Source: Prorocentrum cordatum (lineage: Eukaryota). Taken from it: a DNA stretch of 64,000 nucleotides. The position numbers and the translations under genes were made by a program. The stretch spans positions 62,001 through 126,000 of the forward strand of contig CAUYUJ010000248.1 in NCBI GenBank assembly GCA_963575745.1. Direction: 5' to 3'. Positions 1 through 64,000 of this stretch are shown in pieces; within the stretch, counting starts at the first letter, position 1, and each line of letters begins with the position of its first letter. Below the pieces are notes generated by a model, which did not search any database, was not told the origin of the DNA, and saw nothing but the letters and a program-made list of their open reading frames with translations.

Positions 1-322
1 CGAGAACATCAACAAGTTCTTGGATGACTGGAAGCGCTGTGGATACGATGCCTACGCGATGGACAAGAAGTATAACTTCCGCATCGACTGGGCAACGGTT
101 CGGTCCGAATACATGCGCCGCACCAGGACCGACGGCACGGGCAAGGGCAGCCACCAGCAGAGCAGCTGGTATGACCGAGCTGGGAGCTCCTGGGACGCCT
201 GGGACAACTGGCAGAGTGGCTGGAGCTCTGGCTGGCACGACGACCAGTGGCAGTCAGGAGGCAAGCGTGGTGGCGGCAGGCCAGACGATCGTGGCGAGAA
301 GAGACAACGGCGGGGCGACTGA
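1..322 (+). CDS. 3' end of an unknown ORF running in from the window edge, possibly gag-like/TE-derived, with a W/G/S-rich tail
   Basis: Open frame ENINKFLDDWKRCGYDAYAMDKKYNFRIDWATVRSEYMRRTR...KRQRRGD*; no recognisable domain. Confidence 0.3.
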   Translation, partial: ENINKFLDDWKRCGYDAYAMDKKYNFRIDWATVRSEYMRRTRTDGTGKGSHQQSSWYDRAGSSWDAWDNWQSGWSSGWHDDQWQSGGKRGGGRPDDRGEKRQRRGD

Positions 323-722
323 GCCCCCCCCATCCCCAAGAGATTCAGGTGCAGCGTCCGATTTCCACACTCTGTGCAGCCTTCAGCTGCCTCCCTGGGT
401 TACGTTTCATATACTCGTGTGGCGGCCTTCAGCCGCCCTCCCTGGTACACGCATTTCCTGCCTTTGGACCCAAGTGTGTTTACCAGCAATACCGTCTGCA
501 TGACTGCGCTTGGGCGTGTCGCGTGCAGGCCATAGTTGGCCCCTGGCCCGTCTGTAGTACCCACCCATCCTGCGGGGTGGGTCCTCTTTCGAAGGGACGG
601 CGCCCCGCGTGTTCCTCACTCCTCCTCCCCCTACGATATAATTACCTGGCGATATGATTACGAGCCTATACCATTTCACACCGATATATATAACCCTCAC
701 ACGCTCCGTGGCCTATGGGGAA

Positions 723-2100
723 GCTCACGAGGCCCCAGTGGCAGGGTTCCGCTTGCCCGCGTGCCCATTTCGGCACACCCCTCACACGTTTCGTGGCCCC
801 ATAGGGAGCTCCACCGAAGGCCCCAGTGGCTGCGTTCGCATGCCTCCCAACCACCCATTTCGGCACACCCCTCACACGTTTCGTGGCCCCATAGGGAGCT
901 CCACCGAAGGCCCCAGTGGCTGCGTTCGCATGCCTCCCCACCACCCATTTCGGCACACCCCTCACACGTTTCGTGGCCCCATAGGGAGCTCCACCGAAGG
1001 CCCCAGTGGCTGCGTTCGCATGCATCCCCACCACCCATTTCGGCACACCCCTCACACGCTTCGTGGCCATCGGAGTCCATCGAAGGCCAGTGGAGGGGCC
1101 GATGCACTCCCCCCCACGTTCGTACCCCCGTCACAGTTTCGTGGGCCCATTGCGGCGTCACCCGAAGGCAGAGGCAGGGTCCGATTGCTTCCACACTCCC
1201 TCTAATCTGATCCCACACACGCTTGTGGCCCATTGGGCTCCACGAAGGCCCGGTGGCAGGGTCCGCAAAGCTCCCCAACATTTCGGCACACCCTTCATCG
1301 TTTGTGGCCATTAGGGGAGCTTACAACCGGAAGGCCCCAATGGCAGGGTCGCATGCTTCCCCCGGCCTTTCGGCACACCCTCACCAACGAAGGCCGTGAG
1401 GGTGGCCTGCTCCACCACCCATTTCGACACCCCTCACACGTTTCGTGGCCCAAGGGCTCTCCCCGACGCTATAGGGCGCGGTCGCATGCCTACCACCACA
1501 CTTTCACGGCACACCCCTCACACGTTTCGTGGCCCCATAGGGAGCTCCACCGAAGGCCCCAGTGGCTGCGCCCGCATGCGGTTCCACCCCCCATTCTGGC
1601 ACACCCCTCACCCGTTTCGTGGCCCCATAGGGAGCTCCACCGAAGGCCCCAGTGGCTGCGTTCGCATGCCTCCCCACCACCCATTTCGGCACACCCCTCA
1701 CACGTTTCGTGGCCCCATAGGGAGCTCCACCGAAGGCCCCAGTGGCTGCGTTCGCATGCTGCCCCCACACCAATTTCGGCACACCCCTCACACGTTTCGT
1801 GGCCCCACAGGGAGCTCCACCGAAGGCCCCAGTGGCTGCGTTCGCATGCCGCCCCCACACCAATTTCGGCACACCCCTCACACGTTTCGTGGCCCCACAG
1901 GGAGCTCCACCGAAGGCCCCAGTGGCTGCGTTCGCATGCCGCCCCCACACCAACTTCGGTGCACCCCTCACACGTTTCGTGGCCCCATAAGGAGCTCCAC
2001 CGAAGACGGTTCGTGGCCCCATAGGGAGATCCACCGAAGACGGTATTCACACCAGCATTACTCACAACTGCATATGGTTGGGTCCTTCGCCAGGCTAATT
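723..2100 (+). mobile_element. Composite satellite-bearing Helentron-like non-autonomous element, copy 1 (5'-truncated, opposite orientation to copies 2-5)
   Basis: 90-bp tandem units (ggccccagtggctgcgttcgcatgcctccccaccacccatttcggcacacccctcacacgtttcgtggccccatagggagctccaccgaa) ending in ATGGTTGGGtccttcgccaggctaatt. Confidence 0.6.
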
Positions 2101-2149
2101 GTTTTCACCTCTGGCCCTGTCGGACTTTGTCCCCCGGCCTCGCGGCTCT

Positions 2150-2850
2150 GTGACCGACGCAAAGATGGCTTCGCCTCGTCACTGTCCAGAACCGCACTCT
2201 CACTCCCTGGGTTTCTTAAGGTACAGCGGCCTTCAGCTGCTCTTCTCTGCTATTCCCTGGGAGCGACCTTGGGCGGGTGGCGTCCCGACAGCGGATTTCG
2301 AACGCATGACCAGATGGTGCACTTCTGAGCCGTGGAGGTACGCCTCCGGCACGGTGGCGTGGTGTGCCCACCTGTAAGGACGTTGTTGCCGCGCCCGGAC
2401 GCAGGGACGCAGTTGCGCACCCACTTGCGCGCACCGGCCACAGTGTTGCCGCGGGTGGTCAGCGGACTGAGCCTATACCTGTGCCTAGTGCGTACGCCTG
2501 CTTCCTTTGTTGGCCGCCAGTTCCTGTTGCCCGGACTGGCATCATCCCATCGTCGCACCCCCGCTCTACCTGGATGAGCGGCCCTTAGCTCCTTGGGCTT
2601 CTTCGTGACCACTGGCTGTTGCGTGGGCTGCAGTTGGTAAGCGGCAGCGCAGCTTCCCCAGAGCGCCATCTTCTTACACTTCACTCTGGTACGCCAGGGT
2701 AAACGGATAGGCGTGGCTCTGTGTATGCTTGTCACGTTAGATGCTCCCTGGTACGCGTTCCTGCTCTTATCTTTGTTTGCTAGTCGCCTGCGACTTGTGC
2801 CTGGTAGAAGATTGGGACAGTTGTACCTTCCGCATAGCGTCACATCATGC
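2150..2850 (-). pseudogene. Possible highly degenerate tyrosine-recombinase fragment
   Basis: Minus-strand pieces in shifting frames: MALWGSCAAAYQL, SGHAFEIRCRDAT (cf. GHSFRxGxAT), QGIAE/EQLKAA. Confidence 0.25.
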
Positions 2851-3406
2851 TACCTGATGGCTCGCTTGCGAACGCATCCTTGGTCGAGGTTGTCTTCCCG
2901 GGCCGACGTGCCTTGTTCGGTTACAGACACCGCGAATTTCGCGCCATTTTGGCTGCGTTGGTGCGTACTCTGAAGCTGCGACGGTTCGCTGGCGCTGTCA
3001 GAGTCCAACCTCTCCCTACGGTATGCAGTCAGGCGACAGCTTGCGCGTCTCTCGGACGCTTCTGCTTGAGCATGGTTCAGACACCCTGGGACCCTATGGT
3101 ACGCCATTCGCTGCGCCGAGGTTTGCAGACTCATTACTGTTCAGATAGTGTACCCAAGCGGCGTACTGCTTGGCCATGGCCTCAGACACCTTGGGGTTAT
3201 TTGCATCGCGCCATTTTGGCAGCGTAGTTACAGACTCCTTGGGTGCAGGTCCCTGGTCGTCAGACACCCTGGGTTGCAGCGCCCTTGCACCCGCCGCCCC
3301 GGCGCCGGCCGCGGCCCGCGCGCGCGTCCGGCCAATTAGTTTCGGCCGCAGCCCGACGGTTACTCGCCGCCGCTGGCGCTTCCGCCCGCGGCTGTAAAAA
3401 AACAAA

Positions 3407-4985
3407 TTAGCCTGGCGAAGGACCCGACCATATGCAGTTGTGAGTAATGCTGGTGTGAGTACCGTCTTCGGTGGATCTCCCTATGGGGCCGCGAACCGTT
3501 TGAGGGGTGTGCCGAAATGGGTGTGGGGGCGGCATGCGAACGTTGGTTTGGGGGCTTTCGTGGCGCTCTTAGAGCTCCTTATGGGGCCACGAAGCGTGTG
3601 AGGGGTCCACCGAAGTTGGTGTGGGGGCGGCATGCGAACGCAACCACTGGGGCCTTAAACTCCCTGTGGGGCCACGAAACGTGTGAGGGGTGTGCCGAAA
3701 TTGGTGTGGGGGCGGCATGCGAACGCAGCCCCCGGGGCCTTCGGTGGAGCTCCCTATGGTGCCACGAAACGTGTGAGGGGTGTGCCGAAATGGGTGTGGG
3801 GGCGCATGCGAACCCAGTCGCTGGGGCCTTCAGTGGAAATCTCCATGGGGCCACGAAACGTGCGAGGGATGTGCCGAAATTGGTGTCGGGGAGGCATGCG
3901 AACCAGGCCACTGGGGCCTTCGGTGGAGCTCCCTATGGGGCCACGAAACGTGTGAAGGGTGTGCCGAAATGGGTGGTGGGGAGGCATGCGGACCCTGCCA
4001 CTGGGGCCTTCGGTGGAGCTCCCTATGGGGCCACGAAACGTGTGAGGGGTGTGCCGAAATGGTGGTGGGGAGGCATGCGAACGCAGCCACTGGGGCCTTC
4101 GGTGGAGCTCCCTATGGGGCCACGAAACGTGTGAGGGGTGTGCCGAAATGGGTGGTGGGGAGCATGCGGACCCTGCCACTGGGGCCTTCGGTGGAGCTCC
4201 CTATGGGCCACGAACGTGTGATGGGTTGTGGCCGAAATGGGCGAGTGGGGAGGCATGCGGACCCTGCCACTGGGCCTTCGTGGAGCTCCTATGGGTCCAC
4301 GAAGGCGTGTGGGGGGTGTGCCGAAGTGGGTGTGGGAGGCATGCGGACGCTGCCACTGGGGCCTTCGGTGGAGCTCCCTATGGGGCCACGAAACGTGTGA
4401 AGAGTGTGCCGAAATGGGTGGTGGGGAGGCATGCGAACGCAGCCACTGGGGCCTTCGGTGGAGCTCCCTATGGGGCCACGAAACGTGTGAGGGGTGTGCC
4501 GACATGGGTGGTGGGGAGCCCCTGGGGCCTTCGGTGGAGCTCCCTATGGGGGCCACGAAACGTATGAGGGGTGTGCCGAAATGGGTGGTGGGGAGGCATG
4601 CGCCCCCTGCCACTGGGCCTTCGGTGGAAGCTCCCTATGGGGCCACGAAACGTTTGAGGGGGTGGTGCCGAAATGGGTGGTGGGGAGGCATGCGGACCTG
4701 CCACTGGGCCTTCTTGGACGCTTCCCTAATGGGGCCACGAAAGCGTATGAGGGGTGTGCCGAATGGGGTTGGTGGGGAGGCATTGCGGAACCCGGCCACT
4801 GGGGCCTTCGGTGGAGCTCCTATGGGGCCACGAAAAAGTGGTTAGGGGTTGTGGGCCGAAATTGGGTGGTGGGGAGGCACCGGGACCCTGCCCTGGGGCC
4901 TTCGGTGGGGTTCCTATGGGGCCACGAAGCGTGTGAGGGTGTGCCGAAAGCGGTGGTGGTGATGGCGGTGGTGGTGAGATGATGA

Positions 4986-5025
<40 letters not shown>

Positions 5026-5118
5026 GGAGGAGGGAGGGGGGGGGAGGAGGAGGTGAGGAACGCGGGGCACCGTCTCTTCAAAACGAGGACCCAACACCAC
5101 AGGATGGTTGGGAAAAAA
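3407..5118 (-). mobile_element. Composite Helentron-like element, copy 2
   Basis: On +: ttagcctggcgaaggacc... then 90-bp array, (GAT)n, (GGA)n and gaggacccaacaccacaggatggttgggaaaaaa. Confidence 0.65.
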
Positions 5119-6864
<1,746 letters not shown>

Positions 6865-7970
6865 CTTAGCCTGGCGAAGGACCCAACCATATGCAGCTGC
6901 GAGTACCGCACGGATTTGGGACGAAGACACTGAACATGTAACCCGGGAATGGTGGTCTGGGAACACGAAGAACACGAACTGCATGCACTCATAGAGAACA
7001 ACATTACAAGGTACGGGTGACGCACTTCATATACTGGGGACGCCCTGAGTTGGAAGCAGAAGGGTCAAACCTGATGCTCTGCCCGTGGATTTGGACCGTG
7101 AGATGGAGTGGCAGGGCCCTCAGAAGCGACTGCCACAGCCCATTCTCCACGGATTACCCAACGGTTCCAGCCACCCGATAGCCACCCAGACGTGCCAACG
7201 CATGTGGCACCAGAGTCTCAAGCTCCCCCCGACCTTCGGTGGAGATCCCTATGGGGCCACGAAACGTGTGAGGGGTGTGCCGAGATGGGTGTTGGGGAGT
7301 GCCGAAATGGGTGGTGGGGAGGCATGCGAACCCTGCCACTGGGGCCTTCGGTGGAGCTCCCTATGGGGCCACGAAACGTGTGAGGGGTGTGCCGAAATAG
7401 GTGGTGGGGAGGCATGCGGACCCTGCCACTGGGGCCTTCGGTGGAGCTCCCTATGGGGCCACGAAACGTGTGAGGGGTGTGCCGAGATGGGTGGTGGGGA
7501 GGCATGCGAACCCTGCCACTGGGGCCTTCGGTGGAGCTCCCTATGGGGCCACGAAACGTGTGAAGGGTGTGCCGAAATGGTGGTGGGGAGGCATGCGACC
7601 TGCCACTGGGGCCTTCGGTGGAGCTCCCTATGGGGCCACGAAACGTGTGAGGGGTGTGCCGAAATGGGGTGGAACCGCATGCGGACGCAGCCACTGGGGC
7701 CTTCGGTGGAGCTCCCTCTGGGGCCACGAAACGTGTGAGGGGTGTGCCAGAAATGGGGTGGTGGAAGCATGCGGACGCAGCCACTGGGGCCTTCGGTGGA
7801 GCTCCCTATGGGGCCACGAAACGTGTGAGGGGTGTGCCGAAATGGGGGGGGAAGCATGCGGACCCTGCCACTGGGGCCTTCGGTGGAGCTCCCTATGGGG
7901 CCACGAAACGTGTGAGGGGTGTGCCGAATGGGCGTGGGTGACGATGACGATGATGATGACGATTGATAAT

Positions 7971-8013
<43 letters not shown>

Positions 8014-8083
8014 GGAGATGTGATGAAATTATGATGGATGATGATGATGATGATAATGTGATGGTGATGATGATGATGATGAA

Positions 8084-8221
<138 letters not shown>

Positions 8222-8242
8222 GTGATGGTGATGGTGATGGTG

Positions 8243-8430
8243 ATGGGGGTGCGTGCACATGAATGATGTAAAATAGCGGGCCCTGTCGTGGACCCCAACC
8301 CTCTCGGTGCGTGGGCGCGTGGATAATCTCGCTTCGCCCCGCGGGGGTCTTTGCTCCGTCGTGCTTGCACTGTTTTGGGAAATCGCACTGCGGTGCCGAA
8401 CAGCTTCTCTGTAGCTGCTCTGTTTTGGCT
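8243..8430 (+). repeat. Terminal repeat A1
   Basis: 188 bp nearly identical to 14711-14898 (atgggggtgcgtgcacatgaatg...tgttttggct). Confidence 0.95.
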
Positions 8431-8465
8431 GAGTGGTTTCTCTTCGACCTGCGGCCTCGAGCTGC

Positions 8466-8834
8466 ATGCGGCCCGTGTCCCTCCCGCAGATCCTCAGTGG
8501 CCCGATAGCCGCGGGTCTGCTCGCGCTGGGCACGCGGAGGCAGGCCTGCCCCGTTCCCCCGGAGCCGCCGATCTGCCCGGAGACGTGCGCGGAGGCGCCG
8601 CCCTGCGTGTGCCCAGCGGCGCCCGCGTGCGTGTGCCCGGAGCCGGTGGCCTGCCCGCCGACGGAGCTCAGCAGGGAAGAGGCGCTGATCATCGGCGCGG
8701 TCACCTGGGCGGCGCAGACGGGCATCGGCTGGGTGACGAGCGTGGGGCGCAGGCTCGTCGGACGCGGCAGAGGCCATGGCGCTCGTTGGGCTCGGCGCGG
8801 AGGCGGAGTTCTTGAGGCGCCTCCTGCCAGGTAG
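8466..8834 (+). CDS. Small Cys/Pro-rich ORF0 with hydrophobic segments, overlapping the gag start
   Basis: MRPVSLPQILSGPIAAGLLALG...CPETCAEAPPCVCPAAPACVCPEPVACPP...EEALIIGAVTWAAQTGIGWV. Confidence 0.45.
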   Translation: MRPVSLPQILSGPIAAGLLALGTRRQACPVPPEPPICPETCAEAPPCVCPAAPACVCPEPVACPPTELSREEALIIGAVTWAAQTGIGWVTSVGRRLVGRGRGHGARWARRGGGVLEAPPAR

Positions 8835-10380
8835 GCACTACCTGGCCTGGTACGATGGGGGCGATGTGTACCACGAGCGGGTGGCTTTGTGGCCGCAGAC
8901 GCACGCCAGGTGGGTCATCCTGACCCCAGACCATGACATGTATTCGGAGATGCTGGACGGCAGCGAGGGCGTCGACGGCGTGGTGCGGATCGTCGGCCTG
9001 CGCCCCGACGGGCGTCTTCCCCGGCTCTACAAGCCCGCCTACAGGTTCAAGGAGGCGCTCGACCTGGGCGCCCTGAAGGGGTACATCCGCGAGGGCCGAC
9101 GCCTGGCCCTGCAGGACGGAGCTGCGGCGGGTAACCCACCGATCGAGGTCGCGGACGTGGTGATGCCCGATCGTGAGATGGCGCCGCTCGACACCCTGTT
9201 CGGCGGCCGCTTCCTGCCTCGCCGCCTCCCCTTGCGCCGCGGCGCAGCGGCGGCAGCGGCCGGGGCCGACAACGGGCCCCCTGGCGACGCGGCTGCTGGC
9301 TCCGACGCGGGTGCCGCCCCTGCGCTGGGCGCTGCCGGCGATGGCGCCAGCCCAGGGTATCCCCAGGCGGGGCCGCTGGACACGCCGCGTGGTCACGCGT
9401 GGGTGCTCGCGGAGGGCGGCCGCGCTGGCAACCTGGGGGATGAGGTGGTGCTGGGGCCCGATGACTTCAGGCTCTCGGACTACGACGCGATGATCCTCCG
9501 CCGGGGGCAGGGCCGCCGGGCCGAGCTCGCCCCTATCACGGAGGTGGACGAGTTCGTGCGAGCCCGCCGAGAGGAGCTGGCCGACCAGCTGAGGCCAGCT
9601 GGGGCAGCTCCGCTGGCTCCGCCCCTTGGACCGCCGCCTGGGCCGTCGGCCGAGGCGCCCGAGGGTGCAGACGCCGTCGGCGGCACAGCCGCGCCTCCTC
9701 CAGCGGCGGAGGACGCTCGCACACTGTGGATCGACTACGATGAGCAGGGCGAGAGGTACAAGCCATACCGCAAGGCGGTGCAGGAGAGCTTCCACGTGCC
9801 TGACCAGCACTGGCCCCTCGAAGGCCCGTCGACGTACCTGCAGGTGATGAAGCACATCGAGAGGACGGGGGGCGACCCGCGTTTGTGGCTGCAGCTGTGG
9901 GCTCGCACAAAGCAGGTGGACGTGAATGATCGAGTGATGCACGAGCTGAACTGTCTCGTGGACATGATGTTATACGCCTCTACCTTCGACCAGCTGAATG
10001 TCCCCGCGCTGGCCAGCTTCGAGGTGTTGGCGCGAAGGTTCCAGACCATCCTAGACGCGTACAGGATCCCTGGGCGAGCCCCGAACTGGCAGATGGCTCG
10101 CTTCTACAGTGGAGTGACCCCGGCGGTGGATGCCATCGCGCCCGGGCTGCGGCAGTACGGGGCGAAGCGAGCGAAGGAGGATATCGACATGGAGACGGGG
10201 GCCCAGCGGGCTCGCGGCCCCCCTGGAGGTGGCAGTGGAGCCGGCGGCGACGACGCGCTCGAGGGCACAGCCGGCGAAGGGCCGAGGGGCCGTGGACGAG
10301 GACGCGGTGGCGGCGGTCGCGGTCGCGGCAGGGGCGCATTGCCCAAGGCCGGGAACCCCGCGGCCGCCGAGAAATCATGA
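8776..10380 (+). CDS. Gag-like ORF1 of the YR retrotransposon (534 aa)
   Basis: Intact ORF upstream of pol, RG-rich basic C-terminus, stop overlaps the pol start (ATGA). Confidence 0.8.
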   Translation: MALVGLGAEAEFLRRLLPGRHYLAWYDGGDVYHERVALWPQTHARWVILTPDHDMYSEMLDGSEGVDGVVRIVGLRPDGRLPRLYKPAYRFKEALDLGALKGYIREGRRLALQDGAAAGNPPIEVADVVMPDREMAPLDTLFGGRFLPRRLPLRRGAAAAAAGADNGPPGDAAAGSDAGAAPALGAAGDGASPGYPQAGPLDTPRGHAWVLAEGGRAGNLGDEVVLGPDDFRLSDYDAMILRRGQGRRAELAPITEVDEFVRARREELADQLRPAGAAPLAPPLGPPPGPSAEAPEGADAVGGTAAPPPAAEDARTLWIDYDEQGERYKPYRKAVQESFHVPDQHWPLEGPSTYLQVMKHIERTGGDPRLWLQLWARTKQVDVNDRVMHELNCLVDMMLYASTFDQLNVPALASFEVLARRFQTILDAYRIPGRAPNWQMARFYSGVTPAVDAIAPGLRQYGAKRAKEDIDMETGAQRARGPPGGGSGAGGDDALEGTAGEGPRGRGRGRGGGGRGRGRGALPKAGNPAAAEKS

Positions 10381-13300
10381 GCGAGGAGATCGCCGAGGGG
10401 AATGGCCCCCCCATCGGCGCGCAGCTGACTTGGCCCGGTGCTGGGCGCCTTCCAGCCTCTCGCGGAGAACGCCATCTGTTCCCATTACCGCGGCTGGAGG
10501 AGCCACATACAGCACGTGGAGGCGGTCGTCTTAGCCGCGGGCTGCGAGGTCGCTATCTGCACGTGCGACTGGTTAACAGGGCGATTGACGCCCTGAACTG
10601 GTTGGCAAAGGCGGCCGGCTCGCCTGCAGCCGGCAGCGGCGGCGGCACGGACATCCACAGCGAAGTGACTGCGCGCATCGATGGACTGGTACGAGCCCAG
10701 GGGCCGGTGCCTGACGCGCCTTCGCCGAGAGCGTCCTATCTAGAGCTGCTCCGAGGTCGCGGGTCCTACGAGGAGCCGGGCCAGCCGAACATAGCTCCCT
10801 TCCAGCTCGGGCTCGTGTCGCTGCCGGAGGGCACCCAGGACGCCCCGCGCCTGGAGCGGTTTCTCGACGCAGAGGGCCTACGTTTTTTAGAGGGTCGTGG
10901 AGAGCGGATGCTACGAAGTGTCCCAGATTTTGAACGCCTCCGACAGAGCGATCCAGCGCGGCCTCACCTGGACCCAGCGTTCACAAAGAGTAGGCGACTA
11001 CTGGTTCGATTCATGAAGAGGTTGCATTCCAGTGGCATGCTACGATATACGTCGGAGCCTGTTGAATTTGTCGGAGCCTTTTTCGTCTGGAAGAAGGGTA
11101 GACAGAAGATGCGGATGATTACAGATGCGCGCCCTACCAACCAGCGGCTACTACCTCCACCTCGGGTAGACCTGCTGACGGCGGAGGGCCTCTCGCGCCT
11201 CGAGGTCGCCGTGGACGGCGACCCGTGCCTGCAGATGGACTCGAGCTGGGGCATCCTGCGGGCGCTCCGCCTGTGCCTCGGCGTCGGCGACGTGGAGAAT
11301 TGCTTTCACAGGATGGTGATGCCGCCCTGGATGAGCCCCCTCTTCGCCTTCCCCGCCCTGACCGTTAGCGAGCTCCGCCTAGACTCAGTGGAGACTGTGG
11401 AGGGCCGCGTGGCAAGCGGCGATGATGTGGTGCACCCTTGCTGCCGAGCCCTGCCTATGGGATGCTCGTGGTCGTTGTACTTCTGCCAGAACGCCAACAC
11501 AAACCTGGCGAGGCAGTGCGACCTGCTGCGGGAGGCGCGGCTTGCGACCGACCGCGGCGAGCCCATGGTGTTCAGAGTGGGCGGGGCTCGCGAGCAGGAC
11601 CTCTGGCACTACGTGTACGTGGACAACCTGGGCGTGCTGGGGCAGGACGCGAGCTCAGTCAAGATGGCGCTGGACGAGAAGGTGGCGGCCTTCAACAAGA
11701 TGAAGCTCGACATCCACGAGGTGGAGTTCTTCGAGAGGAAGGGGTCCGCGCTCGGCGTCGTCGTGGACTGCGAGCGCCTCTGCACCTCCATCACCAGCAA
11801 GCGGCGCTGCCGCTTGGAGAGGGCTCTGGCCTACGCGCTGCAACGAGGCAGACTCTCGGGCCAGGATTTGGAGTGCCTCCTGGGCCACTGCACGTATGCT
11901 GGGCTGGTGAGGCGAGAGGTGCTCTGCGTCTTCTCCGCCTGCTACGCCTTCGTGCAGGCCAACTACTGGGAGCGGCAAGTGATGTGGGCGTCCGTCCGCG
12001 AGGAGCTCAGCTGCTTCCGGGGCCTCCTCGTCTTCCTCAGCAGCGACTGGGCGTTGCCCTGGAACCGTTGTGTCACGGCGTCGGACGCGTCCGAGAGCGG
12101 CTTCGGCGTCGCCTCCACTATGGTGGACGTCAGGGAGGTCGCTCGGGTTGGGCGCGTGGCCGAGCGGAGCCGCTTCCGCCTCGACCTGGAGCTGGCGCCG
12201 CGGCAGCGTGCTATGCGGCATACGGGCTTCGTCGACGACAGCGGCTCCGGGCCATGGCGCCCTTCGGCGCCCGAGGAGGCATCGGACGGCGCCTGGGCCA
12301 TCGACGAGAGCTTCGAGGAGGTGCCGGCCGGGTGGCTCGACCAGGGGCGCTGGGCCGTCTGCCGCAGCGGGACGTGGGGCAGGGCTGAGGGCATCGCCAT
12401 TTTGGAAGCCCGTGCAGTCCTGGCCTCGGTGCGCCGCCTCGCCCAGTCGCGGTGGGGCCACGACATCGGGCACGTGCATCTTTGCGACAACATGGGAGTT
12501 GTACTGTCGATCTGTCGGTCTCGATCAAAAGAGTTCTCGATGTTGGCAGACATCAGACGCATCAATGCATACCTCCTAGCTCGCAACATCCGTCTCATCG
12601 TCCGCTGGATCCCGAGTGAGCTCAACGGGGCGGCGGACGAGGCCTCTCGTGCCTTTGATGATAACGCTTCTTGCTCATTGGCCTGGTGCATCCCGTCTCA
12701 TATATCTCGGCCAGACACCCAGGACCCCAAGGAGCCCCACGGAAGCCACGTCGTCAGCAAGCAAACGTCGGAGCCTCCTTATCATCATCATGAGCAAGAA
12801 TGTGAACGCGAGCTTCTGGGTAACAGTCAACATAAAGTACAAGAAGATAGCCAACATCATTACGTTCATTCAGTAAAGCCACACAACTCTAGCGATATAG
12901 ACGTTCGTGAACATCGTGAATTGCATCAGGAACACCATGAATTACATCAGCAGCCAGTCCTCTCCAGCAGCCAAGCTTACATAGCGGAGCAGCAGCCAAG
13001 CCCGAACATCATGAATTACATCAGCAGCCAGCCTATTCCAGCGAACCCTGAGCAAGACTCTGGACCGTCGGTCGCCCCCTTGGCTCTAAGCAATGAAGCA
13101 CGCCCCGGCCGCGCGGAAGAGCCGAACCCTGTCGGCCCCCGCCCATGCGCCAGGAGCGCGGGCCCGTGGCAGCAGCGCCCCAGGGCCCACGCCCGCGGCG
13201 GCGGCTTCGCGGCTGTCGAGGGCGCGCGGACTGGCAGCCGCCCCGAGGCAAGGGTGCCACGCCTCGGCCCAGCCGCGGCGAGAGCGCGCCTTGAGCCTCC

Positions 13301-13892
13301 GGCCTGCAGCCGGCCTCGCCCCTCTGCCAGTGGGGCGCCAGGCAGCCACGACTGCCAAGACGCTGGAGCAGATGGCGGAGGCCATGACCGACCTCACGAG
13401 CGGCAACTTCGCCGAGCCGCCCGATCGTCGTCATCGGAAGCGCTCGCCCTCGTCGAGCACTGGCACCACATCTGTCAGCGAGGGCGTCAACGCCAAGCGC
13501 CAGCGGACGCTGCTGGACCGGTCCAAGTCCCGCCTCCGCAAGTACCTCGAGGAGGCCATGGAGGCGCAGAGCGACGGGCTGACGCTGCTGGAGAAGCGGG
13601 CTGTGACAAGGCCCGTGCACACAGAGTACATGCTAGAAGTGAGCAGGTTCAAGCAGTTCGTCGAGTCGAGGGGGGAGGACGTCGACAGCGTCGGGGACGA
13701 CGTGCTGGACGGCCTTTTCGCCGCATACTTCGAGAAGACTTTCTTCGCCGGCGTGGAGGCTTCGAGGGGGGCCAAGACGCTGGCGGGCTGGCTGCACCTC
13801 CGCCCGGTGGCGGGCCCTCCGAGGCTGGTACAAGTTGTGCCCAGGCCGCTCGCGGAGGCCCGAGGCCCTGGGTGTGTGGCTTGGGCTCATGA
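10377..13892 (+). CDS. Pol: reverse transcriptase + RNase H (conserved part ends about 12660; the rest is a low-complexity tail overlapping the YR ORF)
   Basis: RT: FFVWKK..MRMITDARPTN, GDVENCFHR, LPMGCSWS, YVDN, LGVVVD; RNase H: ASDASESGFG, ILEARA, LCDNMGV, RWIPSELNGAADEASR. Confidence 0.92.
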   Translation: MSEEIAEGNGPPIGAQLTWPGAGRLPASRGERHLFPLPRLEEPHTARGGGRLSRGLRGRYLHVRLVNRAIDALNWLAKAAGSPAAGSGGGTDIHSEVTARIDGLVRAQGPVPDAPSPRASYLELLRGRGSYEEPGQPNIAPFQLGLVSLPEGTQDAPRLERFLDAEGLRFLEGRGERMLRSVPDFERLRQSDPARPHLDPAFTKSRRLLVRFMKRLHSSGMLRYTSEPVEFVGAFFVWKKGRQKMRMITDARPTNQRLLPPPRVDLLTAEGLSRLEVAVDGDPCLQMDSSWGILRALRLCLGVGDVENCFHRMVMPPWMSPLFAFPALTVSELRLDSVETVEGRVASGDDVVHPCCRALPMGCSWSLYFCQNANTNLARQCDLLREARLATDRGEPMVFRVGGAREQDLWHYVYVDNLGVLGQDASSVKMALDEKVAAFNKMKLDIHEVEFFERKGSALGVVVDCERLCTSITSKRRCRLERALAYALQRGRLSGQDLECLLGHCTYAGLVRREVLCVFSACYAFVQANYWERQVMWASVREELSCFRGLLVFLSSDWALPWNRCVTASDASESGFGVASTMVDVREVARVGRVAERSRFRLDLELAPRQRAMRHTGFVDDSGSGPWRPSAPEEASDGAWAIDESFEEVPAGWLDQGRWAVCRSGTWGRAEGIAILEARAVLASVRRLAQSRWGHDIGHVHLCDNMGVVLSICRSRSKEFSMLADIRRINAYLLARNIRLIVRWIPSELNGAADEASRAFDDNASCSLAWCIPSHISRPDTQDPKEPHGSHVVSKQTSEPPYHHHEQECERELLGNSQHKVQEDSQHHYVHSVKPHNSSDIDVREHRELHQEHHELHQQPVLSSSQAYIAEQQPSPNIMNYISSQPIPANPEQDSGPSVAPLALSNEARPGRAEEPNPVGPRPCARSAGPWQQRPRAHARGGGFAAVEGARTGSRPEARVPRLGPAAARARLEPPACSRPRPSASGAPGSHDCQDAGADGGGHDRPHERQLRRAARSSSSEALALVEHWHHICQRGRQRQAPADAAGPVQVPPPQVPRGGHGGAERRADAAGEAGCDKARAHRVHARSEQVQAVRRVEGGGRRQRRGRRAGRPFRRILREDFLRRRGGFEGGQDAGGLAAPPPGGGPSEAGTSCAQAARGGPRPWVCGLGS

Positions 13893-14238
13893 ACGCCCTA
13901 GTGACGGCTGGGCGTCGCGACATGGCGCTGTTCGTGCTGATCATGCTGAGCACCTACCTGAGGCCAGGACAGCTGCTGGGCATGCATGGCTCAGGCTTGA
14001 CGCCGCCTACGCTCGGAGTGACGTCCCACTGGTCGCTGCTGGTTCACCCCGAGGAGACGGCGAGCAGAAGCAAGATAGGCGACGCCAATGTATCCATCGT
14101 CCTGGACTCGAGCTGGGCGACGTGGATCGGCCCGGCCATGGAGGAGCTGAAGGAGAGCGCAGGGGAGGGACCTCTGCGGGCTTTCGACTACAGCGACCTG
14201 CTGAAGTGCTTCCGGCGTGCTGCGCAGGAGATCGGGGT
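13093..14238 (+). pseudogene. Tyrosine recombinase, frameshifted near 13800-13835 and C-terminally deleted
   Basis: N-terminal helical region LEKRAV..EY..F..LDGLFAAYF; box I YLRPGQ; catalytic-Lys region RSKIG; HxxR and catalytic Tyr boxes are missing. Confidence 0.8.
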
Positions 14239-14530
14239 ATGTGTGTCAATCGTCATTTCAGATTTCTGTCAATTTGGAGCTCGCTGGCGAAAGCGAACTC
14301 GGTTCCTCGTAGGACATTGCCACCCAGACGAGCTCGCCCGATTAACAAAAACTTGCAACGTGCCTGCAGGAATCTGCAGCCGCACGGGCAGGCCTCACCT
14401 CATCCTTGAAGGGGCATCGCCCGAGGGTGTGAGGTGGACCACCATAGCCCAGACCTATCCACAAGCCTTGAACAGAGCGCTCGCGAAGACCCTTGTGTCT
14501 CAGGCCAGGTCCCTTTTCTTCAATGTGTGA
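14239..14530 (+). pseudogene. C-terminal remnant of a C5-cytosine DNA methyltransferase fused in frame to the truncated YR
   Basis: DFCQFGARWRKRTRF (motif VIII-like), C..GICSRTGRPH..LEG, terminal AQTYPQALNRALA (motif X-like). Confidence 0.65.
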
Positions 14531-14560
14531 GCGAACATCCTGTTTTGGGGATGCCATGGG

Positions 14561-15122
14561 ACCAGAGTGTTTGATTAGACACTTGTAGCACCCGTGCGAG
14601 TCGAGGTCGGTCGGGTTTCATCGCGATGACTTTGCTGTGTTCACGAGAATAGTACAACAGAAAACTCTTTACTGCTTGCGCAGTTCTCCGCCCCCCGCGC
14701 TTAAGACAGCATGGGGGTGCGTGCACATGAATGATGTAAAATAGCGGGCCCTGTCGTGGACCCCAACCCTCTCGGTGCGTGGGCGCGTGGATAATCGCGC
14801 TTCGCCCCGCGGGGGTCTTTGCTCCGTCGTGCTTGCATTGTTTTGAGAAGTCGCACTGCGGTGCCGAACAGCTTCTCTGTAACTGCTCTGTTTTGGCTCC
14901 CGCCGCCAACCCAAGGCCTCTTTTTTCCTTTTCTTGCAATTTTCGAATGCTCGAACTATTTTTCTGGCACCAGAGTGTTTGATTAGACACTTGTAGCACC
15001 CGTCCGATTCGAGGTCGGTCGGGTTTCATCGCGATGACTTTGCTGTGTTCACGAGAATAGTGCAACAGAAAACTCTTTACTGCTTGCGCAGTTATCCGCC
15101 CCCCCGCGCTTAAGACAGCATG
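14561..15122 (+). repeat. 3' terminal complex B1-A2-spacer-B2
   Basis: accagagtgtttgattagacac...ttaagacagcATG occurs twice, flanking A2. Confidence 0.95.
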
Positions 15123-15178
15123 ATGATGATGAGGATGAGGATGAGGATGATGATGATGATGATGACGATGACGATGAC

Positions 15179-15221
<43 letters not shown>

Positions 15222-15311
15222 GTGATGATGATGATGATGGTGGTGGTGGTGATGATGATGAGGCTGATGATGATGATGATGGTGGTGGTGGTGATGATGA
15301 TGATCATGGTC

Positions 15312-15344
<33 letters not shown>

Positions 15345-15453
15345 CTGATGATGACGATGAGAAGAGGGAGGAGGGGGAGGAGGAGGAGGAGGAGAGGAAC
15401 GCGGGGCACCGTCTCTTCAAAACGAGGACCCAACACCACAGGACGGTTGGAAA

Positions 15454-17080
15454 TTAGCCTGGCGAAGGACCCAACCATACGCAGTTGTGAATAATGCTGG
15501 TGTGAGTACCTTCTTCGGTGGATCTCCCGACGGGGCCACCAACCGTTTGAGGGGTGTGCCGAAATGGGTGTGGGGGCGGCATGCGAACGTTGCCACTGGG
15601 GCCTTGGGTGGAGCTCCTTATGGGGCCACGAAACGTGTGAGGGGTGCACCGAAGTTGGTGTGGGGGCGGTATGCGAACGCAGCCACTGGGGCCTTCGGTG
15701 GAGCTCCCTGTGGGGCCACGAAACGTGTGAGGGGTGTGCCGAAATTGGTGTGGGGGCGGCACGCGAACCCTGCCACTGGGGCCTTCGGTGGAGCTCCCTA
15801 TGGTGCCACGAAGCGTGTGAGGGGTGTGCCGAAATGGGTGGTGGGGGCGCATGCGAACCCTGCCACTGGGGCCTTCAGTGGAAATCCCCATGGGGCCACG
15901 AAGCGTGTGAGGGATGTGCCGGAATGGGTGTTGGGGAGGCATACGAACCAGGCCACTGGGGCCTTCGGTGGAGCTCCCTATGGGGCCACGAAGCGTGTGA
16001 GGGGTGCACCGAAGTTGGTGTGGGGGCGGCATGCGAACGCAGCCACTGGGGCCTTCGGTGGAGCTCCCTGTGGGGCCACGAAACGTGTGAGGGCTGTGCC
16101 GAAATGGGTGGTGGGGAGGCATGCGGACCCTGCCACTGGGGCCTTCGGTGGAGCTCCCTATGGGGCCACGAAACGTGAGGGGTGTGCCGAATGGGTGGTG
16201 GGGATGGCCGGGGCCTTCGGTGGATCTCCCGACGGGGCCACCAACCGTTTGAGGGGTGTGCCGAAATGGGTGTGGGGGCGGCATGCGAACGTTGCCACTG
16301 GGGCCTTGGGTGGAGCTCCTTATGGGGCCACGAAACGTGTGAGGGGTGCACCGAAGTTGGTGTGGGGGCGGCATGCGAACGCAGCCACTGGGGCCTTCGG
16401 TGGAGCTCCCTGTGGGGCCACGAAACGTGTGAGGGCTGTGCCGAAATGGTGGTGGGGAGGCATGCGGACCCTGCCACTGGGGCCTTCGGTGGAGCTCCCT
16501 ATGGGGCCACGAAACGTGTGAGGGGTGTGCCGAAATGGGTGGTGGGGAGGCATGCGAACCCTGCCACTGGGGCCTTCGGTGGAGCTCCCTATGGGGCCAC
16601 GAAACGTGTGAGGGGTGTGCCGAAATGGGTGGTGGGGAGGCATGCGGACCCTGCCACTGGGGCCTTCGGTGGAGCTCCCTATGGGGCCACGAAACGTGTG
16701 AGGGGTGTGCCGAAATGGGTGGTGGGGAGGCATGCGACGCAGCCACTGGGGCCTTCGGTGGAGCTCCCTATGGGGCCACGAAACGTGTGAGGGGTGTGCC
16801 GAAATGGGTGGTGGGGAGGCATGCGACCCTGCCACTGGGGCCTTCGGTGGAGCTCCCTATGGGGCCACGAAACGTGTGAGGGGTGTGCCGAAATGGGTGG
16901 TGGGGAGGCATGCGGACCCTGCCACTGGGGCCTTCGGTGGAGCTCCCTATGGGGCCACGAAACGTGTGAGGGGTGTGCCGAAATGGGTGGTGGGGAGGCA
17001 TGCGGACCCTGCCACTGGGGCCTTCGGTGGAGCTCCCTATGGGGCCACGAAGCGTGTGAGGGGTGTGCCGAAATCGGTGG

Positions 17081-17145
<65 letters not shown>

Positions 17146-17176
17146 GTGGTGGGTGTGGTGGTGGTGGTGGTGGTGG

Positions 17177-17229
<53 letters not shown>

Positions 17230-17329
17230 CTGATGGGGGAGAGAGGGGGGGGGAGGAGGAGGAGGTGAGGAACGCGGGGCGCCGTCTCTTCGAAACGAGG
17301 ACCCAACACCACAGGATGGTTGGGAAAAA
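15454..17329 (-). mobile_element. Composite Helentron-like element, copy 5
   Basis: Same termini, 90-bp array 15510-17075, (GAT)n 17080-17235. Confidence 0.65.
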
Positions 17330-18023
17330 GTGTCCCCACCAGCCCATCCAGAAACGATGTCCAGGCAAGTTGAAGAGATCAGGGAAGTGGGGGAGCAACG
17401 AGAGGGACAGTCGATCCGTGCAAAGGATGAGGCGGAAGAGGAGGCCAGATGGATAGATGAGGGGGTGGCGAGGAACCGAGCGAAGGAGGGATGAGGAGAA
17501 TGATGACGCTGGGTGGATGGTTGAATGCCGCTCGGATGCCTCTTGGAAGCCTTTTGGAAGCCTCTTCGGACGTCTTGGGGGTCTCTTGGCGGTCAATGGG
17601 GGCTCTTGGGCGTCTTGGGTGCTTCGGGGGGGCCTCTTGAGGCCGCTTGGGATCCTCTTGGGGGGCTCTTGGGGGCCTGTTGGAGGCCTCTTGGGGGTCT
17701 CTTGGAGCTTCATGGCGGCCTCTTGGAGCCTCTTGGAGGCCTCTTGGAACCATCCTGGGAGCCTCTTGGAGCCTCTTGGGCCTCTTGGGGGCTTCTTGGG
17801 GCCTCATGGCGGCCTCTTGGGGCCTCTTGGGGCCTCTTGGAGGCCTTTTGGAAGCCTCTTGGGGCCTCCTGGGCGCCTCTTGGGGCCATCTTGGAGGAGA
17901 TCGATCAAAGAAGAGGGTGGGGTTAATTTTTTTTTTTTTCACCCCAGATCCAGCGCCGCGGACTCCGCCACGCTGGAGGCCTGCCGCACTGAGCTCAGTG
18001 CGGCCCCGCGAGGCCCGCGGGCC

Positions 18024-21000
18024 TCACCCACCTCTCCTCGTGGGCACCATCTCGGCGGGGAGCGGCCTGCCCGTCTGCGGGTGGCAGCCGCGGAGGATGC
18101 GGTCCCGCCTCTTCCTCCTGGAGTCCGCTCCTCCGTCGGCCCCTCGCCGCGGCAGTGGCCCAGGACAGGCGCGGCCCAAGCTGGCCCGCCTCACCGCCGA
18201 GTGGGCCCCACACACGCGGCAGACGACGTAGGGGCCGACGACCTCCACGACATGCGCCCTCCTGACGTCCTCCTCGGCGCTCGGCGGGCCCTCGAGGACA
18301 GGCACGTCCACCGCCTCCCTGCATCTCCGAGGCGACCTCGACCTCCGAGGTGACCTCCCTGCAGCACTGCCGTCTTCTCCATCATCTCCGCCTGCAGCTG
18401 CCGCCGCCACCGCCACGCCAGCGCAGGCCGCCGCCGCCCCCAAGGCGCCGCCAGCCCCACGCCCTGCAGCCGTGGACGCCTCCTGCCTTGCAGCCCTCTG
18501 CCTCCGCGCGCATGCGGCTCCCACTCTAGCCTCCAGCGAGCCCCACTCCTCGCTGGACTGGTGGCTCACCGCCTGCCAGGGAGGGGGTGCGCACGCGGAG
18601 GCCCACAGCTTCTTCCTCATCCTGGCCGAAGCTGCACGCTTGCCGCACCGCGTGCACACCAGCCAAGCTCCACACACCTCGACCTCGTGCCTCGTGAGGC
18701 TGACGTAGGGCCTCTGCTGCTTCCTCCTTCTGCTCGGCCCCGTCCTGGGCGGCACGTCGGGCCATCCTTCCTTCATCTCCTGGTACCACCAGCCGATGTT
18801 CTGGATGGCCCACTTCACCTTCTCATCCAGGCTCTCCAGGGCCAGCTCCCTGCCGTACCCGAAATCCTCCGCGGCCCCACGCTTGGCCAGGGCGTCCACC
18901 GCCTCATTGCCCCTGGCCACTTGCTGCGCCAAGCCCTCGAGCCTGCTGATGGCCGCTCTGGACCTGTGGGCCTTCACATGCATCACCCACTCTGGCTCGA
19001 GCCCCAAGTCCGCGATCTTGTGCCAGATCCTCCTCCAGACGTCCGCGTGCGGCCTTCCCCAGCTTAAGCACCACCTCGGCCCCCTCCTGATGCCGTCAAG
19101 GATGCCCTGGTGGTCCGTGAAGATCCTGCACGGTGGCAGCACCATCTCCAAAGTCTTCAGGAAAGCCCACATCTCGGCCCTCTTGACCGTCTTCTGCTCC
19201 TTAAATCGGCACGGCAGGGGGCCCCAGAGCTGCACCGTGGGGGCGCCTCCCGCGTCGATGGCCATCGCGGCCCACCCCGCCTGCGCCCAGCAGCTGGTGC
19301 CCAGCTTGGAGCCGTCGCACACGATGTCGCCCGACAGGAGGGCGTCCGTCCCCTGGAGGACGTCGCAGTGGAAGTCCGCCTCGTCGACCGACCTGTGGGC
19401 CCAGTCCGCCGAGGGGTCCCGCGCCAGCCCCCGCGTCCAGAGCAAACTGTCCTCCTGCTGCTCCGCCACGTGCTGCCACTCCGCCTGCGCTCGCCTCCTG
19501 ACCTCGAGCAGCGCGGGGCACCGAAAGAAACGATGATGCGGGGTGCCGACCGCCAGCCCACACCCGATGCAGATGTCGGTCGGCGTGATGCTGACCTCGG
19601 CGAGCCTGCTCATGGTCCAGGCCCCCGCCAGCACCACCTTCCGAGCCGCCCGCTTCGCATGCGCAGGGAAAGCCCGCGCGGCCAGCTGCGCCACCACTGG
19701 CGGGAGCCTCGGGCCTGGGGCTAGGCTCCCCATGCCTGGCTGCTGCGCCGTCCACTGCTCCCACAGCACCCTGCGCAGGTCAGCCCTGAGGAGCGCCCCA
19801 ACGTCAGTGGGGCACACCGCCGTGAGGTCCACCATCTCGCCGTCCTTTGTGCAGTAAACCGTCCACGACGGCCAGGTCCACCTCGCTCTCCTCAATGACA
19901 TGATGACCGCCCCCGCGGGTCCTTTGACCTTGGCCCACTGCGGGCTCATGCCCACCTCCTTCTGCTGCTGCCTCCACGCGTTGCTCATCTGCTCACTCAG
20001 GAGGACAGCCTCACTGCCAACACTCGACCTCCTGCTTATCTTGTCCTCCGCGATGTCCATTTGGCTGCCCGCCACCAGCAGCAGCTCGACCAGGCTCTCA
20101 ATGGTGCTGACACCGAGGTAGCCTTCCTCTTCCTGCATGCCTCCTTCTCTTCCTTCCCAGGGACATTGCGCCCTCCTCGACACCAGCAGCCTCCGCACCA
20201 CCTTCTGCAGCGCGACCTGCTCCTGCCTGTACTGCGAGATGACCTGGGCGCGGCAATCCTCGTCGAGCGCGTCGAGGTAGCGGAAGGCTGCACGCCTTCT
20301 CCAGCACGCCCTCCGCCACGCACGCCGACACACTTCTGCAGCAAGACACTCCGCCTCCTGAGCCTCCTCCTGGGGCAAGCTTCCACCTGTGACCTTGGAA
20401 ACCGCCTCCCTCCTGAGTTCACTGCGGAGGCCTGCCTGCGCTGCCTCCTGCAGGTACTCCGCGACCAGGGGAACACTCCACTGGCTCCAGTCCTCCTGCC
20501 GCTGGTGCTTCTCGCCCCTCAGATCCTTGATCCACAACGCCGTCCAGACACCGAGGGCATCCCTGAGCCTAGCACCCGCCTCAAGCCAGAAGGCCTGCTG
20601 GCGACAGGGTTGCACCTGCCCCTGGCCCCCTGCAACGAGCACTCTCAGGTCTCCTGCCACAGCCTGCTCCCAGACAGCCCTCGCCCACCTGACCACTGGC
20701 GCAAGTGTGGCCTCCTCGGTGGGGTCCTCCTTCAGCACCGCCAACTGCAAGGTGAGGCTCTTGGCTCCTCTCGAACCTGGAAGCAACTGGCCTGCCGCTC
20801 TCCTTACCTGCTGCAGCTGGTGGTCCGGCATGCCCAGGCACTTGCACCCATACATTACCGATCTCTTGAGGCCGCACTTGTACACCAAGCCAATCCCTCT
20901 AGTCACACCTTTGCCTGAGCCTTTCAGCCCCTTTAGCCTGGCGACCCTGTTCCTCATGCGCTTGAACCTCTTGCCACTCTTGTTCTTGGCCGCCGTCCCG

Positions 21001-24000
21001 TGGGCCACCACGTCGACGCCGAGGTAAGGGCAGGCCAGCACCAAAGGCAGCCCTCTCTCTGCCGCATCCTGCTTGAGAGCCTGTCTCAGCCACTTGGTGC
21101 TGGCCATGACCGCCCCCTTGCCCTGGTCGCCCAGGGAGAACTCGAGCCCCAAGGCCGCGAAGCCGTCCACGCTGTCGTCCACCACGGACGGGAAGCTGTC
21201 CACGATCCACTGCTGTGCCCCTCGCTGCTTGAGGCACAAATCGTCAACATACATCCTCCATTGCACCAGCGGGTACTCCACTACCAAACCGTCAATCGTG
21301 TCCTGTATGACCATCTTGAGGAAACCCACCGAGAACTTGCTGCCCGCGATGATCGTAGCCACTGTCCTCGTCTCCTCAGAGATGGCCTCCCCCGTGTTGA
21401 CTCTCCTCGCCATGGCAAAGTAGGAGCACACCACCGCCAGCACCCCCGTATTGAAGCCCATGGCCTTTCCCCGCTCCCACAGCACATGCAAGCTCACCCT
21501 CTCGAAAGCCTTGACCAGGTCGAGGATGGCCGTCACCGTCGCTAGGGTGCGCGGGTCCGAATCCTGCACCTCGTCGCCCTCGTTGGCGAGGAGAACCTCC
21601 CAAGCCGCGTCCTCCGCCGCCTTGCCGAAGGCCGTGCAATCCCAAGAACGCTGGTTCGCCTTGGCCCACTCGATCATGTAGGGCTCCCTCATGATCTCCC
21701 ACACCCTCACCAGGGTCGGGAGGAGGCCGATGGCACGATCAACCGCTACGCTCTTCGGGATCAGGAAGAAAATGACCGTGGCTGCATGCAGCGGCCAGAC
21801 GAGCGTGCGCTCCACCTCCCTCAGGATCTGCAGGAGCGTCCAGTGCGCTGCGTCCGACGCCCCTTGCAGCATGGCGGGGTGCCAGCGGTCCACTCCTTGT
21901 GCTGTCTTTTTCTTGAAGGTGCGCGCCACTTTCTTTAACTTGGCCAAGTCGTCCTCTGTGAACTCTGGCAACTCCTGACGCGGCTCCGTCTCCCACCGCC
22001 GCTCCTGCTCCTGCATCGGGTCGTTCACCTTCCAGACTGCGTTCCACTCCCCCAGGGCCGCTTCCGCTGCCCGCAACGGGTCTGCCGAAGCTTGGGGTGT
22101 ACTCGCTCTCCTCGGCCTCCAAATGTCCACTGGCTTGCTGATTCTGTGGAGTCCGCCCGCTGCTCCTTTCGCAGCCTCCTCCAGCTTCGCAGCCCACTGC
22201 CTCCTTCTTTCATTTATCAGGGCCTGGTCCTCCCGCCTGGACCGCTCCTTGGCCTCCAGGATCATCGCGTCCAGGCTGGCTTTCTGGTCAGCACCTCGCC
22301 AGCGCCCTTTCGCCAGCAGGGTACACCTTTCTTTCCATCGCTCCTTCTCCTCGCCGACCAGCTCACATCTGAACTCGTGGCTCACGCTTCTGAAGCGTTC
22401 CTCCAGATCACTAGCTATCATGCACCACTCCTGGCGCGCACGGGCACTGCCCGAAGACGACCTGAGCCTCTCGTAGTTCCCCGCCAGGGTCTGTAGCGTG
22501 CGCGCGAGCCACCGCCACCACAGAGCGTCTCCTTGCGGGGCTGGGTGGTTGCCGCCTCCTCTGAGGATCGCTCTCTCTTTCCAGCGCGGTGGGTCCGCAC
22601 GCCCTGCACACTCATGCCTGGGGTGCCACTCCAGCCCCCGCAGCGCGAAAGCCTCGCGCTCCAGCTTGCCAATGAAGGAAGCCCAGGTACTGGTCGCCAC
22701 CGTCACGTCGCTGAAAACCCCCACCTCGTCGTATACGGGCGGCTCAGGCGCGCACCCGATGCTGATTCCTTCCAACTTCTTCGGCGTGATGAGAATCCGC
22801 TCCTTCCTCTCCTGCGGCCTCAGGTCGAGCGTGATCCCCACCGGCTTGTGCGGCGCCGAAGGCCAAGACTCGTGGATGGCCACCTTCCTCACTTGGCCTG
22901 CCAACTCCCTCGAGACCACGAAATAGTATATTGTGGAACATCCACTCGCAGACCGACAGGTGCCGCTCGCGGCAGAGGGGGCCACCAGCGTCGCGCCAAT
23001 GAGCTTGATCGAATCCAAACCCGCCAGGACGGCAGGGGCATTCTGGAAGTCCCCGCACAACACCCACGGCATGTTGAGCTCGTGCAGCTTCCCCAACACG
23101 TGGTCCATCAGCCCCCTGTTCCGCCGCGACATCTGCTCGGCCGTCCACAGGTACACCGTCGCCACCACGATGCCGCCTCTACCTACTGCTACCCATGCCG
23201 CTGCAGCTCTTCCTGGGGATCCTCTGGGGGACCAGTCCCAACTGGTCTGCCCACACACGCACGCCATGCCAATCCTGTTCGGCACAGCGATTCCCACTCC
23301 TGCAGAGGTTCCTGGCTCACCCATGGGGCCCAGCGTGGGCACCGCCTCCGCTCCACCAACTTGGTAGCCTCTCTGACGCAAACTGTGGGTAACTCCAGCC
23401 CACTGGTCCTCTTTCAAGCGGTGCTCCTGGAAGGCGTAGAGGTGCTTCTGCGGCCCCACCTTCTTCTCCAGGAGCTTCTCTCTGATGGTTCCCCATCCCG
23501 AGCCGTTGAAAGTCCACACCATGACCACCTGCTTGTCGTCATTCGCCTTGTCAACCAGGAGCCTCATCATGCGGTGGTCGTGCAGGACCCTCGCGTATCC
23601 TCGCCACTGGCCTGAGTCTGCCCCCTGACTCCTCGCCGTCGCCGCAGGCTCAAGGCCGCGCAACGGCCCCGCGGGCGTGGACCTGGCCACACTTCCCGCC
23701 CTCAAAACGCCGTGCTCACTCCTCGCCAATGCCGCAGGCCGTGGGCCGCGCACAGGCCCCGCGGGCGTGGACTTGGCCACACTTCCCGCCCTCTGACTGG
23801 CTCCCGCTGCTCCGCGCCCGCCACGCTCATCATCCATCTGCACTTCGTCACGTCGGTGCCCTTCACTCTCGCTCTCCCCGAACTCCGCCTCCCACCCCTC
23901 AGGGTTCCAGCGGCTGTCGTCCCAAGGGAGGGTCTTCCCGCTCTGGCGCAACTGCACCTGCACCGCGCCTCTCCACGGCGACTCGGGGTAGCCGAGGTGG

Positions 24001-25226
24001 GTCCCATTGAGCACCAGGAACAAGAGGTCGCACGGCAACCTACCCTTTCCGCTGCCTCTTGGCCAACTGGCAGGAGTGCACCGACATGAGCACCTCTTGG
24101 TACCGCTTGAACAAGTGCGGGTTCTCCTCCTGGTCGGGCACTGGCTCCTGCCCGTTGAGCCACTTACGTTCAGCCTCGGTGACACCTGGTGGCAACTCCT
24201 CAGCCCCCGCGATGTCTCCCATGGATTCGTCTTCTGGTTCGCCCCCGTCGTCAGCCTGACCAGGCTGCTTAGCAGCACCAGTATTAGCAGCCTCAGCCTT
24301 TGCTGCCCCTTCCTTAGCCTTGGCCTCCAGGAGGGACTCGAGCGTGGCGAAATTGAGGCCGAGGGACTGGATGTCACTGCCGACGGACTTGGCGATGCAC
24401 TCCAACTGCACTCGGATGACGTCGAGGTTCGAGGCTGGGGCCGCTGGGCCCGCCACCGCAATCTTCCCCTGGAGCTCCAGGATCGTGGTCGCCAGCTCCT
24501 CCTTGCGCTTCGTTGCCTCGTCCCTCTCCTTCTTAACCTCGAGCAGCATCTGGTTGGCCTTCCTCTCGGTCTCGGCCAAGCGCTCAAACTGCTTGTCGAT
24601 CTGCCCCAGCTGGACCTGCGCCTCTCGCAGCTGGCCAGACAACGGCTTCGCCTGCGTGCGCTCCGCCTTGGCGTCCTGGATCTGCCTGTCGATGTCGGCC
24701 ACCGCCTGGTCGAGGTGAGGCGCTTCACCCCCCCAGTCCTTGGCACACTGGACCAGGACCTTCCTGCGTTCCTCCAGCTTTTGCAAAGCCGTAGGCGCCT
24801 TGGCCTCCGCGGCCGCACGCCAAGGCCTGGCAGCCACTGGTGGGAAGGAGGTGCGGAACCACTGCCCCAGCTCAGGCGTGGAAGTGACCTTGCCCTTGCC
24901 TTTGTACCCAGGGCGGACCGCGCCACAGGCACGGCAGGACGTACGCGTACTCCAGTTCGCACCTGTACCGCATGTCCCGCACGTCCACGAGTCACTCGGG
25001 CCCGCCCCCACCCAGGACGTGCCACCGCCTTTGCCTCCGACTGTCCACACCAGAGACGGCTTCTGCTTCTTGTTGCGCCGACCGCCACCCTTGACCTCCC
25101 AGTCGTTTTCGCCGCCCGCCATCGGTGCGCCCCACGCGCCGACACGAGCCCACAAGGGCACTGGAGGTTGCTGCAGCGGCAGCTCTCGTGAATGCACGGA
25201 GGCTGAAAGCCTCCCGAGCACACCAT
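18024..25226 (-). CDS. LINE ORF2: APE endonuclease, RT, RNase H and Cys-rich zinc fingers (frame is open from the ATG after the SL; conserved part starts about 23530)
   Basis: APE: WTFNGSG, FQEH, GDFQ, PHKPV; RT: FLIPK, RAIGLLP, LDLVKAFERV, YVDD, YLG; RNase H: CDGS, RAEMWA, FTDH, HVKAH, GNEAVDALAK. Confidence 0.93.
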   Translation of the reverse strand: MVCSGGFQPPCIHESCRCSNLQCPCGLVSARGAHRWRAAKTTGRSRVAVGATRSRSRLWCGQSEAKAVARPGWGRARVTRGRAGHAVQVRTGVRVRPAVPVARSALGTKARARSLPRLSWGSGSAPPSHQWLPGLGVRPRRPRRLRLCKSWRNAGRSWSSVPRTGGVKRLTSTRRWPTSTGRSRTPRRSARRRSRCLASCERRRSSWGRSTSSLSAWPRPRGRPTRCCSRLRRRGTRQRSARRSWRPRSWSSRGRLRWRAQRPQPRTSTSSECSWSASPSPSAVTSSPSASISPRSSPSWRPRLRKGQQRLRLLILVLLSSLVRLTTGANQKTNPWETSRGLRSCHQVSPRLNVSGSTGRSQCPTRRRTRTCSSGTKRCSCRCTPASWPRGSGKGRLPCDLLFLVLNGTHLGYPESPWRGAVQVQLRQSGKTLPWDDSRWNPEGWEAEFGESESEGHRRDEVQMDDERGGRGAAGASQRAGSVAKSTPAGPVRGPRPAALARSEHGVLRAGSVARSTPAGPLRGLEPAATARSQGADSGQWRGYARVLHDHRMMRLLVDKANDDKQVVMVWTFNGSGWGTIREKLLEKKVGPQKHLYAFQEHRLKEDQWAGVTHSLRQRGYQVGGAEAVPTLGPMGEPGTSAGVGIAVPNRIGMACVCGQTSWDWSPRGSPGRAAAAWVAVGRGGIVVATVYLWTAEQMSRRNRGLMDHVLGKLHELNMPWVLCGDFQNAPAVLAGLDSIKLIGATLVAPSAASGTCRSASGCSTIYYFVVSRELAGQVRKVAIHESWPSAPHKPVGITLDLRPQERKERILITPKKLEGISIGCAPEPPVYDEVGVFSDVTVATSTWASFIGKLEREAFALRGLEWHPRHECAGRADPPRWKERAILRGGGNHPAPQGDALWWRWLARTLQTLAGNYERLRSSSGSARARQEWCMIASDLEERFRSVSHEFRCELVGEEKERWKERCTLLAKGRWRGADQKASLDAMILEAKERSRREDQALINERRRQWAAKLEEAAKGAAGGLHRISKPVDIWRPRRASTPQASADPLRAAEAALGEWNAVWKVNDPMQEQERRWETEPRQELPEFTEDDLAKLKKVARTFKKKTAQGVDRWHPAMLQGASDAAHWTLLQILREVERTLVWPLHAATVIFFLIPKSVAVDRAIGLLPTLVRVWEIMREPYMIEWAKANQRSWDCTAFGKAAEDAAWEVLLANEGDEVQDSDPRTLATVTAILDLVKAFERVSLHVLWERGKAMGFNTGVLAVVCSYFAMARRVNTGEAISEETRTVATIIAGSKFSVGFLKMVIQDTIDGLVVEYPLVQWRMYVDDLCLKQRGAQQWIVDSFPSVVDDSVDGFAALGLEFSLGDQGKGAVMASTKWLRQALKQDAAERGLPLVLACPYLGVDVVAHGTAAKNKSGKRFKRMRNRVARLKGLKGSGKGVTRGIGLVYKCGLKRSVMYGCKCLGMPDHQLQQVRRAAGQLLPGSRGAKSLTLQLAVLKEDPTEEATLAPVVRWARAVWEQAVAGDLRVLVAGGQGQVQPCRQQAFWLEAGARLRDALGVWTALWIKDLRGEKHQRQEDWSQWSVPLVAEYLQEAAQAGLRSELRREAVSKVTGGSLPQEEAQEAECLAAEVCRRAWRRACWRRRAAFRYLDALDEDCRAQVISQYRQEQVALQKVVRRLLVSRRAQCPWEGREGGMQEEEGYLGVSTIESLVELLLVAGSQMDIAEDKISRRSSVGSEAVLLSEQMSNAWRQQQKEVGMSPQWAKVKGPAGAVIMSLRRARWTWPSWTVYCTKDGEMVDLTAVCPTDVGALLRADLRRVLWEQWTAQQPGMGSLAPGPRLPPVVAQLAARAFPAHAKRAARKVVLAGAWTMSRLAEVSITPTDICIGCGLAVGTPHHRFFRCPALLEVRRRAQAEWQHVAEQQEDSLLWTRGLARDPSADWAHRSVDEADFHCDVLQGTDALLSGDIVCDGSKLGTSCWAQAGWAAMAIDAGGAPTVQLWGPLPCRFKEQKTVKRAEMWAFLKTLEMVLPPCRIFTDHQGILDGIRRGPRWCLSWGRPHADVWRRIWHKIADLGLEPEWVMHVKAHRSRAAISRLEGLAQQVARGNEAVDALAKRGAAEDFGYGRELALESLDEKVKWAIQNIGWWYQEMKEGWPDVPPRTGPSRRRKQQRPYVSLTRHEVEVCGAWLVCTRCGKRAASARMRKKLWASACAPPPWQAVSHQSSEEWGSLEARVGAACARRQRAARQEASTAAGRGAGGALGAAAACAGVAVAAAAAGGDDGEDGSAAGRSPRRSRSPRRCREAVDVPVLEGPPSAEEDVRRAHVVEVVGPYVVCRVCGAHSAVRRASLGRACPGPLPRRGADGGADSRRKRRDRILRGCHPQTGRPLPAEMVPTRRGG
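24040..25122 (-). CDS. LINE ORF1: RanBP2-type zinc finger + coiled coil
   Basis: WTCGTCGTGANWSTRTSCRACG followed by long E/K/Q/A helical heptads. Confidence 0.85.
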   Translation of the reverse strand: MAGGENDWEVKGGGRRNKKQKPSLVWTVGGKGGGTSWVGAGPSDSWTCGTCGTGANWSTRTSCRACGAVRPGYKGKGKVTSTPELGQWFRTSFPPVAARPWRAAAEAKAPTALQKLEERRKVLVQCAKDWGGEAPHLDQAVADIDRQIQDAKAERTQAKPLSGQLREAQVQLGQIDKQFERLAETERKANQMLLEVKKERDEATKRKEELATTILELQGKIAVAGPAAPASNLDVIRVQLECIAKSVGSDIQSLGLNFATLESLLEAKAKEGAAKAEAANTGAAKQPGQADDGGEPEDESMGDIAGAEELPPGVTEAERKWLNGQEPVPDQEENPHLFKRYQEVLMSVHSCQLAKRQRKG

Positions 25227-25248
25227 CTTGAGCCAAAATGGCTACGGA
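25227..25248 (-). other. Dinoflagellate spliced-leader sequence (retroposed)
   Basis: Minus strand TCCGTAGCCATTTTGGCTCAAG matches the DinoSL consensus DCCGTAGCCATTTTGGCTCAAG and is followed directly by ATG. Confidence 0.97.
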
Positions 25249-25496
25249 AGAGGGTGGGGTTAATTAGCCCTGCCCCCCCAAGAGGCCAAAATGGGGCCAA
25301 AACCCTAGTAAAACCGATGATTGTGGCTTCCTCGCCGAGGCCGTTTTGGACGCTCTAACTTCCAGCGGCCCCCCCCGTCCAAGTCCAGGGGAGGGGGTCA
25401 GGGGGAGGGGTGCACCCCTCCCCGAAGGGGAAGAAGGAGGGGTGGAAGAGGAAATTCCCTAAACCACCTACGCCCAGAGGGCTGGTGGGATTCATA

Positions 25497-28483
25497 CAGG
25501 TATGCAACTGCACATGTATGTATGTATATATATATATGTGTGTGTGTGTGTGTGAAAATGTATGTGATTGCATTGTCTGTCTGTATGCATGTATGTATGT
25601 GTTTTTGGATGACTGCATGGATACATGGATGGACGTATGGATGTGTGTGTATGTATGCCTGCATTTATGTTCATCAGTATGTGTATATATAGACGTGTGT
25701 GTATGCGTGCATGCATACATGTAGGTATGTGTGTGGATGTATGCATGTATGCCTGCATGTATGTATGCATGTATGGATGTATGTATGTATGCATGCTGGT
25801 ATGAATGTGCGTATGTATGATCGCGGGCAATGACGACGACGACGACGACCACGACGACGACGACGACGAGGACACCGACAACGACGACGACGACAACGAC
25901 GACGACGACGACAACGACGACGACGTCGACGGCACCACCAGCGGCGGCGGCGACGACGTCGAGCACCGGAGCTGTCAACATGACGCCAATCCCAGCCACA
26001 CGCCGCACCCACATCGCACCTACAGGGGGGAAGGGAGGGGGGGAGGAGGACCATGGCGTCACCCCGCAAACACCCACAGCAACACACCACACCCACACCA
26101 CATCCACAGGGGGGGGGGGGGAGCCACCAGCCACGCCCACGCCCACAGTGGGCGGGGGGGGCATCGCGCGGGGGTGGGGACCCGATGGCATTAGCATTGG
26201 GGGGGAGGGGGGGGGGCCCAAACCCTCGACCATGTATGGTGGTATGCGAGTTGTTTGCTTGTACGCATGCATGAAAGCATGTGTGTATGTGTGTATGTAG
26301 GCATGTTTATGTATGCATGCGTGTGTGTGCATAGATGTGCTTATGGATGCATGCATGTGTGTATGTATGCATTCATGCGTGTATGTGTGCATGCGTGTAT
26401 GCATGTGTGCATGCATGTATGCACTTATGTATGTATACATGTATGTATGCATGTCTGTATGTATCCATGTATGTATGTTTCAATGCACGCGTGTACGTGT
26501 ATAAATATTGGCATGGATGTATGTATGCATGCATGTTTGCATGTACGTACATCTGTATGTATGTATGCATACATGTATGCACGTATGTGTGTATGTATGT
26601 TTGTATGTGTATATGTGTGCATGTGTTGATGTATATATGTATGCATGTGTGTATGTGTGTATGCATGTATGTAGGCTAGCCAATCACAGCTTGCTTCTGA
26701 AGGGGTCCTAGTGGATTTTTATGGTTAGGTGGGGTGTGTCACCGATTTCCGGGGCCCGCCCGTGGGCCCAGGTGCCCAGGTCCTCGGGTGCCTTATAGCC
26801 CTATACCCCTATAGCCCTACAGCCCTATGGTCCTGTAGCCCTATAGCCCCATAGCCCTATAGACTCATAGCCCTATGGCCCTATAGCCCTATAGTCCCAT
26901 AGCCCCAGAGCCCCATAGTCCTATATCCCTATAGCCCTAAAGCCCTATAGCCCTATGGCCCTATAGCCCTACAGCCCCATAGCCCTATAGACCTATGGCC
27001 CTATAGCTCTTTATATGTATGTATACCCATATAGCACTATAGCCTTATAGCCCTAAAGCCCTAGAGCCCTATAGCTCTATTGCCCTATAGCCCTATAGCT
27101 CTACAGCCCTATAGCCCTACAGCCCGATAGCCCAATAGCCCTATAGCACTATGGCCCTATAGCCCTATAGCCGTACGAAGACTTTGATTGGGCTTTGCTA
27201 CGGTATTATATATATATGTGTGTGTATGCATGCATGCACCCACGCATGTATGTTCCCCAATCAGAGCTTGCCTCTGTAGGGGTCCTAGCGGATTCATATG
27301 GTTATGTTAGGTTTGTCGCCGATTTTCGCTGCACGCCCAGGTGCCCGGGTGTCCGAGGGTTGCCCAGGGCCCGGGTTCCCGGGGTGTGCCCGGGGGTGCC
27401 CGGGTGCCTGGGTGCCCGGGTGCCCCGGGGTGCCCCGGGGTGCCCTATAGCCCTATAGCCCAATAGCCCTATAGCCCTGCAGCTCTATAGCCCTATAGCT
27501 CTATAGCCCTGTAGCTCAATAGCCCTATAGCCCTAAAGCCCCCTAGCCCTATAGCCCTGATTGCTTTTTTCTCCAGTATCAGATGTGTATGTATATATGT
27601 ACATATGCACGTATGTATGTGTCGATGCATGCATGCAATCAAGTGTGGATGTGTGGATGTGTGTATGTATGTGTGTATGTATGCATGTACGTACGTATGG
27701 ACGTATGTACGTATGCATGTGCCTATGCTTGTGTGCATGTATGTATGTAGGTATGTGTATGTACGGATGCATGTATGCTTGTATGCCTGTATGCATGTAT
27801 GAATGTGTGTGTGTGTCTGTGTGTCTGTATGTATGTAAGAATGTGTATGGATGTATGTACGTACGTATGTGTGTGATGCATTTGCGCATGCGTAGTCGTG
27901 CATATATGTATGTATGAGTATGTATGTTTGTATGCATGCATGTATGCATTTATGTATGTGTGCATGTATGTATGTATGTGTGTATGCATGCATGCATGCA
28001 TGCATGCATGCATGCATGCACGTATGCATGTATGCATGTTTGTATGTATGCATGCATGCATGCATGTATGCATGTATGTATGTATGTATGTATGTACGCA
28101 TGCGTGCATATGCATGTATGTATGTATGTATGTATGTGTGTATGCGTGTATGCATGTGTGTATGTGTGTATGTGTGCATGCACGTATGCATGTATGCACG
28201 TATGCCTGTAATTATATGCGTATGTATGCATGTATGTTTGCATGCATGTATGTATGTATGCATGTATGTGTATGTGTGTATGTATGCATGTATATATGTA
28301 TATGTGTATGTATGTACGTATTGGTCCATGCATGCATGTATGAATGCATGCATGCATGTCTCTGTGTATGCATGCATGCTTGTATGTATGTATGCATGCA
28401 TGCATGCATGCATGTATGTATGTGTGTATGTGTGTGTGTATGTGTGTATGTGTGTGTATGCTTGCATGGTATGTTTGTATGTA

Positions 28484-28520
<37 letters not shown>

Positions 28521-28590
28521 GCATGCATGCATACATGTATGTACTTATGTGTATGTGTATATGTATGTTTATGTGTGCGTGTATGTAGCT
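25497..28590. repeat. Degenerate (ATGT/ATGC/GT)n microsatellite field with (GAC)n and a 9-bp ccctatagc minisatellite
   Basis: Directly visible; 9-mer arrays at about 26790-27170 and 27440-27560, each preceded by a similar ccaatca(c/g)agcttg...ggggtcctag module (26680, 27257). Confidence 0.9.
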
Positions 28591-29336
28591 CTCTCTCTCT
28601 CTCTCTCCCCCTCGTTCTCTCCTTACTTCCCATCCCCAGTGGAGCTGGGTGTGATTCCGTGCCCGGCGGTGCCTGACTCACTGACTGATTGACTGCCGTC
28701 GACGGACAGTTCGGGGAACCTCCAAGCCGCCTGCAGGCGCCAGCCAACTGCGGCCAGGCAGCGCATGCCGGGCCACCCGCGGGCGACCGCGACCGCAGCC
28801 GTCGCCTCAACGGGGCAGCACGCTCTGGGCCGCCGCCCGCGGTCGCGCGCGACCGCACCCACAGCTGGAGGTGGGCATCACACTTTTCACCGCCCGCGGG
28901 CGCCCGCACCAGGCGACGGCGTCCCGTTGGGCGTTTCTTCTGGGGGGGGGAGCGCTTCGACGGCTATGGGGGCCTGCCCTTGAAGTTATGACCAGGGCGC
29001 AGCCCACTGACCACTGACCCCCAAGGCCAGGCGGGCCCCACGGGACCTCCCGCGCGTCCGTGCGACCATGCCTCCTCCCGTTGGCCCGCCGCCGAAGGCA
29101 CCCAGGCTGTGGGCCCACGGTGGCCCTGGCCAGTGTACTCGCTTGCGGCCCCCGCGCGACCAGGAGGTAGCGCGAAATGAGAGGCGAGGCTGGAGGACAG
29201 GGGCGATCGGCCTCGTCGGGCCCACGCCAGGAGGAGGACAGCGCTCATACCGATGAGTGGTGGTCTTTGGAGCGTGCAGCACTAGTTACGCGTGCGGGCT
29301 CGACCGCTCCAACCCCTTTACCAGCGGGCCTGGAAA

Positions 29337-29745
29337 AGGAGGAGGAGGACGAGGAGGAGGAGGAGGAGGAGGAGGAGGAGGAGGAGGAGGAGGGCTAGGC
29401 TTTGGAGGGCGAGGGAGAGGGGGAGGGGGATGAAATAAGGAGGAAGAGGAGGAGGAGGAGAAGGAGGAGAAAAAAAAGGAACAGGAGGAGGGGGAGAAAT
29501 GAGGAGGGGGGGAGGGGGAGGGGGAGGGCTAGGTGTTGGAGGGCGAGGGGGACGGGGAGGGGGAGGGGGAGGAAATGAAAAGGAGGGGAAGGAGGAGGAG
29601 GAGGAGGACGACGATGAGGAGGAGGAGGAGGAAGAGGAGGAGGAGGGCTAAGGGTTGGAGGGCGAGGTGGAGGGGGAGGAAATGAGGAGGAGGAGGAGGA
29701 GGAGGAGGAGAAGGAGGAGGAGGAGGAAAAAAAGAAGGAGGAAGA
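29337..29745. repeat. (GGA)n / purine-rich tract
   Basis: Direct. Confidence 0.9.
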
Positions 29746-30104
29746 AAGCCAGTGCAAAACCAAGACACATCAACGATGCTGCAATAAGTAATTCTTCCAA
29801 GTTCCCTTTTTCATAGGCCACTGCCAGAAACTATTCTAATTTTGGGCAGTGCCCAATTGGAAGACAACCGTCTGACAATCCTCAATCGCGTCAGAACACC
29901 ATTCCAGGGATTTCCACGCCGCGAATCAACGTGACTGTTGCGTGCTGATATTCCTAAACCGTGCCATAGCACCAGTCGTCGGGCTTCAACACCACGAATC
30001 AACGTTGTTGTTGCGTCCTGACAACCCTCAGTCGCCTCAGAACACCATTCTGGGAACTTCGGCCATACAATTCCTTGACACTGTTCCAAATTGTTAAGAC
30101 GAAT

Positions 30105-30345
30105 GTGCGCGGCGCTATGGCGAGAGCAACATTTTGAAAAGGAACCGCCCTCCACCCTTGAAACTGCTGCAAGATTTGAAGACGATTGCACGCGGCGCTA
30201 AGGCGAGAGCCACATTGTGAAGACGGGCCGACCTCCATCCTTGAAGTTGTTGCACACTTGAATGACGGATGTGAGCGGCGCTAAGACGAGAACCACATTC
30301 TGAAAACGGCCCGCCCTCGCTCCGTGAAGCTGTTGCAATTGTCAA
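30105..30345. repeat. About 3 degenerate ~83-bp tandem units
   Basis: cggcgcta(t/a)g..gagagc..cacatt..tgaa....ccg..ctcc...ttgaa..tg.tgca recurs. Confidence 0.6.
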
Positions 30346-31044
30346 GCGTCAGAATGATATACGGCAGAGACGTCTCCGGCGAACCGCCCAGCCCGCCCTA
30401 CTGAAACGTCTCGGGGTGCGACAGGGAGGAATTACTCATAAGGAGGAGGGATGGATGAAAAGGGATAGGGAGGAGGAGGAGGAGGAAGAGGAGGAGGAGG
30501 AGGAGGAGGAGGAGGACAAGGAGGAGGAGGAGGAGGAGGAGGAGGAGGAAGAGGAGGAGGGGGAGGAGGGGAAGGAGGGGCAGGATAAAGAGGAGGAGGA
30601 GGAGGAGAAGGAGGAGGAGGAGGAAACGGCGGAGGCAGAGGGCCCCCAGGGCGCGCGTGGCCAGCTGGAAGGGGGGGAGGTCCCCTCGGGATTCCAGGTC
30701 CTCCCGTTCACCTCGCACCTGGGGTATTCTCGGCTCTCCGCTCGGCACCCCCCACTCCCAGGGCACAGGCCGCACGCAGGGACGCTTGGAGGGGGACTTC
30801 TCTGCCCTGCCGGGCGGACGGAAGCGGCTACAGTGGGGTCGCGCGTCAAGAAGCCATTTGCTTTTCGTCAGCGTATCTTCGCTCCGCGCGCTGTGCTGTG
30901 ACTTCTCGCAGCCGTTGAAGAAGCTGCTGCGTTCAGGGTGCTCCGGGTTTCCCCTCAGGTGCACCTCTCGCGCGGGATTTCAAGGTTGGGTTTCTTGCGA
31001 GGGTTTTTTGCGGCCGCGCCCGCACTGTAGGGACAGGGGGGATA

Positions 31045-31210
31045 CTCGGCCAGGCGAAGCTCGGCCAGGCTGAACTCGGCCTGGGCCGAATTCCGCCTGA
31101 GCGAGGTCAGCCTGACTGAGGTCAGCTTGGCCGAGTTCAGGCTGAGGTCAGCCTGGTCGAGTTCAGCCTGGCCGAGCTCAGCCTGGCCGAGGTCAGCCTG
31201 GCCGAGTTTA
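31045..31210. repeat. 15-bp minisatellite (ggccgagttcagcct-like)
   Basis: Direct. Confidence 0.8.
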
Positions 31211-31911
31211 GTTGCTGCCGCTGGTCACCCCCAGGGGCGCCAGGGCCAGGATGACCGCGCTGCGCGGTCCGGGCCGGTGCGGCTGCCCTCCTCCAGGAGG
31301 GACGGCGCGGGGGCGCGAGGGCCCGAAGACAGCTCTGGGTCGCGCATCGCGAGGCGCGACGCGCGAAGTTGGGCGGCCTCAGAAGCGGGTGCAGAGTGCG
31401 GCTTTCCACCGACGGGGGCGCCCGTCCCACGGCAGCTGGAGGCCTTGCGCTACGCCGTCTCGCCGTGGGGCTGTGAGATTTCCCGCCGAGAGCGCCCCAG
31501 GGCGGCCAGGGACTCTGCCCTCGGATGTGTCACCGCGGGGACCCCTCGCCGCCTGTCTCCCTTCGCTCGCACACTTCTGCCTCGGCCGTGCGCAGCGCAC
31601 GGGCTTGCCGAGGACAGAGGCCAACCGCGTGACCATGGGGCCAGGCTCCCAGCCGCCCTGGGACTGGTGCCCGCGTCGCGGCACCCCACCCCACCCGCGT
31701 CGCGGCGGGACGGGGTGCGCAGGCCCCAATCGCGGCGGATGGGTGATTGGGGGTCGGTGCTCCCCCCTCACCTGCCAGTTCCCCACGGTCGTCCTGTCTG
31801 AGAGGGAGACCAGGCCTTCTTGTGCGCCAGGTTGGCGGGCACGCTCGCAGCCATCCCTCCCTCGACTGCCACGCCTGCCGCCGCCCTGGCCTTGGCCCCC
31901 ATCGGGCGGCG

Positions 31912-32552
31912 ATGCCTGTCTCGCAGGCGGACGCCCTCCGCATCCACGCCGCGATCCACGGCGGCAAGGACTCCGTGAGGCTCGCCTCTGGCGACACGCT
32001 GCCCGTGACGAAGGCGTCCTCGAGATGCAGGTGCGTCCAGGCGGAGGGCATCGATGCGCGTGAGCAAAACACAGGCAAGCCGTCGAAGTGGGCGGACATG
32101 GCCAAGGCGGGCTCCAAGATCACCTGGTTCCTGGGCGGCTCGCCGCAGCAGTGGGGCCGCATCGTGGACGGTGCCGTGGACCAGCTCGGCAAGCAGATCT
32201 TGGGGGGTGGAGCAGAGGCCAAGGCGAAGGCCGCGGCCAAGGCGGCCGCGGCGCCGCCTGCGAAAGCGAAGGCCGATGCGCTTTCCGAGCCGCCGCCGCA
32301 GGGTGCCGCCAAGGCGAAGCTGGCCGCCAAGGCGACCTTGAAAGCTTCGAAGGAGCCCGTGGCCCCTAAGGCCAAGCGGGCTGCCAACGCGCCCCAGCCC
32401 GCTGACGGGCAGCCTCCGGCCAAGAGGGCAAAGTGTGCGCTGGCCGCCCCCGCCGCCTCGCCGCCGCCCGGGACCGCCGCCGTTGCTTCGGCAGAGGACC
32501 CGCTGGGGCTCGCTGCCCTGTTCTGCGGGAAAGGTTACGGCGCTGTGTGGAG
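31912..32552 (+). CDS. Exon 1 of a UDG-like/ADP-ribosyltransferase fusion gene: small N-terminal domain + Ala/Lys/Pro linker
   Basis: MPVSQADALR...EQNTGKPSKWADMAKAGSKITWF..WGRIVDG; ends EDPLGLAALFCGKGYGAVW; phase-2 donors available after 32546 (GT) or 32552 (AG|GC). Confidence 0.65.
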
Positions 32553-32747
32553 GCCCTGGCTCGGCTACGGTCGGACCAGAGTAAAAGATCGAGGTCGGCT
32601 CGGGGAGGGTACCCTAGTGTTCTTCGTTTTTGTTGCGCGTTGTTGTGCATCCTGGGGGATGGTACTTACTTTCAAAAGTCTTTCCGTTTGGCAGGCGGAT
32701 GGTCTCATGTTCTTGAAGGATGTTAGTAAATCCTTGGTCTGGCTGTA

Positions 32748-32920
32748 CGCGTAAGAGTGACCCTGCGCAGAGTGACCTTTGGTGCGGGGCCACTGGGGTA
32801 TGTACCCCGATCGTCGAGCGCAATGCGATGGCAGCGGCTTGCACGCCTGGATTTAGCCCCCCCGCGTCTGCCCGAAACTGCGCACCAAAGGTCAATCCTG
32901 CCCAGAGTCACTCTTACGTG
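32748..32920. mobile_element. MITE within the intron
   Basis: About 39-bp imperfect TIRs (c(g/a)cgtaagagtgac...tgacctttggtgcg) flanked by TA at 32746-47 and 32921-22. Confidence 0.8.
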
Positions 32921-33614
32921 TAGGCGACTTGCGTGCGGGAATCGCACGCGGATCGGCTACATAGGCTGAAGGTCGCCCGCAGTGGTCCTTGGGCGCGGGG
33001 GTGGTCTCGCTTCGCGCGCCGCGGCTTGCGCCACAGAGCTGCCCTTCTCCAGCAGGGGCGGCGCGAGGGCGCGAAGATGTCCGCGCGTCGAGCATTGCTG
33101 GACGCGGCGCGCGAAGTTAGGTGACCTAGAGATCGCAGTGTGCGGGAATCGAGCGCGGCGGTCGCGCGGCCGACGTGCCACCGATGCGGTCGGCAGTTGT
33201 CTTGATCGGCGCCACGGTCGGGAACTTCGGGGCACCGCGTCGCTCCGCCAGTTCTGGCCCACCACGCCTCGGCGCGACACGCTATCGGCATCCCGTTCCC
33301 TGGGCGTCGACGCCCCGGGCTTCTTGGAAGCCAGTCGCGCCGCGGAGCGGAGCAAGACGCTGTCCGCTCGCAGGGCACAGCGTGTCGCTGGGGCCGCCGC
33401 CGCGGCGCGCTGCCAAGCAAGAGTTCCAGACCGTGGGCGACCTGGACATCGCAGTGTGCGGGAATCGCGCGCGGATCGGTCGCGCGGTCGACGTGCCATC
33501 GATGCGGTCGGCAGTGTCCCCGATCGGCGCTATTGCTGCCTGCGACAGATCAGGGGCACCGATCCGATCGTTTGATCAGGGGCACTGGTCGGAGATGGTC
33601 ACCTGGGCACTCAG

Positions 33615-35124
33615 GTGGGAGCCCATACTGCGACCCGTGATCGACAAGTTGCCGAACGCTGCGGGCTTCATCGGACCAGGACGCCCTAAGCAGATCGTGC
33701 CCATTCGGGAACTGACGCTGCAAGCGTTGAAGCCGAACCCGCCATCTGGATGGCGCGTGATTTCCTTGGGGCAGTCCCCGTACCCTCGGGTCGAGTCTGC
33801 CACTGGCATTGCACATTTTGACAACTCCATCTCTTCGTGGGATGACGGCCGTTTTGGCGCTGTGGTTTCCATGCGCAACATCATAAAGGCAGCGGCCATG
33901 CATAAGTACGGCATACCCAAGGCTACCCCCAGCGCTGAGTTCCGCAAGTTGTTAAGGGATAGGGCTGTGGTGAATCCTGCTGAATGGTTCCAGGCAATGC
34001 TCACGCAGGGGGTGCTCTTCATGAATGCCGCATGCACGCTGCTCCCTCCCGAGGACAAGTCCGTCAGGGCTGGCAGCGTTGTGGAAGAGCACAGAAAGTT
34101 CTGGGCTCCGGTCATCGAGGCAATCCTGGGCGCGATCTTGGCAGAGTGCAGACTGCACGGCAAAGGCCTTGTGTTCGCCTGGTGGGGTGGGGAGAGCCTG
34201 AAGCTAAAAAAGGAGTTCGCCAAGACCATTTTCGCGGCGTACCGAGACGTTCGGATGGAGCACGTGGAGCACAAAAACCCTGCGGCCATGCAGGACGCTT
34301 TCTTGGATGAGCCCAATATTTTCGGGGCCATCAATGACAAGCTGAAGGCGCTGCAGCTTGGACTGCCCATCGACTGGCTACCCAGCGATGGCTGGCAACA
34401 CCACCTCTGCACGGATGCGCGCGCCAGCGCGATGGGCGAATTCATCACCGAGACGAAGGAACTGCACCGAATGTACCTGGAGCGCTTGAGGGATGGCCTG
34501 GACTCGGGCAACGAAGAGCTGGCAGACATCACGGGCGTGGAGTCGTCGCCGCTTGTGCCCCTCGCAGAAGCACTTCGGGCCCTCAAGCTTGCGGACGCCG
34601 CTCGGCAGTCAACCACCAAGGCCCAGGCTATGAACCGGGGCGCTCTCGGTATCGAGGAGGCGGCCGCGGTCCACATGTACACCACCAACCACCTCTACAG
34701 ACAGTTGAACGCAGCGCTGCGCTCTGCGCAGCGGTGCTCCATCCAGCAATACTTCCTGTACCTGCGAATCCTTCTGGCGGCCTTGTCAAAGCTGCCGAGC
34801 GCGGACAAGGAGCTGTACAGGGGGGTGCCCCTGGACCTGAGCTCGCAGTACGCGGTCGGCTCGGAGGTCACCTGGTGGGCGGTCTCAAGCTGCACGCCAG
34901 ATCTGAAGGTGGCCTGCAGCTTCGGAGCGTCGCAAAAGGCCTGCACACTGTTCAGGATCAAGGCACAGAGGAGTGTCGGCATCAGGGAGCTGTCGCAGTA
35001 CAAGGGCGAGGAGGAGTTTATTCTCGCTCCTGGCACGCAGCTCCGCGTCGACAAGGTGCAGAGAGCCGGCGGCAGGGTAGAGATTTTCCTGCGCGAGCTG
35101 GATCGGCCACGGCGTGTGAGGTAG
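33615..35124 (+). CDS. Exon 2: uracil-DNA-glycosylase-superfamily domain + R-S-E ADP-ribosyltransferase domain
   Basis: UDG-like: VISLGQSPYP..SATGIAHF, QGVLFMNAACT, H..FW, LVFAWWG, HKNPAA; ART: EAAAVHMYT..LYRQLNAALR, LYRG, WAVSSCT, GEEEFIL; phase-2 acceptor ctcag|G. Confidence 0.88.
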
Positions 35125-36619
35125 TGATCGGCATTTTCCCCGCTGGTGGTAGCAGCTGCCTGTCGAATGGCACAGGGTCGAACGGACAGCTGCGACCTCC
35201 AGCGTCAGGCCCTGCTCGCAAATCTGGCGGACAGGCAGATCTTGGGGAACGAGCAGAGAAATGGACATAAAACTCAGAGGTCCGTGCGGATCTCTCGGAT
35301 CGGCGCTGGATCCTTCTCCCTGGCGCGCGGAGCGCGCCAGGGGCGGCGCCGGCGCCGCCAGGGTGCCCCAGCGCCGACCCGAGAAATCCACGTGGACCTC
35401 TGATTTTTGTGTTTATGCCATTGTTTACTTTTCACCGGGGCCACCCGGCGCGAGAGGCCGCGGGGCCTTCGAGCGAGCCCGCGAACGGCAGCCCCCTCGC
35501 GAGGCGGAGGCCACGACTCTGGGGCCGCGAAGCGCGAGAGGCCACGGGGCCGCAGGGGGAGCCCCCGATCGGCAACCCCCTCGCGAGGAGGAGGAGGAGG
35601 AGGAGGAGGAGGAGGAGGAGGAGGAGGAGGAGGAGGAAGAGGAGGAGGAGGAGGAGGAGGAGGAGGAGGAGGGGAGCAGGAGGAGGAGAGGAGGAGGAGG
35701 AGGAGGGGGAGCAGGGGTCCTGGAGCCAATGCCCGCATGGGAGCGTGCGGCTCCCCTGCCGGGGGCGTATCGCCGATCCGCCGGCGATGCACTGCCGATG
35801 CCAGCTCAATGTGTCCCTCCCCCATACGGTCAGGAAGTTTGTTTTAACGTGTCGCGTGTCATCAATCAGTCAATCGAGCTTCGGCCGTTGTCAAAATTTC
35901 GTAAGCGGGGGGGTACCGGTTGAACCGAGATGTCGTTGTTATTTCCAAGGGGTGGTTACCTTTGAAGACTAGGTTTATGTTGTCGTTGTTTTTCCTGCGC
36001 GATCGGTTTCACAAGAGTGTGCTGGGAGTGATCGTGTCGCGACGCCTGTTCCGGCCCACCACGCTTCGGCGCGACACGCCGTCCACATCCCCGTTCCCGA
36101 GCGTCCACGGCCCAGGCCTCGTCCAGCTGCACGCCCCGCCGAGTCAGGGCGGCGTGCTACCCGCTCGCAGGGCACGGCGTGTCGCAAGGGCCGTCGCCGC
36201 GACGCGCGAAGCAAAAGTTCCTGGCCGTAGAGCTCACCCTCAGCTTGTTTGGTGAGGGCGGCGGCGACTTGGTGCCCCACCAGCTTCCAGACCCTGGATT
36301 CGTTCTCCAACGCTTTCTTATCCAGGGTGGGAAGGGAGGGAGGGGGGGGGAGGCAGAATGTGGAACATGGGAGGATGGGCAGGAGGGCATGGAGGAATGG
36401 ATGGGGGAGGAGGAGACGGAGGAGGAGGAGGAGGAGGAGGAGGAGGAGGAGGAGGAGGAGGAAGAGGAGGAGGAGGAGGAGGAGGAGGAGGAGGGGGGGG
36501 ACAAGTGAGGTGCGCTCGCGTCAACATCTGACATCCTACCCCTCCCTCCCATCCCTTACCATGGCGCTGATTTTCTCTATCCGCGGACGCGTGTCGTAGC
36601 GGACCTGTGGCTCCGCGCG

Positions 36620-37007
36620 CGTGTGCGTAGTGGGTGGTGGTGCGCGTGCGTGCGTGCGTGTGTGCGTGGTTGTGGTTGTTGTGGTGGTGGTGGTGTGTGG
36701 TGGTGGTGGGTGTGTGGTGGTGGTGTGGTGTGTGTGTGTGTGTGTGTCGTGTGTGTGTGTGTTTGCGTGTGCGTGTGTGCGCGTGTGCTGTGGTGTGACG
36801 TGGTGTGACGTCTTGGTGTCTTGCTGGTGGGCCAGGTGCGTACCTGCGTGATGGATGATGGACGGTGGTGGTTGTGGTGCGGTGGTGTGGGTGTGTGTGT
36901 GGGTGTGTGTGTTGGTGTGTGTGTGTGTTTGTGTGTGTGTTGGTGTGTGTGTGTGTGTTGGTGTGTGTGTTGGTGTGTGTGTGTGTTGGTGTGTGTGTGG
37001 TGGTGTG

Positions 37008-37063
<56 letters not shown>

Positions 37064-37260
37064 TGTCTGTGTGTGCGCGCGTGTGATGTGGTGTGACGCG
37101 GTGTAGCGTGGTGGTGGTGTGTGGGGTAGTGCGGTGGTGGTGGCGGTGCGCGGTGGTGGTGCGCGTGCGTGCGTGCGTGCGCTGGTGGGTGGAAGTGGCG
37201 GTGGGTGTGCGTGCGGCGGGGCGGGGCGTGGTGCGGCGCGGTGGTGGCGGGCGGATGGGC
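36620..37260. repeat. (GT)n/(GCGT)n/(GGT)n microsatellite
   Basis: Direct. Confidence 0.9.
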
Positions 37261-38072
37261 GCGCGAGAAAGAGGCCCGCGCTGGGGCGAGAACGCCATCC
37301 TAACGACGGAGGCCAAACACCGATCCGAAAATGAGGCCCACGCTGCAGCGGGAGCACGATTCGGAACGATTCGGGAGCAGAAATGAGGCTGGTGGTGGTG
37401 GTGGTGCTGGTGGTGATGGTGGTGGTACTGGTGCTGGTGCTGGTGGTGGTGGTGGTGGTGGTGGTGGTGGTGGTGGTGGTGGCGGTGCGGCGCGGTGGTG
37501 GCGGGCGGATGGGCGCGCGAGAAAAAGGCCCGCGCTGGGGCGAGAACGCCATCCTGAACGACGGAGGCCAAACACCGATCCGAAAATGAGGCCCACGCTG
37601 CAGCGGGAGCACGATTCGGAACGATTCGGGAGCAGAAATGAGGCCGGCGCCTCAACGAGAGCAGCATTTTGGGAAAAAATGACGCCGGCGCCTCAGCGAG
37701 AGTCGTTTCCCGGGATTTCCCGGGCATCCAGTGTGCAAAAAAACAGTACGCGGAGGGTGCGCGGCCATCACCTGGACGCCATCAGGGGAAGGATTCGGGA
37801 CCAGAAATGAGGCCGGCGTCTCAACGAGAGCAGCATTTTGGGAAAAAATGACGCCCGCGCCGCAGCGAGAGTCGTTTCCCAGGATTTCCCGGGCATCCTG
37901 TATGTAAAAAAGCAATACGCGGAGGGTGCGCGGCCATCACCCGGACGCTATCAGGGGAAGAAAATAACGTCGGCGCCTCAGCGAGAGTCGTTTCCCGGGA
38001 TTTCCCGGGCATCCTGTGTGCCAAAAAACAGTACGCGGAGGGTGCGCGGCCATCACCCGGACGCCATCAGGG
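37228..38072. repeat. Duplicated ~160-bp module followed by ~170-bp tandem units
   Basis: 37228-37390 matches 37484-37645; gagagtcgtttccc.ggatttcccgggcatcc...gcggagggtgcgcggccatcacc occurs 3 times. Confidence 0.8.
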
Positions 38073-38105
38073 GAAGAGGGAGAGTATATTCATATTGAGT
38101 AATTG

Positions 38106-38699
38106 TGGAGGAGGAGGAGGAGAAGAGGAGGAGGAGGGAGGAGGGGGAGGAGAGTGAGGAGGAGGAGGAGGAGGATGGAGGAGGAGGAGAGTAGGAGGAG
38201 GAGGAGGAAGAGGAGGAGGAGGAGGAGGAGGAGGAGGAGGCGGACGGAGGCGGAGGAGGCGGAGGAGGAGGGGAAGGCGAGGAGGAGGAGGGGGCGGAGG
38301 AGGAGGAGGAGGAGGAGGAGAGGAAAAGAGGAGGAGACACAGAGGAGGAAGAAGGAAGAAGAAGAACGAGGGGAGGAGGAGGAGGAAGAGGAGGAGGAGG
38401 AGGAGGTAGGAGGGAAGCAGGAGGAGGAGGAGGAGGAGGGGGAGGCGAGGAAGAGGAAGAGGAGGAGGAGGAGGCGGAGGGAGGAGGAGGAAGAGGAGGA
38501 GACGAAGAAGAGGAGGAAGAAGAAGAAGAGGAGCGAGGAGGAGGAGGAGGAGGAGGAGGAAGGACAGGAGCAGGAGGGGGGGGAGGGGGAGGAGGAGGAG
38601 GAGGAGGAGGTAGGAGGAGGAGGAGGAGGAGGAAGAGGAGGTAGGAGGAGGAGGAGGAGGAGAGGAGGAGGAGAGGAGGAGGAAGTGGAAGAGGAAGAG

Positions 38700-38734
<35 letters not shown>

Positions 38735-39165
38735 GGAGGAGGAGGAGGAGGAGGAGGACGAGGAGGAGGAGGAGTGCCCTCACCATAGCCCTCCACCTCA
38801 ACTTCTCTTCTACAAGGGGGCGGCGCGCGAGCGCGAAGTCCTGGTCGGCCTTTGGCGCTCGGGCCGCTCGCCGGAGGGGGCCGCGGGACGCCTCCCTCCC
38901 TCTCTCCCTCCATGCCTCTCTCCCTTCCTACTCCCTCCCTCCCTCCTCATCCCCCCCTCCTTCCTTCCTCCCTCCCTTCCTTCCTCCCTCTCTTCTCCCT
39001 CCTCCTCCTCATCCTCCTCCTCCTCCCCCCTCTCTCCCTTCTCTCCTCCTCCTCCTCCTCCTCTCCTCTCCTCCTCCTTCTCCTCCTCCTCCTCCTCCTC
39101 CTCCTCCCTCCTCCCTCCTCCTCCTGCCTCCTCCCCCTCTCCCTCCCTCCCTCCCTCCCTCCCTC
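38106..39165. repeat. (GGA)n tract followed by a (CCT)n tract
   Basis: Direct. Confidence 0.9.
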
Positions 39166-39183
39166 TGTCAGCGTATTCGGCTT

Positions 39184-40512
39184 TTGGCTGAAACAGGCGC
39201 TCCGATCTCGTATTCGGCGATCAATTTCAATGGTCGGGTTGTCCCTGTGCTAGGATATCGCGCACAGTTCATGCCTCTACCAACGCGGATGTGCAAGCAG
39301 ATCTTCCACCTGATGGCCATCTTGTGCCGGTTCCCGTCGGGGTCGTTCCGGCTGCAGGATTTCTTCGCGCTGCACCATTGGTCAGGACCGCACATTCGAT
39401 CTCCGCTTGCCTTTGCCACTAGCCGTCTGATTCGTTCTTCTCTTGACACGCTGGCCGTCCATGGGCGCATTTTAGCTTTCATGCGTCGCGCAGTGGTGGA
39501 CATGGGTGACGGCCGTTCGTTATGGTTAACGCACCATGACAATTTGTATCCGGGCTTCTGGAAGATGCGGTCGTTCGCGGAATACCTAGCCGACGCTGCC
39601 GCTGATCGGCTTTTGAATCGTTACCATGCGGGGGATGCGTTTGAAGAAGTCGTGGCTGCCGCACGTGTCGTACCCGCTGACGGGCGTTGGCGTCCGCAGC
39701 GTCTGGCGTATGCACAGCTCACACATCATTTGCTCCCTCCATTGTTGATCCCGCTGTTCGAGTCGAAACTGCGTCGATGGTGGCCTCAACGCCAAGCCGA
39801 ATTGGCCGAGATCCCTTGGGACCAAATCCGTGCACATTTTGCCTCAACTCCTATATCCTGGGTTTTCTCGTTTCTCCGCACTATGTCTGGAGGGTGGTTG
39901 ACAAGCTTCCGAATCGCGCATCCTCGTGGACAGTTGCGGTGTCTCTTTGGGTGCAAGACCTGCTGGGACCAACAATCCCAGTATGCGGAATGTCCAGTGT
40001 TTGATTTGGCGTATACCACAGTGACGGGTGAATTTCTTCCCACAGACCTTTTGGAACGCTGGGGGCTGAAAGGAATGAACGAGGCCAACTTGAAGTTCAT
40101 CTTTGTCTCATGTGCTGCTTATCACCAGCTGCGCTTCGTGAGCTCGTCGGAGATGCGTGCGGTGCGTGATGTGGTGGCTGCTGGTCTTCGCTCGTATTGC
40201 CTTGCCAAGACTCACCCCGATCGTGAACGACCGCCTGAGTTTTCATATCGACACCGGCGTGACGGGCCCAATGCACTCCAACCACACCCGCGCGAAGCAC
40301 CCCTGACTCAGAGTGCCGCGACCTCCGGAGCTGCGCCTGCGGACGTTGAGGTGGACCAGATTTTGCCCGGAAGGGCTGAGGATTTGCAACATGAGTCTGA
40401 TGGCGATTCATTGGTTTTGTCTTATTCCCCTGATGTGGACATCGGTGATCTTTCTGAGCTGCGCCCGCACCGCATCAATCTTCCACCCGTGCCGGCTTCT
40501 TCGGCGCCGTAG
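39184..40512 (+). pseudogene. 5'-truncated LINE ORF2 C-terminal region, still an open frame (442 aa)
   Basis: VLGYRAQF, LRTMSGGWLTSFR, CLFGC..C.D...YAECP; the same motif order occurs at the end of the LINE at 55070-55190. Confidence 0.7.
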
Positions 40513-41058
40513 GCGAGGAGACCCGCGCTTTCTCCGACGCTCGATCCCTCCCTCCCTCCCTCCTTTCCTTGTGTTTGTTACTCAATCTCGGGATTTGCGG
40601 CAGCTGCACGCGCTGGCGGGGCTGGAGTGATGGGACAGCGCCTGTGTTCCGCAGGCCCGAAGGACAAGAGCCAGGCCCAGGCCCCGAGCGGGTCCCCCAC
40701 CGGCAGGGGCGGCAAGAGGGGCCCGGCTCGGCCACACGTAAGAGATGGATCGCCATGATGCAGGCGGGTCCTGGGGGACATGGGTCCCGAGGGTGTTCGG
40801 CCTCTCTGGGCCCTCCGCGGGCGCTGGGGTTGTCCGATAGCGACTCGGAGCGAAAGGCCGTGGGGTGGAACGTCACACGCTCCTTGTGGCCAGCGGCTGC
40901 CATCAGACAGCGTGGGGTGCTCCGTCTTAGCATGGGTCCCGGGGCCCGTCCCCCTCGGTGCACGCTTCCCTCGGGGCGCGTCTGCTGCATGACAAGCGAG
41001 GCCTCCCGCAGGAGCGCAGGCAGAGACAGCGGCGCCCCGCGGCCCGTGCCAGAGGGCC

Positions 41059-41090
<32 letters not shown>

Positions 41091-41184
41091 CTCTCCTCCT
41101 CCTTCTCCTCCTCCTCCTCCTCCTCCTCCTCCTCCTTTCTCCTCCTCCTCCTCCTCCTCCTCCTCCTCCTCCTCCTCCTCCTCT

Positions 41185-41608
41185 TGTTCCAAGCTCTTTT
41201 CCTGAGATGCGTCACGAACACATCAGCTCACCTCAAGACCCACCCGGGTGTGCGGGAAATCTGGACCCTTGAGCGCCAGCCTAACCTTGAGGCGAAATGC
41301 AAACGCACGCAGAGATGCCCCGGACAGTGCATCAACAACGTGATTCATGAATTGCAGCAGCACGCATGCAAGACACAGGCCCGATGATATAACATTACGG
41401 CAAATTCGTATCTACAGCAAGGTGGCCTGAGAAGTGCAGCAACACGCATGCAAGAGATACCCATACGAAATGCTGAACCCATGAGGGATGAAAACATATT
41501 CAAACGACAATCCCCTTCCCGGGTCGCACTGGGAGACGGGCGGGGGGAAGGGGAAGGAAGGAAGGAGGGGGAAGGGAGAAGGGAGGGAGGAGCGGCACAG
41601 GGAGCCTT
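41185..41608 (+). repeat. Direct repeat copy 1 (about 420 bp)
   Basis: tgttccaag..ttttcctgagatgcgtcacgaacacatcagctcacctcaagaccc...ggcacagggagcctt; matches 46580-46984. Confidence 0.9.
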
Positions 41609-42089
41609 GATCTTTCGACCCCTCAGATCACCAGCAGGGTCTCGGTGGCGCCGTCGCTGGCGCTCCCGTACGCACTGCAGGGTACATGATCACGTTATTG
41701 TGGCAGGCAGGGTATGGCCAAGCATAGCCAGGCGGATACCACATTCCAAAGGGGTTTGCGTGCGCGCCACCGCGGTAGTAACCCTCAGCGGCACCGTGCC
41801 CCAGCAGGTGCCGATGAAACGTAGACACCAGAGAAGACGTACCTGCAGCCACCAGGAAACGGAAGAAAGGCCCGACACCCATTAGGACGCAGCTTCCGCA
41901 GAGGTAGGCGATATGCGGCAGAGAGGACTGGTACTGGTAGGTGTGGGACTCTGCCGGTGGCGCCCTCCGGCTCCTGGTATCGAGTACATGCATGGCTGCA
42001 TCCGGGTATTGCACCTGCCACGCCGCTTCCGGCATGTTTTACACTCGCAGTCGCCCTGGAGGCACTGCGGGCGGTATGGCAGAGCCCAG

Positions 42090-42790
42090 TCACAGGCGCA
42101 CCAGCTGGGGCACCTCCTGCTCCTCCTCCTCGCGGCTCTCCTCACGAAGCTGCGCGAGGAAGCTCTCCGCCAAGTGCAGGACGGCCCCCGACTTCCCGTG
42201 GCTCTTGTCCTGGAGGCCGTTGTCCTTGAGGTACTGCGCCATTCTATTCTGGCTGCCCCTCTTCCCGAGGACTGCCTGCACGAGCTGCAACGCCGTGACC
42301 TGGCCGGCCAGCACTGCGAAGCCGAAGGTGTGGGCCACGACAATGGCCGTGCCCGGCGGCACCATCGTCCTCGCCGACATCTCTTCGTCGTAGCGCCCCT
42401 TCTTGGCTGCAGGCGCCGCTGCTGGCGGCGCAGCGTCCGCCCGCTTATTTCTGCCAGCGGCCTTCAAGAACTCCGGGCTCGCCGCCGACGCCTCTGCCAC
42501 GGCAGAGGCGCTGCCCCCCTGCGGGCTGGGGTCTTGGCGCTGCGGAGCGGCCAGAGACAGGAGCTGCTCCAGGTCGGCCTTGGGGGCCAGGGCGTGGAGG
42601 GAGGCGTCCGCGCCCGGTGTCTCGCGCAGGACCTCGCGAGCCGCGTCCCTGAGGCCCTCCTGCCGCGTGGCCGCCTCGCGGGGCTCGATGGGGGCCCGCG
42701 TGGGGCCCTCCAGCAGGCCGTGCTGGAGGGGTCGGCCGTCCGAGAGGTTCCGCCCGACCCGCCGCTGCCCCGGGCGGACTGGTAGCCGCC
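42090..42790 (-). pseudogene. Unknown protein-like fragment
   Basis: Coding-like GC3 bias and helical peptide (DLEQLLSL...FGFAVLAGQVTALQLVQAVLG..MAQYLKDNGL); no clear start. Confidence 0.35.
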
Positions 42791-43139
42791 ACACGGCCCG
42801 TTCCACTGCGTACGCCCTCGTCTGTGCTACTTTGCCCTTTGGAAGTGGCCACCCCTTCAGGATTGCATTGCTTTTAAGGTTGCTAGAAGGACAGAACCAT
42901 CGCCAATTTGGGAAGAGGCTCGTCTGTGCTACTTCGTCCGGCCATCTCGGCGCAGCTCGATGCGGGCAGGGCAGACACAGCACGTGCGGCAGAAGACGCC
43001 TCGAAGACGAACGCGCAGATGATGAGGAGAGAGGGGCGACGAGGGACAGGAGGCAGAGGTGCCGGGGGAAGAGAACGAGCATGCAGGAATACAGAGTATA
43101 CGTGCAGGGGCCCAGTGACGAAATGCAACGCGGCAAGCT

Positions 43140-46100
43140 AGCACATATTAAGTAGCACACGGTGAAGGCGAGGGCACGATGCCTGAATGTTCACGCAATC
43201 TGTTTGCCAAATGTAATCGTAAGTTTCCGCTTTCTGTTGAACGTGCATGTGTGCATGTTCGGACGTACGCCACACATGGCGTATGCTATCGCACGGTAGG
43301 GATATCCTATACGACGTAACTTCAGCGCCTCGTTCGTCTGCAGGGCATCGACATAGTTGTATGATCCATGCTACACGGCATTGAACGTACTGAACTAGAG
43401 GGGCAGATCCGAGCAGACTCGAGGTGTCATGTGGCACAATGCGGGTGACATGTTGAACACCACACGCACCGACCGCGAAGTCCAGGTTTCAGTTATGCGT
43501 GCAACATGTATGTCCCACCAAGAGATATCCCAATGAGAGTCCAAGAAACGGAAATTACAAACCTCCTTCTCCTCCTCCAAATTTACGCTTGAGCCTTGTG
43601 GCACAACACGCGACACGACACGCTTGATACAACCAGTACAAAGTAAAGTGCTCAGCACTACCATGTCGTCAACGTACCAGAGCCAAGCAAGAACGCTCTC
43701 CCAGGGAAGACGTTGCGGTAGATCACACTCCCGACAGAGTCCAGGGTCCAGAAATAGGCGCCGGGTGCAGGCACCCATCATCATTGCAGCCAGCGGCTCG
43801 GACAAGGCACCGCCTTGTAGCAGACCACGAAGCCGTGACAGAAGTACACTGCCCAGCATGTAGTAATTGTGATTTGAATCTCGATGTCGACCATGCGAAG
43901 AATGTCAGCAACTTGACGACAGGGTCCTCCGCATTCGGGTTCCGAGTGCTACCGCCGAGGGAACTTTTACCTCCAGCCCGCCGGCAAACACTAACCGTGG
44001 ATCTGCCACTCTCCAGACGCACCTGGCCCAGCAGGTCCTCAGCATCACATCGCGTTTGCCGACGACCAGCAGTCGGAAAAAAGGAGTCGACATCGAAACG
44101 CCTGCCACTGACGAAGGACGCCGTGTGCAACCACACGCACTGCAGAGCAAAGGTGCAGCAGACCTACCCAAGGAAAGCCGTTGCCTTGCCGTCGATGCCA
44201 AAGATTCCGTTGACCACAAAGTCCACGAAGTGGTACCCTCAGACTTCAAACACGTACGTAAAGCTCGAGCGGCGATGCTAGCATAGGCGCGCGTAGGGCA
44301 CGATGGACGAGCACAAACCTGGCGATAATGATGGCGGGCCCGCCTGCAAGCGAAGGAGGCCCCATCAAAGCATTAGTTCTTCGGGTTTAAAAACACATGC
44401 CCGAGGAATCCGCGCCGCGAGCTTTGCAGCCCACGGCGCGGCCATCGCAAGGGTACAGAAGCCTTGTACAAGTGGTGCACGTATCTACATGTTCTGTCAA
44501 CGTCACACGGGGCAGCAACTTCCCGGCCCCAGTCTTCTGAACGATCTTCTGAATGAAGAAGATGGTCCGCCAGCTCAGTCCAGTAGCCGTGGCGAGATCG
44601 CACCGTTCTTGTTTTGCCATCGTGATCCACTACAGCACACACCTCGCCTTCCCCCACACGGATGTCCTGCGAGGCCAGCAAGTGCTCGTGCGCAAAGTCA
44701 TCTGCGATGCTACCAGGCCGTGCAGCGTGGGAAGCTCGCCGGACCTCGTGCATAGAGTGGTCTACAACATTTTGTGGTATATGGCATTGATCACGCAATG
44801 CCACAAGCTCCGTACATAGGTGATTGCACAAACTCACGTTATCAATATGGTAATGTATATCCCAGTCATGCTGCACAAAACGACTGTCACGTCGTTCGCG
44901 TAAACGTGATAGATACGAATTGTTCTAAGACTTCCACGCGCGAACATCAAATTCACGTGTTGTGCGGATGTGGCTGGTGAATCCCGTGCGAAAAGTTCCT
45001 GCGCATTGTGGTATGTATGCGTACGTTCAAAGACGAAGCGTGTGCGCGCAGCTGACCAACCACTGTGCTCCCGCGTGCTCGTGCGCATGATGTGCCAGAG
45101 GGCAGAACTTTGTATATTTGCAGCGTGTCGGACAGCCTGACCACGACAGTTCTCGTCGAAATCGTAGCAGTAGAACGCAACCACCAGAGAATGCGGCGAG
45201 ATACGCGCGCGCCTGCAACCCCCATGAGGAAATCACGCACGAATGCCCACAAGGTGAAAATAGTGTCAACTGCCCCAGGAAGGGCGCAAAGTCGTTGCAA
45301 TAATAACTTTCCTGCAAGACGAACTACCATGCCATGCGGTGCAGCCTAGCGAACGATTGGGAATCGCAAGCAACTCTCGTGTGCGTGTCCGCCAGTGCGC
45401 CAGTGCAGGACTGCAGCGCGAACGTGCTCAAGTACTTGGTGATATTTTCCTATATCAGAGCGCCAACGCCTGTAGCGCCATTCCGAAACCGTCGGTGCGG
45501 CCGTCCTCTCCTGAGAGCGCGCCAGTGAACGTTAGCGTCATCTCCGCTTCCGACGACGCGCCGTGGTAGCAGATATTTGTGTAGGGGCACCCATTTTGTG
45601 GATAATGGCTTGCCCATGTGCGAAGATGTCTTGGGAGTGCGGGCCAATAGCGTTGACCACCACATAAAGACTCTCTGGAGGAAACTGCGACCGTATCCGA
45701 TACCGTTTGTACCTCGATTCGTACGTGTGCTAACGTAGAAAATGCATGCGGTGCTCGAGAAATCGCTGGCAAACACCCGCGCCGAGAGGGTGAACATGCT
45801 GGTGCGCGTGCCGATGTAAACGACTTTCCCCACCTGCTAAACAGCGTGCAATAAAGAGAACTGGGTATACCCAAACCCTTGTTCGCGCGGCTTGCTACGA
45901 GGATGAAACAGATACCCCCAGACACCCCGAAGAGACTGTACCATTTCAAATCGAGAACCTTTACCTCCGAGTACGTATGGTTGCACACGAGATGATAACA
46001 TTTGTGAGATCTTGCCCGGCACTCGTCTGTGGTGATACAGCCGCACAGCGACGAGACCGGATACGTGATTGATGAAGACAGCGAGTGGGACAAGAGTTAG

Positions 46101-46250
46101 AATTTGCCGACGCGTAGAATAAGAAGAAGGGAATATCCGCAAAATCAATGCGAACGATCAGGGTTGGAGAGAAGGACGAATAGGAAGTTGTGGAGGGCGA
46201 AGCAGGACGAGGACAAGGCAAGACCACATTCTATCTCAGAGTTCTCGATT
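43140..46250 (-). mobile_element. Degenerate Penelope-like retroelement with a putative N-terminal GIY-YIG endonuclease
   Basis: Frameshifted RT motifs DVDSFF, LQGGALSEPL, WYVDD, RFLD; upstream SLY...GKVVYIG...QRFLEH at about 45700-45870; lower GC than flanks. Confidence 0.65.
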
Positions 46251-46579
46251 TGACAGCGAACGAAATTCAGCCATCTGCAGAATCCCAGCGACAGACCGTA
46301 GAACCTCCGTAGGGCTCACTCAAGCTCCCGAAGAAATCCGCAGCTTGCTGGCGATTTTGAGCGTGCGTGAACTCACCGTGGACGCTGGCAGAGGACAGGA
46401 GACTCTATACAATCATCTCCAGATCGCTCAAGGTAAACGGGTTATGCAATATGTATTGGCGATGAAGAAGTACAGCAAGAAGAAGAAGACTAGCAACACG
46501 AAGTATTACGAACACAAGCACAATTGTCGAAGCACCGTGTGCCCCCCGAAGACAGCACCGGTCAGCTGCGACACTTCTG

Positions 46580-46984
46580 TGTTCCAAGTTTTTTCCTGAG
46601 ATGCGTCACGAACACATCAGCTCACCTCAAGACCCACCCGGGTGTGCGGGAAATCTGGCCCCTTGAGCGCCAGCCTAAACCTTTAGGCTAAATGCAGACG
46701 CACGCAGAGATGCCCCGGACATTGTATCAACAACGTGACTCATGCAAGACATAGGTCCGATTTTATGAAATTACGGTAAGTTCGTGTCTACAGCAACGTG
46801 GCTTGAGAAATGCAAGAACACGCATGCAAGAGATACATATGCGGAATGCCGAACCAAGATGAAAACATATTCAATTCAAACGACAATCCCCTGCCCGTGT
46901 CGCACTGGGAGACGGGCTGGGGGAAGGAGAGGGAAGGAAGGAGGGGCAGGGGAAAAGATGGGGAGAAATGGCACAGGGAGCCTT
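46580..46984 (+). repeat. Direct repeat copy 2
   Basis: Matches 41185-41608. Confidence 0.9.
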
Positions 46985-48119
46985 CCTCCTCCTCCTCCTC
47001 CTCCTCCACTTCTTCCTCCCACTCTGCCTCCTACTACTCTTCGTCCTCCTCCTCCGCCTCCTCCTCTTCCTGCCTCCTCCTCCTCTTCCTCCTCTTCCTC
47101 CTCTTCCTCATCCTCCTCCTCCTCCTCTTCCGCCCTCTCGCTCGCTCTCTCTCGTTCTCTCTCTTTTCTCTTTTTTGTTTTCTTCTCCCTCTCTCTCTCT
47201 TGTTTTGTTTCTCTCTCTCTCTATATATATATAATCCAAAGACGCGGCGCGAGAGCGCAGAGATAATCGCCCGCCATGCCTCGCGCAGCGCGAGGGGGAC
47301 GGAGTTGGGCGACCCGTGGGAGGAGCCACGCTGTGACAACGAGGAGGCCTCCGCCCTGCGGATGATCCTGAGTGTTCGTGACTGTGCTGAGCCCCCACAA
47401 CCCTTCGTCCTCCCCGCCCCTCCCCAGATCCTCTCGGGTCAGGCGAGAGGGGGCGAGGACGACAAATCGGCTGCGTGCAGCTGGCTGCAGCCCCGCGGCG
47501 GAACACACTCCTCGATGGGTGGCCGTTGCTGCTACCCGGAGGCGCCAGGAGAACCAGCTGCATGAGCTGAGTCGCTGGCATCTCTGTCCTATCCCCACTT
47601 GTCGGTGGGCCAGGCCCTCACCTTCTGCGGGCCCCTCATCCTCCTCCTTCCCTTCCTCCCTCCCTCCCTCCCTCCCCATCCCCTTCCTCCATCCCCCCGC
47701 CCCGCCAGGGCTTGCTGGGAGGGGCCTGGGATCCAATTCCGCGCGCATCTCCCTTGGGTCAAGCGCACGATGACCGACTGGGATTCGGCGCAAGGTTCGC
47801 CAGGCTTAGCGGAATCCCCAGACACGGTGTCAGAAGGCTCGATTGGGGGTCTCATTTCCTCGCGCTCGGGGGGTCAGCATGACGTGAGTTCCCAAAGACA
47901 CTTTTCAATTGAATCTGACTGCGACGGTGATCCTCATAGAGGAGAGTGTAAATTCTCATCTGAGGCTTCGCTGCTCGGTCACTTATTTGGGCGCGCACAT
48001 CATAGCAAGGGAGAGTATTTTCCCTTGGCTGCGCCGCTACTCCGCGAACGCATGTGTATTACCTTGCGCAGCCAAATCTTCATCGTCATGATCATCCTTC
48101 TCAGGCGAGCTCAAGAGCG

Positions 48120-48272
48120 CTATGACGATTATTATGCTATGATGATGATTATGGGGCTGATGATGATAGTGATGCTGATGATGATGCTGATGGTGATGCT
48201 GATAGTGATCATCATCATCATCACCATCATCCTCATCATCCTCATCATCATCATCATCATCAGCAGCAGCAT

Positions 48273-48337
<65 letters not shown>

Positions 48338-48450
48338 CCACCACCATCATCATCATCATCATCATCATCATCATAATCCCCGTCGTCATCATCAGCATCA
48401 TCATTATCATCGTCGTCATCATCATCGTCGTCATCATCATCACCATCATC
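48120..48450. repeat. (GAT)n abutting (CAT)n
   Basis: Direct. Confidence 0.85.
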
Positions 48451-48639
48451 TGCTGTGACAGTGTACTACCGCCCCGGTTCCGTGGGGTTCCCCCCCTGTT
48501 TTCTTGAGGGTGCCTCAAGCTCCTCTTCAATGTTGTTTGTATTACGCCTTTATCCTGCTGGCTTGTTTTTTCGTGGAGCTCGCTTGCAGTCAAACGGCCT
48601 GGAACACTAATGTGGAAAACCGGGCTATTTCACTCGATC

Positions 48640-49500
48640 CTTCACTCACCTGGCCCTTTAACTCACCCGATCCTTATTTCACCCGCGTCTGTGACTCACC
48701 CAGTCTAAATCAGCCGATCCTTAGTTCACCAAGTCTATCTCACCCAGCCTTAACTCACCCAGTGCTTCATTCACCTGGCCTTAACTCACTTGGCGCCTAA
48801 TTCACCCAGTGCTGCACTTATCTGGCGCCTAGCTTGCCCGGTGCCTGACTCACCCAGTGCTTAACCCACCTGGCGCTTCACTCATCCGGTGCGCAACTCA
48901 CACGGCGTCTAATTCACCCAGTGCCTAATTCACCCGATGTTTAATTCACTCGGTTCCTGACTCACCCGATCGCTAACTGACATTAACTCACCCGGTCGCT
49001 AACTTACCCAGTCGCGATCTCAACCAGTCGCTAATTCATTTGGTCGCTAAGTCACCTGGTGCCTAACTCACCCGATGCCTAAATCATCAGGTGCCGAATT
49101 CAGCCAGTGCCTAACTCACCCAGTCGCTACCAGATCGCTAATTCACCGGGTCGCCAACTCATCCGGTGATTGATTCACCCAGTGATTGATTCACCCGGTG
49201 CTGAGTAATTCACCTGGTGCTGAACTCATCCGGTGCCCAATTCACCTGGCACCTCACTCACCCTGCGCCTCACTTACCTGGCGCTCCACTCACCCAGCCC
49301 TCACCCGCCCAGCGCCGGACTCACCCAGCGCCTGACTCACCCAGCGTCTATCTTACCCAATACCTTACTCTCGAGGCGCCTATATAACTCATACGGCGCC
49401 TCACTCCCCCAGTACCCAATTCACTCGGCACTTAATTCGCCCGGCGCCTGACTCACCCAGCGCCTACCTCACCTCGCGCCTGACTCATCTGGCGCCTAAC
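48640..49500 (+). repeat. Degenerate 16-bp minisatellite (cctaactcacccagtg)
   Basis: Direct; same family at 61330-61975. Confidence 0.85.
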
Positions 49501-50594
49501 CCACGTCAAGACCAACAATTTCAGCGTCCTCTTCATCCTCCTCGTGCTCCCCTTCCTGCTTCTCCTCGTCCGCCTCTTCGTCGTCGTCCTTCTCCTCCCG
49601 TCTCCGTCTCCTCCTCCATGCCAGTCGGCAATTAAGAGACCTCGGCAAATCGTGTTCGGCCACGGTACCCCCCCACAGACAGGAGTACCTCAATAGGGCT
49701 TCCAAAGGCCAGTGGCCCAAAGCTCTCAGTGCTGCGGAGAAGAGGGCTAAAGCGTCCAAGTGTATTTCACACTCCCAATGAGGCTAGAGGCCCTGCAGCC
49801 CTGACCTGACATTGTCACGTAGTCATGCTCATGCTCATGCTCCTCCTCCTGACTCAAGGAGGCGCCCGCACGCAATTTTCAGCAATTTTCTTGGCCTCGT
49901 GCCCCACAGCCATCTCTTGCTTTGTCTCCTGGCTTCCTGCAAGGTCGCCTTGCAGAGCCTCTTACACGTGCCTGCCACTACCAGAGGAACAGCAGGCGAC
50001 GGGCGTCTCTCTCAATGGTCATCGCATGAGATGTAGTCTGCTGCTAGTCGTGGCGTGGGCGGTGCTGGCAAAGACGATCGGATCGGAGGTCCAGCTCGTC
50101 CGAAACACGGACACGTCCCGCAGCCAACCCCGCGAGCGACGCAAGGACCGCGGGCGCGACCGTCGCGATCGATCCGATCAAGCCGCAGCAGCTGCTGACG
50201 ACCATCGCCGCCGCCCTGCCCAGGAAGGTCTGCCGCGCCACGGACGACATCCACAGTCACCACATCAGCAAGGGGCTCTGGAGCCAGTTGCACAGCATCG
50301 TTATTATTCGCAGCTACCTGGTCAAGGATTTTCTCATTAATAATTTCGGCAACGACAGCCGGCGCACCTACCTGGACAAGCACACGGGCACCTGCCTCAG
50401 GGTCAACCTCAACACTTCTTCATGGGAGACCGCACAGAGCAAGGGGGCACTGGCTCGCTGCAGGAGCTTCAGCAACCGCCTCCTGAGACTTGTGCTGATA
50501 CCACAATGGCGGCTGGGAGCAGCACCTGCCGAAGGAGGCTCAGCCTCCACCCTAGCGGCTCCTGCCACAGAAGGGTCCGCAGCTGCTGCCGCCA

Positions 50595-51599
50595 GTGCCC
50601 CAGCAGGAAGCCGGTGGGCAGCCGAATGCAGGCTCCTCCTCCGCTGGTGGGGGCAAAGGCGCCAGGCAGCATGGCAACTCCAGCAACGATGTCATCGCCA
50701 ACGCCCCCCAACACATCGTGGACCAGCAGATGTCGGGTATCGCGTTGCAGGTCCAGCCCACTTGCCTCACAGCGATGGTTGAGGTCAGGGAGGAAATGCA
50801 GGGCACGCTTCAACACTTGCTCGCGCCGACGGAGCGCCGCCTGGACATCGCAGAGACCGACCTACGACAGCTACAACAGGCGCAGCAGCGACAAGAACGC
50901 GACCAGCGTGACCTTCGACAGGAACTGGAACGCGCCCAACGAGTACTCAACGTCACTGAGGCGCAGCTACCAGCCATGGACGCTGCACGGATGGCAGAAG
51001 AATGCTGGGAACCCAACCCATGCATCTTCAAAGTTGGCGCAGCCATTGCGGTCCCCGTCAACGAAGTCAAGCGCGCTATCGGCGAGTGGGTCGCCGACGC
51101 GAACATCAGCATGGACAAGCTCAAGATTTACGGCGAAGCACCCTCCAGACGGCACGCCATCGAAGTACGAGCTGGCGCCAGCAACGGGGCCAACGCCACC
51201 CAACTCGGAGCCGTTCTCCGCATGCATGGCGGGGGATTGCGTCGCTTCCATTGCAATAACACCGCTGGTGCGGACACTCCACTCTTCGTGGGCCCCGACA
51301 AGTGCCCCAAGCAGATTCGCAAGGAGGTCCAGGCCCTCAAATTGTTGGGCGTACTGGAGGCAGCATATCAGCAGTGCATGTGGCGCGCCAACAAGCCAAA
51401 AAGGTTGGTGCTGGATGACGCTGCTCTGCTCGTGGAGGTGCGCCCGCAGGGACAGGCGGAACCAGCGGTCCACGAATGGAATCCCACCGTCGTCGCGGCT
51501 CACAACATCGACAGAGTCGCCATTTCCAAAAATTTGAACGACCTTTTTCGCAACAGCGACGTGGACACCTCGACTTGGATCCTCACGAGCACTATGTGA
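50595..51599 (+). CDS. ORF1-like coiled-coil protein of the decayed LINE
   Basis: 334-aa ORF with a heptad region (ERRLDIAETDLRQLQQAQQRQERDQRDLRQELERAQ) just upstream of the APE relics. Confidence 0.6.
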   Translation: MPQQEAGGQPNAGSSSAGGGKGARQHGNSSNDVIANAPQHIVDQQMSGIALQVQPTCLTAMVEVREEMQGTLQHLLAPTERRLDIAETDLRQLQQAQQRQERDQRDLRQELERAQRVLNVTEAQLPAMDAARMAEECWEPNPCIFKVGAAIAVPVNEVKRAIGEWVADANISMDKLKIYGEAPSRRHAIEVRAGASNGANATQLGAVLRMHGGGLRRFHCNNTAGADTPLFVGPDKCPKQIRKEVQALKLLGVLEAAYQQCMWRANKPKRLVLDDAALLVEVRPQGQAEPAVHEWNPTVVAAHNIDRVAISKNLNDLFRNSDVDTSTWILTSTM

Positions 51600-54500
51600 A
51601 CAGCGACGGAGGCCTTGGAATATCGCTCAGAACCCGGCGAACGCCATGTCTACCTCACCCCATTATTGGAAGCCTCTGCAAATAACCATTCGGAACTATC
51701 GTGGCCTTATGTGCCATAGCAGCCAGCCAGCATTGACGCCAGAAGTTTCAGCGACTCGACGGCTATACGCAGCAGAGGGTTCTCATCCTCTTACAGACGT
51801 GCCATGGGTGCGGACACACCATGCGCAACATCCGGAACCAGTACCGCATCACCTTCAGCCCTGGGGGCCCTCGCGGCTGCGGTGGCGAAACCGTTCTGAC
51901 CCCATGGCATGCGGAGGCCGCCCTCGCCACAATCCCCGCCAGCAGCCACCCGCATATTCAACGCAGGCAGCATATCTCTCGCCAGCCCGTCAGCGCCTCA
52001 AATCTGATCTCCCGGCAGGGGCTGCGTGTTCTCAACGTGCACGACCGCGATCTTGGGCGACGTGACCTTGACCGTGTCCGGCAAACCTGGCTCGATTGCT
52101 CTTCCTGGTCACGAGAAGACGAACTTCGACGTCTCGTCATAGGTGCGGGTGATTTCACCATCTTGGGGAAACCACCCTGCTCTCTAGCGCATCCGAGGGG
52201 ATTCCCCGAGGAGAGGCTAGCCGTGTACAACGTGGGCAGACATTTTAGAGACGACTATTCTACGAGAACGACATGGTGGGTTGGAGATGATTCTATCCGC
52301 GCACTTCTCCCGACGCCACAGCTCATGCAGCTTCGTCGACAGAGTTTTCATATCACCCTCCTCGCACTTTCTTCCAGAGACGGACGGCATGTTCAGTGTC
52401 AGTGCTTCAAGAGGCCACGCATCTCAGTGATGGGAGGCTCAGCGACCACGCGATCGTCGAGTCCATGCTGCAGGTCCAGAACGTCATAGGCTCCACGGAC
52501 CAGCACATCCCGGCCTAGAGACTCAAACACGCCCAGTTCAGACACCAAGTAGAGAACCACGTCAACCACACCAGCTGGAGAGTATTCTCACCACCACTAG
52601 GGCATGCAAGGAGATCATGACGAATGCCGCGCGGGCGACTCGCAACGAGCTCTCACAGCTACAAATTGGCGATCTTTCCAAAGGTGCTGAGGACGCGCGA
52701 AGGTTGACGATATCCATGGCCCCTTGCGTACGGAAGCAAGATCGTCGGCTTGCGGCCTGCCCAGTTGCCGCCACAGAGCTTGGCCCGACGTATCACCGCA
52801 TCCAGGGCGCAGAAGGGGATATCAATCTCGGACCCCGATGGCTTCGAGAACTATGGCCGCGTTCTCAACCACGCATGGGCCGAGAGGCAGCAACAGCTTG
52901 CACTGCACGCCTGTGCAGCGTCAGCCATCGCGTGCCCATGTAGGACCACAACTCAGCGCGAGCGAAGCGCGCAAGATGGCCCGTGCGGCAAAAAGACGGG
53001 CAATAATGTGGACATGCAACCGCCGCCGACTGCTTCTTCAAAGAGTCCGCACGGCGCAACCTGGCGGCTTTCAACACTGAGATCAGCACGCGGACGAGGC
53101 TGGCATTGCCCGCGAGCCGGAGGACATCATCCAGGCCCCACTCGTACATTTGAGGCCGATCGTCACAGATACCCCAGCGAACGTACTTACCATCCGCGCC
53201 CATCTTGTCTAACACGTGCCTGTTCGGACGGCTGATGACATCGACGTCCCAGACTGCCGCGACATGTGCCGCGTCATCCAGAAGAGCACGGACACCGCGC
53301 CGTGGCCCGATCGCCGGACGTACACGGCATGGGGCCCACACGACAAGCTGCAGGAATGCCTTTACGATTTGCTACTGCACCTCTTCGTGGGCAACCCAGT
53401 CCTGGCTGGGCGCCACTGCGGCGACGTGCTGATGATCCCTAAGGGCGACGACCCGCAGGATCGCGTGGATGTCGTCCGCCCCGCGCATGCCCTGCGGCTA
53501 TTACTTTTCAAAAGCAGCCATAGTGAATGCATCGCCGCTACCAGCAACAAGCCCAAGTTTCGGCGCAACGCCAAGAACATGTCATCCAGCAGAGCTTCGT
53601 GCCGCAGCGCAACTTAATCAAACGCATCGCCCGGCTGGACGCGCAGGCCCGCATTGCGAGCAATCGGACCAACGTGGAGGAGGCCAGACCATGCCCCATC
53701 AGCTTCGACAGCAAGGCGGCATTCCCATCGTTGGCGACAGCAACATGGATGTGGATGGTCCGGTGCCGATTTCTCATCCCCGAGGGCTTCATCAACCCCA
53801 TCGTGGCCGCATACGAGAACAACCTGGTATTCTGCAGAGAAGCCAACCTGTACGAACCCATGCCTTGGGCCACGGGAGGTGTTGTCCAGGGGTGTCCGCT
53901 TTCCGGCACTCTGTGGGCGTTGGCCATGGGCCCATTGCTCGGGCACCCGCGCGCCAACATCGTGGAGAGCAACGAAGGCGACGCCGGCGTACGCGCCGAC
54001 GATATCCGCAGCGTGCTGAACAGCATCGCTTCTATGACGCGCGTGCGGCCTGTTTTCAATGCCGCTGCCGAGCTTGCCGCTCTTTTCTTGCGAACGGCGA
54101 AGACCGCCTCAGTTCCTCTTAGGTGCGAGGTCACTTGGGACTCGCAAATTGCCATCGGAACCTGGTTGCACGAGTTGGTTCTGGAGTGGTCGGGGCTCAG
54201 GGTGGAAGTTTCGTTCGGTATCTCGGGCTCTGGGTCAGCCAGGCGCAGCGAACCTCGACCAATGGCGAGCACCAGAGCAGGAATGGCTCGAGAGAGCTAG
54301 TTTAATTCCGACTACGCGTGCTCCTGCCGATGTTTCCCTTCGTTTTTTTTCCGTCGTCGCTTTTACAGTCCCATCATCATAGTTTGCTCAGTTGTATCAG
54401 GCCTTCGGAAGCCGTAGTCGAGAGGGAACGGAGTCTCCTTCACCGCGTCCTCTAGCTTCCTTCGAATTCGTTCGACGGCCCGACGCTCCATTTCCTTTGC

Positions 54501-55380
54501 GCATGCATACCATGGGCCACCCATCGCCCGCTGATCCCGTGGAGCCAGGCCCACTTCTGGAGGACGGGGGGCTACACGGTTTCATATTGGAGCCTGTTGG
54601 GGAATACCAGGCCAGCGCTGAAGCAGCAGTCGGCTTCGCATTGACTCTGCGCGGCGAGTGGTCGAGCACGCTATGGCGCGAGGCCAAAGCGATTACACAG
54701 CGTTGGGCTGAAGCACAGTAGCACGCCATGGCGAACACTTTCGCGCTCGAGGCTTTACGTTGAGAGCCAGGCCGCCCGACAGGGAGACGCTGTCAGGGAA
54801 TGCGATCGGCCACAAAGCAGCCGGCCAGCCCTGGCGCTGCGAGGGGGGCCGAGATTCGTGCTGTTCTAGCTCTCGCCACAGCTCCCGCCGACAAGGTCTC
54901 TACATCTCCTCGCTTGTGTTTTCTTTTTTTTCCCGATTCCATGCTCCTCCTCCTCCGACGCCGCTGCAGAGCTTGGCTCGGGGACCTGGCCGCCCCGCCG
55001 CTAGAAGAGCTGACCCAAGCTTGGCCAGAACTCACAGCGGTTCTTCGCGCCTCAAGGCCGGAATGGTCATGGATTCACATCAGAACTGTCGTCGGCGGGT
55101 GGACCACAACACACCACGTTGACGCCAGTGTTTGTTCGTATGCCGATGTCGCCCGGATACGTTTTCTCATCACCTCATTTGCCCCAACCTCATTCGTTTG
55201 ATGGTCCTCGTCCGTTCGCCTCTCCCCTCCGACCCTATCGCCCACATCGGGCTCGGACAGCCGCACGGGTGCAGTGCCCAATTCCAACGCGAGACCGCCC
55301 ACGCATTCACAGTGCCAAGCTTACACTTCTATAGCAAAGTTCGGCACGCATCAGTCCCTCCGCATAGTGACGCTGTATAA
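50595..55380 (+). mobile_element. Decayed LINE (ORF1 still open, ORF2 fragmented)
   Basis: APE relics GAGDF, LSDHAIV; RT relics LMIPKGDD, QQSFVPQRN, SFDSKAAFPSL, GVVQGCPLSG, ADDI, RYLG; C-terminal GGWTT..C..C..D...H...CP. Confidence 0.85.
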
Positions 55381-55454
55381 GTCAACCTACTCAGAGCAGC
55401 TCAAGCTGCCATCAGCATGTAGGTGAGTTTGGCACCGGCTGCGCCTCATGCTAC

Positions 55455-55715
55455 TTGCGCTCCTCCTCCTCCTCCTTCTCCTTCTCCTTCTCCTCCTCCT
55501 CCTCCTCCTCCTCCTCCTCCCCCTCCTCCTCCTCCTCCTCCTCCCCCTCCTCCTCCTCCTCCTCCTCCTCCTCCTCCTCCTCCTCCTCCTCCTCCTCCTC
55601 TCTCCTCCTCATCCTCCTTTCTCCTCCTCGTTGTCATCCTCCTTCTCGTCCTCCTCCTCCTCCTCCTCCTGTTCCTCCTCCTCCTCCTCCTCCTCTTCGT
55701 CCTCATCTCCGTCCT
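55455..55715. repeat. (CCT)n microsatellite
   Basis: Direct. Confidence 0.9.
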
Positions 55716-56372
55716 CTTCGGGAAGGCCCGCGCAAGGAGGCCGAAGACGCAAAGCACGGCGGCGGCGACACGGCGACACCGACGGTGACGCGAGCGAAAG
55801 TGAGAAGCCGGAGGAGGAAGGGGGAGAGCACGTGAGGAAGTCTCTGCTTCTGACGCGGCCCCAGACGACTCCCTGACGGGTGCGAACGGAAACGCCCGCA
55901 CGGCCACGCGCGCAGCACTCGCTGCAAGCGCGCGCGCGGAAGGCGGGGCAGAGGCACAGAGCGGCGGCGGCGACGACGCCGGCGCCGACGCCGACGGCGA
56001 CGCGAGCTGACGGGAAGAGAGCGGGGGGAGGCAGGATCGAGGAAAGGACCGGAGACAGAGAGAGAGGGGCAAGAGGGTCAACGCTCACCCCGCTCACCTG
56101 GCACCCACCTCACCGTACCAACCACACCTGGGTCGGAATTCTCCTGGCGGCGAACTCGCCCGGCCGCACTCGCCTGCCGCGGAAGTCACCCAGCGCCTAA
56201 TTCACCCGGCGCTTCAGCACAAACGCCGACACCGACACCCACGGAAGAGGCGCCACAAACGCCGCTGTTTTCAAGAACGCGCCAACCCAGGATTGAGAAG
56301 AACGCGCCAGCTCGCGCAAGGAAGAGACGCGATGGTAGGTGCCGCCGTTGTGGAGACGAGCCCAGGCGACTC

Positions 56373-56616
56373 GAGGCCCAGGGGGGGCCAGGGGTCTGGC
56401 CCGCGCGCCAAAGCGGCGTGCCGCCAGGGGGGGCTGCGCTGATGGGCGGCAGAACTGAGGCCGTGAGGCCCAGGGGGGGCCAGGGGTCTGGCCCGCGCGC
56501 CAAAGCGGCGTGCCGCCAGGGGGGGCTGCGCTGAGGGGCGGCAGAACTGAGGCCGTGAGGCCCAGGGGGGGGCCAGGGGTCTGGCCCGCGCGCCAAAGCG
56601 GCGTGCCGCCAGGGGC
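56373..56616. repeat. About 2.6 copies of a ~92-bp GC-rich tandem repeat
   Basis: gaggcccaggggggg ccaggggtctggcccgcgcgccaaagcggcgtgccgccagggg occurs 3 times. Confidence 0.9.
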
Positions 56617-56949
56617 GGGGGCCCCGGCTGACAGGGGGCGGGGGCGGCTGGGCAGCCCAGCCGGAGGAGGAGGAGGAGGAGGAGGAGGAGGAGGAGGAGG
56701 AGGAGGAGGATGAGGAGAAGAGAGGAGAGCTTGATCTGTGCAACACCTGTGGAAGCAGGCTGCGCACCGCCTGGGCAGACAGCGCGTGGCAGAACTGAGC
56801 GCACCCGATCGGTGCAATTCCTTGTGGAGCCAGGGCTGCGCAGCGTTCGGGGAGGACGGCGGCGTGTGGGAGAACAGCCCCGGTACGCGGTGCGGCAACC
56901 GGGGGAAGCACTGTTCTAGACTGGGCCCGCGCGGGGCAGTGTCCCACTG

Positions 56950-58400
56950 GGTGTCACTAGGGCAGACGCAGGGTCGGCTAGCTCCGCCTGAGACCCAAAT
57001 CAGGTAGGCGCCTTGTAGGCCTGGCACGCCTGGTAAGCGTGGCTTCGCTTGGTCGCTGTCGGGCCAGGGGGGATCGGCGTGTCGCTTACCTTTCCCGTGC
57101 GGGCCGCTGCCTTCTCCTTTGCCCAGGCCCTCGTCACGACGGCCCTGGACGATGGAGTTCCTGCGACACTGGCGCTGCCAGACTCCATCCAGGTCCATGT
57201 CAACGTCGCGGTACCAGCAGAATCGGCGGATGTCGTGGTGGAATTATTTCAGGTCGGCGAGGAAGTCCCTGCAGAAGTTGTTCCGGCCAATCGGGTTGTA
57301 GGTGCCTCGCCACTTGCCTTTTTCGTCCCGCTGGTCGCAGATGCCGTTCCATCCATCGACGAAGAAGGCCCCGCACTCCCGCTTCAGCCGGTTGACTACC
57401 TCCAGCCAGGTCTCCCAGGCGTTGGTTTGGCTGCTCCATGCTCTGTGCCAGTTGATGGATTGGCGGGGCCGCGCGCACGGGCAATCGTTGGCATCGTTTT
57501 CGTATACGTAGCCGCGGCCGACGCGGGGGGGCCGGTCTTCCCCGGGTGCTGCACTAGTCGCGTGGGCGGAGCCTGCGGTCGCAGAGGAGGCGCCTGCCCC
57601 CTGGTAGTCCGCCCAGGCTCTGCTGTGGGAGGACCTGGGGTTAGGAGGGTGCCCAGGGTATTCGCGTGCGGGCGTCCTAGGAGACTTCCGTGCTCGCCCA
57701 GCTTTCGGGCCAGCCGCCGCGGTGTCTGGCCCGCCTGGGGGGTTGTCGCTGGGGCGGTCTCTGGTGGGGGAGGCCCGCCTGCGTCGGTGTGCCTGCCGCT
57801 CCCTTGCCGGTTGGGGACCGCCCTTCCTGCGGGGGTTCGGCGGGGGCGTGGGCAGAGTCCCGGGCTTCGGGGCTGCACGGCACGGCTTGGGCGGGGGCTG
57901 CGACTGGGATTCGCGCCGGGGTCCGGCCGGTGCTCGGCAGCTGGGGCAGCTGCGTCCTGTGGGCTGCCTTGGTGGTGGTCGGACAAGAAGTCGACCTTTG
58001 GTACGGCTGGCGATCGGCGTTCGCTAGCCAGAGGATCTGGGCGGGCGGCGGCCTCGTTGCTGCACTTTTTTGCAGCCGGGCGCTGGGGGGCGGAGGGGGC
58101 AGCTACGGCGGCGTCTCGGGGTGGCGAGGGCATGGGCAGCGTGTCCCTTGTGGCCGACCCGGCGGGCGGCGTCACGGCAGTAGGATGGGCGTTAAGCCAT
58201 TTGACGGACGCTAGGCCCGCGGTTGGCTGGTCTGCCTCCAAATTAAAAGTGTCCCGGCTTCCGGTGCTTGTAGTGGGATGGCGGACAGCTTTGCGCGATG
58301 CACCAGCGTTTGGTAGCTGCCCAGCTGGGTTCAGCGTGCCGGCTGGAGTGGCGGGCGCCCCTTCTTTGCTCGCTGCTGCCTTTGAGGCCACAGGTGGAGC
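56950..58400 (-). pseudogene. Degenerate unknown (possibly gag-like) ORF
   Basis: Pro/Ala-rich N-terminal part, then VDGWNGICDQRDEKGKWRGTYNPIGRNNFCRDFLADLK*FHHDIRR with an in-frame TAA. Confidence 0.3.
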
Positions 58401-59439
58401 CGTTGCTGTTCCGCTAGGGAGGGCGTCAGCCGGTGGCTAATGAGTCAGCAATGAAGAGGTCATGTCTCTGGCCCCGTGGGTGGCGAAAAACCTCGTGAGG
58501 TGCTGCTGACTGTATCGGCTGGGGTCTTTGCCCAGGGCAGGGCAATCGGAACTCAGAAACGTGAGCCACTGCGGGAGGAGGTTGTCTTCGCGCTCGCTTC
58601 CGCGCCTCTTTGTCTGACTAGGAAAGAGAGCAGGTGTACCAGGCAGCGCGCCGTCCGTCCCACGGGTAGTTGTCTGGCACTCCGTCCTCCGGAACCGTCT
58701 GCCCGTAGATCGTGCTCAGGAACGCCCGGCACCCCGCCTCTGTCCAGGCGCAAGGGTCGAGAACCCCTGCGGCGATCCCCATAGCAAAACCTGTAGGGGC
58801 TAGTCCCCAAATCTACTTTGCTGATTAACCTACTTAGCGCTGCGCCGCGATCCTGGTTAGCTTTGCGCCGCGAACCTACTTAGCTAACTTGGTTGGCGGG
58901 ATTCAGAAGAGGGTTAGGCGATGATTACATAAGTAAGTTCGCGGGCAAGTTAAGTATCGTAACTTCGAGCAAACTCTAGCCTAACACGCATCGAACTGGC
59001 CCTTGATGGTTGCACCATTTACGGTAACTAACCGGTGTGGTTCACGATCACATGTGCCCCACTTCTGCGGTTTCATTTAGTTTACACAATGTTATAACTG
59101 ATGTATAGCTAGGTCACGACTCGTATATGTATATGTGTTAATATGTAGAACTACTTAACAAACGCCCCATCCATGAAGTCCAGGGGGGGTCGCTGGAGCT
59201 ATAGCCGGGACTGGTGATTCTGGATTCATTTTGCCAGGATGATAACAATTATTATCCCCCCCGCACCCCACGAGCTCCAGATTGTGATTTACTGTAGTAG
59301 AATATAGTCGGAGGTGAGGGGGTGAGATCGAAGTGGAACGGAGAGCCCCCCTACCGGGAAATCGGTTTCGGTTTCGTGTTCGTGTGTGCCGTGCGTGCGG
59401 GCGAGGCGAAGCTGCGTGGGCGGGCGAGAAGAAAGTCTC

Positions 59440-59591
59440 CTCCGGCTGAGGCGCGGCCGGACCAAATGTTTCCTTTCCGGGGGCCGGTGGGGCGCGGTGT
59501 CCCGTCGGTGTCCCGCCTCTGGCTGAGGCGCGGCCGGACCAAATGTCTCCTTTCCGGGGGCCAGTGGGGCGCGGTGTCCCGTCGGTGTCCC

Positions 59592-59674
<83 letters not shown>

Positions 59675-59727
59675 CGATGATGATGATGATGATGTGGTGG
59701 TGGTGGTGGTGGTGGTGGTGGTGGTGA

Positions 59728-59761
<34 letters not shown>

Positions 59762-60065
59762 GGTGGTGGTGATGATGATGATGATGTCGATGATGATGAT
59801 AATGGTGATGATGATGATGATGATGATGCTGCTGATGATGAAGATGATGATATTGACGATGTTGATGATGATGGTGATGATGATGGCCATGGTGGTGGTG
59901 ATGATGGTGTCCCGATGATCATGATGTTGATGATGCTGATGCTGCTGATGATTACGGTGTCCCGATGATGATAACTATGTTGATGATCCTGCTGATGTTG
60001 ATTATGATGAGATGATGAGATGGTGATGGTGCTGATGATGATGAAGATGATGATTATGGTGTCCC

Positions 60066-60096
<31 letters not shown>

Positions 60097-60604
60097 CTGA
60101 TGATGAGGTTGATGATGATGCTGTTGATGGTGATGATGGTGATGATGATGATGGTGTCCCAATGATGGTGATGATGATGGTGATGATGATGACGATCATG
60201 ATGTCCCGATGATGAAGATGATGTTGATGATAAGGATGATGATGAGGTGGTGATGATGATTGTGATGATGGTGGCCCGATGATGATGGTAATGTTGATGA
60301 TGATGATGGTGTCCCGATGATGATTATGATGGTGATGATGATGGTGACGATGATGATGGTGTCCTGCTGATGATGACGTTGATGATGATGTCCCGATGAT
60401 GACGATGATGTTGATGATGTTGTTCATGCTGATGTTGAGATGATGATGGTGGTGTTCCGATGCTGATGATGATGATGGTGTCCCGATGGTGATGATGTTG
60501 TTGATGATGATGATGGTGACGATGATGGTGGCCCGATGATGATGGTGATGATGATGATGTCGATGATGATGGTGATGGGGTGATGATGATGATGATGGTG
60601 CCCC

Positions 60605-60641
<37 letters not shown>

Positions 60642-60930
60642 TTGATGACGATGATGACGATGATGTTGATGATAATGATGACGCTGATTGTGAGATCGAT
60701 TGTGATATCGATAGTGAGATCGATCGTTAGACCGAGTGTGAGATCGATTGTGATATCGATAGTGAGATCGATAGTGAGATCCACTGTGATATCGATAGTC
60801 AGATCTATTGTGAGATCGATCAAAAAATATATCGAGTGAGATCGATTGTGAGATCGATCAAGGGAAATCGACCGAGCGAGACCGATAGTGATATCGATAG
60901 TGATATCGATGGTGAGACCGATCGAGTGAG
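59440..60930. repeat. Composite repeat: two ~78-bp units, (GAT)n punctuated by ggtgtccc, and a 12-bp gagatcgat(t/a)gt array
   Basis: Direct. Confidence 0.85.
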
Positions 60931-61329
60931 ACGTTGGTTCCTCCCCCCCCGAACCTCCTTATCACTCGAAGGCTGGTTGTATAGGTAGAATATTGGCTCC
61001 TGTTCTTTATGTCCGGGACATTATGAAGTAGGAAACATAATGTTCTGGGAATGACAAACGCGGGCTTATTAATTCCAGAATGATAATAATAGAGCGGTGG
61101 GGAGGCGCCTGAGAAGAGGGTCTGGACTGGGCACAAGCCTGATTGATTATGTCGGAATAGTGATCACGGATTCATTAGTACGGAATGATGATAATGCGGC
61201 GAGGGGTGGGGAACCGATCCATCCACAGGACACCCTTCCTTTGAGAGCTATCATCTCAAGTCAATCAACCTAGGTTTATTATTCCTCGATCATGAGCCAC
61301 GGCCGACGAGGATTTCACAGGTGTCCTCC

Positions 61330-61975
61330 CTAACTCACACGGTGCTGAGCGCACCCCAGTGCTTAACTCACCCAGCTAGTGCCAAACTCACCCAGTGCCT
61401 AACTCACCCAGTGCCTAAATCAACAAGTGCCTAACTTACCCGGTGCCTAGCTCACCCGGTACCTAAGGCACCGTGTGCCTAACTCACCCGGTGCCGAACT
61501 CACCTGGCCTGTAACTCACCCAGTGCCTAAATCAACCAGTGCCTCACCTGGTACCGAACTCACCCAGTGCCTAAGTCACTGTGTGCCTAACTCACCCAGT
61601 GCCTAACTCACCTGGCTTCAAATTCACTGGGTGCCGAATTCACCTGGTCGCTAACTCACCTGGTACCTAATTCTCCTGGTGCCTGATTCAATCGACGCCT
61701 AATTGATCCCGGGCCTACTTCGCCCAACGCCTACGTCACCCAATGCCTGCCTCACCCGCTGCTTAACTCACCTGGTGTCCAGTTCACCCGGTGCTTAACT
61801 CATCCGGTGCTTAACTCACCCGGTGCTTAATTCATCCGTCCCCAAATCACCCAGTGTTTAATTCACCCGGTGCCTAATGCACCCGATGCCTAACTCACCA
61901 AGCGCCTAATCCACCTGGTGTCGAATTTTCCCAGCTTGCCTCACCTGGTGCTTCACTTGGCTTACTCACCCGGTC
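61330..61975 (+). repeat. 16-bp minisatellite (cctaactcacccagtg)
   Basis: Direct. Confidence 0.85.
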
Positions 61976-64000
61976 GCGATCCACTTGGGCCGAGGATCGG
62001 GTGAATCGAAGCGGGTGAATCTCGCGATCGGGTGAAAAAGCTTGTCTCTGGGGTCGAATTAAACTTGCTTCGACCTTGCTATTAGCTAGCAGCCAAAACT
62101 GCGCTTAAGCTCGCCCAGCTCGCCTTGAATTATTGGTTCCTGGGTGCGTTTTGATGGTTTGTCGGTTGTCTTTCTTCGTAGCTTGCTTTGAACTTGCTTG
62201 AACCTATCCAAGTACCACTGCTGACTCTGGCGCTGGCGTTGAGTTGTATGCGGCGCCCACCCACCCCCCCGCCTGCTGGCGACCCCCTCCGCCAACTGAG
62301 AAGGCCCTGGCTGCTGTTACGCGCCTCGGCCTACTATCCGGCAGCCTTGTAATCGCGGCCGCCCAGACAGTTGAGCACGCCGAGGCGCTGGATCGGGAAG
62401 TTTGGCATCCTGGTGCTCTTCTTCGCCTCGCCCGCGATCGGCTCGCTGCTCGGCGGGCAGAGTTCGAGAGGATGCGGCTGGACATCATGCAGGGAATCGG
62501 GGCTGTTAAGAAGGCCGAAGCTACAACTGAGCTTCAGGCTGTCAAGCAGGCCGAAGCCATCAGGCCATTGCAGAGGCAAAGCAGAGGCGACGCTGCACAG
62601 GCGAAGCAGAGGTAAAGCAAAGGCTAGCTAGTGGCGGCCATGGCAGCCATGTCTCAGTATCGTCAGAGCCTTCCCAACCCCCACTGGGACAGAGTAGTTT
62701 AGCTCTCCTAGCGTGCCCCCTCTAAGTGGGGATGGGCGCCGCAATGCCCCGAAGGAGACGGCAGCTGTCCCCTCATGGGTGGAGTAGATCGGCCGGCGGG
62801 GCCAAGGCATCCCTGGGGGGGGTGGGGATGGTTTTCTTGTCCAGAATGGCGCTGTAGTCCACGAATTCGCACAGCGGGTATCCGCGGCTTCGGCAGGCGG
62901 TTCCCCGTCTCCGTTCAGCGCTCGCAGCCCTCGGCGCCGACTCCATGGCTCTCCTGCGCTTCAGCCTGCAGTTGGCCGGCCTGCACCTGGGCCTACAGGG
63001 CCATGGGCGCGCCCTCCTAGAAGCTGGCTCCGGCGTCGGACACAGCCTGCTGCCCCGGATGCATCATCCCGACTGGGGGAGTGGCGGAGCCACCGCACCG
63101 CTGCGCGTGGTGGAGTGGCAGTTCGCCGCCGTCAGCGGCCCCATACAGACCACGCTCCTAACGGCCACGCCTTTGGAGGGCAGCATGGCGCCTGTTGCGG
63201 CACACTCCTTGCCCGCCCCCTGCCTCTGATGGGCGCGATCCCCCCCTCCCAACCCAAGCTCAGCTCGGGGCCACGAGGTCGTGGTCGTGGGGGACGTGGT
63301 GGCGTGCATGTCGTTTAGGAGTTGTTCTGGGGAGCTGGCACCAGGGAATATCGATTGCGACCCTCGCTGCCGCGGGAGTCCGATCGCAAGCATCGCCACG
63401 ACTGGATGGAGATCTGGAGAGGTCCAAGATGGTCACCCTCGAACCCCGGCTGCTAGGGGCATCTAGCATGGCAGTGCATTGACTTCTCCTTGCGCCTAGC
63501 CGCTGGCACGGCGGGCACGAGGATGCCCCAGAACGTATGCCACCTCAGGGGCTGCTGGACGTCAAGGGTGACGACTTCGCTGTGCTCATCTGGAGGAACC
63601 TGAACGGTGTGGCGACCACACCGTTTGGTGAGCCAGTGGGGATTAGGGGTGGCCGCACGGTTTTGAGACTCAGGTCGTTCTCCGATGTCTCGGGCGATTG
63701 GGGCGTCCAGGGTCCACAAACCGTACGGTGACGAACCCTGCGGTGAGATCTCTTGGGATTTCGACGTCACCGCACCGTTTGTCACCTCACCGTTTTGGGA
63801 CCTCTAATGCTCAATTGAGTGGGCGGTATTTGGCGGGTCTGCCCCGACGGTCGCGCCTTCCTTGTTGCAAGGGTGATGCGACAATTCGACCAGCGCGGCG
63901 AAGCGCACATGCCCACCTCCAGCAAAAAGGAAGGTTATGTTGCCCGATGTCCTAGTGGGGCGTGAAGCGAGAGCGATAGAGCTGGTATCCATGACGATGG

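What the first reader, a model, noticed from the sequence alone, without database searches (positions are those of the whole stretch)
31912..35124. Intron-containing gene fusing a uracil-DNA-glycosylase-like domain to an R-S-E ADP-ribosyltransferase: candidate modified-base sensor/effector system in a dinoflagellate
Seen: one spliced ORF of about 715 aa with a UDG-fold domain followed by an ART that retains LYRG / SSCT / ExE catalytic motifs. The UDG motifs are altered: GQSPY replaces the family-1 UNG GQDPY (catalytic Asp lost) and HKNPAA replaces HPSP. Established: ExE-type R-S-E ARTs are typically toxin-like, often Arg-specific; dinoflagellate DNA has abundant 5-hydroxymethyluracil. Inference: the glycosylase fold may act as a reader of U, 5hmU or foreign DNA that switches on the ART, as in an antiviral/abortive defence or a DNA-damage signal. 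I recall a similar UDG-ART architecture in uncharacterised actinobacterial/myxobacterial proteins (unverified), which would imply horizontal transfer followed by intron gain.
Basis: partly seen in the sequence, partly recalled or inferred. Interest (0 to 1): 0.9.

Follow-up and report, generated by a model that had tools for sequence, protein, structure and literature searches.

The report
Glycosylase-like reader fused to ADP-ribosyltransferase
An expressed, spliced dinoflagellate gene joins a uracil-DNA-glycosylase-like domain that lacks the usual catalytic residue to an intact-looking ADP-ribosyltransferase; many soil bacteria share this uncharacterised design, which may mark proteins on DNA where unusual bases are sensed.

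Summary
Window 31912-35124 (+) is one two-exon gene: exon 1 31912-32546, GT..AG intron 32547-33614, exon 2 33615-35124. It encodes 714 aa, and the junction is present in RNA contigs of 4 of 4 runs laid.

The protein has four parts: a new ~97-aa N-terminal "X" domain, a disordered Lys/Ala-rich linker, a family-1-UNG-like fold, and an R-S-ExE ADP-ribosyltransferase (ART).
- **UNG-like domain:** it reads GQSPY and HKNPAA, and the catalytic Asp is absent in 83 of 83 relatives. The uracil-pocket Asn is invariant, and this is the best-conserved domain.
- **ART:** Arg, Ser and both Glu of ExE are invariant in 83 of 83.

Hundreds of actinobacterial proteins, plus a planctomycete and a myxobacterial one, are 46-49% identical. 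A macrodomain gene lies next to, or is fused with, them in 78 of 80 loci.

All named eukaryotic hosts are dinoflagellates or euglenozoans, the lineages with 5hmU or base J.

Other members carry WWE or SAP domains. The X domain recurs on PARP catalytic domains, a PBZ-kinase, and an independent UNG-ART fusion in Mastigamoeba.

Best reading (inferred): a base-reading pseudo-glycosylase that directs arginine mono-ADP-ribosylation on DNA-associated proteins. I found no support for antiviral defence. The function is untested, and the family appears in print only in passing.

The parts
31849..31911 (+). 5' UTR. Transcript contigs begin at 31849, at an AG (31849-31850) that may be a spliced-leader acceptor.
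   Evidence: table 8: contigs of X1 and X10 start at 31849. The X10 loose end 'GAAACAGGCTCA' followed by the genomic AG gives GGCTCAAG, the 3' end of the dinoflagellate spliced leader as I recall it. The leader sequence is recalled, the upstream 6 letters do not fit it, and this is a hint only.
31912..32202 (+). Exon 1, residues 1-97: 'X' domain, a small alpha+beta domain with no Pfam family. Invariant residues include D7, H12, H16, E51, Q52, T71 and W72.
   Evidence: pLDDT 91-98. Alignment A2. 131 representatives with E<=0.001 in 1.84 billion proteins. No Pfam hit. No convincing PDB fold match.
32203..32496 (+). Exon 1, residues 98-195: disordered Lys/Ala/Pro-rich linker containing PAKRAK, a likely nuclear-localisation region (inference).
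   Evidence: pLDDT 29-45. Mean pairwise identity 28% among 25 dinoflagellate forms.
32497..32546 (+). End of exon 1: start of the UDG-like domain (DPLGLAALFCGKGYGAV, conserved in the bacterial proteins too).
   Evidence: Alignments A1 and A3.
32547..33614 (+). Intron, 1068 nt, GT..AG, phase 2 within codon V212. It contains a direct repeat (33120-33212 and 33436-33530) and an inverted repeat (32746-32770 / 32898-32922).
   Evidence: Joint 32546->33615 in 4 of 4 runs. Repeats.
33615..34383 (+). Exon 2, residues 212-468: body of the family-1-UNG-like domain. Landmarks: GQSPY 33769-33783 (Ser266 in place of the catalytic Asp), uracil-pocket Asn349 34024-34026, HKNPAA 34270-34287 (His431 kept, Leu wedge replaced by Ala-Ala), C-terminal PIDWLP.
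   Evidence: fold. (motif columns).
34384..34659 (+). Residues 469-560: conserved, mostly helical connector between the UDG-like and ART domains.
   Evidence: Helices 479-504 and 538-549 with pLDDT mostly above 85. Mean identity 52% among dinoflagellate forms.
34660..35124 (+). Residues 561-714 plus stop: R-S-ExE ADP-ribosyltransferase domain. R614 at 34819-34821, S636-S637-C-T639 at 34885-34896, E677-E678-E679 at 35008-35016, stop at 35122-35124.
   Evidence: Pfam ART E=7e-13. PDB Tre1 6dre_B E=4e-6. Foldseek. R614, S637, T639, E677 and E679 invariant in 83 of 83.
35125..35500 (+). 3' UTR. Transcript contigs skip 35257-35419 (163 nt), which coincides with a hairpin element (arms 35265-35309 / 35368-35412).
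   Evidence: table 5: 3 of 4 runs, ends AG..CC, not canonical. pair I1. Whether the element is spliced out or absent from the DNA of the transcribed strains is not known.

Best explanation
The gene encodes a DNA-associated, probably nuclear, mono-ADP-ribosyltransferase whose targeting module is a pseudo-glycosylase. The UNG-derived domain keeps the pocket that holds a flipped-out uracil-type base but lacks the water-activating Asp. It therefore most likely reads and holds a base (uracil, or a 5-substituted uracil such as 5hmU) rather than excising it efficiently. Through a conserved helical connector it is coupled to an ExE-type, arginine-directed ART. That ART modifies itself or neighbouring DNA-bound proteins and so leaves a local ADP-ribose mark. 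Macro, WWE or PBZ-type modules can then read or erase the mark.

In logic this is a base-lesion or base-modification counterpart of PARP1-3, built from an unrelated (R-S-E) ART clade. The family probably arose in bacteria as a two-gene macrodomain + UDG-ART module and moved into dinoflagellates and euglenozoans. Core dinoflagellates then added the X domain, a basic linker and an intron, and changed Asn to Ser.

Shown here: the gene model, expression, the folds, motif states, conservation, the domain partners and the distribution. Inferred: DNA or base binding, loss of excision, arginine targets, coupling between the domains, and nuclear location.
For: 1. **Folds and motifs.**
2. **Asp is absent across the family.** The motif-A position is Asn in 56 and Ser in 27 of 83 sequences, and never Asp. 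All 25 dinoflagellate forms have Ser. The motif-B His is replaced in 6 of those 25 (S, A, W, N). The pocket Asn349, F280, N433-P-A-A and R299 are invariant or nearly so.
3. **The UDG-like domain is the most conserved part.** Mean pairwise identity is 66% among 25 dinoflagellate forms, against ART 62%, X 52% and linker 28%. It is therefore functional, not decaying.
4. **The ART catalytic residues are invariant.** R614, S637, T639, E677 and E679 are kept in 83 of 83. The nearest solved ARTs are the arginine-specific Vis, Tre1, ExoS/T and ART2.2.
5. **The domain partners are ADP-ribose and DNA modules.**
   - A macrodomain is adjacent or fused in 78 of 80 bacterial loci.
   - WWE is N-terminal in P0268 and P0277, and SAP in P0275.
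   - The X domain is fused to PARP catalytic domains in 3 of the 54 X-domain proteins scanned, to a kinase with a PBZ finger in 1, and to VWA domains in 11.
6. **An independent fusion builds the same design.** Mastigamoeba P0219 is X + canonical UNG (GQDPY, HPSP) + ART. Its UNG part is 64% identical to a plain Mastigamoeba SAP-UNG and its ART part 57% to another Mastigamoeba ART.
7. **Host range.** The named eukaryotic hosts are 10 dinoflagellates and 5 euglenozoans. Passages in PMC11071213 describe these lineages as the ones with appreciable 5hmU or base J. PMC10161547 reports base-J biosynthesis genes in Diplonema papillatum.
8. **The only bench data.** In passages of PMC13689562, over-expressing a Streptomyces macro-UDG-ART ('UDG-L') during cytosine base editing shifted outcomes towards C-to-T transitions, as if uracil were shielded. 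This was seen in only 2 of 5 replicates, and the authors call it not robust.
Against: - No binding, excision or ART assay exists for any member.
- Asn at this position is catalytic in the MUG/TDG and SMUG1 families, and some UDG families lack a polar residue there altogether (established knowledge, recalled). The bacterial Asn forms, and perhaps the Ser forms, may therefore still excise bases.
- Tyr/Phe268 corresponds to the residue that excludes 5-substituted uracils in UNG (recalled). That argues against 5hmU and for plain uracil as the ligand.
- Kinetoplastids carry base J but did not appear in either list of the best 120 hits.
- The bacterial hosts are not known to carry 5hmU.
- The intercalating Leu of UNG is Ala-Ala in 83 of 83, so duplex base-flipping may work differently or not occur.
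- The stacking-Phe position is ambiguous by one residue in the alignment (H279 or F280).
- Arginine specificity is inferred from ExE alone.
- I could not inspect model coordinates, so the geometry between pocket and ART site is unknown.
Confidence: 0.45

Rival explanations
1. It is a working DNA glycosylase coupled to an ART. The Asn or Ser variant still excises a base slowly, or with a different specificity (for example 5hmU, or mismatched U or T, as MUG and SMUG1 do with Asn). The ART then signals the abasic site it has made, or regulates the enzyme by auto-modification.
For: The Mastigamoeba fusion P0219 carries a fully canonical UNG (GQDPY, HPSP) joined to an ART, so excision plus ADP-ribosylation is a viable combination. 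The pocket Asn349 and (in 76 of 83) His431 are kept. UDG families with Asn at motif A are active (recalled). Adding UDG-L to Streptomyces strain A modestly raised C-to-G transversions, as extra excision would (PMC13689562, passages).
Against: Asp is absent in 83 of 83, and His is lost in 6 of 25 dinoflagellate forms without loss of overall conservation. The Leu wedge is absent in 83 of 83. In family-1 UNG, Asp-to-Asn mutants are nearly inactive (recalled). In strain B, UDG-L over-expression acted in the opposite direction, giving more transitions.
Confidence: 0.22
2. It is a sensor-effector immune or toxin module. The dead UDG detects foreign U- or 5hmU-containing DNA, or acts as a decoy for viral UDG inhibitors. 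It then unleashes a toxic ART, which the macrodomain restrains as an antitoxin in bacteria.
For: The ART + macrodomain pairing resembles DarT-DarG logic: the macro protein has a weak PADLOC DarG hit, E=0.0065, and the pair is linked in 78 of 80 loci. The module sits in non-syntenic contexts: the largest other neighbour cluster occurs in only 7 of 80 loci. The nearest solved ARTs are toxins or effectors. PMC13689562 reports the gene as strain-specific.
Against: There is no PADLOC family for the UDG-ART protein. Of 55 recurring-neighbour representatives scanned, 54 had Pfam hits, and these were transporters, PKS, hydrolases and regulators, with no defence, integrase or phage genes. Half of the bacterial forms are single fused macro-UDG-ART polypeptides (39 same-strand cases), which is unusual for a toxin-antitoxin pair. 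In dinoflagellates the gene is a conserved single orthologue group with nuclear-type additions and no macrodomain partner within the 64-kb window. Viral contigs held only plain UNGs.
Confidence: 0.13
3. It is a DNA-modifying ART. The UDG-like domain flips or exposes a base, and the ART ADP-ribosylates DNA itself (a base, as DarT or pierisin/Scabin do, or a strand end). The macrodomain reverses the modification.
For: Macrodomains that reverse DNA ADP-ribosylation exist (DarG; recalled). R-S-E ARTs that modify guanine exist (pierisin, ScARP and Scabin in Streptomyces; recalled). The UDG fold is a DNA-base-handling module.
Against: ExE is invariant in 83 of 83, whereas the guanine-specific R-S-E ARTs carry QxE (recalled). 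No DarT-like or pierisin-like hit appeared in Pfam, PDB or Foldseek. A base held in the UDG pocket would not be reachable by a separate ART site (inference).
Confidence: 0.1

Closest known systems
Unconventional family-1 UNG of Nitratifractor salsuginis (PDB 5x3g/5x3h) and family-1 UNG in general
   Same: It is the best sequence and fold match to residues ~200-468. It shares GQxPYPR, ESA.G.A, QGVLLLN, F..WG, H..P and the C-terminal PIDW.
   Different: The catalytic Asp is replaced by Ser (Asn in bacteria). The Leu wedge is replaced by Ala-Ala. There is an insertion after the GIA.F segment. The domain is fused to an ART. It scores far below the NCBIfam UNG cut-offs (31.6 bits against 162).
Arginine-specific R-S-ExE ARTs (Pfam ART PF01129: ART2.2; Tre1 of Serratia; Vis; ExoS/T; C3-like)
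   Same: Same fold, and the R / S-x-S-T / ExE triad is present.
   Different: It has no signal peptide, secretion or PAAR module. It is fused to a DNA-repair-type fold, and its partners are macro, WWE and SAP domains rather than immunity or translocation parts. Its substrate is unknown.
PARP1-3 (DNA-break-sensing ADP-ribosyltransferases)
   Same: What it works like, not what it is a member of (inferred). A DNA-lesion-sensing module is coupled through a helical region to an ART, within a macro/WWE/PBZ reader-eraser setting. The X domain is shared with amoebozoan PARP catalytic-domain proteins.
   Different: The ART belongs to a different clade (R-S-E, not H-Y-E). The sensor is a glycosylase fold, not zinc fingers or WGR. 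Mono- rather than poly-ADP-ribosylation is expected. There is no Pfam PARP hit.
Streptomyces 'UDG-L' (macro-UDG-ART) mentioned in PMC13689562 (J Bacteriol 2026)
   Same: Same family architecture as the bacterial relatives found here: an N-terminal macro-type domain (annotated there as leucine-aminopeptidase or O-acetyl-ADP-ribose deacetylase), then UDG, then NAD:arginine ART.
   Different: It is bacterial and intron-less, has Asn at motif A, and has a macrodomain in place of the X domain. It was only over-expressed in base-editing tests and its biochemistry is uncharacterised.
DarT-DarG
   Same: An ART is genetically paired with a macrodomain. The subject matter is DNA pyrimidines.
   Different: DarT is a different ART family that acts on thymidine in single-stranded DNA (recalled). 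Here the ART is ExE type, there is no DarT hit, and half of the bacterial forms are single polypeptides.
Mastigamoeba balamuthi X-UNG-ART (P0219)
   Same: Same three-part order, X domain, UNG fold, R-S-ExE ART.
   Different: Its UNG is canonical (GQDPY, HPSP). Its linker is low-complexity rather than a conserved helical connector. Its parts are closest to other Mastigamoeba genes, so the fusion is independent.

Membership tests
Family-1 uracil-DNA glycosylase (UNG) | UDG alpha/beta fold | tested here: met
   Foldseek 5x3h_B E=3.2e-10, TM(target) 0.71-0.73; also HSV, M. tuberculosis and Micrococcus UNGs. phmmer to 5x3g E=7.6e-8.
Family-1 uracil-DNA glycosylase (UNG) | Motif A GQDPY with the water-activating Asp | tested here: not met
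   GQSPY in the window (33769-33783). Asp in 0 of 83 relatives (56 Asn, 27 Ser).
Family-1 uracil-DNA glycosylase (UNG) | Motif B HPSPLS with the catalytic His and the intercalating Leu | tested here: not met
   HKNPAA. His431 is present in the window (76 of 83 overall; lost in 6 of 25 dinoflagellate forms). The Leu position is Ala-Ala in 83 of 83.
Family-1 uracil-DNA glycosylase (UNG) | Uracil-specificity Asn in the GVLLLN strand, and Tyr/Phe of motif A | tested here: met
   N349 in 83 of 83. Y268 in 72 and F in 11 of 83.
Family-1 uracil-DNA glycosylase (UNG) | Score above the curated family thresholds | tested here: not met
   NCBIfam UNG equivalogs score 31.6 bits against a cut-off of 162. 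No Pfam UDG hit at E<=1.
Family-1 uracil-DNA glycosylase (UNG) | Uracil excision activity | not testable with these tools
   Needs an enzyme assay.
R-S-E (cholera-toxin-like) arginine ADP-ribosyltransferases, Pfam ART PF01129 | Pfam model above the gathering score | tested here: met
   48.9 bits against a cut-off of 22.3, E=7e-13.
R-S-E (cholera-toxin-like) arginine ADP-ribosyltransferases, Pfam ART PF01129 | Catalytic Arg, Ser-x-Ser/Thr and ExE | tested here: met
   R614, S636/S637/T639 and E677-E-E679. R, S637, T639 and both Glu are invariant in 83 of 83.
R-S-E (cholera-toxin-like) arginine ADP-ribosyltransferases, Pfam ART PF01129 | ART fold | tested here: met
   Foldseek Tre1 6dre_B TM 0.75, rmsd 3.3; ART2.2 1gxy_A TM 0.65, rmsd 3.0.
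R-S-E (cholera-toxin-like) arginine ADP-ribosyltransferases, Pfam ART PF01129 | NAD+-dependent transfer to protein arginine | not testable with these tools
   Inferred from ExE only.
PARP family (H-Y-E ARTs with WGR or zinc-finger sensors) | PARP catalytic domain | tested here: not met
   No Pfam PARP hit on the window protein. The ART is of R-S-E type.
PARP family (H-Y-E ARTs with WGR or zinc-finger sensors) | WGR-like fold for the N-terminal domain (suggested by its WGRIVDG motif) | tested here: inconclusive
   Model pLDDT 91. Foldseek best E=0.54. VIA-align against 48,161 chains gave best Z 3.9, none at 5 or above, and no PARP entry in the 50 rows shown.
Known anti-phage defence systems (PADLOC-DB 2.0) | Match to a defence-system protein model | tested here: not met
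   0 families for P0003 and for bacterial P0051. The macro partner has only a weak DarG hit, E=0.0065.
DarT-DarG-type ART + macrodomain pair | ART gene linked to a macrodomain gene | tested here: not met
   Met for the bacterial relatives (78 of 80 loci). Not met for the window gene: it has no macrodomain, and tblastn with the bacterial macro protein against the 64-kb window gave only E=1.5.

The most novel reading that the evidence does not exclude
The family is a reader-writer system for uracil-type bases. A catalytically disarmed UNG recognises uracil, 5hmU or base-J-related sites in genomic DNA and converts that recognition into arginine ADP-ribosylation of chromatin proteins. This would be a PARP-like signalling axis invented independently from a toxin-type ART. 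Among eukaryotes it is retained in the two lineages (dinoflagellates and euglenozoans) whose DNA carries hydroxymethyluracil-derived bases. There it could protect, or mark the boundaries of, modified DNA. The X domain would be a new DNA- or ADP-ribose-binding module shared with amoebozoan PARPs.
Probability: 0.25. Interest if true: 0.9.

Novelty: new variant of a known kind. Interest (0 to 1): 0.72.

Why it matters
Dinoflagellate chromatin is one of the least understood in eukaryotes. It has few nucleosomes and massive 5hmU, and no reader of 5hmU is known. PMC11071213 (passages) explicitly asks what the mechanistic role of 5hmU is.

A conserved, expressed protein that couples a base-pocket domain to an ADP-ribosyl writer is a concrete, testable candidate for such a reader. 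Its eukaryotic relatives seen here are confined to the 5hmU and base-J lineages.

More generally, the family would be a second, independent route to DNA-state-dependent ADP-ribosylation besides PARPs. It covers hundreds of Streptomyces and other bacterial genes plus protists. It would also be a further example, after UdgX, of a UDG-fold protein put to a use other than ordinary base excision.

The X domain is a further uncharacterised module that recurs with PARP, PBZ and UNG contexts.

If the protein turns out to be an ordinary glycosylase with an appended ART, it is still a new base-excision-repair-signalling fusion.

Tried and rejected
**My first intron guess was wrong.** I placed the donor after AAAG at 32533 and the acceptor at 33553, giving 730 aa. 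P0003 and the RNA joints replaced this.

**WGR-like N-terminal domain.**
- No Pfam hit.
- A profile search against PDB found only a spurious zinc-finger helix match, E=2.8.
- No fold match.
- The ESM Atlas gave only scores of 0.84-0.85, below the useful range.

**Whole-genome search.** No genome is held for this window, so paralogues and a macrodomain partner elsewhere in the genome could not be sought. Within the window there is one copy and no macrodomain (E=1.5 only).

**Window neighbours.** Of 38 long ORFs scanned, only a 2405-aa ORF gave relevant hits, and those were weak RT and RNase H matches. Nothing relates to ADP-ribose or DNA repair.

**Defence context.** PADLOC found nothing for the UDG-ART protein. 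Pfam on 55 of 73 recurring-neighbour representatives found nothing defence-like. The 18 left out were short ORFs or ORFs antisense to the module.

**Viral contigs.** 23 loci matched, all over UDG residues only (query residues 200-467, 23-32% identity), with no ART part. The scan used two peptide patterns only.

**Earlier findings of this scan.** Nothing found.

**Literature.**
- Six searches found no description of a UDG-ART fusion other than the passing mention in PMC13689562.
- In PMC11377751 the search terms occurred only in the reference list.
- The library lacks most subscription journals, so earlier comparative-genomics papers may mention it.
- The Nitratifractor UNG paper itself was not in the library.

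**Not done.**
- No coverage argument is made from uncovered parts of the stretch.

Full report
**1. What is there**

The + strand between 31912 and 35124 holds two long ORFs in different frames. A 714-aa protein already in the public collection, P0003, is 100% identical to the second ORF's product. It is 97.7% identical over the 217 residues of the tblastn match covering the first ORF (exon 1 and a few aligned codons beyond), with 3 substitutions inside exon 1.

P0003 reads ...GKGYGAV|WEPILRPV... across the join. That fixes exon 1 as 31912-32546, a GT..AG intron as 32547-33614 (1068 nt, phase 2) and exon 2 as 33615-35124.

Contigs of 4 of 4 public runs from 4 studies carry exactly this joint (32546->33615). 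Two of the runs are on record as polyA RNA-seq; the other two are only guessed to be RNA.

Transcript contigs start at 31849, at an AG. One loose end ends in GGCTCA, which together with that AG resembles the end of the dinoflagellate spliced leader as I recall it. This is a hint only.

A member of P0003's own 90% cluster is named as a Prorocentrum cordatum / Polarella glacialis protein. Close homologues come from Symbiodinium natans, Effrenium voratum, Amphidinium, Yihiella, Biecheleria, Gymnodinium, Polykrikos and Noctiluca. The dinoflagellate origin therefore holds.

**2. Anatomy**

An AlphaFold2 model built on 83 aligned relatives (mean pLDDT 82.4) shows four ordered parts and one disordered part:

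| Residues | Part | Evidence |
|---|---|---|
| 1-97 | Compact alpha+beta domain, here called X | pLDDT 93-98 |
| 98-195 | Lys/Ala/Pro-rich disordered linker containing PAKRAK | pLDDT about 30-45 |
| 196-468 | UDG fold | Best Foldseek hits: Nitratifractor salsuginis UNG 5x3h/5x3g, E=3e-10, TM 0.71-0.73, then HSV, M. tuberculosis and Micrococcus UNGs |
| 469-560 | Conserved helical connector | |
| 561-714 | R-S-E ART | Pfam PF01129 E=7e-13; Tre1 TM 0.75; also Vis, XopAI, C3, ExoS/T, ART2.2 |

Pfam's UDG model does not hit. NCBIfam UNG equivalogs hit far below their cut-offs. phmmer finds PDB 5x3g at E=7.6e-8.

An alignment with a canonical UNG (the UNG part of Mastigamoeba P0219) shows the family-1 landmarks in order: GQxPY, QGVLLLN, F..WG, H..P and the C-terminal PIDW.

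**3. State of the catalytic motifs**

I aligned 83 of the 120 hits listed. I dropped 10 fragments and 27 further bacterial rows to keep the alignment small. In those 83 sequences:

- The motif-A Asp is never present. It is Asn in 56 and Ser in 27.
- All 25 dinoflagellate long forms have Ser. Two short, unnamed forms also have Ser.
- The motif-B His is present in 76. It is replaced in 6 of the 25 dinoflagellate forms (S, A, W, N) and in the Noctiluca-type P0040 (F).
- The position of the intercalating Leu is Ala-Ala in all 83.
- By contrast the pocket Asn349, F280, R299 and N433-P-A-A are invariant or nearly so. Tyr/Phe268 is always aromatic.
- In the ART, R614, S637, T639, E677 and E679 are invariant in 83 of 83.

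The UDG-like domain is the most conserved part of the protein. Mean pairwise identity among the 25 dinoflagellate forms is 66%, against 62% for the ART, 52% for both X and the connector, and 28% for the linker.

So the glycosylase-like domain is under strong selection even though residues that family-1 catalysis needs are gone. The roles of those residues in UNG are established knowledge that I recall; they come from no call.

**4. Relatives and their context**

Hundreds of actinobacterial proteins of about 520-540 aa align at 46-49% identity over ~95% of exon 2. They come from Streptomyces, Kitasatospora, Nonomuraea, Micromonospora, Dactylosporangium, Streptosporangium and others, and there is also a Gemmataceae and a Myxococcota entry.

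I examined the 80 best genome loci of 426 confirmed, mostly Streptomyces and therefore not independent.
- A macrodomain gene (Pfam Macro E=1.4e-12) lies immediately upstream in 78 of them.
- It is on the opposite strand in 39 and on the same strand in 39.
- Many of the same-strand cases form one ORF of 760-1190 aa, a macro-UDG-ART fusion.
- Such fused proteins are also in the database with Macro and ART annotations.
- Of the two loci without a hit, L025 has only 70 nt upstream and L040 (Rhizohabitans) has none within 8 kb.

Nothing else is conserved around the bacterial pair.
- The largest other neighbour cluster occurs in 7 of 80 loci.
- I scanned 55 representatives of recurring neighbours; 54 had Pfam hits. 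These were transporters, PKS, P450, hydrolases and regulators, not defence or mobile-element genes.
- PADLOC has no model matching the UDG-ART protein.

**5. Eukaryotic distribution and other architectures**

Named eukaryotic hosts in the two lists of the best 120 hits and their clusters:

- **Ten dinoflagellates**, listed in section 1.
- **Five euglenozoans:** Diplonema ambulator, D. japonicum, D. papillatum (on a 235-kb genomic contig), Sulcionema specki and the euglenid Entosiphon sulcatum.

No other eukaryotic group appeared, and no kinetoplastid did.

Passages of PMC11071213 describe kinetoplastids/Euglenozoa as the one other lineage besides dinoflagellates with appreciable 5hmU, as the base-J precursor. 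PMC10161547 reports a full base-J pathway in D. papillatum.

The apparent absence from kinetoplastids and the presence in ordinary bacteria weaken it.

The quick maximum-likelihood trees carry SH-aLRT support only and are unrooted.
- The 25 Ser-type dinoflagellate forms are one group (support 99).
- With four diplonemid, three Noctiluca-type and four unnamed sequences they form a 36-row group, separated from the bacterial rows at support 100.
- Entosiphon and the SAP-bearing P0275 fall outside that group.

Transfer between bacteria and eukaryotes is therefore clear. The direction (bacteria to eukaryotes) is inferred from breadth of distribution and from the eukaryote-specific additions.

Other N-terminal partners within the family are WWE (P0268, P0277) and SAP (P0275).

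**6. The X domain**

It has no Pfam family and no convincing solved-structure match. Foldseek's best E was 0.54, and VIA-align's best Z was 3.9 over 48,161 chains. My WGR idea, prompted by the motif WGRIVDG, is not supported.

An exhaustive phmmer search of 1.84 billion representatives found 131 proteins at E<=0.001. I scanned 54 of them with Pfam:

- 3 carry a PARP catalytic domain (named hosts Balamuthia mandrillaris and Sappinia pedata).
- 1 carries a protein kinase plus a PBZ finger.
- 11 carry VWA domains, some with a beta-propeller.
- 1 is Mastigamoeba balamuthi P0219.
- The rest have no Pfam family, including stand-alone forms of ~90-110 aa and forms with two X-domain matches.
- P0141 and P0152 have 10 and 15 matched stretches, but these are short and partial, and their only Pfam hits have no significant stretch.

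P0219 is X + canonical UNG (GQDPY, HPSP) + R-S-ExE ART. Its UNG part is 64% identical to a plain SAP-UNG of the same amoeba, and its ART part 57% identical to another Mastigamoeba ART. The same three-part design was therefore assembled independently.

Independent recurrence of X + UNG fold + ART, together with macro, WWE, SAP, PARP and PBZ as associates, places the family in DNA-linked ADP-ribose signalling.

**7. Mechanism proposed**

- **Best reading (0.45).** A pseudo-glycosylase reader of uracil-type bases directs an arginine-specific mono-ART to DNA-bound proteins or to itself. Erasers and readers are supplied in cis or in trans. The logic is that of PARP1-3, but the ART clade is different.
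- **The only experimental hint.** In PMC13689562, over-expressing a Streptomyces macro-UDG-ART shifted base-editing outcomes towards transitions in one strain, as uracil shielding would. It modestly raised transversions in another strain, as excision would. The first effect was seen in 2 of 5 replicates (passages).
- **Rivals.** A still-active glycosylase with a signalling ART (0.22); a sensor-toxin immune module (0.13); a DNA-modifying ART (0.10).
Asn at motif A is compatible with catalysis in other UDG families, and the aromatic residue at 268 should exclude 5-substituted uracils if the pocket works as in UNG. Both points are recalled knowledge. No biochemical data exist.

**8. Novelty**

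The proteins are in databases under generic names: 'ADP-ribosyltransferase domain-containing protein', 'uracil-DNA glycosylase', 'ung'. Six full-text searches found one paper that mentions a bacterial member in passing, and none that analyses the fusion, its eukaryotic members or the X domain. The library omits most subscription journals.

I rate it a new variant of a known kind: ADP-ribosylation writers with a DNA-state sensor. Interest is 0.72. The gene is real, expressed, conserved and mechanistically suggestive, and it offers a testable candidate reader for dinoflagellate DNA modification. Its function, however, is wholly inferred.

Noticed in passing
window 18027-25241 (-): An uninterrupted 2405-aa ORF with weak reverse-transcriptase (E=2.9e-4) and RNase H (E=6.6e-4) Pfam hits. 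It is probably a large retroelement.
   Followed up: partly
window 9930-13889 (+): A 1320-aa open frame with no Pfam family at E<=0.001. Whether it is a gene is not known.
   Followed up: no
window 35257-35419: Transcript contigs of 3 of 4 runs skip 163 nt of the 3' UTR, with non-canonical ends (AG..CC). The skipped piece is a hairpin element (arms 35265-35309 / 35368-35412, 84% complementary). Many other contigs match it, since depth there rises to 356-861. It is either a MITE-like insertion absent from the transcribed strains or an unusual excision.
   Followed up: partly
window 33120-33212 and 33436-33530; 32746-32770 / 32898-32922: The intron holds a two-copy direct repeat (83-90% identity, 316-318 nt apart) and a 25-nt inverted repeat. 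A 429-nt contig of run X1 matches 33239-33281, so part of the intron is repeated elsewhere.
   Followed up: partly
window 30459-30600 and 35590-35700: Long simple-codon runs flank the gene, read as poly-Arg/Lys, poly-Glu or poly-Gly depending on frame. These are low-complexity intergenic repeats.
   Followed up: no
proteins P0145, P0163, P0176, P0201, P0220, P0194 and others: The X domain is a widespread family of ~90 aa with no Pfam model. It occurs alone, as two matches in some proteins (for example P0139), and fused to PARP catalytic domains, a PBZ-kinase and VWA/propeller proteins. It deserves its own description.
   Followed up: partly
protein P0219 (Mastigamoeba balamuthi): An independent X + canonical UNG + ART fusion. 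Its motif-B loop reads HPSPNAGNAF, so it also lacks the usual Leu.
   Followed up: partly
protein P0269 (unnamed, on a 2.8-Mb contig): A family member with Ala at the motif-A position (GQAPYPR). It groups with the eukaryote-type clade.
   Followed up: no
loci L058, L069 (Streptomyces): An RNase H-domain gene lies just downstream of the macro/UDG-ART pair in 2 of 80 loci.
   Followed up: no
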